Virus record (IMG/VR): IMGVR_UViG_2778261252_000011
Source of the DNA: a virus
Lineage: Duplodnaviria > Heunggongvirae > Uroviricota > Caudoviricetes
Length of the DNA stretch: 42,392 bases
Reading direction: 5' to 3' (one strand)
Shown: one piece after another, positions 1 through 42,392 of the stretch
Position numbering within the stretch: position 1 is the stretch's first letter
How the letters are laid out: every line of letters begins with the position of its first letter
The notes under the pieces: model-generated
The model's database searches: none
Told to the model about the DNA's origin: nothing
The model's input: only the letters and a program-made list of their open reading frames with translations
Made by a program: the position numbers and the translations under genes

Positions 1-1236
1 CTACGATAACCGCGCATTCAACATGGCTATCTGTTCGTCGTTCATGTCATCAATCCACATACCGTAAATTTCATACACCATCTGCGCAGTTTCATGCCCC
101 ATTTGGCTGGCTATAAATGCCGGGTTCGCTCCTGCCGTCAACAGCCAGCAGGCAAAAGTATGCCGCGTATGGTACGGATTACGGCGGCGAATACCAGCAC
201 GTTTTACTGCTGCATTCCACCTTGCCCCCAAACTGCTTACCGAGTAATAAGGTTTTTGTTTTCCGTTACACACCCTGGGCATGAAAACAAAATGCAGTTT
301 TTGCTTTTCGGTTCTGCCGTACTCCCGATGATAAAAGGTGATTTCGCTTTTGCGATGATGCCCGGTCAGTTTGTATTGCTCCTTCAGTGCTTCAAGAGCA
401 GGCTGCAGTAGTGTTACTGTTCGGATCCCGGCATTTGTTTTTGGGGGACCGAACATATCAAGTATCGTCAGGTTTCTTCTGACATTCACTATTCCCTTTT
501 CGAGATCCACATCCTCCCACGCCAGAGCTGCCAGTTCCCCGTGACGAAGTCCTGAGTAAACGGCAAATTTCCACAAGTTCTGGCTCTGTCCTTTTTCACT
601 TTCCATTAATGCATTGAATTCTGTTTTAGATAACGGATCAGGCTTTATTCTGTTTCGCTGTAATTTTTTTACTCCTTCAAATGGTTTGGTTGATATAAAT
701 CCCGACTGATACGCAAAACGCAACAGCGAACAGAGCAGGGCGATATAGTTATCAACTGTGCGCACGGTTCTTCCTTTTTTGTTGGATCTTGGATTATCCA
801 GGTAAAGCGTTTCTCCATGCAGCAGTTCATTCCGGTAGTTTAAGATATCGCTATAACGAATATGTGATATCGGGGTACTTTCACAAATTATTATTCTGAG
901 TGTTTTTAATTGTGATTTCGTTTTCTTCATTGTGTTTGTTGTTAACTCTGTCTCTTTAATTTTTGTCCAGATATCACAAAGCTCTCCGAACGTTTTTATG
1001 ACTCTCGTTGTCACCATTTTTGCCCCAGTGCTGGACTGGGGAAAACGTCTTAAATACTCAAATTCACCGGAGTTTATTTCATGAACTATCAGCGCTCTTA
1101 AATTTCCGGCCTTTTTAATATTACTGTTTGTAATCTCCCAGCCTTTTAATGTTTCCCGACATCGTTTTCCTCGAAACATGAACCAGATGCGAATGTATCT
1201 ACCTCTAATCTCGACACCTGTTGGTAATTTAGACAT
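1..1236 (-). CDS. intR: Tyrosine-recombinase phage integrase (411 aa), Rac IntR-like; stop codon is the first three bases of the window
   Basis: Full 411-aa ORF; C-terminal integrase motifs (R..HxxR..Y region: RHTFACWLL...YEIYG); position at the prophage end, next to an excisionase-like gene. Confidence 0.9.
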   Translation of the reverse strand: MSKLPTGVEIRGRYIRIWFMFRGKRCRETLKGWEITNSNIKKAGNLRALIVHEINSGEFEYLRRFPQSSTGAKMVTTRVIKTFGELCDIWTKIKETELTTNTMKKTKSQLKTLRIIICESTPISHIRYSDILNYRNELLHGETLYLDNPRSNKKGRTVRTVDNYIALLCSLLRFAYQSGFISTKPFEGVKKLQRNRIKPDPLSKTEFNALMESEKGQSQNLWKFAVYSGLRHGELAALAWEDVDLEKGIVNVRRNLTILDMFGPPKTNAGIRTVTLLQPALEALKEQYKLTGHHRKSEITFYHREYGRTEKQKLHFVFMPRVCNGKQKPYYSVSSLGARWNAAVKRAGIRRRNPYHTRHTFACWLLTAGANPAFIASQMGHETAQMVYEIYGMWIDDMNDEQIAMLNARLS

Positions 1237-1237
1237 A

Positions 1238-1453
1238 TCATGAGTCTTTGATAAACTGATTTATCTTTGGATAGTTGTACCAGATAATCCCTCGTTTGCT
1301 GTCTGGCTTACCTAAAGGAGATACTCGTTTGAAGTGGAAGCCCTCCACCCAACAGTTCTGGCGGTATGCTTCAATTTGTCTGGCCCCCAGACCAGTGCGA
1401 AGCATCAGGCCGTATTCAACCATCCACTCTTCATTAAAGATTACTTGTGCCAT
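1238..1453 (-). CDS. xisR: Excisionase-like protein (71 aa), Rac XisR/YdaQ-like
   Basis: Small ORF immediately upstream of int on the same strand; internal Met ([10 protein letters not shown]...) gives the 71-aa size I recall for YdaQ. Confidence 0.7.
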
Positions 1454-1531
1454 CGCATCACCTCTGGCAGGCGCCAATGTTAGACTGAAATTGACGCCCG
1501 ATGTTGATTATTAATAATCAGCTATGAAGTT

Positions 1532-1741
1532 TTAATTTGAATACAATGCAATTCTCGAGGACTGAAGTTTCTCGCAATTAAAATTTATCAGTTTTACTTT
1601 CTGCTCTCTGGAAACGCCTGCTTCTTTTTTACCTGAGAGCATTTTTTCGCATTCTGATTTCGTTAGTTTAGATTTTGAATATCTTGTCCAGTTAGTAGGA
1701 GTGCCACCTTCCTTTTCAATAGTGGCGGTAATTTTATACAT
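1532..1741 (-). CDS. ydaC: YdaC-like small prophage protein (69 aa)
   Basis: ORF MYKITATIEKEGG... with a GGAGG Shine-Dalgarno 6 nt upstream; same position as ydaC in Rac. Confidence 0.6.
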   Translation of the reverse strand: MYKITATIEKEGGTPTNWTRYSKSKLTKSECEKMLSGKKEAGVSREQKVKLINFNCEKLQSSRIALYSN

Positions 1742-1928
1742 GAACACCTCCATTATTATTTCCAGTGGTTCGTTTATTCCATCTTTCGAGTGCTTCTTTT
1801 TCACTTCCACCATAACCGGTTCGGGATTCGCATCCGTTACACTTCGCTCGGTAATATCCTGAAATGGCTTTCACCGTTACTGATGGACAACCACAAAATG
1901 GACATGGTTTAACATTGTCATATCTCAT
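1734..1928 (-). CDS. ralR: RalR (Lar) restriction-alleviation protein / type I toxin (64 aa)
   Basis: Translation MRYDNVKPCPFCGCPSVTVKAISGYYRAKCNGCESR... matches my recollection of RalR; 8-bp overlap with ydaC. The partner RalA antisense sRNA is known from the literature, but I cannot place it from sequence. Confidence 0.8.
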   Translation of the reverse strand: MRYDNVKPCPFCGCPSVTVKAISGYYRAKCNGCESRTGYGGSEKEALERWNKRTTGNNNGGVHV

Positions 1929-1984
1929 AATTTTTCTCATAAAAAATATTTCAAGTTGGCGGTGCATTACACCGCCAGGCTGAA

Positions 1985-2794
1985 TTATTCCTCTGAATTA
2001 TCGATTACACTGTATTCCCCGGTTAATACAGAGGAATCTGCAGGATCGATTGTCAGTGGTTCCTTTTCATCCATTGATACTGCACGCTGGATCTCAATTG
2101 ATACGGGCAGATATTTGAACAGGCGACGAATAGCCGTTTTCTTTGCCATTTCTTCCCAGTGAGTTACCCACGGCCCGTTATTACCAGCTTTACTCAGGCT
2201 GCGCACCAGCTCAATCTGTTTGCGCGTCATAACTTCAAACTGAGTACCTCCGTCTTTCAGTCTTGCGACAGCATAGACGTGGGTAACCGGGGCATCTTCG
2301 TTTTCTCCCGGGCGGTGTATTAACTTTTCATCAAGGCCAAATTCGAAGCTAAACTCGTCACCTTCACGGACAACACGGGCTGACAGGCTGGCGATTTGAC
2401 CAGAACGGCGAGCCAGATCAATCATGCCGCGATAGCCAATGATTAGCTGAACGTTCTTTTTACCGCTCTTTTCGTTTTTATTACCAAAAGGCAGTAAATA
2501 TGCATGACCGAGGGCGCTACCTGGCTCAAGTCCGAGCTGTGAACACTGTACGATCGCACTGACAAAACTCATAGTGTCACAGTTTCCTAACGCCGGAACT
2601 TTACGAATTTCTGTAGTGGCGATACGGATCATACGTTCAGCCGTCATATGGCGTGGAAGAGCTGCTGCCAGTTGCTCTTTCATTGATGGCTGGTTAATAA
2701 AACTAATCACGTCGCTATTTTTAACTGCTGCTGGTGCACGGTTTCCCTGAGTTTTTTGCAGATCGGCTTTTGCGATTGGTGGTTGCTTAGTCAT
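1985..2794 (-). CDS. recT: RecT single-strand annealing recombinase (269 aa)
   Basis: Translation from [16 protein letters not shown]...; start overlaps the recE stop, as in the recET operon. Confidence 0.9.
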
Positions 2795-5387
2795 TTGCAT
2801 ATTCCTTAGCCCAGCGGGGCAGTGATAATGTCTTAATAGCTGGCCATTCATCGGTATTCAGGCAGTCAGACAGGGTTCGCAGATTGCGGTGATATTCCTG
2901 TTGACCTGCCAGTTTTGCTTCTTCGCCCATCATGAAAATTTCAACCGGATAACGTCCGCATTCAATAGTTGTGCTGGCAACCAGAAAAACGAAAGTTGGC
3001 TGCACTCCAAACTGTGCTTCATAACCGTCACTGTAGAATGCATCCTGAACGTGATAGCGGTAGTCGTAATAAGCGGTTTTGAATCGTTGAATATCCGCCG
3101 TAGTTTTCACGTCCATGATCCAGTGAAATTCAGGGATAATTTTGTCCGGACGGCACCGACACAAAATTCCTGTTTCAGGATCTTCCCAGTAAATTGATGA
3201 TTCAGCGTGTCCGGCGCTTTCAACAAGCCATTGCCCCAGCGGCAAAGCCATAACGCTTTGATACATGAGTTCAATTTTCCGGCCTTCTTCCGCAGTGATA
3301 ACCGTTTTTCCTGTGCTTGCGCATTCCATCAGAAACGCTTTCTCTTCTTCTTTTCCGGCGTTTGTACGGCGGTTAAATTCAGGTGCTACGATAAAGCGGT
3401 TACTGAATTCTTCCGGTTCAAGTACCCGGCAGTGGAAAGCAGTTCCTAAATCGAGCGTTTTTGTCTTTGTGGTGTCCACGGGGGCATTTTTACGCCACAA
3501 ATATAGTGCCGGAGTATCAGCAATGTCATCGAGCTGAGACTTACTGATACCGGGACCCGCGTGGTAATTCTCATTCGAAATTCCGTAATAAATACCTGGC
3601 TCTATGTCTTCTACGATTACGGGATCTGCGACTTCGCCAGTTTCATCACTGCAATCGTGATGCGGATCGCTGCCAGCATTCTCATTGTGCGGATGTTCAG
3701 CGCCTTCCATTTCCTCCGGATCATTTTCCTTAGCTTCAACCTGACTCTCTTCATCGAATGTTTCCTGGTATGTTGCGTCGCCCATCACCGCACCACAGTC
3801 AGGGCAGTTATCCCCGCCAGTCTGGCCGCAGGCATTGCAGGCTATTTCCGGTTCCTGTTGCACTACTGGCTCAGGTTGATTCATATCTGGGCTGGTTTTT
3901 TCCGTTTCTGGCTGGTTCTGGTACACACAATCGCGAGTCTGGATCCCCTTTACCCATTTCGGATCGTTCGGGTCGCTAATTCCGTCAACAAATTCACCAC
4001 GTGATGCAGCAAGCAATTTATCGGCATCGACAGGATTTTTTGATGGAATGTTTTTCCGGGCTTCATGGAGTTCTGCCCGCAGTTCCTGATATTTCGCATC
4101 AACAGAATTTACCTGTGACTGAGCATCCAGCGGCTGCGTGTCCTGATGATGTTCAGTTGCGTCCGGTTCCATTGTTTCAGCCTCTCCCTGTTCAACTGCC
4201 GTTGTTCCAGATGGTTGCGGTTTTTCTTCATCATCCTGTTTTCCTTCTTCTGTTACTCGCTGCGGCATCGGGGCAGAGGAGCGACCGCAGGCAATATCCA
4301 CGATTTCCGGATCAGGGTTGGCATGATCGGTTTCAGTCAGTACTTTGTTCAGATATTCAGTGACGTGCGCGGGGATGACCTCGATCCCAATTGGTGCTTC
4401 TTTTACGGACGCAACCACGATGGCGCGGGAATAATCCAGCCCGCCAGGCATGGTGATGAATTTGTCGCGGAAAACAGAAAAGGGCGGTTTATTTTCAGCG
4501 ATAATTTCCTCAATGCGTTTAGCGTGTGCCGGATGAAGGTTATAGATGTCCAGATCCATTGAACGGGCCAGTACGCCAGTGGCTACGTCGCGCGCCAGTG
4601 ACGTCAGATCGTGTACGAAACCTTCGCCGCGATCGGTGAGGTTTCCGCCGCCAGCATTAGCACCGGAAGCCGTGCGAGTGATGTGTGAAACACGATTACC
4701 CTTCATCCACTCTTTTGTCAGCAGTCCTCGATCGGTGTAGTCAGCGTTCAGGTATGCTTCGAAAAAAGCAGTTATCAGTCCCAGGTTTGAATTACCAGGA
4801 TTAGGGAAAACTTTGTCAGTGTCACGAACCAGTTTGTGGAGTTCGCGAATTTCCAGCGGGTCGAGCAGGCTGGTTTTGTGGGAAACAGCCAGGGCAGTAA
4901 CAGCCGGTAGTTCTTCAGCCCGAGCAATGTGTAATGCCTGGAGTCCGTCGCGTGAAACGTGCGTTACCGGTTTTTCGCTGCCGTGTTGAGCAAGCCAACG
5001 AATGGGCAGTTCCTGGCCAGAAATTGGGAGTAGCATATTCTCCTCAATCTCAGTCATGTCTTCGCCGTTGACGTTGGTATTGCCTTGATAATGAGCGTTG
5101 TCTGGTGCTGCTCCCGGTTTTAGTTCCCATGTCATGGAGTCTTTGCTGAGTTGATAGCGTTCACTCCAGGTAAAATCGATCTCACCTTCAGCGGGCAGGT
5201 CATTAACGACAGGAAAATTCGTGGCAACAGCTTTAAAATAGCTGCTCAGTTTTTTACCTGACTTAACGATCAGGTAGTCCAGAGTGGCACAGGTCGATTC
5301 AAAATCGTTGCTTGCCCACAGGACGACGTCAGGTTCACCGGATGATTTTTTCGCTTTCCGTAACAGGAAGAGTGGTTTTGTGCTCAT
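2787..5387 (-). CDS. recE: RecE exodeoxyribonuclease VIII (866 aa)
   Basis: 866-aa ORF upstream of and overlapping recT; size and context match Rac recE. Many antisense ORFs lie inside it and are rejected. Confidence 0.9.
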
Positions 5388-5488
5388 TGTTTTTTAACCT
5401 CAACTCAGATTAAAATTCGTTTTGTTCAGTGAATGATCTTGCCGGATACACACTGTTCATAGCCTGCGCCATACGCAGGCTATTTCTT

Positions 5489-5764
5489 TCAGATTTCACC
5501 TTTTAATTTCATTGCAATTAGAGTTGCCAGAAATTCGGCTTTTTTTTCTGCGGGCAGATTCTTTCCGATATGCACCAGGCACATTTTTTTGACACCTTCA
5601 TCAAGTGTTTTTACGTTGCCTGATGGACCATCGATATCAACCACAGTGAATGGGGTTTCTTTATTTTCTGTTTTAATTACGTAGCCAATGTGCTTTCCTT
5701 CCAGATTCACCTCGTGAACAATGTCATCGGTAGTTACAACAGTGGCTTCATAATTGGTAATCAT
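5489..5764 (-). CDS. racC: RacC-like protein (91 aa)
   Basis: Translation MITNYEATVVTTDDIVHEVNLEGK... from an internal Met of the 107-aa ORF. Confidence 0.7.
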   Translation of the reverse strand: MITNYEATVVTTDDIVHEVNLEGKHIGYVIKTENKETPFTVVDIDGPSGNVKTLDEGVKKMCLVHIGKNLPAEKKAEFLATLIAMKLKGEI

Positions 5765-5838
5765 GTTTTTCTCCTTAATTAAGGTTGAGCGAATACCTGC
5801 CATTTCTGGCATAAATTCAGTTTCGAATAGTCAATTAA

Positions 5839-6009
5839 TTAAAGTTCATGTGCCATCTGGTCTTTTTCGGCACAAGCTTCACTGCAATATTTTCTCGGTT
5901 CGTCTTTTGATAAAATCCCGTGCATGAAGTGAAGCATTCTTTCAATAGCTTTGCTTTCTTCAACGTCTTTTTTGCAAAGGTGGTAAGCACATTTTATTTT
6001 CTTAGTCAT
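5839..6009 (-). CDS. ydaE: YdaE-like Cys-rich metal-binding protein (56 aa)
   Basis: Hand translation of the minus strand gives [14 protein letters not shown]...MAHEL with stop at 5839-5841; below the 60-aa cutoff of the ORF track; start overlaps the kilR stop by 1 nt. Confidence 0.6.
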   Translation of the reverse strand: MTKKIKCAYHLCKKDVEESKAIERMLHFMHGILSKDEPRKYCSEACAEKDQMAHEL

Positions 6010-6230
6010 CACCATGACTCCGCCTTTACAGGTAAACCATCACGACCGAGGAAGACTTTAATCATGCGGTCAGTAATGCATGTTTTTGTGGTCAGGTTAC
6101 GAATATATAGTTTTCGCTTTTTAATATTGTTTGCCGAGGCAATATATGTCCGGCCTTCATGAAGAACATAATCGCCAGGAGTCACACACTGACGTGGTAT
6201 TTCATCAGTTCCGAAGTGATGTGCAATCAT
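6009..6230 (-). CDS. kilR: KilR cell-division (FtsZ) inhibitor (73 aa)
   Basis: Translation [46 protein letters not shown]... matches Rac KilR. Confidence 0.8.
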
Positions 6231-6671
6231 AATTATCTCCATTTTTACAAATGAACTTTGTTGATGCGGTGCCTGGTGCCTCCAGGTGACTGCAACCAGT
6301 TAACAATTACAGTCGGCTTTCCCACCCAAACCAATAAGGACTAACATGACTTTTAACTGTGCCACGTGCGCTTAGCCGCATTCACCGCATCACAAAATTC
6401 ACTTTAAAAAGGGCGGACATCAGCCGAACTTCAAGAAAAAAACTGATGCCGCCAGGACTACACACAGCAATGTCGTTATTTACAACCGGAGGCGCACTCC
6501 CACCATTTAAATTTAACAGACAAGACCGACTCTTTATGGATATCGGAAATGCGCCTTCGTGTTGTGCCCGGTTTTATTTCACCACCTCCGGGCTTCGGTG
6601 GTCTCGGCTATACCCCTACAGCGAGAGCTTGTGTTAACATTTCAATACCCTTACAGTTGAGAGTTATTGAT

Positions 6672-7160
6672 ATGTTGGATGTATTTACTCCATTGTTGAA
6701 ACTTTTTGCTAACGAGCCACTCGAAAGACTTATGTATACGATTATCATTTTTGGTCTCACTCTCTGGCTGATACCGAAAGAGTTTACTGCCGCATTCAAT
6801 GCTTATACTGAAATACCTTGGCTCTTTCAGATTATCGTTTTTGCCTTTTCTTTCGTGGTCGCCATTTCCTTCTCAAGATTGCGAGCACATATTCAAAAGC
6901 ATTATTCATTACTACCAGAGCAACGAGTATTGCTTCGTTTATCTGAGAAAGAAATCGCTGTATTTAAAGATTTCCTTAAAACAGGAAATCTTATTATCAC
7001 TTCTCCTTGCCGTAACCCGGTTATGAAAAAATTAGAACGGAAGGGCATCATTCAACATCAGAGTGATAGCGCAAACTGTTCTTATTATCTCGTCACCGAA
7101 AAATACTCCCATTTTATGAAGTTATTCTGGAACAGCAGGAGTAGACGTTTTAATCGTTAG
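6672..7160 (+). CDS. sieB: SieB superinfection-exclusion protein (162 aa, membrane)
   Basis: Translation MLDVFTPLLKLFANEPLERLMYTIIIFGLTLWLIPKEF...; internal Met of the 203-aa ORF; hydrophobic N-terminal segments. Confidence 0.85.
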   Translation: MLDVFTPLLKLFANEPLERLMYTIIIFGLTLWLIPKEFTAAFNAYTEIPWLFQIIVFAFSFVVAISFSRLRAHIQKHYSLLPEQRVLLRLSEKEIAVFKDFLKTGNLIITSPCRNPVMKKLERKGIIQHQSDSANCSYYLVTEKYSHFMKLFWNSRSRRFNR

Positions 7161-7312
7161 CTTACTGTGTGCTTCTCCAACCATCGGCGCGCACCAGTTT
7201 CGGTTTTAAATGTTTTGCTTTTGGTATACGTCATGGCAGTGAACGTTCCATCCTGGTTGGGGAACACGCCGCACACCAGGGATTCGTTGTTGCCGAGGTC
7301 GATTTTTTGCAT
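7157..7312 (-). CDS. ydaF: YdaF-like small protein (51 aa)
   Basis: Hand translation MQKIDLGNNESLVCGVFPNQDGTFTAMTYTKSKTFKTETGARRWLEKHTVS; 4-nt overlap with the sieB end; the name is assigned by position and size only. Confidence 0.4.
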   Translation of the reverse strand: MQKIDLGNNESLVCGVFPNQDGTFTAMTYTKSKTFKTETGARRWLEKHTVS

Positions 7313-7322
7313 TTTGCGAATC

Positions 7323-7457
7323 TCACATCTTGTTGCTACGTATAGCGACTTCTGCCTGCCAGAGATCCCAGTCGTTGCTGCGTAAAGCCTGCACAGCCTT
7401 GTTGTAAGTGATACCGCAACAATCCATCAAATACTGAACTACTTCGTAATGCACCAT
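7323..7457 (-). CDS. ydaG: YdaG-like small protein (44 aa)
   Basis: Hand translation MVHYEVVQYLMDCCGITYNKAVQALR...IRSNKM with stop at 7323-7325. Confidence 0.5.
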   Translation of the reverse strand: MVHYEVVQYLMDCCGITYNKAVQALRSNDWDLWQAEVAIRSNKM

Positions 7458-7765
7458 CTTATCTCTCCCCTTAACGCCGGGTGGCGGAACTAACTGCTGC
7501 ACTGCAAAATTTGAATCCCGCCGTCATGTTCATACGCCTCGGGCTGGCTACTTAACCCCTTACCACTGCCTGGTAACTCGAAGTATTGCCCGGCGTTCTG
7601 TGGGGCGGGGTGGGTGGTATGCTGGAACTATAGGTAATGCCTAATTGATTGTCAATAGGCTATGCCTAATGTTTTGAGCGTAACCTAATAGGTGATGGCG
7701 ACAGCAGAAAGTGATGGGGGGGTTAAATAACGGAATCCAGGAGTTTTCCGTCAGACCATATAAGT

Positions 7766-8242
7766 TTAAGTTCCAGTTTTTGTGATGTTCTGGCTTTTCC
7801 GTTCAGATTCTAGAGCTTTCAGATACTTACCCACTTTCATTTCCATCGCTGCTATATAGGCGCGAACATCGTGGTCAACCCAATCTGGTTCTGTAGCATT
7901 TCCAGATAACAGGAAAGCTACAATCGCTCTTATTTCATCAGAGGCTGCTTGATAAAGGTTGTTTATATCTAAAAGTTCACTTTTTGTATCTGAATTGGTG
8001 GGGGTTGGTATGGGGTATTCGTTAAGCCCCCAATGCTCTGGACCAACAACATCAGAAAAGAAACGCCATAATTCTGGAAGTTTATCTTTACTTATAGAGC
8101 CTTTCTTAATCCAGTCATAAATTGATGGTGGTTGGACTTTGAAGTGGCGTGCGACCTCCGCCTTTGATTTGACGGATCCCGATGCGATTTTTTTGTTAAT
8201 GGCCTGCTCTATCGCTCGGCCTAAGTCTTTACCACTAAGCAT
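7766..8242 (-). CDS. racR: RacR prophage repressor (158 aa, HTH)
   Basis: 158-aa ORF divergent from ydaS; N-terminal helix-turn-helix-like segment; matches Rac RacR. Confidence 0.9.
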   Translation of the reverse strand: MLSGKDLGRAIEQAINKKIASGSVKSKAEVARHFKVQPPSIYDWIKKGSISKDKLPELWRFFSDVVGPEHWGLNEYPIPTPTNSDTKSELLDINNLYQAASDEIRAIVAFLLSGNATEPDWVDHDVRAYIAAMEMKVGKYLKALESERKSQNITKTGT

Positions 8243-8365
8243 TGCTTAATATTCTCCTATGCGCATTACATTAGGCAATCCCTACCCTTACCGCATTAGG
8301 CACAGCCTATTGACAATTGCGTTAGGCGTCGCCTAATATTTCTGTGTGTTTTTGGAGTTCATTCG
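8243..8365. promoter_or_regulatory. racR / ydaS divergent control region with ATTAGGC half-sites and the perfect palindrome TTAGGCGTCGCCTAA (8322-8336)
   Basis: Direct reading: ATTAGGC at 8270-8276 and 8295-8301, the palindrome at 8322-8336, and GCCTATTGACA at 8305-8315. Confidence 0.5.
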
Positions 8366-8662
8366 ATGAAAAAAGAGAACTATTCATTCAAGCAAGCTTG
8401 TGCTGTTGTCGGTGGGCAATCAGCAATGGCTAGGCTTTTAGGTGTATCACCTCCAAGCGTAAATCAATGGATCAAAGGGGTACGTCAATTGCCTGCCGAG
8501 AGATGTCCAGCAATTGAACGTGCAACAAGAGGTGAGGTTCTGTGCGAAGAACTTCGTCCTGATATTGACTGGTCATATTTACGACGTTCGGCATGTTGTT
8601 CGCAGAATATGTCAGTGAAGCAACTAAATGACAGTAACAAATCCTCATTTGATCATACCTGA
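8366..8662 (+). CDS. ydaS: YdaS Cro-like HTH protein (98 aa), toxic when derepressed
   Basis: 98-aa ORF divergent from racR; HTH-like segment QSAMARLLGVSPPSVNQWIKG. Confidence 0.85.
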   Translation: MKKENYSFKQACAVVGGQSAMARLLGVSPPSVNQWIKGVRQLPAERCPAIERATRGEVLCEELRPDIDWSYLRRSACCSQNMSVKQLNDSNKSSFDHT

Positions 8663-8684
8663 AACATCAAGAGGCAAATGATTC

Positions 8685-9107
8685 ATGAAAATCAAGCATG
8701 AGCACATCGAATCAGTGTTGTTTGCCCTAGCAGCCGAAAAAGGGCAGGCATGGGTAGCCAATGCAATTACTGAAGAATATCTGCGCCAGGGGGGCGGCGA
8801 ATTGCCCCTGGTTCCAGGCAAGGACTGGAACAATCAGCAGAATATCTATCACCGTTGGTTGAAAGGTGAAACGAAAACGCAAAGAGAAAAAATTCAGAAG
8901 CTGATCCCAGCAATTCTGGCAATCCTTCCGCGCGAGCTGCGTCACCGACTCTGCATCTTCGATACCCTGGAACGCCGTGCATTACTGGCGGCGCAGGAAG
9001 CGTTAAGTACGGCAATTGATGCGCATGATGATGCAGTCCAAGCCGTTTACCGGAAAGCGCATTTCAGCGGCGGCGGTTCTTCCGACGATTCTGTCGTAGT
9101 GCATTGA
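8685..9107 (+). CDS. ydaT: YdaT (140 aa), CII-like / toxic partner of YdaS
   Basis: 140-aa ORF immediately downstream of ydaS, as in Rac. Confidence 0.8.
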   Translation: MKIKHEHIESVLFALAAEKGQAWVANAITEEYLRQGGGELPLVPGKDWNNQQNIYHRWLKGETKTQREKIQKLIPAILAILPRELRHRLCIFDTLERRALLAAQEALSTAIDAHDDAVQAVYRKAHFSGGGSSDDSVVVH

Positions 9108-9152
9108 TTGAAATTAATCGTACCGAACTGTTTTGTTCGGTATCAGTTAAAT

Positions 9153-9594
9153 GTAACGCTGCGAGCGTTACAAGGTGAAAACAAATGGCTTCAAACTGGA
9201 TAAAGCTCGAAGTTATTACGCCGGATAAGCCGGAAATATTCAGGCTTGCTGAGATTCTGAATATTGATCCAGATGCCGCATTAGGGAAAGTCATTCGCTT
9301 CTGGGCATGGGCGGATCAACAAATGATAGACGGTAACGCAGAGTGTAACGCTCGCGGCGTTACAAAAAGTGCAATAGATCGCATCACTTTTATGGCTGGT
9401 TTTGCTGATGCGTTAATTCAGGTTGGATGGCTGGTCGAAACTAATGGTGTGTTGTCGCTTCCTAACTTTGAGCGCCATAACGGGAAAAGCTCTAAAAAAC
9501 GGGCGGTTACAAACGAGAGAGTAACAAAAATACGAGAACTGAAACGAAAAGGTAACGCTGCCAGCGTTACAAAAACGGATCAAAAAGCGTTACC
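9153..9594. repeat. Iteron-like repeats GTAACGC-N5-GCGTTAC (three 19-bp palindromes plus half-sites), candidate replication origin
   Basis: Palindromes at 9153-9171, 9345-9363 and 9552-9570; half-sites GCGGTTACAAA at 9504-9514 and GCGTTACC at 9587-9594; AT-rich stretch follows. Confidence 0.5.
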
Positions 9595-9973
9595 AGAGGA
9601 AGAGAAAGAGGAAGATATAAATACTTATCTCCCCCTAAATCCCCCTCGCCAAAAACGAGCGTCTAAAAAATTCGAACCGGAGGCTATCGAGCTGCCTGAC
9701 TGGTTGCCGGAAACACTCTGGCATGAGTGGGTTCAGTTCAGGCAGGCATTGCGAAAACCGATTCGAACGGAGCAGGGCGCTAACGGGGCGATACGGGAGC
9801 TGGAAAAATTCCGCCAGCAGGGTTTTTCACCTGAGCAGGTGATTAGACACAGCATTGCCCATGAATACCAGGGCTTGTTCGCGCCGAAAGGCGTTCGGCC
9901 TGAGACGTTGCTTCGACAGGTTAACACCGTCTCGTTTCCGGACAGTGCGATCCCACCAGGCTTCAGGGGGTAA
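9185..9973 (+). CDS. ydaU: YdaU replication initiator-like protein (262 aa; O-like, DUF1376)
   Basis: Position upstream of the DnaC-like gene; the gene contains iteron-like palindromes (separate feature). Confidence 0.75.
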   Translation: MASNWIKLEVITPDKPEIFRLAEILNIDPDAALGKVIRFWAWADQQMIDGNAECNARGVTKSAIDRITFMAGFADALIQVGWLVETNGVLSLPNFERHNGKSSKKRAVTNERVTKIRELKRKGNAASVTKTDQKALPEEEKEEDINTYLPLNPPRQKRASKKFEPEAIELPDWLPETLWHEWVQFRQALRKPIRTEQGANGAIRELEKFRQQGFSPEQVIRHSIAHEYQGLFAPKGVRPETLLRQVNTVSFPDSAIPPGFRG

Positions 9974-9979
9974 CGAAGC

Positions 9980-10726
9980 ATGAAAAATATTGCGACAGGC
10001 GGCGTTCTGGAACGTATCCGCAGACTGGCCCCGCCACATGTAACCGCGCCATTCAGGACGGTGGCGGAGTGGCGCGAGTGGCAACTTGCAGAAGGCCAGA
10101 AACGTTGTGAGGAGATCAACCGTCAGAATCGTCAGTTGCGGGTGGAAAAAATCCTGAATCGCTCCGGCATCCAGCCGTTGCACCGCAAATGCTCGTTTGC
10201 GAATTACCAGGTGCAGAACGACGGCCAGCGATACGCGTTGAGTCAGGCGAAATCCATCGCTGATGAACTGACGACCGGGTGTACAAATTTTGCGTTCAGC
10301 GGAAAACCTGGTACCGGGAAGAACCACTTAGCGGCAGCTATCGGGAATCGCCTGCTGAAAGACGGTCAGACAGTGATTGTGGTTACCGTGGCTGATGTTA
10401 TGAGTGCCCTGCACGCCAGCTATGACGACGGGCAGTCAGGCGAAAAATTTTTGCGGGAACTGTGCGAAGTGGATCTGCTGGTTCTTGATGAAATTGGCAT
10501 TCAGCGCGAGACGAAAAACGAGCAGGTGGTACTGCACCAGATTGTTGATCGCCGGACAGCTTCGATGCGCAGCGTGGGGATGCTGACAAACCTGAACTAT
10601 GAGGCCATGAAAACATTGCTCGGCGAGCGGATTATGGATCGCATGACCATGAACGGCGGGCGATGGGTGAATTTTAACTGGGAGAGCTGGCGTCCAAATG
10701 TCGTCCAGCCAGGAATTGCGAAGTAA
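9980..10726 (+). CDS. ydaV: YdaV DnaC-like helicase loader (248 aa, AAA+ ATPase)
   Basis: Walker [16 protein letters not shown] and Walker B LLVLDEIG; position after the initiator gene. Confidence 0.85.
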
Positions 10727-10748
10727 TTTTTACCGGGAGAAAAATTTA

Positions 10749-11510
10749 ATGGAGACTGTTTTTGACGCACTGAAAGCAATGGGAAAAGCCACATCCATAG
10801 AACTTGCTGCTCGACTTGATATCAGTCGTGAAGAAGTGCTGAACGAACTATGGGAACTGAAAAAGGCTGGTTGTGTTGATAAAAGCGCGTACACCTGGCG
10901 TGTGGCTGATAACAACGTTCAGCAGGAACAGCCAGCGCAGGTAGAACTGCTGGAAGAAACCACCACAGCAACAGTAGCGAAAATCTCAGAGTGCGATTTA
11001 ACCGCGACGATTGAACAACGCGGACCACAAACGGCTGATGAGCTGGCTACATTGTTTGGTACCACATCACGCAAAGTGGCTTCAACGCTGGCAATGGCAA
11101 TCAGCAAAGGTCGTCTGATTCGCGTAAATCAGGGCGGTAAATTTCGTTACTGCATACCGGGCGATAATTTACCAGCAGAGCCGAAAGCAGCATCGGTAGC
11201 GGAAACTGATGGTAAGGCCTTTCCTCAGACCGCAGGTGTTGCGTTACCAGTACAGGAGGCTGCAACACAGGAAGATATTAAAACAGAAACTGTGGCGGAC
11301 ATTGTGCAGTCGCTGCCATCGTTTACTGAAACGCGAGCGGATGACCTGGTTTTACCATCACTGCATATGGCAAACCGCGAACTGCGTCGGGCGAAAAATC
11401 ATGTCCAGAAGTGGGAGTGTGTCTGCGCCGCGCTGCGTGAGTTGAACAAGCACAGGGATATTGTACGACAGATTACTGATTCTTCCCGCCATGTTGCATC
11501 GGAAAAGTGA
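10749..11510 (+). CDS. ydaW: YdaW-like protein, apparently full length (about 253 aa); winged-helix-like N-terminus
   Basis: Start chosen at METVFDALK (ATG 10749), clear of the ydaV stop; an alternative upstream ATG at 10698 overlaps ydaV. Confidence 0.6.
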
Positions 11511-11525
11511 TTGCCGGAGGCACCT

Positions 11526-11948
11526 ATGGCAAAAGTATTTACACCAGAAGAGCGGGAAAAAATTAAAGGGCAGGTTGTTGAACTTGTACGTCTGAGCGGT
11601 CGCGAGACGTTACGGCAACTGGAAGCCAAGACAGGTGCGACAAGATATCTGATGAGTGTTCTCGCCAGTGAGCTGGTTGCCAGTGGCGATGTATACAACT
11701 CTGGTTACGGGTTATTCCCGTCTGAACAGGCGCGTAAAGACTGGCAAAACGCCCGCAAAAAACTATCGAGGGCAAAGGTGAAGAAACCTGCTGTAGTTGA
11801 TCCGGACCTTATCTGGTCATTACCAGACGGAGAAATACGCCGCTATGACAGGCGTCTGAATATAATCTGTCGCGAGTGCCGGAAGAGCGAAGTCATGCAG
11901 CGTGTACTGGCGTTCTATCAGGGTAATTTTCAGGATGTGCTGTTGTGA
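11526..11948 (+). CDS. Hypothetical protein (140 aa), winged-helix-like N-terminus
   Basis: ORF with GGAGG 7 nt upstream of ATG 11526; not present in my recollection of K-12 Rac. Confidence 0.5.
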   Translation: MAKVFTPEEREKIKGQVVELVRLSGRETLRQLEAKTGATRYLMSVLASELVASGDVYNSGYGLFPSEQARKDWQNARKKLSRAKVKKPAVVDPDLIWSLPDGEIRRYDRRLNIICRECRKSEVMQRVLAFYQGNFQDVLL

Positions 11949-12110
11949 GCCAAATTAACAATCAGGGAACTGCGTGAACTGAAAGAGAAATCATAATCCA
12001 AATCTGAATAATTAAATTTAGCACTGTAAATAAAATTTAATCCTTAACCGGAGGGGGGGGGCTGCACCCTCAAAATATTAGGAGGCGGCCCGAAAGGGCG
12101 GTAATGAAAA

Positions 12111-12614
12111 ATGACTGAATTAACCAAAAAGCAATTAATCGAAGAAGCTAAATTAAAAATAGCGATTGAGAAATGCCACCCCAATTCAGGGATGGCACGG
12201 GTAGAGGGCGAATTATTCAAAATTGCTCTGGCATCGCTGGAAGCAGAGCCAGTTGGTGATTTTTATGAATACAAACCGGATGACTGGTATCAGCGTTCGG
12301 CTGGAGATAAAGCGCCAAAATGGACGCCACCCTATGCCGTTTTTCCAGCGCCCGTAGTGCCGGAAGAAATGGATTTGCTTACATGCCATCTCGATGGTGT
12401 AACTGAAACATATGCTGAGGGATGGAACGCTTGCCGCGCTGCCCTGCTTCAGGGCAAAGGGGAGCCCGGGAAACAAGTTCGCGAATTGACAATGCTGGTT
12501 AAACAATTGGTTAGTCAACTGAAGAAAGCGAAACCGGGCTGCAAATTGCCGGATAAAGTGATGGACTACCTGGAGCGAAGCGGACTTATAAGCGTGGAGG
12601 ATGTTTTACGATGA
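12111..12614 (+). CDS. Hypothetical protein (167 aa)
   Basis: ORF MTELTKKQLIEEAKLK...; preceded by a G9 tract and a small GAAA hairpin; no family recognised. Confidence 0.55.
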   Translation: MTELTKKQLIEEAKLKIAIEKCHPNSGMARVEGELFKIALASLEAEPVGDFYEYKPDDWYQRSAGDKAPKWTPPYAVFPAPVVPEEMDLLTCHLDGVTETYAEGWNACRAALLQGKGEPGKQVRELTMLVKQLVSQLKKAKPGCKLPDKVMDYLERSGLISVEDVLR

Positions 12615-12694
12615 CCTGGCCTGAAGCATTCACAACGGTAGGAATTGCGATGGCGGTGGCGCTGGTGGTGTATTCGATTTGCCGCTGGGGTTGA
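12611..12694 (+). CDS. Putative 27-aa hydrophobic micropeptide, translationally coupled (ATGA overlap) to the upstream gene
   Basis: Hand translation MTWPEAFTTVGIAMAVALVVYSICRWG; single predicted transmembrane helix; followed by a terminator hairpin. Confidence 0.3.
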   Translation: MTWPEAFTTVGIAMAVALVVYSICRWG

Positions 12695-12704
12695 TAATAC
12701 TAAA

Positions 12705-12728
12705 TAACCAGCCCTTATGGGGCTGGCT
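12705..12728. terminator. Bidirectional terminator-like hairpin between convergent genes
   Basis: Stem CCAGCCC / GGGCTGG with a 5-nt loop; T-rich flank on the minus strand. Confidence 0.45.
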
Positions 12729-12734
12729 AATCAT

Positions 12735-13508
12735 TTAGAACTGTTCATTGCCATCGAGGTTAGGTAGCATAATTTTTTCAATCAAGGCGAGAGCCTTTTT
12801 GTCCCGGTCAGCGAAGTATTTCGGGGCATATTGCGGCAACCAAATATTGTTAAAATGTTCTTTGAAATCTGCTAAATATTCATTTGGGTACAGCCTTGCA
12901 GGGTATACGCGACCATCGGGATATTCATGGTCATAGGTAGGGAATGTTTTGGGTTCTACGTTTCTATTATCTCTTAACCATTGTGAAAATACTCTTCCTT
13001 GTGAAATGTCAGGAACCATTTTTTCTGGGAGTGTGTACCCTGCTTGTTCAAGAGGTGCAACCAAGTTGAATGTCAGTTCATTAAGAATAGAAAAGTGCGT
13101 GTGAGGAATTCTACTACGATTAACCATGTACCGTTTTAAATGTACAGGCATTTCTGCTGTAGTTCTTTCCCCTGACATCCATTCACGAACCCATCTTGAA
13201 ACCTGGACTGCAAATTTGGGCGATAGCCACTGCGCTAGATTAATAGCGATGTCAGGATGCACCCATGTCCCTTGGTTTTCAGGTCTTCCACCTTTAAATG
13301 ATTGAATTAACTCCGATATGGGAATTCCCATATCGCGTGATAATTCGTCAAAAAACTCTTGAGTAGTTTTGAGTCTAGTGTAATCAGAGAGCAGTTTGCC
13401 CGCAGTTCTACACATTGATGTGGCGTTTATGTAACCATCTTTGGCACGTAAATGTATTATTTCGCCGTCAATTTCACGAGAAATCAAAGATAATTGAAAG
13501 GATGTCAT
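12735..13508 (-). CDS. KilA-N domain protein (257 aa), opposite-strand moron
   Basis: N-terminal segment IHLRAKDGYINATSMCRTAGK... reads as a KilA-N/APSES-type domain; GAGGAA Shine-Dalgarno; transcribed against the flanking operons. Confidence 0.75.
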   Translation of the reverse strand: MTSFQLSLISREIDGEIIHLRAKDGYINATSMCRTAGKLLSDYTRLKTTQEFFDELSRDMGIPISELIQSFKGGRPENQGTWVHPDIAINLAQWLSPKFAVQVSRWVREWMSGERTTAEMPVHLKRYMVNRSRIPHTHFSILNELTFNLVAPLEQAGYTLPEKMVPDISQGRVFSQWLRDNRNVEPKTFPTYDHEYPDGRVYPARLYPNEYLADFKEHFNNIWLPQYAPKYFADRDKKALALIEKIMLPNLDGNEQF

Positions 13509-13827
13509 TGAAAATTCCTCAAGTTGGAGAGTTCTGGAACATTAAGGCGAGGTGGCAGTAATGCACCATCTGTAATCTTTTGATACTGACGTAATCGGGC
13601 CTGATGTGCAACGCCTTGCAAGTATGTAACTCATTGAAAACGATCATTTTTATCTATTGACATCAAATGGCAAACTGTCATTGTGCGGCTATGGCAAGTG
13701 GCAAATGCTTATAAATCATATGGATATAAATGGTACAGAAAGAGTTGTTTTCTCTAGGATATGAGTATACGCCCAATGCTGATTGGTTGAATTTTGTTCT
13801 TGTTTTAAAGGGTAAGAGTTTAAAGTG

Positions 13828-13856
13828 TTGGCAGTGATGTATTGGATAGTTAGAAT
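13828..13856 (+). promoter_or_regulatory. Sigma70-like promoter for the hok-like mRNA (-35 TTGGCA, 17-bp spacer, -10 TAGAAT)
   Basis: Hexamers read directly; predicted start falls at GGTGCTTGAGGCTATCTGCCTC, which resembles the hok mRNA 5' end as I recall it. Confidence 0.45.
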
Positions 13857-14030
13857 TGCTGTGGGTGCTTGAGGCTATCTGCCTCGGGCATGAACACCAA
13901 AGGTAGATAGAGAAAAGCCCCAGTTAACATTACGCGTCCTGCAAGACGTTTAACATTAATCTGAGGCCATATCTATGCGACACATAGAGATTAGCCTCTT
14001 ACGGACCGAAAGGTCAAGGAGAAGCAGGCT

Positions 14031-14156
14031 ATGAAGCAGCAAAAGGCGATGTTAATCGCCCTGATCGTCATCTGTTTAACCGTCATAGTGACGGCACTGG
14101 TAACGAGGAAATACCTCTGCGAGGTACGAATCCGAACTGGCAGACGGAGGCTCTGA
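14031..14156 (+). CDS. Hok/Gef-family type I toxin, C-terminally truncated or divergent (41 aa); possible frameshifted allele
   Basis: Translation MKQQKAMLIALIVICLTVIVTALVTRKYLCEVRIRTGRRRL; the family-typical C-terminal segment is absent; a 19-codon mok-like upstream ORF (13975-14034) overlaps the start. Confidence 0.6.
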   Translation: MKQQKAMLIALIVICLTVIVTALVTRKYLCEVRIRTGRRRL

Positions 14157-14238
14157 TTCGTAGACTACTAATCTGAGTAAAAGACCCAGCGGGGAAAGAA
14201 CCACGCCGGGACTAGTTAATAAGATATTTATAGCGTGG

Positions 14239-14580
14239 CTATTCTTTTTTTGCGGTATAGACTTTTTCGCCTGAGAAGTCTGGAGCTACCCAAAAGTTAA
14301 TATTAAACTGAGCATCATCGCTTAGTTCAACACGGTGCCAGTATTGTGGTGGGCTTGTTGCAAAAGCGCCAGCATTAATGACTACTTTTATCTCCGGTTC
14401 AGTAGCATTCTCATCAGCAAAACCATAATATGTTACAGTACCTTCCATCACGCATAACTGTCCAAAAACACCTGCTGCTGTATTATGATGTGTTAATAAC
14501 GCTGAAGGTACGTTCTCTTTTGTGAAGAACGGAGTTGAGCGTTTGATTACCCAGTCTTTAGGAATTCTCTTGTGTGTCAT
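14239..14580 (-). CDS. YeaR-like DUF1971 protein (113 aa)
   Basis: Translation MTHKRIPKDWVIKRSTPFFTKENVPSALL... resembles E. coli YeaR as I recall it; GGAGGTGG Shine-Dalgarno upstream of ATG 14580. Confidence 0.65.
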   Translation of the reverse strand: MTHKRIPKDWVIKRSTPFFTKENVPSALLTHHNTAAGVFGQLCVMEGTVTYYGFADENATEPEIKVVINAGAFATSPPQYWHRVELSDDAQFNINFWVAPDFSGEKVYTAKKE

Positions 14581-15447
14581 AACCACCTCCCATAAAACAT
14601 GCATTATAAATGCACCCTTTTGAGGGTTATGTCAAACTGTTATGAAACACATAATTGATATGTTGATTAGAGGAGAAGATAGAATCAATATGGTTGTTTT
14701 TCGTATAACTATTTGTTTTACTTTTAGTTTGTGCATTCTGTGTGTTAGGAATAACTTATTAAAGTTTAACTAAAAAATCTCGATATAGTCCGCATAGATT
14801 ACTGTTACTGAATCTTATTGTGTGCATTAGTTGTGTTCTGAAATTTCAATTTAATTACTTATGATATATTTTTAACGATAAATGTTTTCCGGGTGAAAGA
14901 CAGTGGGGGATGAGATAAGCAATATATCATTAATCTTGATTATTTCCAGGATGCCTTTACTGTGCATATAAATAAATCATATACGCATCAAATAATGTAA
15001 AGGCATCCTTTTAGATATATCTTATCAAATGTTAATGATTTGAGTGGGAAACATGATTCCAGAAACTAATCATGCGGCTACTTTATAAAAATAATGCCCA
15101 TATAAAACAGCCAGCGAAAAGGATTACGGATAAAAAAGGAGCGAGATGTGCATAGTTGTTATTTTCCATGTTTAACCACCTTAAATAATTGATGATGACG
15201 GGATGTGCATCTGTAATGCTTTTGTTGAAATGTTATGATAAAAAAGAACTTTTTCATAACATTAAAATGTAATTTATCTAATCGTTTTTAATAATAAGTG
15301 TTGTATTTCTATCCTTGTATCAGCTATTTGATATGTAGTGTTTGTTCATGTTATGTGGAGCTTTACACCATAGCCAGTTTATTTATACTTTATTCGTCAG
15401 CCTGAACAACTGGCATCTGCTGCACTGCGCCATCGAGAGATTGAGAA

Positions 15448-16047
15448 ATGGCGCATATACAACTGGTCAAACAAACCTCTTCTGGACTACTTCTCCCGGC
15501 GACGCCGGAGAGTTGCGATTTTTTGCATCAAATCAAAATAGGCGAGTGGATACACGCAGACTTTAAGCGTGTGCGTAACTACGCATTCCACAAGCGTTTT
15601 TTCAAACTCCTGCAACTGGGATTCGATTACTGGACTCCGGTCGGTGGGGCGATCACGCCTCGCGAACGAAAGCTGGTTTCAGGATTCGTTGATTACCTAT
15701 GTGAATCAGTAGGCCGGGAACATACGCCAGCTCTGAGCGAAGCCGCAGAGCAATATCTGAATACAGTTGCGACACGCAGAACCCGGGATACGGCATTGCT
15801 AAAGTCGTTTGAGGCTTTTCGCGAGTGGGTAACCATTCAGGCTGGATTTTACACCGAACATTTTTATCCGGACGGTAGCCGCGGGCGTCGGGCAAAATCT
15901 ATCGCTTTTGCGAATATGGACGAAACCGAGTTTCAGCAGGTTTATAAATCTGTTCTGAATGTGCTGTGGAACTGGATTCTGTTCCGTAAATTTTCCTCTC
16001 CGGAACAAGTCGAAAATGTGGCCGCGCAGCTGCTGGAGTTTGCGTAA
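15448..16047 (+). CDS. Nin-region phage protein (199 aa), possibly DUF1367-like
   Basis: First gene after the AT-rich island, directly upstream of the YbcO-like gene; family name is tentative. Confidence 0.55.
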   Translation: MAHIQLVKQTSSGLLLPATPESCDFLHQIKIGEWIHADFKRVRNYAFHKRFFKLLQLGFDYWTPVGGAITPRERKLVSGFVDYLCESVGREHTPALSEAAEQYLNTVATRRTRDTALLKSFEAFREWVTIQAGFYTEHFYPDGSRGRRAKSIAFANMDETEFQQVYKSVLNVLWNWILFRKFSSPEQVENVAAQLLEFA

Positions 16048-16337
16048 TGGTGGATTTACGTAAAGCGGCGCGGGGGCGGATGTGCACCGTCAGAATTCTT
16101 GGCTACTGCAATCACGATCCGGAAACGTCTGTGCTGGCGCATTACCGACTGGCGGGAACGTGCGGAACAGCGACAAAACCACACGATATGCAGGCGGCGA
16201 TTGCCTGTAGCTCATGCCACGATTTAATCGACGGGCGGGTAAAAACAAGCGATTACACCAAAGAAGATTTACGCCTGATGCATGCAGAAGGTGTTTTTCG
16301 CACGCAAGAAATCTGGAGAAAGGAAGGTTATTTATGA
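16047..16337 (+). CDS. YbcO-like DUF1364 protein (96 aa), Cys/His-rich putative nuclease
   Basis: 96-aa ORF with several Cys and His residues; stop overlaps the next start (ATGA). Confidence 0.6.
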   Translation: MVDLRKAARGRMCTVRILGYCNHDPETSVLAHYRLAGTCGTATKPHDMQAAIACSSCHDLIDGRVKTSDYTKEDLRLMHAEGVFRTQEIWRKEGYL

Positions 16338-16876
16338 TTTACCCAACAAATACAGGCAAAAGCGGGGAACACCTTCGTCTCACCACGCTGGAAAGTGTCT
16401 GGATTCAGGGAAAACTGCGCATGTGGGGGCGCTGGTCGTATATTGGCGGCGGTAAGACGGGGAATATGTTCAACCAGTTGTTGGCCTCTAAAAAGCTGAC
16501 AAAAACGGCAATTAACGAGGCGCTCCGGAGGATGAAAAAAGCAGGTCTGAACAAGTCTGAACTTGAGGCTTTTTTGCGGGATATGATTAACGGTAAGCAA
16601 AAGAGCTGGCTGGCGCATTGTACTGATGCAGAGGCGTTATGTATTGATCGGGTCATAAGTGAGGTGCTGGCAGAGCATCCAGGATTGATTAGCGTCCTTC
16701 GGCAACGGTATGAGGGGCGGGGGATGACCAAACGCAAAATGGCTGAATTGCTAAATGATGCACACCCAGAGTGGTGTTTTAGCACATGCGAAAAGCGAAT
16801 TGCTAATTGGTTGGCCGTTGCTGAGTATGCGCTATACATTCCCATGCGAGAATCATTCGCTCAAAAAACGGCTTGA
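16334..16876 (+). CDS. Late-gene antiterminator Q-like protein (180 aa)
   Basis: Position just upstream of terminator, promoter, tRNAs and lysis genes; AGGAAGG Shine-Dalgarno before ATG 16334; the longer in-frame ORF from 16214 is probably not the true start. Confidence 0.55.
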   Translation: MIYPTNTGKSGEHLRLTTLESVWIQGKLRMWGRWSYIGGGKTGNMFNQLLASKKLTKTAINEALRRMKKAGLNKSELEAFLRDMINGKQKSWLAHCTDAEALCIDRVISEVLAEHPGLISVLRQRYEGRGMTKRKMAELLNDAHPEWCFSTCEKRIANWLAVAEYALYIPMRESFAQKTA

Positions 16877-16961
16877 TTTTTTACGCATAAACTGCTTCAA
16901 TTTTGCTACGCTTCGCAAAGCTGTATCGCGAGGCGAATCAAGCGCAATTAAACTTTAATAG

Positions 16962-16989
16962 AACCCGCCATCAAGCGGGTTTTGTTGTT
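16962..16989 (+). terminator. Intrinsic terminator after the Q-like gene
   Basis: Stem AACCCGC / GCGGGTT with loop CATCAA, followed by TTGTTGTT. Confidence 0.5.
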
Positions 16990-17121
16990 ATTGTGGTGTG
17001 ATATAAGAAACGACATTTAATATTGCCTTCAAAATAAATTTGTTTATATATTGTCGCGTATATTTTAAGTGAAGGTGAAATGTTCACATAAAATAAAAAT
17101 ACATAAATAAATTTACATAGC

Positions 17122-17150
17122 TTGACGCAAAGTGTTGTTGCGATTGGAAT
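17122..17150 (+). promoter_or_regulatory. Candidate late promoter (PR'-like): -35 TTGACG, weak -10 TGGAAT
   Basis: Read directly; the -10 is a poor match, so this is tentative. Confidence 0.3.
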
Positions 17151-17241
17151 ATTAAATTGTATCATCGAAAACGGTTCTGAGGGGGAACTCTTCTTTGCTC
17201 GGTGATATCGCTCGGTGATATCGCTCCCCTGAAGAACCAAT

Positions 17242-17317
<76 letters not shown>

Positions 17318-17320
17318 TAT

Positions 17321-17395
<75 letters not shown>

Positions 17396-17601
17396 GTTAG
17401 AGTCTTTCAGTCTGCGATGATGGGAAATCCCGGAGTGACTGAAAGACGTTTAAGTTATGAATGATCGCTTTTTTTTGCAAAATTGCTGTGCAGAAATACT
17501 AACCTTCGGGCAGGCGATCATTCATAAGCACTCTGCTTTTATTCCGATTAACTGTGGGTGGTTTGTTGGATAGAGTGCTTTCCTTACTGTATATATTGTT
17601 T

Positions 17602-17627
17602 CGCCCGCTTTTGCGGGCTTTTCTTTT
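17602..17627 (+). terminator. Intrinsic terminator (tR'-like) upstream of the lysis genes
   Basis: Stem CGCCCGC / GCGGGC with loop TTTT, followed by TTTTCTTTT. Confidence 0.6.
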
Positions 17628-17687
17628 CAAATCCCTTTCATTTCTCAGTGTAAAACTACGCCATCCGTTATTTGCGGAGGTGAGGCT

Positions 17688-17903
17688 ATGAAATCCATGG
17701 ACAAAATTTCAACGGGCATTGCCTATGGCACCTCCGCAGGCAGTGCTGGCTACTGGTTTTTACAGTGGCTTGATCAGGTCAGTCCGTCACAGTGGGCTGC
17801 GATTGGTGTGCTGGGGAGTCTGGTTCTGGGCTTCCTGACTTATCTGACAAATCTGTACTTCAAAATCAGAGAAGACAAGCGTAAGGCTGCACGGGGAGAG
17901 TAA
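17688..17903 (+). CDS. Phage-21-type pinholin (71 aa) with dual-start motif MKSMDK
   Basis: Translation [45 protein letters not shown]... matches the S21 pinholin as I recall it; Met1 and Met4 starts. Confidence 0.9.
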
Positions 17904-17907
17904 TTCA

Positions 17908-18258
17908 ATGACTCAAAACTATGAACTGATTGTGAAAGGGATCCGCAATTTTGAGAATAAAGTTACGGTAACTTTAGCGTTACGGGACAAAAAACGCTTT
18001 GACGGTGAAATTTTTGACCTGGACATCTCGCTGGACCGTGTTGAAGGTGCCGCGCTGGAGTTTTATGAGGCAGCAGCCAGAATGAGCATCAGACAGGTCT
18101 TCCTGGATGTTGCTGCCGGGTTATGTGAAGGGGATGAGCAGTCGCCGGAAAAGCGCCCCGTAATTTTAGAGGCGCAGAATGTATGGATAACCTACAAAGG
18201 AAAGCTACCGGGAAGAATTACTGGTTCTCTGAAGACTCCTCCGGAATCACAACCTTAA
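17908..18258 (+). CDS. YdfR-like protein (116 aa, possibly DUF1327) between holin and endolysin
   Basis: Resembles the protein found between holin and lysozyme in the Qin prophage, as far as I recall. Confidence 0.55.
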   Translation: MTQNYELIVKGIRNFENKVTVTLALRDKKRFDGEIFDLDISLDRVEGAALEFYEAAARMSIRQVFLDVAAGLCEGDEQSPEKRPVILEAQNVWITYKGKLPGRITGSLKTPPESQP

Positions 18259-18321
18259 GTCACTGACCGGAACAGATAAACCTGTCCGTGGGCAGAAACC
18301 GATAAATCCTGATAAATATCC

Positions 18322-18855
18322 ATGAACGCAAAAATCAGATACGGCCTGTCGGCTGCCGTTCTGGCACTGATTGCCGTCGGTGCGCCCGCGCCTGATATTC
18401 TCGACCAGTTTCTGGATGAAAAAGAAGGTAACCACACAACGGCATACCGCGATGGGTCCGGCATCTGGACCATCTGTCGGGGTGCCACGATGGTGGATGG
18501 AAAACCCGTTTTTCCCGGTATGAAACTGTCGAAGGAAAAATGCGACCAGGTCAACGCCATTGAGCGTGATAAGGCGCTGGCATGGGTGGAGCGCAATATT
18601 AAAGTACCACTGACCGAGCCACAAAAAGCGGGTATAGCGTCATTCTGTCCCTATAACATTGGCCCCGGTAAGTGTTTCCCGTCGACGTTTTATAAGCGGC
18701 TGAATGCCGGTGATCGTAAGGGCGCATGCGAGGCGATTCGCTGGTGGATAAAAGATGGTGGGCGCGATTGCCGCATACGTTCAAATAACTGCTATGGACA
18801 GGTTATTCGTCGTGACCAGGAAAGCGCATTAGCCTGTTGGGGGATAGAGCAGTGA
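18322..18855 (+). CDS. SAR endolysin (177 aa, T4-lysozyme-like)
   Basis: N-terminal signal-anchor-release segment [17 protein letters not shown] followed by the catalytic region [22 protein letters not shown]. Confidence 0.9.
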
Positions 18856-19316
18856 GCAGAGTCGCCGCGATTATTTATGCTTTGGTTATCTGCATCATCG
18901 TCTGCCTGTCGTGGGCGGTCAATCATTACCGTGATAACGCCACCGCCTACAAAGAGCAGCGCGACAAAAATGCCAGAGAACTGAAGCTGGCGAACGCGGC
19001 AATTACTGACATGCAGATGCGTCAGCGTGATGTTGCTGCGCTCGATGCAAAATACACGAAGGAGTTAGCTGATGCGAAAGCTGAAAATGATGCTCTGCGT
19101 GATGATGTTGCCGCTGGTCGTCGTCGGTTGCACATCAAAGCAGTCTGTCAGTCAGTGCGTGAAGCCACCACCGCCTCCGGCGTGGATAATGCAGCCTCCC
19201 CCCGACTGGCAGACACCGCTGAACGGGATTATTTCACCCTCCGGGAACGACTGGTAATGATGCAGGCCCAACTTGAAGGTGCTCAGCAATACATAACCGA
19301 ACAGTGTTTAAAGTAA
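18852..19316 (+). CDS. Rz i-spanin (about 154 aa); GTG start overlapping the endolysin stop, alternative in-frame ATG at 18837
   Basis: Translation (M)[29 protein letters not shown]... closely matches lambda/Rac Rz. Confidence 0.8.
19072..19257 (+). CDS. Rz1 o-spanin lipoprotein (61 aa) embedded in the +1 frame of Rz
   Basis: Lipobox VVGC, proline-rich body; fully nested within Rz. Confidence 0.8.
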
Positions 19317-19453
19317 AATCTTAACTACAATATGATTCATTTTGATGATTGTTTCATAAGGAACAGTGAAGTAAGATCTAAGAGGAGTTAAATTTTATAC
19401 AGTATAATCATAATATTGCAGCAAGGTGGTTATAATTGAAAGAATATTTAGAT

Positions 19454-20911
19454 ATGAATACATCTCATGTAAGAGTTGTTACTCATATGTGTGGGTTCCT
19501 GGTTTGGCTCTATAGTCTTTCAATGTTGCCACCAATGGTTGTAGCATTGTTTTATAAAGAAAAAAGCCTGTTCGTTTTCTTTATAACTTTCGTTATATTT
19601 TTTTGTATTGGTGGCGGAGCGTGGTATACAACTAAGAAATCTGGCATTCAATTACGTACCCGTGATGGGTTTATTATAATTGTAATGTTTTGGATTTTGT
19701 TTTCTGTTATTAGTGCATTCCCTTTATGGATTGACTCAGAACTTAATTTAACGTTCATTGATGCTCTGTTTGAAGGGGTTTCTGGAATAACAACAACAGG
19801 AGCAACTGTAATTGATGATGTTAGTTCATTACCTCGGGCATATTTGTACTATCGGTCACAGTTAAATTTTATAGGTGGTTTAGGAGTTATTGTTCTGGCG
19901 GTTGCTGTATTGCCATTATTGGGTATTGGTGGTGCAAAGCTTTATCAGTCAGAAATGCCGGGGCCATTTAAGGATGACAAACTCACTCCCCGCCTGGCCG
20001 ATACGTCACGGACACTGTGGATAACTTATTCTTTATTAGGTATTGCTTGTATTGTCTGTTATAGACTTGCAGGAATGCCTTTGTTTGATGCTATTTGTCA
20101 CGGGATTTCCACAGTTTCGCTTGGTGGTTTCTCAACTCATAGCGAGAGTATCGGATATTTTAATAACTATTTGGTTGAGCTGGTGGCTGGTTCTTTTTCC
20201 CTGCTATCGGCTTTCAACTTCACTCTTTGGTATATTGTTATTAGCAGGAAAACGATAAAACCTTTAATCAGAGATATTGAACTTCGTTTCTTTCTGTTAA
20301 TAGCCTTAGTGGTGATCATTGTTACCTCTTTCCAGGTCTGGCATATAGGTATGTATGACTTGCATGGAAGTTTTATTCATTCGTTTTTTCTTGCCAGCTC
20401 CATGCTCACTGATAATGGTTTAGCTACGCAGGATTATGCAAGCTGGCCCACGCACACGATAGTGTTTTTGCTGTTGTCAAGTTTCTTTGGGGGATGTATA
20501 GGTTCAACTTGTGGTGGAATTAAGTCACTTCGATTTCTTATACTTTTCAAACAAAGCAAACACGAGATAAATCAGCTTTCTCATCCCAGAGCGTTGTTGA
20601 GTGTAAATGTAGGAGGGAAGATAGTTACAGATCGTGTAATGAGGTCTGTATGGAGTTTCTTTTTTCTTTATACTCTCTTCACGGTGTTTTTTATACTGGT
20701 GTTAAATGGTATGGGATATGATTTTCTTACATCATTTGCAACAGTGGCTGCATGTATTAATAATATGGGATTAGGTTTTGGGGCTACTGCATCGTCATTC
20801 GGAGTGCTTAATGACATTGCAAAATATTTAATGTGCATAGCTATGATTCTTGGTCGCCTTGAAATTTATCCTGTTATTATATTGTTTTCAGGTTTTTTTT
20901 GGCGCTCCTAA
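19454..20911 (+). CDS. trkG: TrkG potassium uptake protein (485 aa)
   Basis: Translation MNTSHVRVVTHMCGFLVWLYSL... matches TrkG; polytopic membrane protein; markedly AT-rich codon usage relative to the neighbours. Confidence 0.9.
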   Translation: MNTSHVRVVTHMCGFLVWLYSLSMLPPMVVALFYKEKSLFVFFITFVIFFCIGGGAWYTTKKSGIQLRTRDGFIIIVMFWILFSVISAFPLWIDSELNLTFIDALFEGVSGITTTGATVIDDVSSLPRAYLYYRSQLNFIGGLGVIVLAVAVLPLLGIGGAKLYQSEMPGPFKDDKLTPRLADTSRTLWITYSLLGIACIVCYRLAGMPLFDAICHGISTVSLGGFSTHSESIGYFNNYLVELVAGSFSLLSAFNFTLWYIVISRKTIKPLIRDIELRFFLLIALVVIIVTSFQVWHIGMYDLHGSFIHSFFLASSMLTDNGLATQDYASWPTHTIVFLLLSSFFGGCIGSTCGGIKSLRFLILFKQSKHEINQLSHPRALLSVNVGGKIVTDRVMRSVWSFFFLYTLFTVFFILVLNGMGYDFLTSFATVAACINNMGLGFGATASSFGVLNDIAKYLMCIAMILGRLEIYPVIILFSGFFWRS

Positions 20912-21048
20912 TATATGGCTGATTTATAATTGTGAGTTTAATATTATGTTGACTCACTCATTGATCCAATACCTAACTTTACCAGCAACACCTCCGCCCC
21001 CAGTAGCACTGGCTGCTGGGGTGCGTTTTATTCATAAAGCAAGGCTGT

Positions 21049-21843
21049 ATGAGCGAGAAATTAAAGATAGTCTATCGCCCATTACAAGAATTGTCACCGT
21101 ATGCGCACAATGCCAGGACGCACAGTACTGAGCAGGTGGCACAACTGGTAGAAAGTATTAAGCAATTCGGCTGGACTAATCCGGTGCTGATTGACGAAAA
21201 GGGCGAAATTATTGCGGGTCACGGTCGTGTTATGGCGGCTGAAATGCTCAAAATGGATTCTGTTCCGGTCATTGTTCTGTCTGGCCTGACGGATGAGCAG
21301 AAAAAGGCGTACCGCCTGGCAGATAATCGCCTGCCGATGAATGCTGGCTGGGATGAAGATCTGTTGCGGATGGAGCTGTCGGACCTAATCAATGCTGATT
21401 TTGATGTCTCCCTGACAGGCTTCATCCCGACAGAAATTGATGAACTGTTGACGGATGTTTTGCCCGGTACAGGAAATGAGGAGGAGCCGTATACGACGAA
21501 AATTGATACGCCTGTTTATGAGCCGTCGGGCGGTAAACCGGATATCAGTGAACTGTACGACGATACGAAAACTCAGGAGCTGATCAGCCGGATACGTTCG
21601 GCGTCCCTTGATCCTGATATTGAGAAATTCCTCCTGTGTGCGGCAGAACGTCACACAGTGTTTAATTTCAGCAGAATTGCGGACTATTACGCTCATGCCC
21701 CCGCTGAAATTCAGTGCCTTTTCGAGGAGTCGGCGCTGGTGATCATTGATTATCAGCAGGCTATTGAAAATGGATTTGTCCGAATGACGCAGCGCATGGT
21801 GGAGATCATGCATGGCGGGGAGGAGGAGGAGGAATATGCGTGA
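21049..21843 (+). CDS. ParB-like nuclease domain protein (264 aa)
   Basis: N-terminal ParB/Srx-like region around IAGHGRVMAA; acidic C-terminal tail. Confidence 0.7.
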   Translation: MSEKLKIVYRPLQELSPYAHNARTHSTEQVAQLVESIKQFGWTNPVLIDEKGEIIAGHGRVMAAEMLKMDSVPVIVLSGLTDEQKKAYRLADNRLPMNAGWDEDLLRMELSDLINADFDVSLTGFIPTEIDELLTDVLPGTGNEEEPYTTKIDTPVYEPSGGKPDISELYDDTKTQELISRIRSASLDPDIEKFLLCAAERHTVFNFSRIADYYAHAPAEIQCLFEESALVIIDYQQAIENGFVRMTQRMVEIMHGGEEEEEYA

Positions 21844-22768
21844 TGATTTTTGCGCCTTTATTCTGACTCACGGGCGACCGGACAAAGTTCTGACTTACCG
21901 GACGTTGCGTCGTGCTGGCTATACCGGGAAAATTTTTATCGTTGTTGATGATGAAGATAAGACACGGCATCAGTACATGGCTGAATTTGGTGAACAGGTG
22001 CTGGTATTTTCCAAAGCCGATATTGCCAGTCGTTTTGACGAAGCCGATAATTTTGGTGATCGCCGCTCAATTTTTTACGCCCGTAATGCCTGTTTCGACC
22101 TGGCAAAACTGGTCGGGTGTAAATACTTCATTCAGCTCGATGATGATTATCACGAGTTCCAGTTTCGGGTGGATCGCAACTATGACCAGGCCTATTTCCC
22201 GATAAGGAAACTGGATGCGATCCTTTCTGAAATGCTGGCGTATTACGAATCAATACCCGCGCTTTCCATCGCTATGTCGCAGGGCGGGGATTTTCTTGGT
22301 GACAATGGCGGCCATGCTTCGTGGGTGAAACGCAAGGCAATGAACAGCTTTATCTGTTCGGTTGATCGACCGTTCTCATTCATGGGGCGCATTAACGAGG
22401 ATGTGAATACGTACACGAATCTCGGTCGCTGTGGTGAATTGTTTATGACGATCGGTGCTGTCCAGTTAGGGCAGAAACAGACGCAGAAAAACAGCGGCGG
22501 AATGACCGAGCTGTATCTGGATTCCGGAACCTACGTTAAAAGTTTTTACTCCGTCATGTATTCGCCGTCGTGCGTAAAAATCTCACTGATGGGTGCCAGC
22601 CATAAACGCATTCACCATCAGGTCACCTGGAACAACGCTGCAGTAAAAATCCTTCACGAAAAATACAGGAAGAAGACACCCTGCATATCAATGGGGGTGA
22701 CAAATGATTCCGTATTCGAAAGTCGAGTCTCTGGCAGCGTGCCGGATGACTGCACAACAAATCGCTGA
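21836..22768 (+). CDS. Hypothetical protein (311 aa) with GT-A-like features (DxD-like LDDDYHEF)
   Basis: ATGCGTGA overlap with the ParB-like stop; FILTHGRP...IFIVVDDED and QLDDDYHEF are reminiscent of GT-A glycosyltransferases; unverified. Confidence 0.45.
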   Translation: MRDDFCAFILTHGRPDKVLTYRTLRRAGYTGKIFIVVDDEDKTRHQYMAEFGEQVLVFSKADIASRFDEADNFGDRRSIFYARNACFDLAKLVGCKYFIQLDDDYHEFQFRVDRNYDQAYFPIRKLDAILSEMLAYYESIPALSIAMSQGGDFLGDNGGHASWVKRKAMNSFICSVDRPFSFMGRINEDVNTYTNLGRCGELFMTIGAVQLGQKQTQKNSGGMTELYLDSGTYVKSFYSVMYSPSCVKISLMGASHKRIHHQVTWNNAAVKILHEKYRKKTPCISMGVTNDSVFESRVSGSVPDDCTTNR

Positions 22769-22955
22769 CGTTCTGGATGTTGATCTGAACCGACTGAAAG
22801 AAAATCGGGAAGCAATGACAGATTTTTATGCGGCCATCCGTAAGGGCAGAGCGAAAGGTGAAGCCGAGTTACGAGCGGCATTGTTTAAGCTTGCCAGAAA
22901 AGGGGATGCCTTTGCTCTGCGCGAACTACTCAGGGTGGATAAAAATCAGGACTAA
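22704..22955 (+). CDS. Small HTH-like protein (83 aa; alternative start at 22746)
   Basis: ORF overlapping the 3' end of the previous gene; function unclear. Confidence 0.4.
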   Translation: MIPYSKVESLAACRMTAQQIADVLDVDLNRLKENREAMTDFYAAIRKGRAKGEAELRAALFKLARKGDAFALRELLRVDKNQD

Positions 22956-22958
22956 CTG

Positions 22959-24053
22959 ATGAGCAGACCGGACTGGGGGGCGTTGCAGCAGGAGTATATT
23001 GCTGAATACACCCGCTCCGGTATATCTCCGGTGGCATGGTGTGAAGCAAGGGGACTGAACTACGCAACAGCCCGTCGTTACATCAAAAAAACTCCGAAAA
23101 ATGCGCAGAAAGAAATGCGCAAAACTGCGCAAAAAAGTGCGCGAAAAAAAACTGCGCAGACTGCGCAAAGGCAGAACGGAAAATCTCAGAAAAAAAAGGC
23201 TGTATCCGATGCACTCCTGATTGAGGGGGACACGGAAGAAATTTCGTTCTGCCCCGATGAATTCGGTATTTCTGACCAGCAGGCAAAATTCGCCATGTTG
23301 GTTGCTCAGGGGAAAAAGCCGACAGAGGCATACCGACTGGCTGGTTATGAGGGGCAAGGTGCGACAGCTAACAGCAACGCCAGCCGTATGCTTAGAAATG
23401 CCAGGGTTTATCGTGCTATCAGCTACTTCCGCAATCAGTACCAGAAACGCTATACCGCAGACCTGGATTTACTGGTGAGCCAGTTGATGGCCATTGTCCA
23501 GGCCGACCCCAATCAGTTGGCACAATTTCGCCGTGTTAACTGCCGTTATTGCTGGGGCGAGAATCATCTCTACCAGTGGCGTGATATTGCAGAATTCGAT
23601 AAGGCTGCGGCACAGGCCTCCAGAGATGGTAAACCCGAGCCGGAATATGGAGGCCTCGGCTTTGTTGATAACGCCATACCCAATCCTGATTGCCCGAAGT
23701 GCTGCGGTGAGGGAACAGGACAGCTTTATATGGCTGATACCACACTGCTTGATGGGGATGCGCGGCAATTATATGCAGGGTCAAAGCTCGGAAAATACGG
23801 TGTTGAGATCCTGCTGGAGGATAAGGCTGCCGCCCGGCGTGAATTGTTGCGTTTGCTTTCTGCTGGCGGGGCATTATGTGCAGATAAGCGGCTACAGGAA
23901 CTGGAAATTGAACGGCGCAGAATAGAGAACCAGAAGCTGCGCAAAGAGATCGAAACGGTGGAGGATAATGAACATCCCCAGCCTGTGGCGATCAATATTA
24001 ATGTGGTTGATGCCAGATTAAGGAGTGATGAAGATGATCTCTCCGACGCTTAA
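22959..24053 (+). CDS. Terminase small subunit (364 aa)
   Basis: Segment AKFAMLVAQGKKPTEAYRLAGY typical of terminase small subunits; immediately upstream of the large subunit; contains repeated GCGCA motifs. Confidence 0.7.
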   Translation: MSRPDWGALQQEYIAEYTRSGISPVAWCEARGLNYATARRYIKKTPKNAQKEMRKTAQKSARKKTAQTAQRQNGKSQKKKAVSDALLIEGDTEEISFCPDEFGISDQQAKFAMLVAQGKKPTEAYRLAGYEGQGATANSNASRMLRNARVYRAISYFRNQYQKRYTADLDLLVSQLMAIVQADPNQLAQFRRVNCRYCWGENHLYQWRDIAEFDKAAAQASRDGKPEPEYGGLGFVDNAIPNPDCPKCCGEGTGQLYMADTTLLDGDARQLYAGSKLGKYGVEILLEDKAAARRELLRLLSAGGALCADKRLQELEIERRRIENQKLRKEIETVEDNEHPQPVAININVVDARLRSDEDDLSDA

Positions 24054-25335
24054 TGTGCCTCAGGCGCGATTTCTTTCAATGCCCCATAAATTTAAAGCCT
24101 ATATTGCTGGTTTTGGCTCGGGCAAAACATGGGTTGGGTGTGGCGGCATATGCAAGGGGATTTGGGAGCATCCAGGTATAAATCAGGGATATTTTGCGCC
24201 AACGTATCCCCAAATTCGCGATATTTTTTACCCTACAGTGGAAGAAGTTGCTGCTGACTGGGGATTGAACGTAAAAATTAATGAGGGAAATAAAGAGGTT
24301 CACTTTTATTACGGACGCCAGTATCGGGGAACCACTATCTGCAGATCGATGGAGAAGCCACAAACGATCGTCGGTTTCAAAATTGGTAATGCGCTGGTGG
24401 ATGAACTGGACATTTTGCCGAAGGAAAAAGCCAGAACGGCGTGGCGCAAGATAATTGCGCGTATGCGTTATAAGATTGATGGACTTCGCAACGGTATTGA
24501 CGTTACAACCACGCCGGAAGGATTCAAATTTGTCTACGAGCAGTTTGTTAAAGCCGTGCGTGAAAAAACAGAGCTGGCCTCACTGTATGGTCTGGTGCAG
24601 GCATCTACTTTCGATAATGAAAAGAACCTGCCAGCAGATTACATTCCTTCACTTCTTGAATCATACCCTCCAGAGCTGATTAAAGCCTATCTTCTAGGAC
24701 GGTTTACTAACCTGACAAGTGGTACTGTTTACCATCAGTTTGACCGGAAACTGAATAATTGCGAAGAAGTGGAGCAGCCAGGGGAGCCGATTTATATTGG
24801 GATGGATTTTAACGTTGGAAAGATGGCGGGAATCGTCCATGTGCTGCGTTTGGGGCTTCCATGTGCGGTAACTGAAATCATCAATGCCTACGATACGCCG
24901 GATATGATCCGCCTCATTAAAGAACGCTTCTGGCTGTATGACGGGCATGATTACCGGAAAGTGAGGGAGATTTATATTTATCCAGATGCTTCCGGAGATT
25001 CCAGAAAATCAAGTAACGCAAGTACGACGGATATAGCCCAGCTTAAGCAGGCAGGTTTTAACGTTGTGGTGAACAGCTCGAACCCGCCAGTAAAAGATCG
25101 CGTTAACTCAATGAATGCAATGTTCTGCAATGCCAATGGTGAGCGTCGCTATAAAGTTAATGTGAAGCGTTGTCCGGTATATGCCGAATCTCTGGAGCAA
25201 CAGGTCTGGGATGATAAGGGGGAGCCTGATAAAAAATCTGGCAATGATCACCCGAATGATGCCGGAGGTTATTTCATCGTTAAGCAATTCCCTATTGTCA
25301 AACCGACCGGAAGAGTCACATCACTTCGGATTTAA
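24025..25335 (+). CDS. Terminase large subunit (436 aa)
   Basis: Walker A GFGSGKT near the N-terminus; size and position. Confidence 0.85.
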   Translation: MMKMISPTLNVPQARFLSMPHKFKAYIAGFGSGKTWVGCGGICKGIWEHPGINQGYFAPTYPQIRDIFYPTVEEVAADWGLNVKINEGNKEVHFYYGRQYRGTTICRSMEKPQTIVGFKIGNALVDELDILPKEKARTAWRKIIARMRYKIDGLRNGIDVTTTPEGFKFVYEQFVKAVREKTELASLYGLVQASTFDNEKNLPADYIPSLLESYPPELIKAYLLGRFTNLTSGTVYHQFDRKLNNCEEVEQPGEPIYIGMDFNVGKMAGIVHVLRLGLPCAVTEIINAYDTPDMIRLIKERFWLYDGHDYRKVREIYIYPDASGDSRKSSNASTTDIAQLKQAGFNVVVNSSNPPVKDRVNSMNAMFCNANGERRYKVNVKRCPVYAESLEQQVWDDKGEPDKKSGNDHPNDAGGYFIVKQFPIVKPTGRVTSLRI

Positions 25336-25337
25336 TT

Positions 25338-26744
25338 ATGGCTGATATATCAACACCCAACCTCGACTATAACGATATGCTGGAGGCGTGGGATATTAAC
25401 GACGCATTGATGGGCGGTACGCTTGAAATGCGCAGGCAGGGGGAAAATTATCTCCCCAAATGGCCTAATGAAGATGAAGACGCTTATAAAAAACGCCTGT
25501 CTGTGGCTACGTTACTTCCTGTGTATGAAGAAAGCATCAAACAAAATATTGGGCGCATATTTGCAGAGCCGACAGTATTGAGTGAGGAAACGCCGGAAAA
25601 AATCAGGGAATATGCAGAAAATATCGACATGGAGGGGAGCCGACTGGATGTGTGGGCGCAGCAATTTTTCAGTCTCGCATTTCAGTATGGTGTGGCACAT
25701 GCGCTGGTGGACTATCCACGAACGGATATGAACGAGATTCGGACAAAAGCCGATGAAAACGCGGCCGGTGGTCGCCCGTACGTTACGATGCTGAATCCAC
25801 GCCAGGTTATTGGATGGAAATCGAAAGTTGAAAAAGGGAAAGTTGTTCTCACTGATTTGCGTATAAAAGAGGTCATCATTATTGATGGTGATGATTTCGG
25901 GCAGAAGAAGGTGGAGCAGATCCGCCATATTATGCCCCGTCGAGTAGAAATTTATCGACGCAGCGAAGGTACTAATGGCGAATCTGTCTGGATGCTTCAT
26001 GAGTCATGGAATACCAGCCGTGATGATATTCCTCTGGTAACACTGTATACGAAGAAAACAGGGTTTATGCGTGGTACACCGCCATTGCTTAATCTTGGCT
26101 TGCTGAATATCAAGCACTGGCAAAGCCAGAGCGAGCAGGACAATATTCTTCATGTTGCCCGCGTTCCATTGCTGGTGGCCTACGGGCTGGACAGGAATGA
26201 AGAACTGACGGTTGGTGCATCCACGGCTACGATTTTTGAGGACAGAACAAAAAATGGCCTCGAATATGTTGAACATAGTGGCGCAGCGATAGAATCTGGC
26301 GAAACATCACTTGAGAAGCTGGAAAATCAGATGCGTCATGCCGGCGCTAAACTTCTGCGGGCTGAAAATACATCCACCAAATCTGTTGATCGGACTAATG
26401 AAGAGCGGATGCAGGAACACTCGCCGCTTTATACAATGGCGAACTCCCTCGAAGATGCCCTCGATAATATTCTCCAGATAATGGCGGAATGGAGCGGAGA
26501 GAGTTGCGGTGGCAATGTGGATGTGCGCACTGAACTGGATGTATCTGCCCAGGTGTTTGACTCATCCTCCGCGCTGGCTGTTCAGTCATTGCGTCAGGGC
26601 GGTGATATACGTCAGATTGATGCGGTTCGGGTGTTGCAGGCGTTGAAATTTATCGATCAGGATTCCCGTCCAGAGGAAGTGATCGATGAATTAAAAAATC
26701 AGAGTGTAATGCTGATGGAAATCAATGATGCAAACCGTGAATGA
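25338..26744 (+). CDS. Portal protein (468 aa)
   Basis: Size and position directly after the terminase large subunit. Confidence 0.7.
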   Translation: MADISTPNLDYNDMLEAWDINDALMGGTLEMRRQGENYLPKWPNEDEDAYKKRLSVATLLPVYEESIKQNIGRIFAEPTVLSEETPEKIREYAENIDMEGSRLDVWAQQFFSLAFQYGVAHALVDYPRTDMNEIRTKADENAAGGRPYVTMLNPRQVIGWKSKVEKGKVVLTDLRIKEVIIIDGDDFGQKKVEQIRHIMPRRVEIYRRSEGTNGESVWMLHESWNTSRDDIPLVTLYTKKTGFMRGTPPLLNLGLLNIKHWQSQSEQDNILHVARVPLLVAYGLDRNEELTVGASTATIFEDRTKNGLEYVEHSGAAIESGETSLEKLENQMRHAGAKLLRAENTSTKSVDRTNEERMQEHSPLYTMANSLEDALDNILQIMAEWSGESCGGNVDVRTELDVSAQVFDSSSALAVQSLRQGGDIRQIDAVRVLQALKFIDQDSRPEEVIDELKNQSVMLMEINDANRE

Positions 26745-27840
26745 ACGGCTGCGTGATGAATCAATTGCTCATGCAGTCTGGATATCCCGCTATAGCACTG
26801 GCGTGGCTGCCAGAATGGTGAAAATACTGAATGACAGCGATGCGGAACTTACTGCTCGCCTGCTGATAGCACTGGACAGCCTCGATCCAGGTAGTTTTAC
26901 CGTTAAGCGCCTGGAGTCACTTCTGGCGAGCGTCAGAGAGGTTAACCGCACTGCTATTAACAGCATGTTTACCAGTCTCTCCGGAGAGCTGAACGAGCTG
27001 GCAATTTATGAGGCTGGTTATCAGTTAAGTCTGTTTGATTCTATGCTACCTGATTTTGTTGCTGATGTTCACCCTCTGGTTGGTATCTCTCCTGATGCAC
27101 TTTATGCCGCTGCAATGGCGCGACCATTCCAGGGACGACTGCTCAGTGAGTGGGCCTCAGATCTTGAGGCGGATCGGCTCAGACGCATAACAAATACAGT
27201 GCGTCAGGGTTTTTTGCTGGGGGATACCAATGAGCAGATCGCAAGAAAAATTCGGGGACATGTCAGTAAGGGATTTCAGGATGGTGCATTGCAGATGAGC
27301 CGGGCTAATGCGGCCAGCATTGCAAAAACAGCGGTTGGACATCTTGCTGCTACTGCCCGTGAGAGTTTTGCCAGCGCGAATAATGATTTGATTAAGGGTA
27401 AGCAATGGTTATCAACGCTTGATAATCGTACTACGCCACAATGTCGAATCAGGGATCGCCTCAAATATACGCTGAATAATAAACCTGTAGGTCACAGCGT
27501 GCCTTATTTGCAGGGGCCGGGAAAAATTCATTTCTGCTGCCGCTCAACGGAAACGTTCATTCTGAAATCAGCGAAGGAACTGGGTATTGATGTTCGCGAT
27601 ATTTCCCCGGCTGAGCGGGCCAGCATGGATGGCGTGGTGGCCGGAGATACAACCTACAGGGAATGGTTTTTGCGTCAGCCTTACACCAGACAAAAACAGA
27701 TTGTGGGGGAAACCCGAGCAAAGCTGATTCGGGATGGTGGTATGTCGCCAGATGAATTTTACACCGATAAAGGCGAATGGCTGACGCTGAAGCAGCTCCG
27801 TGAGCGTGATGCACAGGTATTCAGAAAAGCAGGGATTTAA
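26725..27840 (+). CDS. Head morphogenesis protein (371 aa, Mu F / SPP1 gp7-like)
   Basis: C-terminal segment TTPQCRIRD...HFCCRST and position after the portal gene. Confidence 0.75.
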   Translation: MMQTVNERLRDESIAHAVWISRYSTGVAARMVKILNDSDAELTARLLIALDSLDPGSFTVKRLESLLASVREVNRTAINSMFTSLSGELNELAIYEAGYQLSLFDSMLPDFVADVHPLVGISPDALYAAAMARPFQGRLLSEWASDLEADRLRRITNTVRQGFLLGDTNEQIARKIRGHVSKGFQDGALQMSRANAASIAKTAVGHLAATARESFASANNDLIKGKQWLSTLDNRTTPQCRIRDRLKYTLNNKPVGHSVPYLQGPGKIHFCCRSTETFILKSAKELGIDVRDISPAERASMDGVVAGDTTYREWFLRQPYTRQKQIVGETRAKLIRDGGMSPDEFYTDKGEWLTLKQLRERDAQVFRKAGI

Positions 27841-27860
27841 ATAAATCATTTATTACAACA

Positions 27861-27885
27861 GGCTACCTTCGGGTGGCCTTTTTTA
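27861..27885 (+). terminator. Intrinsic terminator
   Basis: Stem GGCTACC / GGTGGCC (one G-U) with loop TTCG, followed by TTTTTT. Confidence 0.55.
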
Positions 27886-27944
27886 TTGCTGCGATCCGGA
27901 TGGTGAGCAGCGTAACTGTCGGAAGACTTAAACCAGGTACTAAT

Positions 27945-28709
27945 ATGAAACTGAAAACGGTCGAGATTAACGGAAAACAATACGCAGAAATTGATACTGC
28001 TGGCCTGCCAGTTTATGTGCACGACGATGGTAAAGAAATTGGCTTCGATGCACCGCTGGCGACAAAAAAAATTACAGAGCTTAATGGCGAGGCAAAAAAT
28101 CATCGCCTGGCTAAAGAAGCTGCAGAGGAAAAACTGGCTAAGTTTGCCGCTATCGAAGACCCGAAGAAGGCGATCGAGGCACTGGAAATGCTGTCAAAAA
28201 TCGACCAGAAAAAGCTGCTCGATGCGGGACAGGTTGACCAGGTTAAGGCAGAAATTACGAAAAATTTTCAGCAGCAATTAGATGAAGAAAAGCAACGCTC
28301 TCAGATGCTGGAGAAGCAGCTTTACGATTCTATGATTGGCGGTAGTTTTGCGGGTTCAAAATATATTGCCGATAAAATTGCGATCCCGGCAGATTTATTA
28401 CAAGCCCGCTTCGGGCAGGCATTCAAAGTGGAAGAAGGGAGGATCGTTGCTTATGACGCTTCCGGCAACAAAATTTATTCCCGCGCGAAGCCTGGCGAAC
28501 TGGCGCAGTTTGATGAGGCGCTGGAGTTCCTTGTCGAAAATTACCCTCAGAAAGACTACATCCTGAAAGCCAGTGGCAACAATGGCGGCGGCTCCCGTCC
28601 GACACAGCATGATATTGGTCAGAAAACGATGAAACGCTCTGCTTTTGATGCACTGGATGTTGCAGGTAAGCAAAACGCATTGAAAGACGGTATCACAATC
28701 GTTGATTAA
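27945..28709 (+). CDS. Putative scaffolding protein (254 aa)
   Basis: Charged, coiled-coil-like sequence between the head morphogenesis and capsid genes; start chosen downstream of the terminator. Confidence 0.5.
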   Translation: MKLKTVEINGKQYAEIDTAGLPVYVHDDGKEIGFDAPLATKKITELNGEAKNHRLAKEAAEEKLAKFAAIEDPKKAIEALEMLSKIDQKKLLDAGQVDQVKAEITKNFQQQLDEEKQRSQMLEKQLYDSMIGGSFAGSKYIADKIAIPADLLQARFGQAFKVEEGRIVAYDASGNKIYSRAKPGELAQFDEALEFLVENYPQKDYILKASGNNGGGSRPTQHDIGQKTMKRSAFDALDVAGKQNALKDGITIVD

Positions 28710-28807
28710 CACATTTGTCAGCTTCCGGATGGGAGCTGGTGTCAGGGCTGGATAGCTCATTACTCCATCTATTCACAATTACGCAAATTTTTAAGGAATA
28801 TTTAATT

Positions 28808-29947
28808 ATGGCTGGAAATACCCTGACCGGGTTGATCCCGACTATTTATACCGCCCTGGATGTTGTATCCCGTGAGCAGGTAGGTTTTATCCCTGCGGTA
28901 GCAAAAAACGCAAAAGCTGACGCCGCAGCAAAAGATCAGACGGTAACCGCGCCAGTTGCGCCTGAGGCGAAAACCGAAGATATCGTACCGGGGCCGTCAG
29001 CTCCGAATACCGGTGATCAAAATATTGGCACTGTTGATGTAAAAATTACTAAATCCAAAATGGCACCGGTTAAATGGAATGGTGAAGAACAACTGGCTCT
29101 TGGCCCTTCAGGGACTTACAACACCATTCTGGCTGATCAGTTCAAGCAGGCTTTTCGCGCCCTTGCAAACGAGGTTGAGGCTGATCTTGGTGCGTTGTAT
29201 TTCGGTGCTTCCCGCGCCGTGGGAACCGCAGGGACAACGCCGTTTGGTGTTAAAGATGATCTTTCTGATGCTGCTCTGGCTCGTCAGGTTCTGGAGGATA
29301 ACGGCGCACCGACAACCGATCTGCAGATGGTGCTTGGCTCCACTGCCATTGCTAATTTGCGCGGAAAACAGTCTGTATTGTTTAAAGTGAATGAATCCGG
29401 CACTGAACAGCTACTGCGTGAGGGCGTGTTGGGGCGTCTGGAGGGATTCAATATTCACAGTTCGGCAGGTGTGAAACGAGCGCCAAAGGTTGCTGCAACT
29501 GGTTATCTCGTGAATGGAGAGAAAAAAGAAGGCGATGTTCTTATTTCCATTGATACTGGTTCGGGGAGTATTTCTGCAGGTCAGATTGTTACGTTCGCTG
29601 GTGATCCGAATCAGTATGTTGTGGCAGCAGCGACCAGCAATCTGATTACTCTTGCAGCGCCCGGACTGCGTCAGGATCTGGCCGATGATACTGCCATCAC
29701 AGTTGTTGGGGCCTTTACTGCAAATATGGCGTTTGATCGCAACGCGTTTCTGCTGGCATCCCGTACTCCGGCAATGCCGGAAGGTGGCGATAATGCTGAT
29801 GATGTAATGAATGTTACGGACCCGATTTCAGGGATTACGTTCCAGATTGCACTGTATCGTCAGTATCGCCAGGTGCGCTATGAAGTTGGACTGGCATGGG
29901 GTGTTTCATCAGTGAAGCCGGCACATGGTTGTCTGATTCTTGGTTAA
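28808..29947 (+). CDS. Major capsid protein (379 aa)
   Basis: Position after the scaffold-like gene; followed by a strong terminator; start at MAGNTLTG. Confidence 0.7.
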   Translation: MAGNTLTGLIPTIYTALDVVSREQVGFIPAVAKNAKADAAAKDQTVTAPVAPEAKTEDIVPGPSAPNTGDQNIGTVDVKITKSKMAPVKWNGEEQLALGPSGTYNTILADQFKQAFRALANEVEADLGALYFGASRAVGTAGTTPFGVKDDLSDAALARQVLEDNGAPTTDLQMVLGSTAIANLRGKQSVLFKVNESGTEQLLREGVLGRLEGFNIHSSAGVKRAPKVAATGYLVNGEKKEGDVLISIDTGSGSISAGQIVTFAGDPNQYVVAAATSNLITLAAPGLRQDLADDTAITVVGAFTANMAFDRNAFLLASRTPAMPEGGDNADDVMNVTDPISGITFQIALYRQYRQVRYEVGLAWGVSSVKPAHGCLILG

Positions 29948-29957
29948 ACATTCAAAC

Positions 29958-29977
29958 GGGGCTTCGGCCCCATTTTT
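29958..29977 (+). terminator. Intrinsic terminator after the capsid gene
   Basis: Stem GGGGC / GCCCC with loop TTCG, followed by ATTTTT. Confidence 0.55.
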
Positions 29978-29989
29978 AATGGGGGGCAT

Positions 29990-30166
29990 ATGGCCGGATT
30001 AACTAAAGAGCAAAGAGCACAGCGTGAAGCCGCACAAAAAACGCAAATTGAGTTAGTGGTTATGGTGACCGATTATCAGATGTTTCCCGGCGCACCAACT
30101 ATCGCTAATGTTCATCCTGATGAAGTTGACAACTGGAAGGCTATGGGCTGGAAAACTCAGGAGTAA
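29990..30166 (+). CDS. Small hypothetical head-region protein (58 aa)
   Basis: Hand translation MAGLTKEQRAQREAAQKTQIELVVMVTDYQMF...; fills the gap between the terminator and the next gene. Confidence 0.35.
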   Translation: MAGLTKEQRAQREAAQKTQIELVVMVTDYQMFPGAPTIANVHPDEVDNWKAMGWKTQE

Positions 30167-30169
30167 CAC

Positions 30170-30565
30170 ATGATCACTTACGTGACCTGTGATGACGTTG
30201 ATAATGCGTTTGGGAACGCCTGGACGAGTGAGAACGCTAAAAATAAAGCTGTTTTAATGGCTAATGCCTGGCTTAATGGCTTCAACCTGAAAATTAACCC
30301 ATCCCGTATTCCGGAAGAGGTAAAACTTGCGGGAGCATATGCAGCCAGAATTGCCTCATTCGGTAAGTTGTTTCAGCAGAAAAATGATTCTGGCGTTGTT
30401 ATCAGTAAAGCCGTGTCGGCTGACGGGGTCAGTGTATCGAAATCATTTTCTGAGTTGCCAGCAAACAGCACTGCATTGCTTGAACCCGATTTACAGCTTG
30501 CGATAGCACTGCTGAAACCGTACGGACTTAGTCGCTCACAAGTCAGGGTTGTGAGGGGGGGATAA
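30170..30565 (+). CDS. Head-tail connector / head completion protein (131 aa)
   Basis: Position and size within the head-tail joining block; no specific motif recognised. Confidence 0.45.
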   Translation: MITYVTCDDVDNAFGNAWTSENAKNKAVLMANAWLNGFNLKINPSRIPEEVKLAGAYAARIASFGKLFQQKNDSGVVISKAVSADGVSVSKSFSELPANSTALLEPDLQLAIALLKPYGLSRSQVRVVRGG

Positions 30566-30948
30566 TGGGGCTTCGTGAAGAGATTCAGTCAGAGGTTGCC
30601 GCTGCTTTTGATGAGGATTTAGCGGACGCCGTGAGTGATTTTTCTGGTTCTTACGTTACGCACCGGCACTGGGATCCTGTGACGGAAACTGGCGGCGAAT
30701 CCACCGCAATCTATACCGGGCGAGGCGTGTTGACACGTTATAAGCTGGGCAGAATTGATGGGATTAATATTTTGCATGGTGACCTTAAATTAACCGCTCT
30801 GGTATGCGAGGTTACGGATAAACCAGCTGTCGACCATATTATTGAGATTTATGATCCTGTATCAAGGCAGTTACAACGATACGAGGTAATTACAGCAAGT
30901 GTAGATCCTTCCGCATCAGTTTACTCTATCCAGTTAAGGAGAGCGTAA
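30565..30948 (+). CDS. Head-tail joining protein (127 aa)
   Basis: Position and size; ATGA-type overlap with the upstream gene. Confidence 0.45.
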   Translation: MGLREEIQSEVAAAFDEDLADAVSDFSGSYVTHRHWDPVTETGGESTAIYTGRGVLTRYKLGRIDGINILHGDLKLTALVCEVTDKPAVDHIIEIYDPVSRQLQRYEVITASVDPSASVYSIQLRRA

Positions 30949-31329
30949 ATGGCAAAGGCATGGGATATAGAACCGTCAATATTTGCCGGGATGATTGAGG
31001 AAGATGTAGGGCTGAAGATTCGCTACATCGCTATGCAGATTCTTACTGCTATTGATATTGCTGCTCCGGTTGATACCGGACGTTTCAGAAATAACAACCT
31101 GGTGTCGTTACAGCATCCCGATTTTGGTATATCTGATAACGTGGATCCGAACGGTACGATTGCTGTTCAGCGTGGGATCGGGGTTATTTCGAAAGCTGCA
31201 AATTACGGGGTTATTTATATCCAGAATAACCTTCCTTATGCAGAGGCTCTTGAAAACGGTCATTCACAACAAGCGCCAACTGGCGTGTATGCCAACGCTT
31301 TTCATGGTGTTTTACAGGCTTACAAATGA
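30949..31329 (+). CDS. Tail completion / neck protein (126 aa, HK97 gp10-like)
   Basis: Motif DTGRFRNN typical of the HK97 gp10 family as I recall it. Confidence 0.5.
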   Translation: MAKAWDIEPSIFAGMIEEDVGLKIRYIAMQILTAIDIAAPVDTGRFRNNNLVSLQHPDFGISDNVDPNGTIAVQRGIGVISKAANYGVIYIQNNLPYAEALENGHSQQAPTGVYANAFHGVLQAYK

Positions 31330-31718
31330 AGTTTACTGAAATCAGAAATACGGTTATTTCCAGAATGACGGCACAGACGATTATTGATGGAAAAGACGTA
31401 TTGTATCCGAACGGGCCAACGTTCGATCCTTCCGGTAAGTTAATCTGGGCGCGGTTAAGTAATATTCCCGGGCAGGCTGGAGTTAATGAAATTGGCGCGG
31501 GGCCGGTTGTTTATCGCACGGGGATAATCATTATTCAGTTATTTGTCCCCGCAGGTTCTGGTTCAAAACTCATTACTGAGACAGCCGATAAATTGCGGGA
31601 ACTGTTTGAGTTTCAGGATGACGATCGTCTCAGTTACCAGGCTGTTTCCTCAATAGCCGTCGGCGAAAAGAATGGCTGGTTCCAGCTTAATCTTCAAATT
31701 CCATATCGCGCGCTCTAG
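31326..31718 (+). CDS. Tail terminator-like protein (130 aa)
   Basis: Position immediately upstream of the major tail protein. Confidence 0.45.
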   Translation: MKFTEIRNTVISRMTAQTIIDGKDVLYPNGPTFDPSGKLIWARLSNIPGQAGVNEIGAGPVVYRTGIIIIQLFVPAGSGSKLITETADKLRELFEFQDDDRLSYQAVSSIAVGEKNGWFQLNLQIPYRAL

Positions 31719-31744
31719 CGCAATTAATGACATAGGAGGCTCCT

Positions 31745-32707
31745 GTGAGTTCAGGTGCAAAGGTTATCTCGGCATTTATCCGGGAGACGGTTGCAGGCAC
31801 TACGCCAGCAAGTGGTGACTGGAGTTTATTAAAACGCACAAGCTGGGGAGTAAAACCCACCCAGAATAAAGGCGAAAATAATGAGATTGGTGGCTCCCGG
31901 ATGGCTCAGGGGGCGACGCCTGGCACTGTGGATGTCGGCGGTGATGTTGGTACCAAATTTCGCTGGGGTCAACATGATGATTTTCTTGCATCCTGTTTCG
32001 GCGCGGAATGGTCAGGCGATTCTCTGACAATGGGGAATGAGCGAATAACATTTTCTCTGGCGACCTATGCGTCCGATGTCGGAATTGCCTCTGTCGTCAG
32101 AGGAGCGCAGGTTGGCTCATGGAAAATGCAGATCCCTAACGACGGCGATATTACAGCGACCGTAACCTTTGCCGGACTGGACTGGGAATCAAAGGCCGAT
32201 GATACGAATTTTATCAAAGGCGAACCTGTGGATAGTGCAGGAAAGCTACGTTATTCGTTTAAGGAGGTTTCAGCAGTAAGCCTGAATGGTGTTGCCGGAG
32301 GTAACGGTTTTTGTATCGACAGTTTTGATATTCAGTTCGATAACAAACTCCAGACACAGCGTTGTATCGGGACTGGCTCGCCTTATGCAGGAGCAAATAT
32401 TCCGACTACTTTTACACCGTCCGGTACGGTGACGCTTTCATGGTCTAAAGCCGCGTGGGAAATCTGGAGTAAAACACTGACTGGAGAAACAGTTCCGTTC
32501 AGCTTCACGCTTTCGAATGGAGAGGGGGCATACACTTTCAGTTTCCCGAAGGTTCAGGTGTCAGGTGAATGGCCTGATGGGGGTAATAGCGACATTATCC
32601 AGGTTCAATTGAGCATTACCGCAGCAGATGAAGCACCTACGATAACCAGAAAAAAAAATTCCCCGGCTGCCGTGATCGCAAAAGCCAGTGCTGAGGCGAT
32701 TAGTTGA
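31745..32707 (+). CDS. Major tail (tube) protein (320 aa), GTG start
   Basis: GGAGG Shine-Dalgarno before GTG 31745; position upstream of the chaperone pair and tape measure. Confidence 0.7.
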   Translation: MSSGAKVISAFIRETVAGTTPASGDWSLLKRTSWGVKPTQNKGENNEIGGSRMAQGATPGTVDVGGDVGTKFRWGQHDDFLASCFGAEWSGDSLTMGNERITFSLATYASDVGIASVVRGAQVGSWKMQIPNDGDITATVTFAGLDWESKADDTNFIKGEPVDSAGKLRYSFKEVSAVSLNGVAGGNGFCIDSFDIQFDNKLQTQRCIGTGSPYAGANIPTTFTPSGTVTLSWSKAAWEIWSKTLTGETVPFSFTLSNGEGAYTFSFPKVQVSGEWPDGGNSDIIQVQLSITAADEAPTITRKKNSPAAVIAKASAEAIS

Positions 32708-32755
32708 TTTTCCGTTATTCCTCCTGTGGTACTGCCCTACAGGGGGACGCATTGA

Positions 32756-33217
32756 ATGAGGTTATGGATGTTTATTCTTAATCAGAAAATTATCATTGGT
32801 GGAGAACGCTGGTTTACGCCAATGAAGGACTTAAAACCTGTAGACGGGTTAAAACTGTTGGTGGCAAGCAGCGATAACGATCAGTATCGCTCCCGTAATG
32901 CATTAATCCGTCGCCACATTGAGAAAATGGATGCCAGTTTGCACGTCGGAACGAAGGAGTTTGATATTTCAAAGGTTTCCGAGGTGGATTCTGTTGATGA
33001 TTTACTCATTGATAATGCCGCTCGTTATCTGCTGAAAGACTGGAAAGGGGTTGGTGAACTGGTTAATGGTGTTGAGGTTGCACTGGAATATACGGCAGAA
33101 CGAGGGATCGCGCTGCTCAAGCAGAATCCAGAGTTGTACTGGCAGATCCTTGCAGAAGCAGCCAGCATCGCCCAGGGTAAAGAGCAGCAGAAGCAGGATA
33201 CGATAAAAAAGCCATAG
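32756..33217 (+). CDS. Tail assembly chaperone (G-like, 153 aa)
   Basis: AGGGGGA Shine-Dalgarno; ends just after the slippery heptamer A AAA AAG. Confidence 0.7.
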   Translation: MRLWMFILNQKIIIGGERWFTPMKDLKPVDGLKLLVASSDNDQYRSRNALIRRHIEKMDASLHVGTKEFDISKVSEVDSVDDLLIDNAARYLLKDWKGVGELVNGVEVALEYTAERGIALLKQNPELYWQILAEAASIAQGKEQQKQDTIKKP

Positions 33218-33525
33218 CTGCCCAGCGGTGGTTATCGGAGTTCGGGGGAGAAAGGGGGGAAAAGGCAAGATGGAAGCGAGAAAAACTCAGGTTGCCACCG
33301 ATACCGGAACCAGAAATAGACCCGGTGCTTAAGGAGTTGTTGTACGCCTATTCGGTAATATCCCGTGCCCGACGTTATGCTGGAATGGCTGGGGTGCCTT
33401 TGCCTTTATCTCTGACAGAGATAAATGAATATTTAGCCACTCATCCGGTATTGATTGAGCGCGATGAATTTGAAGCAGTGATCTTTGCACTGGATGACCA
33501 GTATTTTCAGGAGCAGTGTGTGTAG
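32756..33525 (+). CDS. Tail assembly chaperone G-T-like fusion made by -1 programmed frameshift at A AAA AAG (33205-33211)
   Basis: The -1 frame is open from the slippery site through 33525 with no stop; same arrangement as lambda G/GT. Confidence 0.6.
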
Positions 33526-33688
33526 TTGTTAATTACGTACACTCTGTTACAGAGATGTGATGGTGTCTTTAATTAAATCGATGATGCTCCTGGAGAAAAG
33601 CATTGCGTGGCCTCGTAATCGCTATATCTACTATTATGTCGCCTGAAACCCACTTCGGTGGGCTTTTTGTTGTCTGGAGTTCTAATAA

Positions 33689-36600
33689 ATGGCAGAGCAA
33701 ACCTCGCGTCTCGCAATAATTATTGATAGCACTGGAGCAAAAAATAATGCTGACAATCTGACCTCCTCATTAGTCAAAATGACGCAGGCCGGGGAAACTG
33801 CTGCAAATAGCGCAGGGAAAGTGACTAAGGCAACAGAAGATGAGAAGAACGCGCTCGCAAAATTAAAAGCAGCTATTGATCCAGTTGGTGCCGCAATTGA
33901 TACTGTCGGTCGACGCTATTCTGAATTAAAGAAATTTTTCGATAAAGGGCTTATTGATAAAGAAGAATATGAATTTCTTGTCCGTAAACTTAATGAAACC
34001 ACAGAGGAATTGAGCGGGGTTGCGCAAGCGCAGAGAGAAGCCGAGAAGGCCGGAAAACTTGCTGCCGCCCAGCAGGAATCGCAGGCTCAGGCCTTTCAAA
34101 GAATGCTGGACAAGATCGACCCTCTGGTTGCGGCGCTAAGAAATCTTGAACAACAGCAGGATGAACTTAATGCTGCGTTTGCATCCGGGAAAATAAATGG
34201 TTCTCAGTTTGAGAATTATAGCCGAAAAATACAGGAAACACGGCGAGAGCTTACCGGAGAGGCTCAGGCAGAGCGAGAAGCAGCAAAAGCGCATGATGAA
34301 CAGGTTGCTGCTTTGCAACGTCTGATTGCTCAACTTGACCCTGTCGGAACTGCTTTTAATCGTCTGGTAGAACAACAGAAACAGCTCAATGAAGCAAAAG
34401 CTAAGGGGATGCTCTCTCCTGAAATGTATGAGGAACTTTCTGGAAAACTTCGTGCTATGCGGAGTGAGCTTGAGGTTACTCAATCTCAATTAAGCAAAAC
34501 CGGAATGTCGGCAAAACAAACGGCTTTTGCTATGCGCATGTTGCCTGCACAAATGACGGATATTGTTGTTGGGTTGTCCACTGGTCAGTCGCCTTTTATG
34601 GTGTTAATGCAGCAGGGCGGCCAGCTAAAAGATATGTTCGGTGGGATTGGCCCGGCGATCAAAGGTGTTGGTTCTTATGTGCTGGGATTAATTAATCCTT
34701 TTACCCTGGCCGCAGCAGCCGTTGGCGTCTTAGGGCTGGCTTACTATAAAGGCTCTCAGGAGCAGGACGAATTTAATAAATCTCTTATTCTTACCGGAAA
34801 TCAGTTGGGGACAACCAGCGGGCAATTGGCCGATATAGCTCAACGTGCCGGGAATGCGGCTGATTCGACAACTGGCGCTGCGGCGGCAGTATTAAACCAG
34901 CTTGTGCGTTCGGGAAAGGTAGCGAGCAGTTCGCTGGAGCAAGTGACGACAGCGATAGTAAAAACGAGCGAAGTAACAGGAATATCAACCGAACAACTGG
35001 TTAATGACTTCAATGAAATTGCAAAGGATCCTGTCAGTGCCATATCAAAACTTAATGATCAGTACCATTTTCTGACAATTGCGACTTATAACCAGATTAA
35101 GGCGCTACAGGATGAAGGGAACCAGCAGGAGGCCGCCCGCATTGCGACAGAAGCATACTCATCCTCAATGATCCAGCGCACCAACCAGATTAAAGAAAAT
35201 CTTGGTTATCTTGAGACTGCATGGAAAGCTGTCGCAGACTCCGCAAAATGGGCATGGGATTCCATGCTGGATATTGGCCGTGAGGCCTCCCTTGATCAAA
35301 AAATCTCAGATGTTCTCCGTCAAATTGATGAAATAGAAAAAAATACCCGACCCGGAGTTTTCGGGTTAGGTGGCATTGGAGATGGCGGAGCTCAAAATAA
35401 AAGGCTGGCACGATTAAAGCAGCAATTGGGCGTACTTCAAGCAGAAAAAATTGCTCAGGACGTACTAAATTCATCAATAAACGATTACAACAAGCGACAA
35501 CAGGAAGGAATTGAACTCAGACAGAGAGCAGATGCCTTTTCAAAACAATATCAGACCCGGGAGCAGCAGAGAGCTAGTGAACTTGCAAAACTGGAAAAAC
35601 TAAAGAGTCAGTATTCAAAGGAAGAATATAATAATCTTATCGCTCAAATAAATGAGCGTTATAAAGATCCAAAGCAACCAAAGGCGAAAGGTTATTCGGA
35701 TGATGCTGCCCAACGAATGATTGATCATCTGAATCAACAGAATGCGTTACTAAGTTCACAAACTGAATTAACCGTTAAATTAAGTTCCTCTGAACAGGAA
35801 CTGGTTAAGTGGCGTCAGCAGATTGCCGACCTGGAGTCACGACCGTCATCGAAATTAACCAAGGATCAGAAATCGCTTCTCTTACACCGGGAAGAAATAA
35901 CCGCGTTGATGGAGAAAAATGTTGCGATTGAAAAAAATAACAGGCTAATCAAGGAATCCGCCGAAATAGCTGCATGGCGTGATTCATTGCAGGCTTCGAT
36001 TGATAATCGTCAACAGGGGTATGATATTCAGATTGCTGGTTATGGGGTTGGCGATAAAAATCAGCAACGCCAGCAGGAATTACTGCGGATTGAACGTGAA
36101 TATAACAATCAGCGTCTGCAACTTGAACGTGACTATGCAGATAAATCCCGTGGGATGTCAAATCATGTTTTTCAGGAGAAAATGCAGGCTCTGAATGATG
36201 CTCTGGAACGAGAAAAAGAAATTGTCAGACAGAAAAACGAGCAGCTCGATATTCAGGCAGGAGACTGGGTTAGTGGTGCCTCCCAGGGATTCAATAACTG
36301 GCTGGATGACACTAAGGATATCAGTGAGCAGATAAAATCAACCACGACTCAGATGTTTGATGGAATGACCGATGCGCTGGGTGATTTTGTCACGACAGGC
36401 AAGGCAAATTTTCGTTCTTTCGCTACTTCCGTGATTTCGGATCTTAGTCGAATAGCATTAAAGGCTTCAATTACTCGGATTTTCGACAGCATTAGTAACA
36501 GTTCTTCGGGGGGGATTTTAGGAACTATCGGGAGTGCTATTAGTAAATTTATTCCGAATGCAAAGGGCGGTGTTTATGAGTCTCCGTCATTGAACACGTA

Positions 36601-36922
36601 TTCGAACGGTATTTATGATTCCCCGCAATTTTTTGCTTTTGCAAAAGGGGCTGGTGTTTTTGGTGAGGCTGGTCCGGAAGCCATTATGCCATTAACACGA
36701 ACTTCCGATGGTTCTCTTGGTGTCAGAGCTATTAATAGTAAAAGTGGTAATGGAGGCGGAGATATTACCTATGCCCCTGTATACCAAATCACTATTCAAA
36801 ATGACGGCCAGAATGGAGAGATTGGCCCTCAGGCAATAAAAGCACTTATGGGGATGGTTGATCAGCGGGTGCAGGGCAATCTGTTAAATATGCGACGTGA
36901 TGGGGGAATGTTAAGTGGCTAA
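33689..36922 (+). CDS. Tail tape measure protein (1077 aa)
   Basis: Very long, Ala/Gln-rich coiled-coil protein located between the chaperone pair and gpM. Confidence 0.9.
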
Positions 36923-37253
36923 TACGGAAGAATTTCACTGGTTACCAGAGGATGGAATGAAAACAGAAAATAAACCATCGATAAAAACTGTAAGATTTGG
37001 CGATGGTTATGAGCAACGAAGTCCAAATGGACTTAATCATTCTCTGCGCGTTTTCACCTGTGATTTCAAAGTTGAGGCGAATGAACGTGATTCATTTGAA
37101 AAATTTTTAGCCCGGCATGAAGGCTATAAATCTTTTTTTTGGCGCCCGCCTGGTATTAACAGAAAAATCAGAGTGGTGTGTCGAACGTGGTCAGCGACAG
37201 AACATATCACCTATACCGATTTTTCGTGTCAGTTTGACGAAGTGGTGATCTGA
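36915..37253 (+). CDS. Minor tail protein M (112 aa, lambda gpM-like)
   Basis: Contains [10 protein letters not shown], close to the lambda M sequence as I recall it. Confidence 0.9.
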
Positions 37254-37951
37254 TGCAGGACATACAACAGGAAACGCTGAATGAATGCATTCGTGCGGAG
37301 CAGTCGGCCAGCGTGGTGCTCTGGGAAATCGACCTGACCGAGGTAGGCGGGGATCGCTACTTTTTCTGCAATGAGCAGAACGAGAAAGGAGAGTCTGTCA
37401 CCTGGCAGAGTCGGCAGTATCAGGCCTATCCCATTCAGGGGAGTGGATTTGAGATGAACGGCAAAGGTGCCAGTGCAAGGCCAACGCTGAAAGTCTCTAA
37501 TCTGCACGGCATGGTCACCGGGATGGCGGAAGACCTGCAGAGTCTGGTCGGCGGAACGGTGGTCAGGCGTAAGGTTTACGCCCGTTTTCTGGATGCGGTG
37601 AACTTCGTCAACGGAAACAGTGACGCCGATCCGGAGCAGGAGGTGATCAGCCGCTGGCGTATTGAGCAGTGCAGCGAACTGAGCGCGGTCAGTGCCTCCT
37701 TTGTACTGTCCACGCCGACGGAAACGGACGGCGCTGTTTTTCCGGGGCGCATCATGCTTGCTAATACCTGCACCTGGACCTATCGCGGTGATGAGTGCGG
37801 TTATCACGGTCCGGCGGTCGCGGATGAATATGACCAGCCGACATCCGAAATCACGAAGGATAAATGCAGCAAATGCCTGAGTGGCTGTAAGTTCCGCAAT
37901 AATGTCGGCAACTTTGGCGGCTTCCTTTCCATTAACAAACTTTCGCAGTAA
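37253..37951 (+). CDS. Minor tail protein L (232 aa, lambda gpL-like)
   Basis: Sequence similarity to lambda L by recollection; C-terminal Cys cluster. Confidence 0.9.
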   Translation: MQDIQQETLNECIRAEQSASVVLWEIDLTEVGGDRYFFCNEQNEKGESVTWQSRQYQAYPIQGSGFEMNGKGASARPTLKVSNLHGMVTGMAEDLQSLVGGTVVRRKVYARFLDAVNFVNGNSDADPEQEVISRWRIEQCSELSAVSASFVLSTPTETDGAVFPGRIMLANTCTWTYRGDECGYHGPAVADEYDQPTSEITKDKCSKCLSGCKFRNNVGNFGGFLSINKLSQ

Positions 37952-37956
37952 ATCCC

Positions 37957-38700
37957 ATGACAGAGACAGAATCAGCGATTCTGGCGCACGCCCGGCGATG
38001 TGCGCCAGCGGAGTCGTGCGGCTTCGTGGTGAGAACGCCGGAAGGGGAAAGATATTTTCCCTGCGTGAATATCTCCGGTGAGCCGGAGGCGTATTTCCGG
38101 ATGGCTCCGGAGGACTGGCTGCGGGCAGAAATGCAGGGTGAGATTGTGGCGCTGGTCCACAGTCACCCCGGTGCTCTGCCCTGGCTGAGTGAGGCCGACC
38201 GGCGGCTGCAGGTGCAGAGTGATTTGCCGTGGTGGCTGGTCTGCCGGGGGGCGATTCACAAGTTCCGCTGTGTGCCACATCTTACCGGGCGGCGCTTTGA
38301 GCACGGGGTGACGGACTGTTACACGCTGTTCCGGGATGCTTACCATCTGGCGGGAATTGAGATGCCTGATTTTCATCGTGAGGATGACTGGTGGCGTCAC
38401 GGTCAGAATCTCTATCTGGATAATATGGAGGCAACGGGGCTGTATCAGGTGCCGTTGTCAGCGGCGCAGCCGGGCGATGTGCTGCTGTGCTGTTTTGGTT
38501 CATCGGTGCCGAATCATGCCGCCATTTACTGTGGTGACGGCGAGCTGCTGCACCATATTCCTGAACAACTGAGCAAACGAGAGAGGTATACCGACAAATG
38601 GCAGCGACGCACACACTCCCTCTGGCGTCACCAGGCATGGCACGCATCTGCCTTTACGGGGATTTACAACGATTTGGCCGCCGCATCGATCTGCGTGTGA
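37957..38700 (+). CDS. Tail assembly protein K (247 aa, lambda gpK-like)
   Basis: Near-identity to lambda K by recollection (TESAILAHARRCAPAESCGFVV...). Confidence 0.9.
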   Translation: MTETESAILAHARRCAPAESCGFVVRTPEGERYFPCVNISGEPEAYFRMAPEDWLRAEMQGEIVALVHSHPGALPWLSEADRRLQVQSDLPWWLVCRGAIHKFRCVPHLTGRRFEHGVTDCYTLFRDAYHLAGIEMPDFHREDDWWRHGQNLYLDNMEATGLYQVPLSAAQPGDVLLCCFGSSVPNHAAIYCGDGELLHHIPEQLSKRERYTDKWQRRTHSLWRHQAWHASAFTGIYNDLAAASICV

Positions 38701-39239
38701 AAACGGGGGCCGAAGCCATCCGGGCGCTGGCCATGCAGATCCCGGCGTTTCGTCAGAAGCTGAGCGACGGCTGGTATCAGGTACGCATTGCCGGGCGTGA
38801 TACAGGTGAAACGGAATTATCAGCCCGTCTTAATGAACCGCTGGCAAATGGTGCTGTGATCCATATCGTGCCGCGTCTGGCAGGAGCCAAAAGTGGCGGT
38901 GTGTTTCAGGCTGTGCTGGGGGCGGCTGTTATGGCGGTTGCTATATGGATGCCGGGGGTAGGAATTATGGCGAGTAATCTGCTGTTTTCTCTCGGTGCCA
39001 GTATGACGCTTGGCGGTGTTGCACAGATGCTGGCCCCTAAACCCAAAACCCCCCGCACACAGACAACGGATAACGGCAAACAGAACACCTATTTTTCTTC
39101 ACTGGATAATATGGTTGCCCAGGGCAATGTTCTGCCCGTTCTGTACGGGGAAATGCGCGTGGGGTCACGTGTGGTTTCTCAGGAGATCAGCACGGCAGAC
39201 GAAGGGGATGGTGGCCAGGTTGTGGTGATTGGTCGCTGA
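38598..39239 (+). CDS. Tail assembly protein I (213 aa, lambda gpI-like)
   Basis: Near-identity to lambda I by recollection; overlaps the 3' end of K. Confidence 0.9.
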   Translation: MAATHTLPLASPGMARICLYGDLQRFGRRIDLRVKTGAEAIRALAMQIPAFRQKLSDGWYQVRIAGRDTGETELSARLNEPLANGAVIHIVPRLAGAKSGGVFQAVLGAAVMAVAIWMPGVGIMASNLLFSLGASMTLGGVAQMLAPKPKTPRTQTTDNGKQNTYFSSLDNMVAQGNVLPVLYGEMRVGSRVVSQEISTADEGDGGQVVVIGR

Positions 39240-39257
39240 TGCAAAACATTTTATGTG

Positions 39258-39284
39258 AAACCGCCTGCGGGCGGTTTTGTCGTT
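39258..39284 (+). terminator. Terminator-like hairpin between I and J
   Basis: Stem AAACCGCC / GGCGGTTT with loop TGCG, followed by TGTCGTTT. Confidence 0.4.
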
Positions 39285-39299
39285 TATGGAGCGTGACGA

Positions 39300-42200
39300 A
39301 TGGGTAAAGGCAGCAGTAAGGGGCATACCCCGCGCGAAGCGAAGGACAACCTGAAATCCACGCAGTTGCTGAGTGTGATTGATGCCATCAGTGAAGGGCC
39401 GATTGAAGGTCCGGTGGATGGATTAAAAAGCGTGCTGCTGAACAGTACGCCAGTGCTGGACAGTGAGGGGAATACCAATATCTCCGGTGTCACGGTGGTG
39501 TTCCGGGCAGGTGAGCAGGAGCAGACACCGCCGGAGGGATTTGAATCCTCCGGCTCCGAGACGGTGCTGGGTACGGAAGTGAAGTACGACACGCCGATTA
39601 CCCGGACCATCACGTCTGCAAACATCGACCGTCTGCGCTTTACCTTCGGTGTGCAGGCACTGGTGGAAACCACCTCAAAGGGTGACAGGAATCCGTCGGA
39701 AGTCCGTCTGCTGGTTCAGATACAGCGTAACGGTGGCTGGGTGACGGAAAAAGACATCACCATTAAGGGCAAAACCACGTCGCAGTATCTGGCCTCGGTG
39801 GTGGTGGATAACCTGCCGCCGCGCCCGTTTAATATCCGGATGCGCAGGATGACGCCGGACAGCACCACAGACCAGCTGCAGAACAAAACGCTCTGGTCGT
39901 CATACACAGAAATCATCGATGTGAAACAGTGCTACCCGAACACGGCACTGGTCGGCGTGCAGGTGGACTCGGAGCAGTTCGGCAGCCAGCAGGTGAGCCG
40001 TAATTATCATCTTCGCGGGCGCATTCTGCAGGTGCCGTCGAACTATAACCCGCAGACGCGGCAATACAGCGGTATCTGGGACGGAACGTTTAAGCCAGCA
40101 TACAGCAACAACATGGCCTGGTGTCTGTGGGATATGCTGACCCATCCGCGCTACGGCATGGGGAAACGTCTTGGTGCAGCAGATGTGGATAAATGGACGC
40201 TGTATGTCATCGGCCAGTACTGCGACCAGTTGGTACCGAATGGTTTTGGCGGCACGGAGCCGCGCATCACCTGTAATGCCTGGCTGACCACACAGCGTAA
40301 GGCGTGGGATGTGCTCAGCGATTTCTGCTCGGCGATGCGCTGTATGCCGGTATGGAACGGGCAGACGCTGACGTTCGTGCAGGACCGACCGTCGGATAAG
40401 GTGTGGACCTATAACCGCAGTAATGTGGTGATGCCGGATGATGGCGCGCCGTTCCGCTACAGCTTCAGCGCCCTGAAGGACCGCCATAATGCCGTTGAGG
40501 TGAACTGGATTGACCCGAACAACGGCTGGGAGACGGCAACAGAGCTTGTGGAGGACACGCAGGCCATTGCCCGTTACGGTCGTAACGTCACGAAGATGGA
40601 TGCCTTTGGCTGTACCAGTCGGGGGCAGGCACACCGAGCCGGGCTGTGGCTGATTAAAACAGAACTGCTGGAAACGCAGACCGTGGACTTCAGCGTGGGT
40701 GCTGAAGGGCTTCGCCATGTACCGGGCGATATCATTGAAATCTGCGATGATGACTATGCCGGTATCAGCATCGGCGGGCGCGTGCTGGCGGTGAACAGCC
40801 AGACCCGGACGCTGACGCTCGACCGTGAAATCACGCTGCCATCCTCCGGTACCACGCTGATAAGCCTGGTTGACGGAAGCGGCAATCCGGTCAGCGTGGA
40901 GGTCCAGTCCGTCACCGACGGCGTGAAGGTAAAAGTGAGCCGTGTTCCTGACGGCGTTGCCGGATACAGCGTATGGGGGCTGAAGCTGCCGACGCTGCGC
41001 CAGCGCCTGTTCCACTGTGTGAGTATCCGTGAGAACGATGACGGCACGTATGCCATCACTGCCGTGCAGCATGTACCGGAAAAAGAAGCCATCGTGGATA
41101 ACGGGGCGCACTTTGACGGCGACCAGAGCGGCACGGTGAATGGTGTCACGCCGCCAGCGGTGCAGCACCTGACTGCCGAAGTCACCGCAGACAGCGGGGA
41201 GTATCAGGTACTGGCCCGCTGGGACACGCCGAAGGTGGTGAAGGGCGTGAGTTTCCTGCTTCGCCTGACCGTGGCAGCGGATGACGGCAGTGAGCGGCTG
41301 GTCAGCACGGCCCGGACGGCGGAAACCACATACCGCTTCACGCAACTGGCGCTGGGGAACTACAGGCTGACAGTCCGGGCGGTAAATGCGTGGGGACAGC
41401 AGGGCGATCCGGCATCGGTATCGTTCCGGATTGCCGCACCGGCAGCGCCGTCACAGATTGAGCTGACGCCGGGCTATTTTCAGATAACTGCCACGCCGCA
41501 TCTTGCGGTTTATGATCCGACGGTACAGTTTGAGTTCTGGTTCTCGGAAACGCGGATTACCGATATCAGGCAGGTTGAAACCACAGCCCGCTACCTTGGC
41601 ACGGGGCTGTACTGGATAGCCGCCAGTATCAATATCAAACCGGGCCATAATTATTATTTTTACGTTCGCAGTGTGAACACCGTTGGCAAATCGGCATTCG
41701 TGGAGGCTGTTGGTCAGCCGAGTGATGACGCATCCGGCTATCTGGATTTTTTCAAAGGCGAGATAGGGAAAACCCATCTGGCTCAGGAGCTGTGGACGCA
41801 GATTGATAACGGTCAGCTTGCGCCTGACCTGGCTGAAATCAGGACATCCATTACGGATGTCAGCAATGAAATCACACAGACCGTCAATAAGAAACTGGAA
41901 GACCAGAGTGCAGCGATCCAGCAGATACAGAAGGTTCAGGTTGATACAAATAATAACCTGAACAGCATGTGGGCCGTGAAACTGCAGCAGATGCAGGACG
42001 GACGCCTTTATATTGCGGGTATCGGTGCCGGTATTGAGAATACGCCAGCAGGAATGCAGAGTCAGGTGCTGCTGGCGGCAGACAGGATTGCGATGATTAA
42101 TCCTGCGAATGGCAACACAAAGCCGATGTTTGTTGGTCAGGGTGATCAGATATTCATGAACGACGTGTTCCTGAAATATCTGACGGCTCCCACCATTACC

Positions 42201-42392
42201 AGCGGCGGTAATCCTCCTGCATTTTCCCTTACACCGGACGGGCGACTGACGGCGAAAAATGCGGATATCAGTGGCAGTGTGAATGCGAACGCCGGGACGC
42301 TCAACAATGTCACGATAAATGAAAACTGTCGGGTTCTGGGAAAACTGTCTGCGAACCAGATTGAAGGCGATCTCGTTAAAACAGTGGGCAAA
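39300..42392 (+). CDS. Tail tip / host specificity protein J, 3'-partial (first 1031 codons; continues beyond the window)
   Basis: Hand translation from ATG 39300: [41 protein letters not shown]..., near-identical to lambda J as I recall it. It is missing from the ORF track only because it has no stop within the window. Confidence 0.95.

Follow-up and report, generated by a model that had tools for sequence, protein, structure and literature searches.

We analysed a window of 42,392 nucleotides (IMG/VR virus record IMGVR_UViG_2778261252_000011), which is a Rac-like lambdoid prophage of E. coli. The 843 bp at 14605–15447 that had been singled out in an earlier note on this DNA match the chromosome of E. 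coli VE-V10-F at 100% identity and three induced E. coli phages at 99.6%. The gene order in the identical genome was taken from RefSeq and is given in Table 1 together with the features described below. RefSeq places the start of the DUF1971 gene at 14580, and the true intergenic interval is thus 14581–15447. The identical genome carries no RefSeq annotation in this gap.

Table 1. Genes and sequence features in and around the gap; positions are those of the window
Feature	Position	Strand	Remarks
ydaS, ydaT, ydaV, then DUF1627 and DUF977 genes		plus	first in the gene order (RefSeq)
KilA-N gene		minus	next in order (RefSeq)
hok with sok	sok, 13863–14033		next in order; sok by Rfam
DUF1971 (YeaR-like) gene	14239–14580	minus	RefSeq; with its promoter, the cargo cassette of ~14151–14620; followed by the gap
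AT-rich intergenic gap	14581–15447		between the DUF1971 gene (minus) and the DUF1367 gene (plus)
NsrR-type 11-1-11 operator	14596–14618	minus	minus-strand reading AGGGTGCATTTATAATGCATGTT
ORF of the earlier note	14642–14773	plus	43 aa (ATG at 14642) or 27 aa (ATG at 14690); rejected as a gene
Long hairpin	14948–15013	plus	13-bp outer stem and inner stem, then TTTT; candidate intrinsic terminator
ORF28	15083–15169	minus	unannotated, 28 codons; peptide MENNNYAHLAPFLSVILFAGCFIWALFL
Shine-Dalgarno sequence of ORF28, AAGGTGG	15176–15182	minus	duplex with the 16S 3' end, -8.4 kcal/mol
Conserved hairpin, presumed ORF28 5' leader	15229–15263	minus	stem AUGUUAUG / CAUAA(C/U)AU; inverted repeat I3
TATTAT, candidate ORF28 -10	15291–15296	minus	invariant in the ORF28-region alignment
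Sigma-70 promoter TTTACA-16-TATACT	15362–15389	plus	DUF1367-DUF1364-DUF1133 operon; 10 of 12
Leader hairpin HP1	15396–15414	plus	stem GUCAG / CUGGC, loop CCUGAACAA; predicted 5' end of the operon transcript
Leader hairpin HP2	15426–15455	plus	UGCGCCA (15426–15432) and UGGCGCA (15449–15455)
DUF1367, DUF1364 and DUF1133 genes		plus	right of the gap; then tRNAs and lysis genes

The gap is an AT-rich island as had been described, with a GC content of 0.27–0.33 in 200-nt windows over 14600–15399 compared with 0.40–0.53 in the flanks. The accompanying statement that no ORF of 60 aa or more is present was essentially right, the one exception being a TTG-started frame of 74 aa (15342..15566) that leaves the gap and enters the DUF1367 gene. 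Three functions had been proposed for the island, namely small RNAs, a small toxin and a promoter region. The last of these agrees with the sequence, as promoter or operator DNA of the flanking genes lies at both ends of the gap (the NsrR-type operator on the left and the TTTACA-16-TATACT promoter on the right). The small-RNA proposal found no backing. When the gap was searched with the Rfam 15 covariance models, no match reached the gathering score and the matches at E up to 10 were chance hits to eukaryotic miRNA and snoRNA models; no unusual structure was seen outside the two hairpins. The toxin proposal has to be divided: the plus-strand ORF that had been named for it fails every test, and another small hydrophobic ORF on the minus strand, ORF28, passes the coding tests.

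Some part of the gap is matched by ~1041 of 5426 complete E. coli genomes, and at least 80% of it by 463 genomes. Roughly 100 strains reach an identity of 99% or more. The right-hand part, 15082–15447, recurs at ~76% identity in roughly a further third of the matching genomes, where it sits directly after the terminator of hokD or that of the defence gene iteS. The left-hand part, 14605–15081, is absent from this ~76%-identity group and is confined to the first group of matching genomes. When the window was compared with an intact hokD locus, homology ended at 14150 and restarted at 15082. In another strain the segment from ~14621 rightward stands behind a NACHT gene and the DUF1971 gene is absent, which places the left break near 14621. 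These breaks in homology and the arrangement in the NACHT strain set the boundaries of the cassette and indicate, by alignment, a region of three layers: a DUF1971 cassette (~14151–14620), an independent AT-rich segment (14621–15081) and a backbone segment (15082–15447). The same comparisons indicate that the AT-rich segment moves independently of the YeaR-like gene. Strain by strain, the same hot spot holds hok/sok, IteAS, a NACHT gene, QueH or a YeaR-like gene; in the window it contains hok/sok and a BstA-like gene. It therein resembles prophage 'moron' cassettes and the cargo and defence hot spot of lambdoid replication–nin/Q regions, in which a cargo gene with its own promoter is inserted among backbone genes. 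It differs in that ORF28 and the operon promoter lie on the backbone side of the junction and are not part of the exchangeable cargo. Searches for distant copies of the left-segment DNA in phages and plasmids returned near-identical copies only, and a DNA search found no homologue in the Qin prophage of K-12.

The protein encoded by the DUF1971 gene is 44% identical to K-12 YeaR (E 3e-32). Closely upstream lies the 11-1-11 palindrome, which is the sole match to AANATGCATTTNAAATGCATNTT at up to three mismatches in the 42-kb window, 0.01 matches being expected by chance. The copy in the window has three mismatches to this pattern, and other alleles have one or two, reaching for example AAGATGCATTTTTAATGCATCTT. 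A perfect -10 element TATAAT (14608..14603) is located within the operator palindrome, 22 nt upstream of the DUF1971 start codon, and a TTGACA is present at 14635..14630. These perfect elements stand 21 nt apart, a spacing that makes the architecture of the candidate DUF1971 promoter ambiguous and counts against this part of our preferred explanation. NsrR sites with experimental support have been reported for ytfE (AAGATGCATTTAAAATGCATCTT), ygbA (AAGGTGCATTTATATTACAACTT) and yeaR (AAATGGTATTTAAAATGCAAATT) (PMC5320621), and the last was found by us upstream of yeaR in K-12. According to the passage of PMC5320621 that cites Lin et al. 2007, the K-12 yeaR-yoaG promoter is repressed by NsrR and activated by NarL.

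The prophage locus shares several features with the K-12 yeaR-yoaG operon: the downstream gene is a DUF1971/YeaR homologue, an NsrR-type palindrome precedes it at a short distance, and a partial palindrome, ACCCT-N4-AGGGT, abuts the operator where K-12 has its putative NarL site. We take this K-12 counterpart to be a NarL 7-2-7 site, going by the NarL consensus. The prophage locus differs in being a cargo cassette without a yoaG partner, in its leader of only ~16 nt as counted from the predicted transcription start of the DUF1971 gene, and in the overlap of the operator with a perfect -10 element. Taken together, the similarities suggest that the prophage YeaR-like gene may be controlled by NsrR. 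With an operator over the -10 element, nitric oxide or nitrate stress would turn on the gene in the same manner as the chromosomal yeaR, and a cargo gene of a prophage would thereby be tied into the nitric-oxide response of the host.

The AT-rich segment 14621–15081 (460 bp) is 92–100% conserved among its variants and is retained also at loci that lack the YeaR-like gene. It contains no small ORF whose start and length are constant across the variants, and a sliding fold scan of the segment detected no unusual structure except the inverted repeat. The commonest variant has a 56-nt deletion (14891–14946) just upstream of this repeat. The small hydrophobic ORF of the earlier note, given there as 24 codons from 14690 to 14764, does exist; however, from the ATG at 14690 it runs for 27 codons to a stop at 14771–14773, and counted from the first ATG (14642) its length is 43 aa. 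We rejected it as a gene: its length is 30, 43, 48 or 51 aa depending on the variant, its changes fall on codon positions 1, 2 and 3 in the numbers 8, 5 and 8, and a usable Shine-Dalgarno sequence is missing, the only similar sequence being GAGGAG, 13 nt from the ATG at 14690, with none before 14642. Exact look-up of this ORF in a collection of 15 billion proteins gave only entries named "hypothetical protein". The other small ORFs of the gap matched nothing in scans of Pfam, NCBIfam, PHROGs and PADLOC.

The perfect 13-bp inverted repeat that had been noticed in this segment was recovered, with arms at 14948–14960 and 14997–15009 that are 100% complementary, stand 36 nt apart and are followed by TTTT; the arms as typed in the earlier note were 12 nt long. 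Its fold z was -5.1 for the plus and -5.5 for the minus strand, no shuffled sequence folded as well, and no other window of the gap reached a z of -4 for both strands in the sliding scan. The complete hairpin has a predicted energy of -23 kcal/mol. Its run of U is invariant, and is only 4 U long. The consensus terminator scan did not call this hairpin because its loop, which is long and branched, exceeds 8 nt. All seven variants fold (-16 to -28 kcal/mol) and the four T are invariant. The perfect form is present in only about one fifth of the copies. In the commonest variant the outer stem has one mismatch and one wobble pair, and the inner stem has three changes that improve pairing. Rare variants regain pairs, for example by the series G-C to A.C to A-U. 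Each of 465 genomes has the repeat once only, and for this reason a miniature transposable element was rejected.

These properties weakly support a plus-strand terminator between the cargo and ORF28. Such a terminator would stop plus-strand transcription arriving from the cargo side and would fill the position that the hok and iteS terminators have in prophages without the 14621–15081 segment. The short run of U, the long loop, the mismatched outer stem of the commonest allele and the silence of the consensus scan argue against this assignment, and so does the lack of an established plus-strand gene or promoter upstream of the hairpin in the window.

ORF28 is the only small ORF of the gap with a constant start and length. 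Its peptide has a polar N-terminus followed by a hydrophobic C-terminal stretch of 19 residues, the mean hydropathy of residues 10–28 being +2.3. The pairing of its Shine-Dalgarno sequence with 16S rRNA stops 4 nt before the AUG, and the sequence is conserved as AAGGTG, or as AAAGTG in one subclass. Homologous copies were collected with an IMG/VR pattern inside the ORF, a peptide-pattern scan of metagenomes and an IMG/VR pattern outside the ORF; the last of these was meant to avoid selecting intact copies and yielded ~34 copies. All 235 complete copies recovered, which comprise 23 nucleotide variants and 17 alleles, are exactly 28 codons long and retain the Shine-Dalgarno sequence, the start and the stop. 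In the 76%-identity class the start, stop and length are likewise unchanged.

In an alignment of 27 sequences, the variable sites of ORF28 fell on codon positions 1, 2 and 3 in the numbers 5, 6 and 12, and the fraction of variable columns was 0.26 compared with 0.59–0.86 in the flanks. An alignment across the 76%-identity classes showed several indels in the flanks and none in ORF28. The pN/pS ratio was ~0.36, and it was 0.32–0.53 for the allele of the window against those of the 76%-identity class, values that derive from few independent events and are therefore of modest strength. On a minimum spanning tree we counted 28 synonymous and 30 non-synonymous changes, the expected synonymous share being 0.20; this count may be inflated as recombinant changes can enter it twice. 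ORF28 is known from prophages of E. coli, Shigella and E. ruysiae only, in three to four sequence classes, and because of this narrow range the number of independent changes available to the selection tests is small.

No family in Pfam, NCBIfam, PHROGs or PADLOC matched ORF28 below E 0.001. By exact look-up, the sequence of 28 aa is absent from the collection of 15 billion proteins, and it has never been called as a protein. A HMMER search of 1.84 billion representatives with a 30-aa read-through of ORF28 returned only a 58-aa over-call of ORF28, extended at its 5' end, and one spurious repeat protein, and a search of a literature collection did not find the peptide sequence. Judged by its sequence signature, ORF28 is probably a real gene for a small membrane protein. 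The product is most likely a peptide of 28 aa with a polar head and a single C-terminal transmembrane helix, which would be expressed from the prophage as a small inner-membrane protein. It may act as a toxin, as an exclusion factor or by modulating a membrane protein of the host.

Upstream of ORF28, the hairpin at 15229–15263 keeps its eight pairs in 27 sequences. The sole variable pair changes from G-C to G-U, which is tolerated solely in the minus-strand RNA. The fold z on this strand was -3.4. Farther upstream, the invariant TATTAT can be read as the -10 element of an ORF28 promoter. In the 76%-identity class it is accompanied by TTG(C/T)TG at 16–18 nt; in the class of the window this spacing is spoiled by 8 nt inserted between the candidate -35 element and TATTAT, and the promoter assignment is tentative for this reason. 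ORF28 would thus be a gene with its own Shine-Dalgarno sequence, a leader of ~115 nt that contains the conserved hairpin, and a promoter standing back-to-back with that of the operon. Leader folds predicted from single sequences differ between the ORF28 classes. A long-range pairing with the ORF28 Shine-Dalgarno sequence, proposed by RNAalifold, was dropped as its upstream partner precedes the likely transcription start, and the conserved block of the leader was not accepted as a boxA/nut site as its elements stand in the wrong order.

On the other side of the gap, the sigma-70 promoter of the DUF1367 operon is the best promoter match of the region and is invariant across the E. coli classes. 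More distant prophages have a -10 element at the same place upstream of DUF1367. The 80-nt stretches that precede DUF1367 genes were compared among 27 diverse enterobacterial loci, drawn from E. coli, E. ruysiae, Salmonella, Citrobacter, Pantoea, Serratia, Kluyvera, Leclercia, Siccibacter and others. In these loci the -10 element is followed within 7–10 nt by a hairpin with a covarying stem and the constant loop YCUGAACAR, which corresponds to HP1. Four of its stem pairs show changes on both sides in 6–10 sequences each. For HP1 and HP2 together, 88.9% of the cells were paired, compared with 23–37% when the partners were slid, and cells with double changes numbered 43, compared with 14.5 in shuffles, none of 500 shuffles reaching 43. 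For HP2 alone 96.8% of the cells were paired, with a compensatory change of C-G to U-A in four sequences and of G-C to A-U in one. HP2 carries the Shine-Dalgarno sequence in its loop and the start codon in its stem, as UGGCGCA begins inside the start codon. The covariance model of HP1 found one copy in the window (33.6 bits), and HP1 had no match in Rfam.

These comparisons indicate that many enterobacterial prophages have this arrangement of promoter and covarying leader hairpin before their DUF1367 genes. The operon would be controlled from 15362–15455 by a sigma-70 promoter and a leader in which a 5'-terminal hairpin is followed by a second hairpin holding the start codon. HP1 resembles lambda nut boxB, the put RNAs of HK022 and the 5' stabilising hairpin of ompA in its promoter-proximal position, covarying stem and conserved loop, and the obvious options for its role are a stabilising 5' cap or a protein-binding site. 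A lambda-type nut site was considered and rejected. The loop of HP1 has 7–9 nt (YCUGAACAR, the size being set by covariation) and is not a GNRA-like pentaloop, no boxA lies upstream, and, unlike lambda nut and HK022 put, HP1 occurs once per prophage and stands before the DUF1367 operon instead of after the early promoters.

From these data we propose, with a probability of about 60%, that four kinds of element meet in the gap, which would be a mosaic junction and not a single functional unit; this junction would occupy the cargo hot spot that the Rac-like lambdoid prophage has between its replication genes and the DUF1367-DUF1364-DUF1133 operon. Most of it is probably ordinary control DNA of the flanking genes, to which one small gene is added. 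It is very unlikely that the segment instead holds what the earlier note had envisaged, a plus-strand gene for a hydrophobic toxin (from 14642 or 14690 to 14773) or a small RNA, with the repeat at 14948–15013 as its terminator. The ORF does have a core of 19 hydrophobic residues between charged residues, the hairpin with TTTT lies downstream on the same strand, a promoter-like site matching 9 of 12 positions is present at 14838–14865, and the segment is well conserved and retained without the YeaR-like gene. However, the unstable length of the ORF, the lack of a third-position bias and the missing Shine-Dalgarno sequence weigh against a gene, and the 4 promoter-like sites found fall below the 6.6 expected from shuffled sequence. 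A small RNA is disfavoured since the deletion in the commonest variant takes out the middle of the only plausible transcript from promoter to hairpin; a match in Rfam and a structure signal beyond the hairpin are lacking as well. Alternatively, the gap might be inert except for the two flanking promoters, consisting of decayed, horizontally acquired AT-rich DNA that is probably coated by H-NS, so that the conservation of ORF28 and the hairpin would be only apparent, all copies being recent relatives. A GC content of ~0.29 is typical of xenogeneic DNA, the copies all come from one narrow clade without distant homologues, and 14621–15081 has no conserved ORF and tolerates a deletion of 56 nt. 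We consider this explanation quite unlikely, as ORF28 varies far less between the 76%-identity classes than the sequence on either side and is free of the indels found there, shows an excess of synonymous changes and keeps its Shine-Dalgarno sequence, start and stop in every complete copy recovered, while the hairpin variants hold a similar stability through changes in both directions.

A further alternative concerns the function of ORF28. As a type I toxin, its translation would be curbed by an antisense or divergent small RNA, whose loss would lead to membrane depolarisation and, as a consequence, to stabilisation of the prophage or abortive infection by phages. The peptide has a fitting size and shape (well under ~60 aa, with one hydrophobic helix), the long leader has a conserved hairpin and the Shine-Dalgarno sequence is mostly paired in the predicted folds (probability of being unpaired 0.23–0.38), one stretch of the leader is more conserved than ORF28 itself, and the hot spot holds hok/sok, a BstA-like gene and, elsewhere, IteAS and a NACHT gene. 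However, no conserved plus-strand promoter was found opposite ORF28 or its leader, and no sequence elsewhere in the prophage is complementary beyond chance, and for these reasons a type I toxin-antitoxin system is the minority view and is, like its supposed consequences, unlikely. In addition, Rfam gave no match, the family scans, which covered the known type I toxin families, gave none for the peptide, and the predicted partners that sequester the Shine-Dalgarno sequence vary between the classes. Ibs, ShoB, TisB, DinQ and ZorO are type I toxins or very small membrane proteins of E. coli to which ORF28 can be compared. ORF28 is similar to them in its 28 aa with a single hydrophobic helix, its stand-alone gene, its long leader and its location in a prophage; it differs in that it has no sequence similarity to them, carries almost no positive charge and comes without a detected antitoxin RNA.

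A more far-reaching combination, that ORF28 is the first of a new family of membrane peptides of 28 aa in Rac-like prophages (expressed back-to-back with the DUF1367 operon promoter and serving as toxin, exclusion factor or defence factor) and that, separately, HP1 with its loop YCUGAACAR is an undescribed cis-regulatory RNA motif of the DUF1367-DUF1364-DUF1133 operon across prophages of Enterobacteriaceae, appears doubtful as a whole. ORF28 and the DUF1367 leader hairpin, both unverified, make up the only modestly novel content of the gap; nothing in it is categorically new, and the findings do not overturn current understanding. If translated, ORF28 would be an unannotated membrane peptide in roughly 15% (~1/7) of E. 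coli genomes, as estimated from the complete ones, encoded in a prophage region that is a hot spot of defence and toxin genes; its length of only 28 aa would be expected to put it below the reach of gene callers. The covarying leader hairpin offers a testable handle on the control of a widespread operon that includes the Q-like DUF1133 protein.

Two hairpins precede the DUF1367 genes, one pair upstream of each, and both are kept with covariation in prophages of many enterobacterial genera. The leader hairpins of the DUF1367 genes are absent from Rfam, and the pair might merit its own RNA motif description.

Positions of the features in the window and in comparison loci from other genomes
Feature	Position in window	Strand	Comparison loci	Remark
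Two leader hairpins	15396-15455		L007-L045, at about 2930-3010	covariation
9-codon ORF antisense to ORF28	15136-15175, ATG at 15146	+		strong SD AAGGAG precedes the ATG
IS3-family element, insertion point	equivalent of ~15330		L111, at about 1017 onward; L293, 6062-7290	some strains
56-nt deletion polymorphism	14891-14946			directly upstream of the inverted repeat
hok, 3' end truncated	14031-14156		L004 (intact hokD locus)	homology break at 14150
KilA-N protein	12735-13508	-		PADLOC BstA model, E 3e-21
RalA antitoxin RNA	1557-1735			Rfam match, 225 bits
Second AT-rich stretch	16900-17200			GC about 0.29

The AT-rich interval ahead of the DUF1367 operon is interrupted in some strains by an IS3-family element, and the insertion point lies exactly between the presumed promoter of ORF28, an unannotated 28-codon ORF on the minus strand, and the promoter of the DUF1367 operon. 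A deletion of 56 nt was also found, and the form carrying it is the commonest variant of the AT-rich segment. The short ORF antisense to ORF28 has 12 codons and a different sequence in the prophages that share this region at about 76% identity; this ORF with its SD is probably a side effect of the Ala-Pro-Phe codons that the opposite strand carries.

On the other side of the interval, comparison with the intact hokD locus revealed that the DUF1971 cassette replaces about 35 nt at the end of the hok ORF together with the entire 3' untranslated region, including the terminator. The truncated hok encodes a 41-aa product, and the adjoining sok RNA is intact. The KilA-N protein matched the model of BstA, a prophage abortive-infection defence protein. 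On the basis of this match, the DNA that separates the replication genes from the DUF1367 operon looks like a hot spot for defence and cargo genes.

Beyond the operon, the second AT-rich stretch is flanked by the DUF1133 (Q-like) gene and a tRNA-Thr/tRNA-Gly pair, and is a site where one would expect a late promoter. Elsewhere in the prophage, the match to RalA of the RalR/RalA system fits a Rac-like identity.

Follow-up and report, generated by a model that had tools for sequence, protein, structure and literature searches.

Structured RNAs encoded beside phage tRNA genes include GOLLD, ROOL and the species 1 and 2 RNAs of T4, the T4 RNAs being co-transcribed. In the glyW-cysT-leuZ unit of E. 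coli, the 3'ETS-leuZ RNA occupies the stretch from the last tRNA to the intrinsic terminator; it is released by RNase E, is stable, binds Hfq and sequesters sRNAs. Lambda 6S RNA and StxS are non-coding leader RNAs of the late region, which end at a terminator that the Q-modified polymerase reads through. The put RNA of HK022 is ~70 nt long and forms two stems and an RNA triplex, and putL is promoter-proximal in the early-left operon (PMC9378689). The holin-adjacent slot of lambdoid prophages holds Hfq-bound sRNAs; one of them, PasA, has a terminator at its end and arises by cleavage of a longer transcript, and in E2348/69 the PasA/PasC genes lie between the esterase and holin genes (10.64898/2026.05.13.724894; PMC8550237).

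The DNA analyzed herein (42,392 nt; hereafter the window) is a Rac-like lambdoid prophage of E. coli, in which Rfam placed RalA at 1557–1735 and sok at 13863–14033. In the region of interest, DUF1367-like and DUF1364-like ORFs are followed by a Q-type ORF, a terminator, a sigma-70-like site, two tRNA genes, three hairpins (H1, H2 and H3) and a further terminator (Table 1). The lysis cassette starts beyond this terminator, and its holin gene is followed by YdfR, lysozyme, Rz and trkG. The hexamers of the pR'-like promoter were read by eye. Weak, sub-threshold Rfam similarity to STnc370 and isrK was seen at 16910–16991. The promoter-like site of the tRNA unit lies inside an AT-rich stretch; it is a consensus match, and the number of sigma-70-like sites in this region of the window was not above that in shuffled sequences. 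Near-consensus sigma-70 sequences directly preceded the first tRNA in four related loci (by eye), and the hexamers of the relatives read TTGCAA or TTGCAT, 17 nt, and TATTAT or TATCAT. H1 starts 6 nt past the 3' end of tRNA-Gly. From that end (17395) to the closing terminator, all features lie on the same strand, with no ORF between other than the short ones considered below. The terminator is composed of GCCCGC-TTTT-GCGGGC and the T-run TTTTCTTTTC, that is, a G+C-rich hairpin and a U-run, and is located 60 nt upstream of the holin start codon. A terminator also follows H3 in most homologues, 10–30 nt downstream and unrelated in sequence to that of the window. The genes for tRNA-Thr and tRNA-Gly form a self-contained unit, with a promoter-like site and a terminator, whose 3' trailer consists of the three hairpins; this unit is downstream of the 6S-like pR' leader and tR', not inside it.

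Table 1. Coordinates of the features between the Q-type ORF and the holin gene (positions in the window).
Feature	Position	Strand	Details and basis
Q-type (Q-like) ORF	ends 16876	+	ORF list
Late-promoter (pR')-like region, short leader and first terminator tR'	16874–16990	+	terminator scan, ORF list
tR' stem	16956–16987	+	terminator scan
Sigma-70-like promoter of the tRNA unit	17138–17165	+	TTGCGA, 16 nt, TATCAT; consensus scan
tRNA-Thr (UGU)	17242–17317	+	ARAGORN; Rfam tRNA 73.8 bits
tRNA-Gly (UCC)	17321–17395	+	ARAGORN; Rfam 63.4 bits
Module H1	17402–17447	+	repeat scan, fold, pair counts (23 variants), covariance model R2, column frequencies
H1 lower stem	17402–17412 / 17437–17447	+	11 bp perfect, 24-nt interior
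H1 K-turn-like internal loop, C-stem	G17414-C17415 with G17435-U17436	+	
H1 3-nt bulge	G17416 A17417 U17418	+	
H1 tandem pairs	G17419.A17434 and A17420.G17433	+	
H1 short upper stem	17421–17424 / 17429–17432	+	4-nt loop
Module H2, three-way junction	17455–17527	+	repeat scan, fold, alignment of variants
H2 closing stem (TTATGAATGATCGC / GCGATCATTCATAA)	17455–17468 / 17514–17527	+	14 bp perfect, 45 nt between arms
H2 inner helix	17472–17479 / 17489–17496	+	9-nt loop
H2 small hairpin (CC-UUCG-GG)	17503–17510	+	
38-aa ORF	17457–17573	+	ORF list
43-aa ORF	17499–17630	-	ORF list; hypothetical in phage vB_EcoS-689R5 (ON470583)
Module H3, bulged hairpin	17526–17580	+	repeat scan, fold, alignments; covariance model R1, 75.8 bits in the window
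H3 lower stem	17526–17534 / 17572–17580, plus G17535.U17571	+	9 bp perfect
H3 5' bulge, A/U-rich	17536–17542	+	7 nt
H3 upper stem	17543–17553 / 17560–17570	+	11 bp
H3 apical loop GUGGGU	17554–17559	+	
Intrinsic terminator closing the tRNA/hairpin unit	17603–17627	+	terminator scan
Class II holin gene, first of the lysis cassette	17688–17903	+	ORF list; annotations of matching genomes

We compared this arrangement with each of the described systems. An earlier note, made from the letters of the DNA, had likened the hairpins in position to lambda 6S RNA. The likeness belongs elsewhere: the positional equivalent of 6S RNA is a separate leader upstream of the hairpins, and a leader of the lambda 6S or StxS type was rejected for the element itself, with tR' standing between the end of the Q-type ORF and the element. 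The hairpins begin 415 nt beyond tR', after the second promoter-like site and the two tRNAs. PasA, PasC, PasD, STnc100 and AgvB occupy the same Q-to-holin slot upstream of holin/lysozyme genes and have an intrinsic terminator at their end, but they are smaller and less structured than the element, and no similarity in sequence or structure was found. PasA/PasC were rejected as relatives, since the best E value of the H3 model was 4 or worse in YYZ-2008 19000–24500, which includes the PasA slot. AgvB, AsxR, Esr41 and STnc100 had no Rfam matches in the window region. In HK639, STnc100 directly follows H3 and the terminator of H3 (Rfam). Since STnc100 is an Hfq-associated sRNA family, this adjacency suggests that the stretch may behave as an array of small RNA genes.

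The element shares with the put RNAs of HK022/HK639 the adjacent stem-loops in a nascent lambdoid RNA, and the position of HK022 putL (nutL in lambda) matches that of H3 alone in one phage group. However, the architectures differ, with ~70 nt for put and ~125 nt for H2 and H3, and the element of the window comes after tR' in a Q-controlled operon. The HK022 put RNA was rejected because the H3 model had no match at E ≤ 1 in HK022 24000–40751, the interval that presumably holds the put sites (from the genome map; they are unannotated there). The closest parallel in arrangement is 3'ETS-leuZ, as the element also fills the space from the last tRNA to the intrinsic terminator of its unit and would likewise be freed by tRNA excision, keeping the terminator hairpin and the U-tail. 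In contrast to the ~50 nt of 3'ETS-leuZ, it comprises ~230 nt with three elaborate conserved modules and is prophage-borne. It resembles GOLLD and ROOL as a structured phage RNA adjacent to tRNA genes, but it is much smaller, has a different modular make-up and is found in lambdoid prophages of Enterobacteriaceae. Some resemblances were noticed by eye and are given as leads only: RfaH ops (7 of 10 positions alike), phage 21 boxB (CAAC-UAACC), a 9-mer in common with GcvB (GUCUGCGAU), T-box stem I, and the 5' end of 4.5S RNA.

A search of 16850–17750 against Rfam 15 at the gathering threshold matched only the two tRNAs, and at E values up to 10 there was no match over 17396–17600; the Rfam search proposed by the earlier note thus returned no family over the hairpins. 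Neither GOLLD nor ROOL had an Rfam match in the element. On ten related loci, Rfam reported only tRNAs, STnc100 beside the element and families elsewhere in the loci. We found no description of the element in the literature on HK639, on 3'ETS with prophage, and on non-coding RNA with lambdoid tRNA. It constitutes one RNA family, or three, well supported and absent from Rfam. In kind it is familiar, being a small structured RNA of prophages that occupies the Q-to-holin slot in the manner of a tRNA-operon trailer.

The secondary structure of the element was assessed by repeat scan, terminator scan and folding. Three perfect inverted repeats and a terminator had been reported at 17402–17627, and all of them were recovered. 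The second repeat had been given as 12 bp (17457–17525); it does exist, but it is 14 bp long and extends 2 bp further at each end. It overlaps the H3 repeat by two A residues. The interiors of 24–45 nt are not plain loops and contain further conserved helices. The RNA of 17396–17630 folds at -83.1 kcal/mol, compared with -56.3 ± 4.1 for 200 dinucleotide shuffles (z = -6.6; 0/200 shuffles as good).

We also examined whether the stems are maintained among homologues. In the alignment of H2 and H3 (36 distinct sequences), 98.0% of the cells were paired, compared with 35–50% with slid partners; the values were 96.2% and 39–49% for H1 (23 variants). The aligned sequences are related, and the slide and shuffle controls therefore overstate independence and are not to be read as probabilities. 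For H3 (48 distinct sequences, 89.6% paired vs. 34–46% with slid partners) the alignment was model-fitted and leans towards the model. Both-side changes were found at nine pairs of the H2 and H3 alignment, five of them in the H2 closing stem; they include U-A/A-U, G-C/U-A and, at three H3 positions in a row, C-G/U-A. H1 shows G-C/A-U swaps at two adjacent pairs, and one lower-stem position of the H3 set occurs as A-U, C-G and U-A. The H2 inner helix varies via G-U pairs, and in one locus (L141) its changes are fully compensated (by eye). The stems of H2 and H3 comprise 1296 Watson-Crick, 180 G-U and 12 A-C cells. Since the opposite strand would turn each G-U pair into an A-C mismatch, the 180:12 ratio indicates selection on the plus-strand RNA. 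The covariation check that the earlier note had put forward thus came out in favor of its structured non-coding RNA: the RNA is that of the plus strand, its stems are kept by compensatory changes and an intrinsic terminator stands at the end. We consider it highly probable that the locus encodes a conserved, structured plus-strand RNA of this three-module architecture.

The same asymmetry bears on the possibility that the hairpins are non-functional relics, either tRNA-derived or recombination-joint sequence, or that they are palindromes at the DNA level, such as a protein-binding site or the scar of a mobile element. The interior of H1 (GATGATG-GGG..CCC) resembles the variable loop and T-arm of tRNA-Gly (GATGATGCGGG..CCCGC; by eye), mosaic joints lie in tRNA-Gly and at module borders, and the two H3 copies that flank an inserted cassette in two loci, described below, are expected of a recombination joint. 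However, compensatory changes preserve all stems, and the H3 lower stems are fully diverged in sequence while the upper part is fixed. DNA-level palindromes were rejected on the G-U to A-C asymmetry (15 to 1), which is expected of RNA and not of cruciforms or protein-binding palindromes. Taken as a whole, relics or palindromes appear very improbable. A small protein encoded by the 38-aa or the 43-aa ORF is hardly credible. These ORFs are present and one is annotated in ON470583, but the plus-strand ORF ends after 10 codons in HK639-type copies, the T-run of H2 varies in length by single bases, which would shift both frames, other indels fall within both ORFs, and the substitutions track base pairing, not codons. 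Coding was rejected on the frame disruption in homologues, in agreement with the earlier statement that no ORF explains the hairpins, and the hypothetical protein annotated over the element in ON470583 (vB_EcoS-689R5) is probably spurious.

The interior of H1 was inspected by column frequencies in 35 distinct variants. A K-turn consists of a canonical stem, a 3-nt bulge, tandem sheared G.A/A.G pairs and a non-canonical stem. The internal loop of H1 follows this pattern, with a C-stem, a 3-nt bulge G-A-(U/A/G), tandem G.A/A.G and a non-canonical stem, and may be termed K-turn-like; the likeness comes from the sequence pattern, as against the kinked three-dimensional geometry of the known motif. 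Columns G29, A30 and A44 were the same in 35/35 variants and G43 in 33/35. In the bulge, L2 was A in 35/35, L3 was variable (U, A or G), and the capping loop varied as well; the stems flanking the internal loop were kept across variants. The AUGAUG...CGGA of H1 resembles box C (RUGAUGA) and box D (CUGA) of box C/D-type K-turns, although position 3b.3n is U.G, A.U or A.G rather than U.U. To our knowledge, E. coli has no K-turn-binding protein of the L7Ae type.

H3 has a different pattern of conservation. The sequence of its lower stem is wholly diverged between copies, while the upper part is constant, and the 3' strand GGGUGGUUUGUUGGAU is almost without variation among homologues (GGGUGGUUUGUUGGRU). 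The upper stem varies one-sidedly: the partner strand has A or G opposite U and C or U opposite G, so that wobble preserves pairing. Because the variation is confined to the partner strand, we suggest that the G/U-rich strand carries a second constraint beyond pairing. The diverged copies were gathered by exact-word scans of IMG/VR, anchored on the H2 loop first and then on the H3 core, and the conservation of these k-mers is thus partly ascertainment. The H3 core was nearly fixed in the H2-anchored set, and the H2 loop was moderately variable in the H3-anchored set (by eye); the two anchors give independent views of conservation.

To describe the distribution of the element, we searched complete genomes and phage records. 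The 295-nt region was found by blastn in 542 of 5426 complete E. coli genomes (~10%), on chromosomes only and always with an adjacent holin gene. Among 50,697 phage records, the blastn matches of the element were four E. coli phages at ~98% identity and HK639 at 77%, with no Stx phages among them; with H3 alone, blastn matched only the E. coli group and HK639 among named phages. When one genome was scanned per species, copies turned up in Phytobacter, Enterobacter, Escherichia, Shigella, Yokenella and Citrobacter. By tblastn with neighbouring proteins, the element mapped in every case to the interval that separates the late-gene regulator from the lysis cassette. This slot did not depend on the type of holin or of endolysin, whether lysozyme or chitinase-like, and was the same for at least two Q families that are unrelated; the distance from H3 to the next gene ranged from 20 nt to ~3 kb.

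Comparing the loci showed that H1, H2 and H3 are three separable modules, not one unit. H1 is absent and tRNA-Gly is directly followed by H2 and H3 in eight loci; in five others, H2 and H3 come after small ORFs or a 132-aa ORF, with no tRNA. One locus (L191) has H1 and H2 without H3, another (L164) has H1 paired with an unrelated second hairpin, and many loci carry H3 alone. The 3' half of tRNA-Gly accompanies H1 in other phages, the homology of HK639 and of one further locus (L003) to the window begins within tRNA-Gly, and the mosaic joints were located inside this tRNA and at module borders. The modules fold and exchange independently. In loci L196 and L205, H3 alone was seen together with a cassette 1.3–1.4 kb downstream that ends in a second H3; the cassette consists of tRNA/H1/H2/H3 in L196 and of at least H1 and H3 in L205. 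In these two loci, it looks as if cassettes enter via recombination at H3.

Three contexts were distinguished for H3 alone. In four loci, L131 and L135 among them, it follows a Q gene, a pR'-like promoter and tR', 20–190 nt before the first late ORF. In four others, a terminator comes next, before the lysis cassette, and no Q gene lies within 2 kb. In the third context (L197 and four further loci), H3 is found at the start of an operon, 25 nt before a DUF4406-like first ORF. The operon of the L197 type shares the orientation of a cI-like repressor gene, whereas cro-like and replication genes point the other way; it is placed like the early-left (pL) operon of lambda, has no N-like first gene, and its H3 begins only a few nucleotides from where the transcript probably starts. 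The version of H3 upstream of a DUF4406-like gene was not found in E. coli genomes. In L131, L135 and L197, H3 stands alone 25–45 nt upstream of start codons with no intervening terminator, which fits a cis-acting leader better than a trans-acting RNA.

With a little more than even confidence, we propose as the best explanation that the element forms the structured 3' portion of a prophage tRNA unit that is self-contained and, as the likeliest of several readings, gives a stable RNA product. In the lysogen, transcription of the unit would begin at its own promoter and end at the closing terminator, which would keep the lysis genes silent; the primary transcript would contain a leader, tRNA-Thr, tRNA-Gly, H1, H2, H3 and the terminator. 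During lytic growth, the Q-modified polymerase from pR' would pass both terminators. The earlier note had ascribed the RNA to the late promoter; the hairpins would come both from the promoter of the tRNA unit and from Q-modified read-through from the late promoter. After RNase P and RNase E had excised the tRNAs, a hairpin-rich RNA of ~230 nt with the terminator and a U-tail would remain, which may be a stable product like the 3' spacer RNAs of tRNA operons and the Pas/STnc100 prophage sRNAs. It may act through sequence-specific contacts made by its invariant parts, namely the G/U-rich strand of H3, the loops of H2 and the K-turn-like loop of H1. That the element acts in trans as such a stable RNA product is the leading but tentative possibility, held at less than even odds; against it, a search of the 42-kb window for targets with complementarity to the strand of H3 and the loop of H2 returned only the element itself or chance-level matches.

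The contexts in which H3 stands alone speak for a cis-acting role of this module, along the lines of the processing or antitermination element that the earlier note had named as an alternative. The element could be a processing or stability module of the late transcript, with the hairpins, H3 above all, as sites of RNase III or RNase E or as barriers; it would separate the tRNAs from the lysis mRNA, block 3' exonucleases and give the downstream mRNA a 5' hairpin. H3 alone lies in the 5' untranslated regions of long operons in L131, L135 and L197, close to the start of the likely transcript in the L197 type, and H1 begins 6 nt behind tRNA-Gly, as such a module would have it. RNase III substrates comprise about two helical turns that are near-continuous. 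H2, with a closing stem of 14–16 bp and an inner helix of 8 bp, and H3, with 9 + 11 bp, reach about two turns, and their helices sum to ~20–23 bp, interrupted by a junction or a bulge. However, a generic barrier needs neither a near-invariant H3 strand nor invariant K-turn bases in H1, and the lower stems change freely. Moreover, the terminator between H3 and the holin gene leaves no downstream mRNA to protect in the lysogen, and the wide range of distances from H3 to the next gene also speaks against such a module. We regard this role as unlikely, though worth keeping in view.

A cis-acting signal could also work on elongation, if H3, perhaps with H2, binds RNA polymerase or an elongation factor of host or phage where long phage operons begin and alters pausing or termination, as put and nut do. 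The position of H3 at the 5' end of an early-left-like operon without an N-like first gene is that of putL in HK022, H3 in the late region is usually followed by a terminator, and the one-sided variation of the upper stem around a fixed G/U-rich strand is consistent with such binding. On the other hand, H3 in the late operon comes after tR' and cannot help to pass it, and the Q-modified polymerase already ignores terminators. A constitutive antiterminator in the window is unlikely because, lying between the tRNA promoter and the holin gene, it would let that promoter drive the lysis genes in lysogens. The lack of an H3-model match in the searched interval of HK022 and the different architecture of put also count against it, and terminator-like sites on the plus strand downstream of H3 in L197 were no more numerous than in shuffles. 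An elongation signal of this kind is improbable. In a broader form, which we hold to be only slightly less improbable, H3 would represent a new type of signal in nascent RNA, placed where long lambdoid operons begin, both late and early-left. Its invariant GGGGUGGUUUGUUGGGU strand would be read by RNA polymerase or by a host elongation or RNA-decay factor, and H1 and H2 would make H3 part of a larger folded RNA or ribonucleoprotein tied to the expression of the phage tRNAs. If so, enterobacteria would have in this element their own equivalent of the phage RNAs beside tRNA genes that await an explanation.

The interest of the element lies in its prevalence, the K-turn signature of H1, the near-invariant strand of H3 and the recurrence of H3 at the head of two kinds of long operon. 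Roughly a tenth of the complete E. coli genomes encode this RNA, attached to phage tRNAs in the slot between the late-gene switch and the lysis genes, where prophage sRNAs are already known to reshape the regulation of the host. Supported by covariation, built of several modules and without an assigned family, the element is a defined and experimentally tractable target, which could be a new regulatory RNA of lysogens, a signal for the processing of phage tRNA and lysis transcripts, or a signal for elongation.

In phage HK639 and in the related loci L088 and L110, small RNA units, every one with a terminator of its own, are arrayed between the Q gene and the lysis genes. This follows from STnc100, a prophage sRNA family of Rfam, which sits beside the hairpin modules H1, H2 and H3 in all three. 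Rfam places STnc100 upstream of H1 in L110; in L088 and in HK639 it comes directly after H3 and the terminator of H3. An annotated protein of phage vB_EcoS-689R5, URC08906.1, spans H2-H3 on the opposite strand; since this stretch is conserved in the manner of an RNA and contains indels, it is probably not a gene.

Coordinates of the features in the window and in related loci
Feature	Locus	Position	Strand	Basis
STnc100 / H-module locus	L001 (HK639)	3254-3459		Rfam
STnc100 / H-module locus	L088	4106-4304		Rfam
STnc100 / H-module loci	L110	3405-3618 and 3082-3204		Rfam
'Hypothetical protein' URC08906.1	L002 (vB_EcoS-689R5)	3103-3234 (ON470583.1 18694-18825)	-	deposited annotation
Two H3 copies	L196	975-1042 and 2414-2481
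Two H3 copies	L205	1884-1946 and 341-409
Partial tRNA-Gly before H1	L001 (HK639)	2925-2990
Partial tRNA-Gly before H1	L003 (E. coli E7-1N7)	2925-2999
H3	L197	6448-6515
Short leader, Q gene to first terminator	window	16910-16991		Rfam similarity, weak, sub-threshold
Exact 13-nt tandem duplication, GCTCGGTGATATC x2	window	17197-17222
Perfect 10-bp inverted repeat, TGCGGAGGTG / CACCTCCGCA	window	17673-17682 / 17729-17738
trkG-like potassium transporter gene	window	19436-20911
RalA	window	1557-1735
sok	window	13863-14033

The short leader that follows the Q gene is weakly similar, below the Rfam threshold, to two Salmonella prophage sRNAs, STnc370 (30 bits) and isrK (14 bits). This leader is likely the 6S/StxS-type pR' transcript of this prophage. 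The 13-nt duplication lies in the second leader, between the promoter-like site of the tRNAs and tRNA-Thr; in the alignment, a tRNA-Met gene and an unannotated tRNA-like stretch of vB_EcoS-689R5 occupy the same interval. Downstream of the hairpins, one arm of the inverted repeat falls in the Shine-Dalgarno region of the holin gene and the other in codons 14-17. The holin N-terminus, MKSM, offers two possible starts. The repeat and the dual start resemble the sdi stem of lambda S, which sets the holin/antiholin ratio.

The trkG-like gene directly follows Rz in the window, an arrangement shared with rzpR-trkG of the K-12 Rac prophage. Since RalA and sok are also present, the window seems to represent a more complete relative of Rac, retaining the Q, tRNA and lysis region that is presumably absent from K-12 Rac.

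H3 also heads an early-left-type operon in the prophage group of L197, where the first gene is DUF4406-like and a divergent 291-aa ORF lies ~85 nt upstream. No N-like gene was evident in this operon, and the group had no match in E. coli genomes.

HK639 and E. coli E7-1N7 retain just the 3' half of tRNA-Gly before H1, with unrelated sequence in place of the 5' half; ARAGORN called no tRNA at either truncated site. Therefore, a mosaic joint is located within the tRNA-Gly gene. In L196 and L205, the second H3 copy ends an inserted cassette. The cassette of L196 carries a tRNA, H1 and H2; that of L205 carries at least H1. These second copies suggest that H3 is a homologous joint for cassette entry into the late leader.

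Follow-up and report, generated by a model that had tools for sequence, protein, structure and literature searches.

A TAGT-family glycosyltransferase gene of a Rac-like Escherichia coli prophage is coupled to a gene for a ParB-type protein that carries the constant partner domain of its clade

Introduction

The closest described relatives of the enzyme analysed here are phage-encoded glycosyltransferases of the TAGT family, which comprises the T2/T6 beta-glucosyl-HMC-alpha-glucosyltransferase, which acts on glucosyl-5hmC (PMC13216743), and the TET/5mYOX-associated GT-A phage enzymes, which act on 5hmC (Pyle et al. 2024; bioRxiv 2023.12.21.572611). The TAGT-type enzymes known so far require as acceptor a hydroxyl of 5hmC, of 5hmU or of a sugar. 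Solitary TAGTs have been reported in 288 of 753 phages (PMC13216743), about 65% of 25,000 GT contigs have no 5mYOX or ThyS gene nearby (bioRxiv 2023.12.21.572611), and both studies flag TAGT/GT-A genes that lack a known acceptor pathway as an open problem. Outside phages, the TAGT Pfam domain is shared by GREB1, a large cytoplasmic eukaryotic protein that has no ParB or C-terminal-domain partner of the kind described below and that O-GlcNAcylates ER-alpha (PMC7968844).

A second group of systems joins ParB-type proteins to enzymes that modify DNA. That ParB proteins guide DNA-modifying enzymes has been hypothesised before (Iyer et al. 2013, as cited in PMC8256090), and the ParB-dependent thymine dioxygenases provide one experimental precedent (O'Toole et al., PNAS 2026, PMC13229309). 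In the 5mYOX176/ParB176 system, the gene for an orphan phage ParB that consists of a nucleotide-binding domain (NBD) and a C-terminal domain, with no helix-turn-helix (HTH), adjoins the gene of the DNA-modifying enzyme in the same direction, often near the terminase; NTP-site mutants of ParB176 still activated its enzyme, and clamp action is unproven there (PMC13229309). ParB-CTPase/N6-N4 methyltransferase fusions, which are prophage-borne and inferred to modify DNA or to counter defence, form a further group (Kaljevic et al., PNAS 2025, PMC12704722; PHROG 498). Finally, binding of a DNA glycosyltransferase to a clamp has a precedent in T4 alpha-GT, which associates with the gp45 sliding clamp; it is a GT-B enzyme without an adaptor domain, and its substrate is 5hmC that replication has built into the DNA.

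Here we analyse a gene pair in a stretch of 42,392 nucleotides of tailed-phage DNA (IMG/VR record IMGVR_UViG_2778261252_000011; hereafter, at its full length, 'the window'). One gene encodes a glycosyltransferase that has the profile, fold and motifs of the TAGT family and, like its characterised members, is soluble and phage-encoded, but for which no alpha-GT, beta-GT, 5mYOX, C5-MTase or ThyS gene that would supply its acceptor was found. The other encodes a partner with a ParB-type N-terminal domain and a C-terminal domain, CTD, that has no family annotation. The analysis adds three observations: CTD is a constant partner of the TAGT, the pair occurs either with a ParB domain beside a terminase or with CTD only, in part beside DnaN, and no recognisable hydroxymethylase accompanies it.

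Results

The gene pair is translationally coupled and lies 5' of the terminase genes of a prophage

The element that carries the pair is an intact Rac-like prophage of E. coli, nearly all of which is spanned by the window. The partner gene (21049-21843; all features given here are on the + strand) encodes 264 aa with a ParB/Srx fold and corresponds to the K-12 gene 'ynaK' in full-length form. The TAGT gene (21836-22768) encodes 310 aa, of which residues 1-288 are the core and the last ~22 form a tail specific to E. coli. The TAGT reading frame is open from 21812, and we place its true start at the ATG at 21836 because MRDDF opens every homologue there, because the RefSeq CDS of a 100%-identical twin maps to 21836-22768, and because a ribosome site precedes it. 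That site is a GGAGG-rich, Shine-Dalgarno-like GGGGAGGAGGAGGAGGAA run (21817..21834) within the 3' end of the partner gene, and its GGAGGAGGAGGAGG run (21819-21832) lies 3 nt 5' of the TAGT ATG. The partner ORF ends ...GAA TAT GCG TGA, and the TAGT start codon sits on the partner stop codon in an exact ATGCGTGA overlap (21836-21843), as a first-pass annotation of this DNA had reported in proposing coupled expression. In relatives the two genes likewise abut or overlap, by a few to ~40 nt, the exact lengths being uncertain as ORF starts there were taken as the first start codon; the recurrence of the arrangement argues that the ATGCGTGA overlap, and the translational coupling that it indicates, is no chance feature.

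Upstream, a terminator-like hairpin found by scanning (20998..21031; 10-bp stem, 7 G-C pairs, T-rich tail) marks the end of the low-GC trkG moron and lies 17 nt ahead of the ParB-like start codon, and GC content is 36-40% in trkG vs ~49% in the gene pair. Between the hairpin and 21049 there is no good sigma-70 site, so the two genes are presumably transcribed as part of the Q-antiterminated late message. Downstream, a small ORF that is TerS-like in part (22746..22955; 83 aa if read from 22704, 69 aa from the RefSeq start) overlaps the TAGT tail; it is a RefSeq CDS in the twin and matches phrog_309 (E=8.3e-23) over internal profile positions 145-218 of 319. It is followed by the terminase small-subunit gene, terS (22959..24053; 364 aa; Pfam Terminase_2, phrog_51), and the terminase large-subunit gene, terL (24025..25335; 436 aa, GTG start; Pfam Terminase_6N and 6C). 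The earlier placement of the pair directly upstream of the terminase agrees with this map, in which only the small, partly TerS-like ORF precedes terS, and its placement in the late operon fits the position 5' of terS and terL, behind a terminator and with no promoter of its own, late transcription being the presumptive part.

The 1720-bp stretch that holds the pair is present in 1580 of 5426 complete E. coli genomes, in 889 of them at a coverage of at least 80%. Comparison of the partner gene with those of other Enterobacterales gives a dN of 0.28-0.29, far below a dS that is saturated. The gene pair is under strong purifying selection, and we reject gene decay.

The second protein is a TAGT-family GT-A enzyme

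The first-pass annotation had described the second protein as GT-A-like with a DxD motif and had been unable to assign it to a family. The description was apt, for the protein has a GT-A fold with R...DDD...ED(Y/F) active-site motifs, and profile and fold searches now supply the family: the protein matches TAGT (PF20691) over residues 8-222 with 121.6 bits vs a cut-off of 27.5 (E=5.5e-35) and PHROG 842 with E=1.4e-103. NCBIfam and PADLOC give no match for it. In RefSeq and UniRef, the E. coli proteins are in part named 'GREB1-related protein', and the fold matches include glycogenin-type self-glucosylating GT-A enzymes.

Within the family, the enzyme is ~23-26% identical to TAGTs of T4-like Aeromonas phages, and tblastn did not reach T2/T6. 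Its clade is set apart by an additional, strongly conserved C-terminal stretch at ~216-265 (GGMT.LY, GTY.KSFY, R.HH..W) and by an obligate CTD partner, whereas the TAGT of Aeromonas phage Aeh1 has no CTD partner nearby. The protein has no membrane segment (maximum KD19 1.08; TrkG control 2.62), and neither a flippase nor an acyltransferase gene is found in the window. We therefore reject an envelope or seroconversion glycosyltransferase of the Gtr or TarP type, the protein being soluble and having no flippase or acyltransferase partner.

The partner has a ParB-type nucleotide-binding domain without a helix-turn-helix

The partner consists of a ParB/Srx nucleotide-binding domain with a helical linker (residues 1-140; 21049..21468) followed by CTD; the N-terminal part was delimited by Pfam, profile and Foldseek searches. 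The partner as a whole matches PHROG 620 (E=1.7e-90), and residues 23-90 match Pfam ParB_N (PF02195) with 29.3 bits vs a cut-off of 26.3. Profile searches of the PDB with the N-domain return Noc, ParB and Spo0J (8e-6 to 1e-3), and Foldseek returns Noc and CDP/CTP-bound ParB (E=1.8e-5) as well as PadC and KorB. Of the earlier designation 'ParB-like nuclease', the ParB fold is retained on the strength of Pfam and Foldseek; 'nuclease', a historical label, finds no support among the matches to solved structures, all of which are NTP-binding proteins of the ParB/Srx fold (ParB, Noc, KorB, PadC, sulfiredoxin, SerK). The motifs N21-x-R23 (Box I), G57-H58-G59-R60 (Box II) and D92-N93 (Box III), which we equated by eye with the canonical ParB boxes of published descriptions, show little or no variation among 28 homologues. 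They bear N for Q and H for E, as reported for the ParBs that activate phage thymine dioxygenases (PMC13229309).

Residues 1-141 are also similar to the N-terminal end of the family of ParB-methyltransferase fusions (phrog_498, 9e-51; PADLOC MTase_II, 1.7e-38). The two kinds of system thus have a very similar N-domain and linker; in the fusions the catalytic module is a methyltransferase on the same chain, whereas in the window it is a sugar transferase on a separate polypeptide, linked through CTD. Likewise, the enzyme next to the ParB gene is a dioxygenase in the 5mYOX176/ParB176 system vs a glycosyltransferase in the window.

No HTH family matches the partner, and TIGR00180 stays below threshold at 38 bits vs a cut-off of 58. 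Neither the ORFs of the window nor the annotation of the twin include a ParA. With no HTH and no ParA, a partition function (ParABS) is rejected. The partner has no transmembrane segment and a pI of 4.46. As regards a DNA-directed role, the matches of the N-domain to CTP-clamp structures and the fusion of related N-domains to DNA methyltransferases in other phages speak for it, and the strong acidity of the partner, together with its lack of a DNA-binding domain, speaks against it. Literature searches on ynaK and on HHTV-2 turned up nothing on DNA modification.

CTD accompanies the TAGT clade at every locus examined

CTD (residues 146-250; 21484..21798) was defined by HMM matches beside TAGT and by an alignment of 46 loci (alignment A7). 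It is an acidic domain of ~105 aa with the pattern YT.KI..P.YEP...P...L.D..K / FL..AA.RH..F.Y..IA.(F/Y)YA......Q.L.E.SALVIID...AI..G(F/Y), and it has no Pfam or PDB relative; sequence searches of the PDB with TAGT and with CTD returned only weak spurious matches (T4 gp54, designed armadillo repeats). It occurs in 1196 representative clusters, nearly always at the extreme C-terminus. Its pI of ~4.6 is complementary to the pI of ~8 of the basic TAGT. The structural models are of low quality over TAGT residues 150-310 and over CTD.

To survey CTD and TAGT among viral contigs we led the scan with a Lactobacillus-phage sequence, an initial scan having given almost only near-identical E. coli prophages, and scored adjacency by HMM matches on stop-to-stop frames. 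CTD adjoins TAGT at 51 of 51 loci and at 71 of 71 further viral loci with enough flank, and it stands beside TAGT also in phages c5 and phage005 and in HHTV-2, phi jlb1 and NTR1. Some loci hold tandem TAGTs, and in all six viral loci where CTD was seemingly absent it follows the first TAGT paralogue or lies downstream. CTD thus always accompanies the window's TAGT clade, over ~120 loci from many bacterial phyla and a haloarchaeal virus. Natural CTD-TAGT fusions were looked for and none was found; one candidate (P0241, 161 aa, a CTD match with a short N-terminal TAGT piece) is probably a truncation or frameshift artefact.

These observations bear on the possibility that the pair is two unrelated accessory functions in one hot spot, namely a ParB-like protein that aids packaging or cleaves DNA at pac or cos, in the manner of terminase-adjacent HNH proteins, and an envelope or seroconversion glycosyltransferase. 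Such a reading would account for the terminase-adjacent position, for the pair's place next to cos in phage c5 and for HNH genes near the pair at two loci (L002 and L004), and prophage GT-A enzymes such as TarP do modify the envelope (bioRxiv 2023.12.21.572611). However, CTD and TAGT occur together at every locus examined, even far from a terminase, which disfavours independent functions; the genes are translationally coupled; TAGT has neither a membrane segment nor a flippase or acyltransferase partner; and the pair is found in viruses of Gram-negative, Gram-positive and archaeal hosts, whose envelopes are unrelated. We consider this reading very improbable.

The pair occurs in two genomic contexts

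Flanks of 6-8 kb were examined in the relatives, and TerL was counted from verified TerL seeds. Where the partner carries a ParB or other N-domain, TerL lies within 3.5 kb, downstream of the pair, at 76 of 83 loci, and DnaN is adjacent at none of the 83. Where the partner is CTD only, the pair lies in replication modules, with TerL at 2 of 13 loci and a DnaN-like clamp gene immediately downstream at 5 of 13. The dichotomy gives Fisher p=2.4e-8 for TerL and 2.1e-5 for DnaN, values to be read with the fact that the loci are not independent. One CTD-only example has the gene order DNA polymerase A, TAGT, CTD, DnaN (L144), and a helicase is among the genes associated with pair loci. The operon of the pair at another locus (L104) also holds a sugar-nucleotide epimerase and a nucleotidyltransferase gene. 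Partners adjacent to DnaN have a beta-clamp-binding-like x-x-L-F N-terminus, present in only 4 of 13 CTD-only representatives; we do not count it as evidence.

The terminases next to the pair come from four TerL Pfam families, which indicates that the pair is a mobile cassette. The CTD-only variants indicate in turn that the ParB domain is dispensable for a CTD-TAGT core pair, and the constancy of CTD, set against the occasional absence of the ParB domain, predicts that the enzyme depends on CTD and not on the NBD. Gene context suggests an equivalent of the T4 alpha-GT/gp45 arrangement, in which the clamp would be the ParB domain fused to the partner or the product of the adjacent DnaN gene, and the enzyme of the GT-A type.

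No source of a hydroxymethylated acceptor base is recognisable

No TET/5mYOX or ThyS-type hydroxymethylase is found in the window (ten early or moron ORFs searched, the rest covered by the twin's annotation), and no TET/5mYOX or ThyS-type gene is found among the called neighbours of three relative loci. Among 228 neighbouring ORFs, no hydroxymethylase appears in the 25 families listed, below which singletons could hide. No co-encoded first glucosyltransferase (alpha-GT or beta-GT) and no C5-MTase was found as a source of acceptor. Phage c5, whose genome is complete at 31.8 kb, has no annotated TET or thymidylate-synthase-type gene and no phage DNA polymerase, and its largest 'hypothetical protein' ORFs are of ~210 aa at most. 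With no 5hmC or 5hmU source visible, we lean, and hold weakly, to a canonical DNA position as the acceptor over a hydroxymethylated base. We know of no GT-A enzyme that glycosylates canonical DNA bases.

A conventional hydroxymethyl-base glycosyltransferase would require that the precursor enzyme be unrecognised or encoded elsewhere, or that the target be foreign hydroxymethylated DNA; the 5hmU or 5hmC could come from a very divergent dioxygenase or from the radical SAM enzyme whose gene follows two TAGTs at two loci (L168 and L192). Thousands of phage 5mYOX-like contigs have no Pfam TET_JBP annotation (O'Toole et al.), and both the length of the flanks and the use of aggregate Pfam tables could hide single matches. 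Against this stand the near-whole prophage in the window, in which every ORF of at least 250 aa has an ordinary lambdoid assignment; the complete c5 genome, which offers no large hypothetical ORF, polymerase or thymidylate synthase; and the travel of the cassette as two genes among unrelated phages. We judge this explanation distinctly unlikely.

The absence of a hydroxymethyl-base pathway is also what would be expected if TAGT with CTD O-glycosylates a protein, DNA being a mere platform or uninvolved. The acceptor might then be a packaging or virion protein, the clamp, a host protein or the partner itself, in which residues 141-170 are predicted to be disordered and yet hold an invariant Tyr and Thr in a Y-T-x-K...P-x-Y-x-P segment. 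The activity of GREB1 and the glycogenin-type enzymes among the fold matches favour a protein acceptor. Nevertheless, the host phages have terminases, portals and capsids of unrelated families, which leaves no common virion acceptor besides the partner; few proteins are common to bacterial and archaeal hosts; the phage TAGTs of reported activity act on DNA (PMC13216743; bioRxiv 2023.12.21.572611); and the genes found with TAGT, for a ParB clamp, DnaN, DNA polymerase and a helicase, favour DNA. We regard protein glycosylation as unlikely.

Discussion

The DNA-modification or anti-restriction role that the first-pass annotation had proposed is, by virtue of the TAGT family, the best-supported reading, as a putative function and with no source of a hydroxymethylated base in view. 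In the form that we put forward, and to which we give about an even chance, the pair makes up a two-subunit DNA glycosyltransferase that is produced late, is held on a clamp and marks phage DNA ahead of its packaging. TAGT, the basic GT-A subunit, would move a sugar from a nucleotide-sugar donor while complexed with the acidic CTD of the upstream protein. The ParB-type N-domain would serve as an NTP-dependent DNA clamp, without a sequence-reading HTH of its own, that keeps TAGT on DNA, so that replicated phage DNA would be marked before or during packaging by terminase, and the sugar mark would guard the DNA against restriction once it enters the next host. We infer that the CTD and TAGT proteins form a complex, that the sugar is placed on DNA, that the enzyme is tethered by a clamp and made late, and that the mark is protective. 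A bolder proposal, which we offer tentatively and think doubtful, is that the CTD-TAGT core puts the sugar directly on ordinary, non-hydroxymethylated DNA while riding a sliding clamp, which would be ParB-type and act at packaging in temperate siphoviruses such as the Rac-like prophage, and would be the phage's DnaN, at replication, in other viruses.

The window puts a solitary TAGT into a Rac-like prophage of many E. coli strains, where genetic work is straightforward, and the comparison adds three handles: an obligate, small and unannotated partner domain; a ParB-vs-DnaN dichotomy that predicts clamp tethering; and the complete, small genome of c5. If the acceptor is a protein, the pair would represent a widespread viral glycosylation system. 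If it is canonical DNA, the result would matter for the evasion of restriction, for sequencing artefacts with induced prophages and for enzymatic tools to label DNA. A sugar on canonical DNA would be a DNA modification of an undescribed kind, and in that case about one-sixth of complete E. coli genomes (889 of 5426, with at least 80% of the pair) could make glycosylated phage DNA on induction.

A glycosyltransferase gene overlaps a ParB-like gene in the late region

The window covers nearly all of a Rac-like lambdoid prophage of E. coli, with the gene order integrase, recT/recE, kilR, sieB, replication genes, two tRNAs, lysis genes with Rz, a low-GC trkG moron and late genes. The first-pass annotation had described two overlapping ORFs, and both are confirmed, at 21049-21843 (264 aa) and 21836-22768 (310 aa). 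The start codon of the second gene is the ATG at 21836, and an in-frame upstream ATG at 21812 is discounted, because MRDDF opens every homologue at 21836, because the RefSeq annotation of an identical twin (in homologous locus L001) has the same ends, and because a GGAGG run (21819-21832) precedes the ATG. The two genes thus do overlap by 8 nt, ATGCGTGA.

The second protein, which the first-pass annotation left without a family, is a TET-associated glycosyltransferase (TAGT): it matches Pfam PF20691 with 121.6 bits and PHROG 842 at 1.4e-103, and the predicted viral structures that it matches best have TAGT domains. Residues R14, D102-104 and E188-D189, invariant among homologues, are the R, DDD and ED active-site motifs of phage GT-A DNA glycosyltransferases (bioRxiv 2023.12.21.572611). 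The protein is soluble and, by computed charge, basic. Homologues of its clade are conserved to an extreme degree, with 47-60% identity across Proteobacteria, Bacteroidota, Firmicutes, Chlorobi, Planctomycetes, Spirochaetes, Actinobacteria and Saccharibacteria, and ~43% for a homologue in haloarchaeal virus HHTV-2. Both genes of the pair are under strong purifying selection.

The trkG moron (19436-21031; GC 36-40%), between Rz/Rz1 and the late genes, is closed by a strong terminator-like hairpin (20998-21021) that ends 27 nt 5' of the ParB-like start codon. A sequence scan found no good promoter between hairpin and pair, and the GC content of the pair is that of the late genes; from these three features we infer expression of the pair from the antiterminated late transcript. 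Downstream of the pair, a small ORF that resembles TerS in part comes first, and TerS, TerL and the portal gene follow. Similarity of the small ORF (22704-22955), which lies ahead of the 364-aa TerS, is confined to an internal stretch of a TerS family (phrog_309, positions 145-218 of 319); the ORF overlaps a C-terminal tail of ~22 residues unique to the E. coli TAGT. Genes for tRNA-Thr (tgt) and tRNA-Gly (tcc) (17242-17395) separate the Q-like region from the lysis genes. On its minus strand, the moron region at 12735-14604 encodes a KilA-N and a DUF1971 protein; the matching region of the otherwise very similar L001 prophage (10383-13882) codes for an ATPase and for two methyltransferases, one a C5 DNA methyltransferase and one an O-methyltransferase.

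Of 5426 complete E. coli genomes, 1580 have a match to the 1720-bp stretch carrying the pair, 889 of them with at least 80% coverage; the stretch is also present in ten phage records. Many E. coli copies are truncated or disrupted, as the 889 of 1580 indicate, and in several complete genomes (H7-H13) an IS3-family element splits the ParB-like gene. K-12 retains just a 5' stump of the first gene, ynaK, in keeping with the gene name found in the genome matches. In RefSeq the twin of the first gene, with all 264 codons intact, is entered as a pseudogene of 258 nt called 'ynaK' that lacks the C-terminus (L001 20001-20258). This entry is probably artefactual, the gene having been named after the truncated Rac gene of K-12. 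For TAGT the product name given is 'hypothetical protein' or 'GREB1-related protein'.

The first protein joins a ParB-type domain to a C-terminal domain that accompanies TAGT

The first protein comprises a ParB/Srx nucleotide-binding domain, which matches CTP-bound ParB, Noc, PadC and KorB structures, a helical linker, and an acidic (sequence-computed) C-terminal domain (CTD; residues ~146-250) with no relatives in Pfam, NCBIfam or PDB. No HTH was found in the protein and no ParA partner; nothing in the profile and structure matches points to a nuclease role. The N-domain motifs are N21-x-R23, GHGR and D92-N93, the same substitutions as in ParBs that activate phage thymine dioxygenases (PMC13229309), and the domain closely resembles the N-terminal part of phage ParB-methyltransferase fusions (PMC12704722).

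Residues 141-170 (21469-21558) are predicted to be disordered (pLDDT <50), and Y148, T149, K151, P155, Y157, P159 and P164 are invariant in close homologues and highly conserved across phyla. The segment may be a TAGT-binding peptide or an acceptor site. Its invariant Tyr and Thr, together with the GREB1 precedent (PMC7968844), are the grounds for a rival reading, protein glycosylation, which we consider unlikely.

Using HMMs from our own alignments and counting loci with enough flank, we find the CTD adjoining TAGT in 51/51 loci, and adjoining it or sharing its cluster in 71/71 further viral contigs. Six contigs that seemed CTD-less carry either ParB-CTD with two TAGTs in tandem behind it or a separate CTD-only gene within the same cluster. 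A CTD-only gene lies 3' of TAGT in loci L144 and L145 and between two TAGT genes in L215, and a CTD is beside TAGT in phages c5 and phage005; none was found near the TAGT of T4-like Aeromonas phage Aeh1. The CTD family comprises 1196 representative clusters, almost always with the domain at the extreme C-terminus, and the 150 best contain no genuine CTD-TAGT fusion. Two unrelated functions at a shared hot spot, or an envelope glycosyltransferase, would be very improbable, given the invariable co-occurrence and a TAGT without membrane features.

Partner architecture correlates with genomic context

The ParB domain is common in partners and dispensable. For partners with a ParB or other N-domain, TerL lies within 3.5 kb downstream in 76/83 loci (median gap 508 nt) and adjacent DnaN in 0/83, whereas for CTD-only partners (~130 aa) TerL is present in 2/13 and a DnaN-like clamp lies directly downstream in 5/13 (Fisher p=2.4e-8 for TerL and 2.1e-5 for DnaN, over loci that are not phylogenetically independent). 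TerL beside the pair belongs to four Pfam families, which indicates that the pair is a mobile cassette. The order in L144 is DNA polymerase A, TAGT, CTD, DnaN, and in Vibrio jumbo phages CTD, TAGT, helicase.

Short partners next to DnaN (CTD-only, in L112 7607, L144 6079, L179, L189, L194 and L196) start with x-x-L-F (MKSLF, MRLF, MPLF, KQSELF, KTETLF), resembling a beta-clamp-binding motif; L[FYW] occurs within the first 14 residues of only 4/13 CTD-only representatives of a large library, so the pattern is not general. Locus L111 (189-1739) encodes a 516-aa partner with a weak SAM-methyltransferase-like domain N-terminal to ParB and CTD.

On Virgibacillus plasmid pCBA3643-01 (L104 5581-8846), one operon carries genes for an NAD-dependent sugar epimerase/dehydratase and a sugar-1-phosphate nucleotidyltransferase, directly followed by ParB-CTD, TAGT and terminase genes; this element may provide its own sugar donor. 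ParB-CTD precedes two tandem TAGT paralogues in L168 (4679-7338), L192 (6177-8807) and L151 (6186-7843), with a radical SAM gene after the TAGTs and ahead of the terminase genes in L168 and L192. Such loci may assemble a disaccharide, modify the sugar or generate an acceptor.

The cassette appears self-sufficient

Those TAGT-type enzymes for which the cited papers describe an activity transfer sugar onto 5hmC or glucosyl-5hmC (PMC13216743; bioRxiv 2023.12.21.572611). No TET/5mYOX or ThyS-type hydroxymethylase was found in the window, among called neighbours of three loci, in 228 neighbouring ORFs (families with at least two members; single matches could be hidden), or in the complete 31.8-kb genome of Lactobacillus phage c5. 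In c5 no gene lies between cos and the pair, all 'hypothetical protein' ORFs are at most ~210 aa, and by annotation a phage polymerase is absent. From these searches, the CTD-TAGT cassette appears to be self-sufficient, and the acceptor has to be something that bacteria and archaea share. A conventional hydroxymethyl-base enzyme served by an unrecognised precursor pathway is improbable, somewhat more so than protein glycosylation. That DNA is the substrate we regard as evenly balanced, with canonical DNA as acceptor carrying about half of that weight.

A proposed clamp-held modification enzyme

The ParB and TAGT families are already known, and ParB and terminase appear among glycosyltransferase neighbours in the neighbourhood statistics of two NEB papers (PMC13229309; bioRxiv 2023.12.21.572611); solitary TAGTs are a stated open question (PMC13216743). 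The searchable literature yielded no obligate CTD partner of TAGT, no dichotomy of ParB/terminase vs CTD-only/DnaN, and no showing of hydroxymethylase absence in complete small genomes. The first-pass reading of the pair as a DNA-modification or anti-restriction function is partly supported. Family membership, coupling, co-occurrence and context are shown; the function itself, and the mechanism beyond these four, we infer.

We propose that basic TAGT and acidic CTD together would form the enzyme core, and that a sliding clamp would keep this core on DNA. In one architecture, that of the window prophage, the clamp would be a ParB-type NTP clamp fused to the CTD, acting late, beside packaging genes; in the other, it would be phage DnaN, at replication. 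There is precedent for a clamp-held glycosyltransferase in T4 alpha-GT, which co-purifies with the gp45 clamp, and for ParB dependence in 5mYOX176, whose activity requires ParB176 (PMC13229309); Aravind and co-workers, as cited in PMC8256090, proposed that ParB steers modification enzymes during packaging. The likely gain would be injected DNA shielded from restriction. The chemistry of the pair is possibly unprecedented, and direct tests are feasible in E. coli.

Follow-up and report, generated by a model that had tools for sequence, protein, structure and literature searches.

A TGCGCA hexamer array inside the small terminase gene of a Rac-like Escherichia coli prophage as the probable recognition part of its pac site

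Does a cluster of short repeats inside a small terminase subunit gene (terS) mark the packaging site (pac) of the prophage that carries it? Few pac sites are known in sequence terms; they have been defined at this level for P22, SPP1, and P1, while that of ES18 is unknown (PMC11260489). The gene considered here lies in a window of 42,392 nucleotides (IMG/VR record IMGVR_UViG_2778261252_000011), by which we mean the whole stretch of DNA analyzed. A sequence-only reading of this window had proposed that clustered GCGCA-type repeats and a run of eight A in terS together form a candidate pac.

The element that carries the gene is a Rac-like E. coli prophage of the lambdoid group. Of 5426 complete E. 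coli genomes, 886 contained the 5′ part of its terS, and strains such as CFSAN061763 and 1500 were 100% identical there. TerS was recognized by both Pfam and PHROG profiles (Table 1), and its Terminase_2 (PF03592) match scored 36.1 bits, the cut-off being 26.1. The nearest named relatives of the large terminase, TerL, belonged to Kagunavirus and other Salmonella and E. coli phages, at 44–52% identity, and these phages are headful packagers. BLASTP revealed no similarity between TerL and P1 PacB, nor did TerL have a sequence relative among solved structures; TerS had one weak match only among the latter, to another small terminase (E 0.13).

Table 1. Features of the terS region, with positions counted from the first letter of the window and the basis on which each was assigned.
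Feature	Position	Strand	Basis
terS, small terminase subunit, 364 aa	22959..24053	+	ORF; Pfam Terminase_2 aa 122-316, E 1.2e-8; phrog_51 'terminase small subunit', E 6e-75
Codons of predicted N-terminal PacA-like helix-turn-helix domain, aa 1-44, MSRPDWGALQQEYIAEYTRSGISPVAWCEARGLNYATARRYIKK	22959..23090	+	AF2 model; hhalign to P1 PacA; PHROG cross-hits
Codons of putative recognition helix, YATARRYIKK, aa 35-44	23061..23090	+	Arg39 co-varies with hexamer position 5
Codons of basic low-complexity linker, ~aa 45-98, between N-domain and Terminase_2 core	23091..23252	+	Protein alignment; AF2 confidence low past residue 45
Hexamer array, proposed TerS-binding part of pac	23102..23167	.	Clustering; synonymous-recoding test, P ~1e-5; low population diversity
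Hexamer 1, TGCGCA, codons aaT GCG CAg (N-A-Q)	23102..23107	.	Invariant in 35/35 distinct E. coli-type sequences
Hexamer 2, TGCGCA, other phase, aTG CGC Aaa (M-R-K)	23116..23121	.	Exact in 26/35 variants; TGTGCA in 7/35
Hexamer 3, TGCGCA (T-A-Q)	23126..23131	.	Exact in 34/35 variants
Hexamer 4, TGCGCG here (S-A-R), degenerate	23138..23143	.	TGCGCA in 27/35 variants, TGCGCG in 7/35; exact in most relatives
A8 run, spacer between hexamers 4 and 5	23144..23151	+	Sequence
Hexamer 5, TGCGCA (T-A-Q)	23153..23158	.	Exact in 33/35 variants
Hexamer 6, TGCGCA (T-A-Q)	23162..23167	.	Exact in 23/35 variants; TGCACA in 12/35
A8 run of the sequence-only reading, 23 bp past last hexamer	23190..23197	+	Not conserved across family
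Terminase_2 core of TerS (own HTH and oligomerization region)	23322..23906	+	Pfam PF03592, aa 122-316
terL, large terminase	24025..25335	+	Pfam Terminase_6N, E 3.5e-32; Terminase_6C, E 7.8e-11

The repeat cluster exists, although it is smaller than the seven copies first counted. An exact search of the window located five TGCGCA hexamers in the array, two in the context ATGCGCA and three as CTGCGCA, and a sixth, variant copy (GTGCGCG) brings the total to six within 66–72 bp. The sole candidate for a seventh was TACGCA at 23061, which has one mismatch and falls outside the 23100–23202 interval to which the cluster had been assigned. The array encodes the peptide KNAQKEMRKTAQKSARKKTAQTAQ, with the second hexamer in a different codon phase from the remaining five, and begins 11 nt past the N-domain codons. 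TGCGCA is not enriched across the window as a whole (20 observed versus 17.9 expected), yet five copies within 70 bp constituted the most extreme cluster of any hexamer therein, the runner-up having three. In 300 dinucleotide-preserving shuffles of the window, no hexamer attained five copies, the maximum for any hexamer being four (14 of 300) and for TGCGCA three. The TGCGCA cluster is thus real and beyond chance, and the hexamer array was the only strong repeat family found.

The run of eight A reported at 23190–23197 is indeed there, and a second such run, overlooked in the sequence-only reading, sits inside the array. Comparison across relatives gave no support to the run at 23190–23197 as part of pac: it was kept or shortened in close relatives and absent from the Klebsiella, Yersinia, and Stx-phage versions, while Serratia had only an A7, approximately 30 bp downstream of its array. 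The linker codons also displayed an AAA periodicity of 11.5–12 bp that was matched by none of 2000 shuffles. An intrinsic bend through A-tract phasing at 10.5 bp was considered and rejected, the observed period corresponding to four codons and not to the helical repeat.

A cluster of this kind could arise as a by-product, with no function at the DNA level, if a low-complexity peptide (TAQ/KK) happened to repeat or if replication slipped in an unconstrained linker. In the protein alignment no part of TerS varies more, or is more prone to indels, than this linker, which also tolerates frame-shifted-and-restored variants; the A-runs and 12-bp periodicity suggest slippage; and single copies mutate, all of which would fit. 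Against this, when the array peptide was recoded synonymously in 100,000 trials, the mean was 0.59 copies and at least five copies occurred at a frequency of 1e-5, so that the peptide alone predicts about 0.6 copies versus the five present. For comparison, the post hoc best clusters of 14 other ORFs in the window gave P values of 0.0014–0.1 in the same test, and the P1 pac, analyzed as a positive control, gave 2.4e-4.

Moreover, exact hexamers have survived in homologs with only 37–54% protein identity, which retained five to nine copies in up to three codon phases while spacers and spacing differed. Specifically, terS of Serratia fonticola (54% amino acid identity) had five exact TGCGCA, two of them in another phase, and Aeromonas phage phiARM81mr had seven copies. 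In Klebsiella phages (37–39% identity), a left arm of six copies in three phases (TAQ/PAQ, LRT, and CAE) was followed by a second arm of three further copies, 152–164 nt downstream. The same hexamer is hence written in two or three phases and through different peptides (NAQ, MRK, LRT, CAE), and, as detailed below, its type switches with the N-domain. Within the population, represented by 35 distinct E. coli-type sequences, diversity was 0.036 in the hexamers, 0.066 in the array spacers, and 0.155–0.176 downstream. The N-domain and array varied less than any other part of terS, and every sequence carried four to six exact copies. Copies 2, 4, and 6 mutate in the population, so no one hexamer is essential. 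In Rac-SA53, from which the N-domain has been removed by deletion, only two of five retained copies were intact. These comparisons indicate that the hexamers are selected as DNA, regardless of reading frame, and not as protein. The recoding tests and multi-phase conservation largely refute the by-product explanation, which we regard as very improbable.

Constraint on nucleotides could also act in the mRNA, where palindromic hexamers might form mutual hairpins that tune terS translation. A predicted RNA fold of 23085–23205 paired copies 1–2, 3–4, and 5–6 and was better than those of shuffles (z −2.98), and the Serratia and Klebsiella arrays likewise had negative scores (z −2.4 and −3.5, respectively). 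However, any repeated palindrome will pair automatically, and the pairing partners were not conserved. Additionally, the non-palindromic TGCGAA array of Pmp11, in which all copies have one orientation, folded no better than shuffles (z +0.59), nor did the GATC-containing VT2-Sakai array (z −0.65), yet both retain the same architecture. We therefore rejected RNA hairpins, the fold being that expected of repeated palindromes and absent from the TGCGAA and GATC arrays, and consider a role in translation extremely unlikely.

The codons immediately upstream of the array encode a domain that is separate from the Terminase_2 core and for which Pfam had no matching family. Its AF2 model comprised helices at residues 6–20, 24–31, and 35–38, forming a three-helix bundle with pLDDT values of 86–88 across residues 11–40. 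In the model, residue 39 belongs to the short third helix or directly follows it, and this helix is taken here as the recognition helix. A Foldseek search with this model returned nothing significant (all E > 1), the best matches being HTH DNA-binding proteins. In a profile comparison, hhalign aligned the N-domain profile to residues 3–42 of P1 PacA with a probability of 89.9% (E 1.7e-6), and reciprocal PHROG cross-hits between the N-domain and PacA families had E values of 2.4e-4 and 3.3e-5. On the basis of these profiles the TerS N-domain and the N-terminal part of P1 PacA are homologs. The N-domain was found in 252 phage records. A profile search of a 5.8-billion-protein set recovered mostly truncated or frameshifted fragments of 44–88 aa, and these were used for the structure alignment and not as a measure of family breadth.

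Comparing 28 distinct N-domains with the arrays that follow them, we found that Arg39 (..ARRYIK) was associated with TGCGCA in all 18 of the distinct domains that had it, and Lys39 (..AKRYIK) with TGCGAA in eight of eight. Near-isogenic pairs were among those examined (L082 and L084 versus L097, with residues 1–35 identical). The VT2-Sakai-type Stx-phage TerS, which bears ARTRIK, had four copies of (C/T)GATCAT. The Terminase_2 core of Actinobacillus phage pPE4 is homologous (79% identity), yet its N-domain is an unrelated one and its array consisted of TGGAAA; Erwinia OLFS4, likewise with an unrelated N-domain on a homologous core, had a GGGGCA array, and Pseudomonas phage Skulduggery, which lacks the N-domain, had no array. 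Across these sequences the hexamer tracks the type of N-domain rather than the core of TerS. Because only about 10–30 bp separate the array from the putative recognition-helix codons, part of the perfect R39/K39 association could stem from linkage and common ancestry, and not from a large number of independent events.

The N-domain and its array were joined to unrelated cores and TerL types, namely Terminase_2, the phrog_370 core of Stx phages, and P1 PacA, and in these very different phages they always stood at the head of TerS and beside terL. Such mobility raises the alternative that the array serves as a short patch of homology where mosaic segments meet, promoting exchange of N-domains between terminase cores. 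Similarity to Rac-SA53 has its breakpoint where the array starts, at about 23111, and the cassette occurs on at least three unrelated TerS cores; both would accord with this alternative. Yet a homology patch would require neither that one hexamer be repeated exactly five to nine times between variable spacers nor that it change in concert with a single residue in the neighboring helix, and the low population diversity of N-domain and array also speaks against it. We hold this alternative to be hardly probable, and recombination at the array is better viewed as a side effect.

The closest parallel is P1, in which the hexamer array is the experimentally defined pac (PMC10028697; PMC11260489) and synonymous disruption of the hexamers lowered the titer about 9-fold (PMC10028697). 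In P1 pacA, TGATCA/G hexamers at nt 194–233 and 324–352 flank annotated cleavage sites at nt 276–285, and the array begins approximately 65 nt past the N-domain codons. Both systems have a hexanucleotide cluster in the small-subunit gene, directly 3′ of homologous N-terminal HTH codons; in both, the hexamers are palindromic, fall in several phases of the reading frame, and frequently have a spacing of about 12 bp (the spacing is not conserved, ranging from 6 to 35 bp with a mode of 12); and in both they are constrained as DNA beyond what the peptide demands (P ~1e-5 here and 2.4e-4 in P1). The differences are equally clear. The window has TGCGCA instead of TGATCA/G, with no GATC in 23102–23167, so that control by Dam methylation is not possible, although GATC hexamers do occur in the VT2-Sakai-type relatives. 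Its array is one-sided, without a second arm resembling HEX3, in contrast to the HEX4 and HEX3 arms of P1 and to the two-armed Klebsiella relatives with six and three copies. P1 has an IHF site between its arms, whereas no IHF consensus (at most one mismatch) was found in 23000–23450. Furthermore, beyond the N-domain TerS consists of a Terminase_2 core and not of PacA, TerL is of the Terminase_6 type and not PacB, and the carrier is a lambdoid prophage of Rac-like type instead of a plasmid prophage. Judging from these comparisons, the element is most likely a hexamer pac of the P1 type, with TGCGCA as a new specificity and with neither Dam sites nor a second arm.

Other well-characterized systems share individual traits with the locus. 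In SPP1/SF6, pac (pacL, pacC, and pacR) overlaps the 5′ portion of the gene for TerS and comprises repeated boxes together with A-tracts; G1P binds it through a ring of HTH domains. The TerS core of the window belongs to the same Pfam family, Terminase_2, but this TerS differs in having an extra PacA-like HTH before the Terminase_2 HTH, and the repeats within its ORF are short, exact copies of a hexamer. In lambda, the R-sites of cosB are repeated elements beside the cut site that are read, multivalently, by the N-terminal winged HTH of gpNu1; they are 16 bp long, the lambda system depends on IHF, and cleavage at cos yields fixed cohesive ends. Unlike the hexamers, the R-sites lie outside the repeat-coding linker of the gene, and the protein families are unrelated. 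As in the window, the pac of P22 is inside the terS ORF (gene 3), where wobble changes are possible without altering TerS (PMC11260489). That site is a single asymmetric sequence of about 22 bp as opposed to a repeat array, and P22 gp3 represents a different TerS family from a Terminase_2 protein with a PacA-like N-domain.

Binding of the array by the N-domain of TerS might instead serve autoregulation of terS and terL, through a roadblock inside the ORF, or other control of late genes. Hexamers that are constrained as DNA and co-vary with the N-domain would fit this equally, and the array does sit in a transcribed late operon. What makes it unlikely is that the homologous P1 cassette is an experimentally defined pac, that TerS proteins are known for recognizing pac or cos, and that the cassette always heads a TerS and adjoins terL in very different phages. 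We consider it probable, at roughly 0.75, that the six hexamers at 23102–23167 are the recognition part of the prophage's pac, a P1-type array with a new specificity. The original proposal of a packaging site in the terS repeats has strong comparative support from DNA-level conservation, co-variation with the N-domain, and homology to P1 PacA; its count of seven copies is wrong, and its A8 component is not supported.

Under this packaging-site reading, we infer that TerS binds the array physically and that this initiates packaging. TerS would form an oligomer on its Terminase_2 core, each subunit presenting a PacA-like helix-turn-helix (aa 1–44) attached by a basic, flexible tether some 50 residues long. 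Several N-domains would then bind TGCGCA copies about 12 bp apart, providing specific, multivalent recognition of phage DNA, either as a concatemer or as the unexcised prophage. Next, TerL, the nuclease/ATPase of the Terminase_6 type, would be recruited and would cut near the array, by analogy with P1 some tens of base pairs 3′ of it, at about 23200–23260. Packaging would presumably proceed rightwards, to terL and the head genes, and by a headful mechanism, for which the TerL family is the sole indication.

The literature searched contained no virion-end, cleavage, or binding data for this phage or close relatives. Specifically, no virion-end data were seen for the vB_EcoS-...R records, which are prophages from E. 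coli clinical isolates, and no PhageTerm results were found in the main text and supplement of the KlebPhaCol paper. Two other candidates were set aside: the coverage-mapped pac in terS of the LF82 prophage 'Gally' concerns a different TerS family, and the record end of vB_EcoP_phi367, inside terS at nt 787, is far from the array of that phage.

The array lies within the codons of the tether itself, and hence binding domain and site travel together as one cassette. We lean towards a broader interpretation, in which the array is one case of a widespread, portable, 'self-encoding' packaging-specificity cassette that has been grafted onto unrelated terminases, with a recognition code of Arg39/TGCGCA, Lys39/TGCGAA, and ARTRIK/(C/T)GATCA. 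No description of such a self-encoding cassette or code was found in the searchable literature.

Should the packaging-site reading be true, pac could be predicted at the sequence level for a very common type of E. coli prophage, whose terS 5′ region occurs in the 886 genomes noted above, and the prediction would extend to the TerS of Shiga-toxin phages. Together with its orientation, pac would indicate which neighboring chromosomal genes can be moved by lateral transduction. Packaging might be engineered or blocked as well, for example by synonymous recoding of the hexamers, as in P1, or by R39K swaps. If the cassette interpretation also holds, pac would be predictable for hundreds of prophages of E. 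coli, Klebsiella, Yersinia, and Pasteurellaceae, Shiga-toxin phages among them, and perhaps reprogrammable. The finding would link the long-isolated pac/PacA system of P1 to the lambdoid phages, and would show how a TerS can gain specificity via an add-on domain that bears its own site.

The five exact copies of TGCGCA in terS fall within 66 bp, and no other hexamer cluster in the window is as extreme. The hexamer itself is not enriched over the whole window (20 observed, 17.9 expected), and in dinucleotide-preserving shuffles (n=300) the maximum for any hexamer was four, five never being reached. A sixth copy is degenerate (TGCGCG), so that of the seven repeats counted in the sequence-only reading, which had proposed a candidate pac site here, six were present. 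The A8 run included in that proposal is real, and a second A8 run sits within the array; A8 is, however, not a conserved element of the site. Comparative evidence supports the pac-site reading well.

The window corresponds to an intact E. coli prophage, lambdoid and Rac-like, with recT, exonuclease VIII (recE), racC, kil, sieB, lambda-like O, DnaC-like replication genes and Q, as well as lysis genes, the trkG moron, and then head and tail genes. Phage records such as vB_EcoS-666R9 have 95% identity to it, and 886 of the 5426 complete E. coli genomes contain the 5′ part of this terS.

Coordinates of features in the window and in compared loci
Feature	Coordinates	Strand	Remarks
trkG	19436-20911	+	Potassium uptake, classic Rac moron; between lysis genes and ParB/TAGT/terminase block
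ParB_N-domain protein and TET-associated glycosyltransferase (TAGT)	21049-21843 and 21812-22768	+	Just 5′ of packaging genes
83-aa ORF	22704-22955	+	Directly 5′ of terS; phrog_309 match
terS, small terminase	22959-24053	+	364 aa; Pfam Terminase_2 aa 122-316; phrog_51 E 6e-75
Exact TGCGCA copies in terS	23102, 23116, 23126, 23153, 23162
Degenerate copy, TGCGCG	23138
Linker A-runs	23085-23091, 23144-23151, 23190-23197		A7, A8 (within array), A8
terL	24025-25335	+	Terminase_6N/6C; 3′ of terS
Portal gene			DUF4055; 3′ of terS along with terL
VT2-Sakai terS (L104, NC_000902)	1501-2307		Array about 1630-1690
Actinobacillus phage vB_Apl-pPE4 (L108)	1030-2121		(G)TGGAAA(C) x6
Erwinia sp. OLFS4 (L011)	564-1481		GGGGCA x4 and inverted copies
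Rac-SA53 (L007, KU052037)	2412-3440		Annotated gpO-terS fusion

The ORF upstream of terS matches the mid-part of phrog_309, a further family labelled 'terminase small subunit' (positions 145-218 of 319, E 8e-23), and sequence like its C-terminus likewise lies directly upstream of terS in Serratia and Erwinia loci; the ORF may encode a second small DNA-packaging protein or be a remnant of a replaced TerS. The ParB_N and TAGT proteins possibly have a role in DNA modification. RefSeq annotates the TAGT gene as GREB1-related, and the annotation of the close relative contains no TET/JBP or cytosine methyltransferase gene.

The peptide encoded by the array, KNAQKEMRKTAQKSARKKTAQTAQ, belongs to a basic low-complexity linker that is the most variable, indel-prone region of TerS. 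That the hexamers are a by-product of a peptide repeat or of slippage is largely excluded by recoding tests and by copies in multiple phases in distant homologues. Within the window, the copy at 23116 is already in a different codon phase (M-R-K, versus x-A-Q elsewhere). Synonymous recoding with window codon usage gave a mean of 0.59 copies, with one trial in 100,000 reaching five or more; the same test gave P 0.0014-0.1 for the post-hoc best hexamer clusters of 14 other window ORFs, P 2.4e-4 for the known P1 pac as positive control, and P ≤3e-5 in all 13 loci tested. The terS of Serratia fonticola (54% identity) has five TGCGCA in two phases, three Klebsiella phages (37-39% identity) have six spread over three phases (read as TAQ/PAQ, LRT, and CAE) with three extra copies 152-164 nt downstream, and Aeromonas phiARM81mr has seven, the exact hexamers being retained despite changed peptide, spacers, and spacing. 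The other-phase copy, the recoding test, and this retention show conservation of the hexamers, not of the peptide. Across 35 distinct sequences of the E. coli type, nucleotide diversity was 0.019 in N-domain codons, 0.036 in hexamers, 0.066 in the spacers of the array, and 0.155-0.176 farther 3′; individual hexamers mutate, yet every sequence has 4-6 exact copies.

The array always comes after a 44-residue domain at the TerS N-terminus (in the window, MSRPDWGALQQEYIAEYTRSGISPVAWCEARGLNYATARRYIKK), which matches no Pfam family. AF2 modelled this N-domain as a bundle of three helices (6-20, 24-31, and 35-38; pLDDT 86-88 for residues 11-40), with low confidence in the linker after it; Foldseek returned no significant match to the model, the best being HTH DNA-binding proteins. 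Judged from the sequences, N-domain and array are one cassette attached to differing TerS cores: Terminase_2 cores (the window, Serratia, Klebsiella phages, and Yersinia vB_YenM), the Stx-phage core (GER2, PhiR12_3, and VT2-Sakai; phrog_370 matches the window N-terminus), and others (RothD, phiARM81mr, Providencia PSTCR3, and Pasteurella Pmp11). The N-domain is encoded by at least 562 IMG/VR contigs and at least 252 phage records overall, and Shiga-toxin phage TerS begins with the window-type family. Pseudomonas phage Skulduggery has neither N-domain nor array. In Rac-SA53, where a fusion by deletion is annotated, the N-domain is gone, and the retained copies (TGCGCA, TGCGCA, TTCGCA, TGCGCT, and TGCCCA; 2 of 5 intact) are decaying. 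The fusion junction coincides with the array start (window about 23111).

Among 28 distinct N-domains compared, the hexamer followed the putative recognition helix. Eighteen domains with A-R39-RYIK had TGCGCA (3-9 copies each) and eight with A-K39-RYIK had TGCGAA (5-9 copies, both orientations, often TGCGAATTCGCA). This R39/K39 rule had no exception, although, with no more than about 30 bp between the helix codons and the array, linkage and common descent account for part of the association. R and K types interleave when the rest of the N-domain is compared, and two loci (L082 and L084) are identical to a third (L097) over aa 1-35, yet differ in helices and arrays. VT2-Sakai and vB_EcoP_phi367 (phi367, L103), with the helix NTARTRIKM, have four 12-bp units with (C/T)GATCAT (ATCGATCATGAA, ATTGATCATAAA, ACCGATCATGAA, and ATCGATCATGAC), a Dam GATC in each. 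One or two TGCGCA copies are left downstream of their GATC arrays. RNA hairpins formed by the hexamers are automatic for repeated palindromes, and are absent from the TGCGAA and GATC arrays. The array may also be a homology patch at a mosaic junction as a side effect, but this leaves the concerted change of hexamers with helix unexplained.

The linker A-runs are frameshift hot spots, where real variation or sequencing errors may lie behind a given case. The annotation of ET210 (L004) gives terS as a frameshifted pseudogene, its A7 run being short by one A, while several database proteins (P0008, P0016, and L068) read another frame between two A-runs and then regain the original; the N-domain profile search returned many truncated ORFs (44-88 aa).

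The N-domain profile aligned with the N-terminus of P1 PacA (hhalign probability 89.9%, E 1.7e-6), with PHROG cross-matches both ways (window TerS to the PacA family, E 2.4e-4; PacA to the Stx-phage TerS family, E 3.3e-5). P1 pac is described as a 161-bp site within pacA with seven hexamers bearing Dam sites, whose synonymous disruption lowers titre about 9-fold (PMC10028697; PMC11260489). By the P1 genome annotation, the TGATCA/G hexamers (pacA nt 194-233 and 324-352) lie directly 3′ of the N-domain codons, on either side of an IHF site and the mapped cleavage sites (nt 276-285). From this position and the N-domain homology, the window array is the positional and, via the N-domain, evolutionary counterpart of P1 pac. 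We filed it as a putative variant that would work like P1 pac and shares its recognition domain, rather than as a plain member, because it lacks GATC, has a single arm without IHF consensus where P1 has two arms and IHF, and is served by a TerL unrelated to PacB. Without GATC, Dam control is not possible. The GATC units of VT2-Sakai and phi367 closely resemble P1 hexamers, and Klebsiella phages L013, L014, and L016 (terS nt 138-203 and 365-403) are two-armed, like P1 HEX4/HEX3; in these and PHB10 (L015) the arms have 6 + 3 or 3 + 2 TGCGCA copies 152-168 nt apart.

In the proposed working, TerS oligomers would present multiple PacA-like HTH domains, each on a flexible basic tether, allowing multivalent binding to the TGCGCA copies. 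Hexamer spacing has a mode of 12 bp, and AAA has a periodicity of 11.5-12 bp, equalled in none of 2000 shuffles. TerL would then be recruited, cut probably nearby, and package toward the head genes, putatively by headful. At 44-52% identity, its nearest named relatives belong to Kagunavirus and to other Salmonella/E. coli phages; a Terminase_6 TerL with such relatives presumably fits headful packaging. That N-domain binding of the array serves autoregulation instead of packaging appears improbable.

The full-text literature searched, its scope excluding older subscription literature, contained no description of TGCGCA/TGCGAA arrays or PacA-like N-domains in lambdoid/Stx-phage TerS, and we regard both as provisionally novel there. 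pPE4 (79% identity in the homologous Terminase_2 core) and OLFS4 carry N-terminal HTH domains unrelated to that of the window on homologous cores, each with its own motif array in the ensuing linker codons, and therefore a design of domain plus own array seems general.
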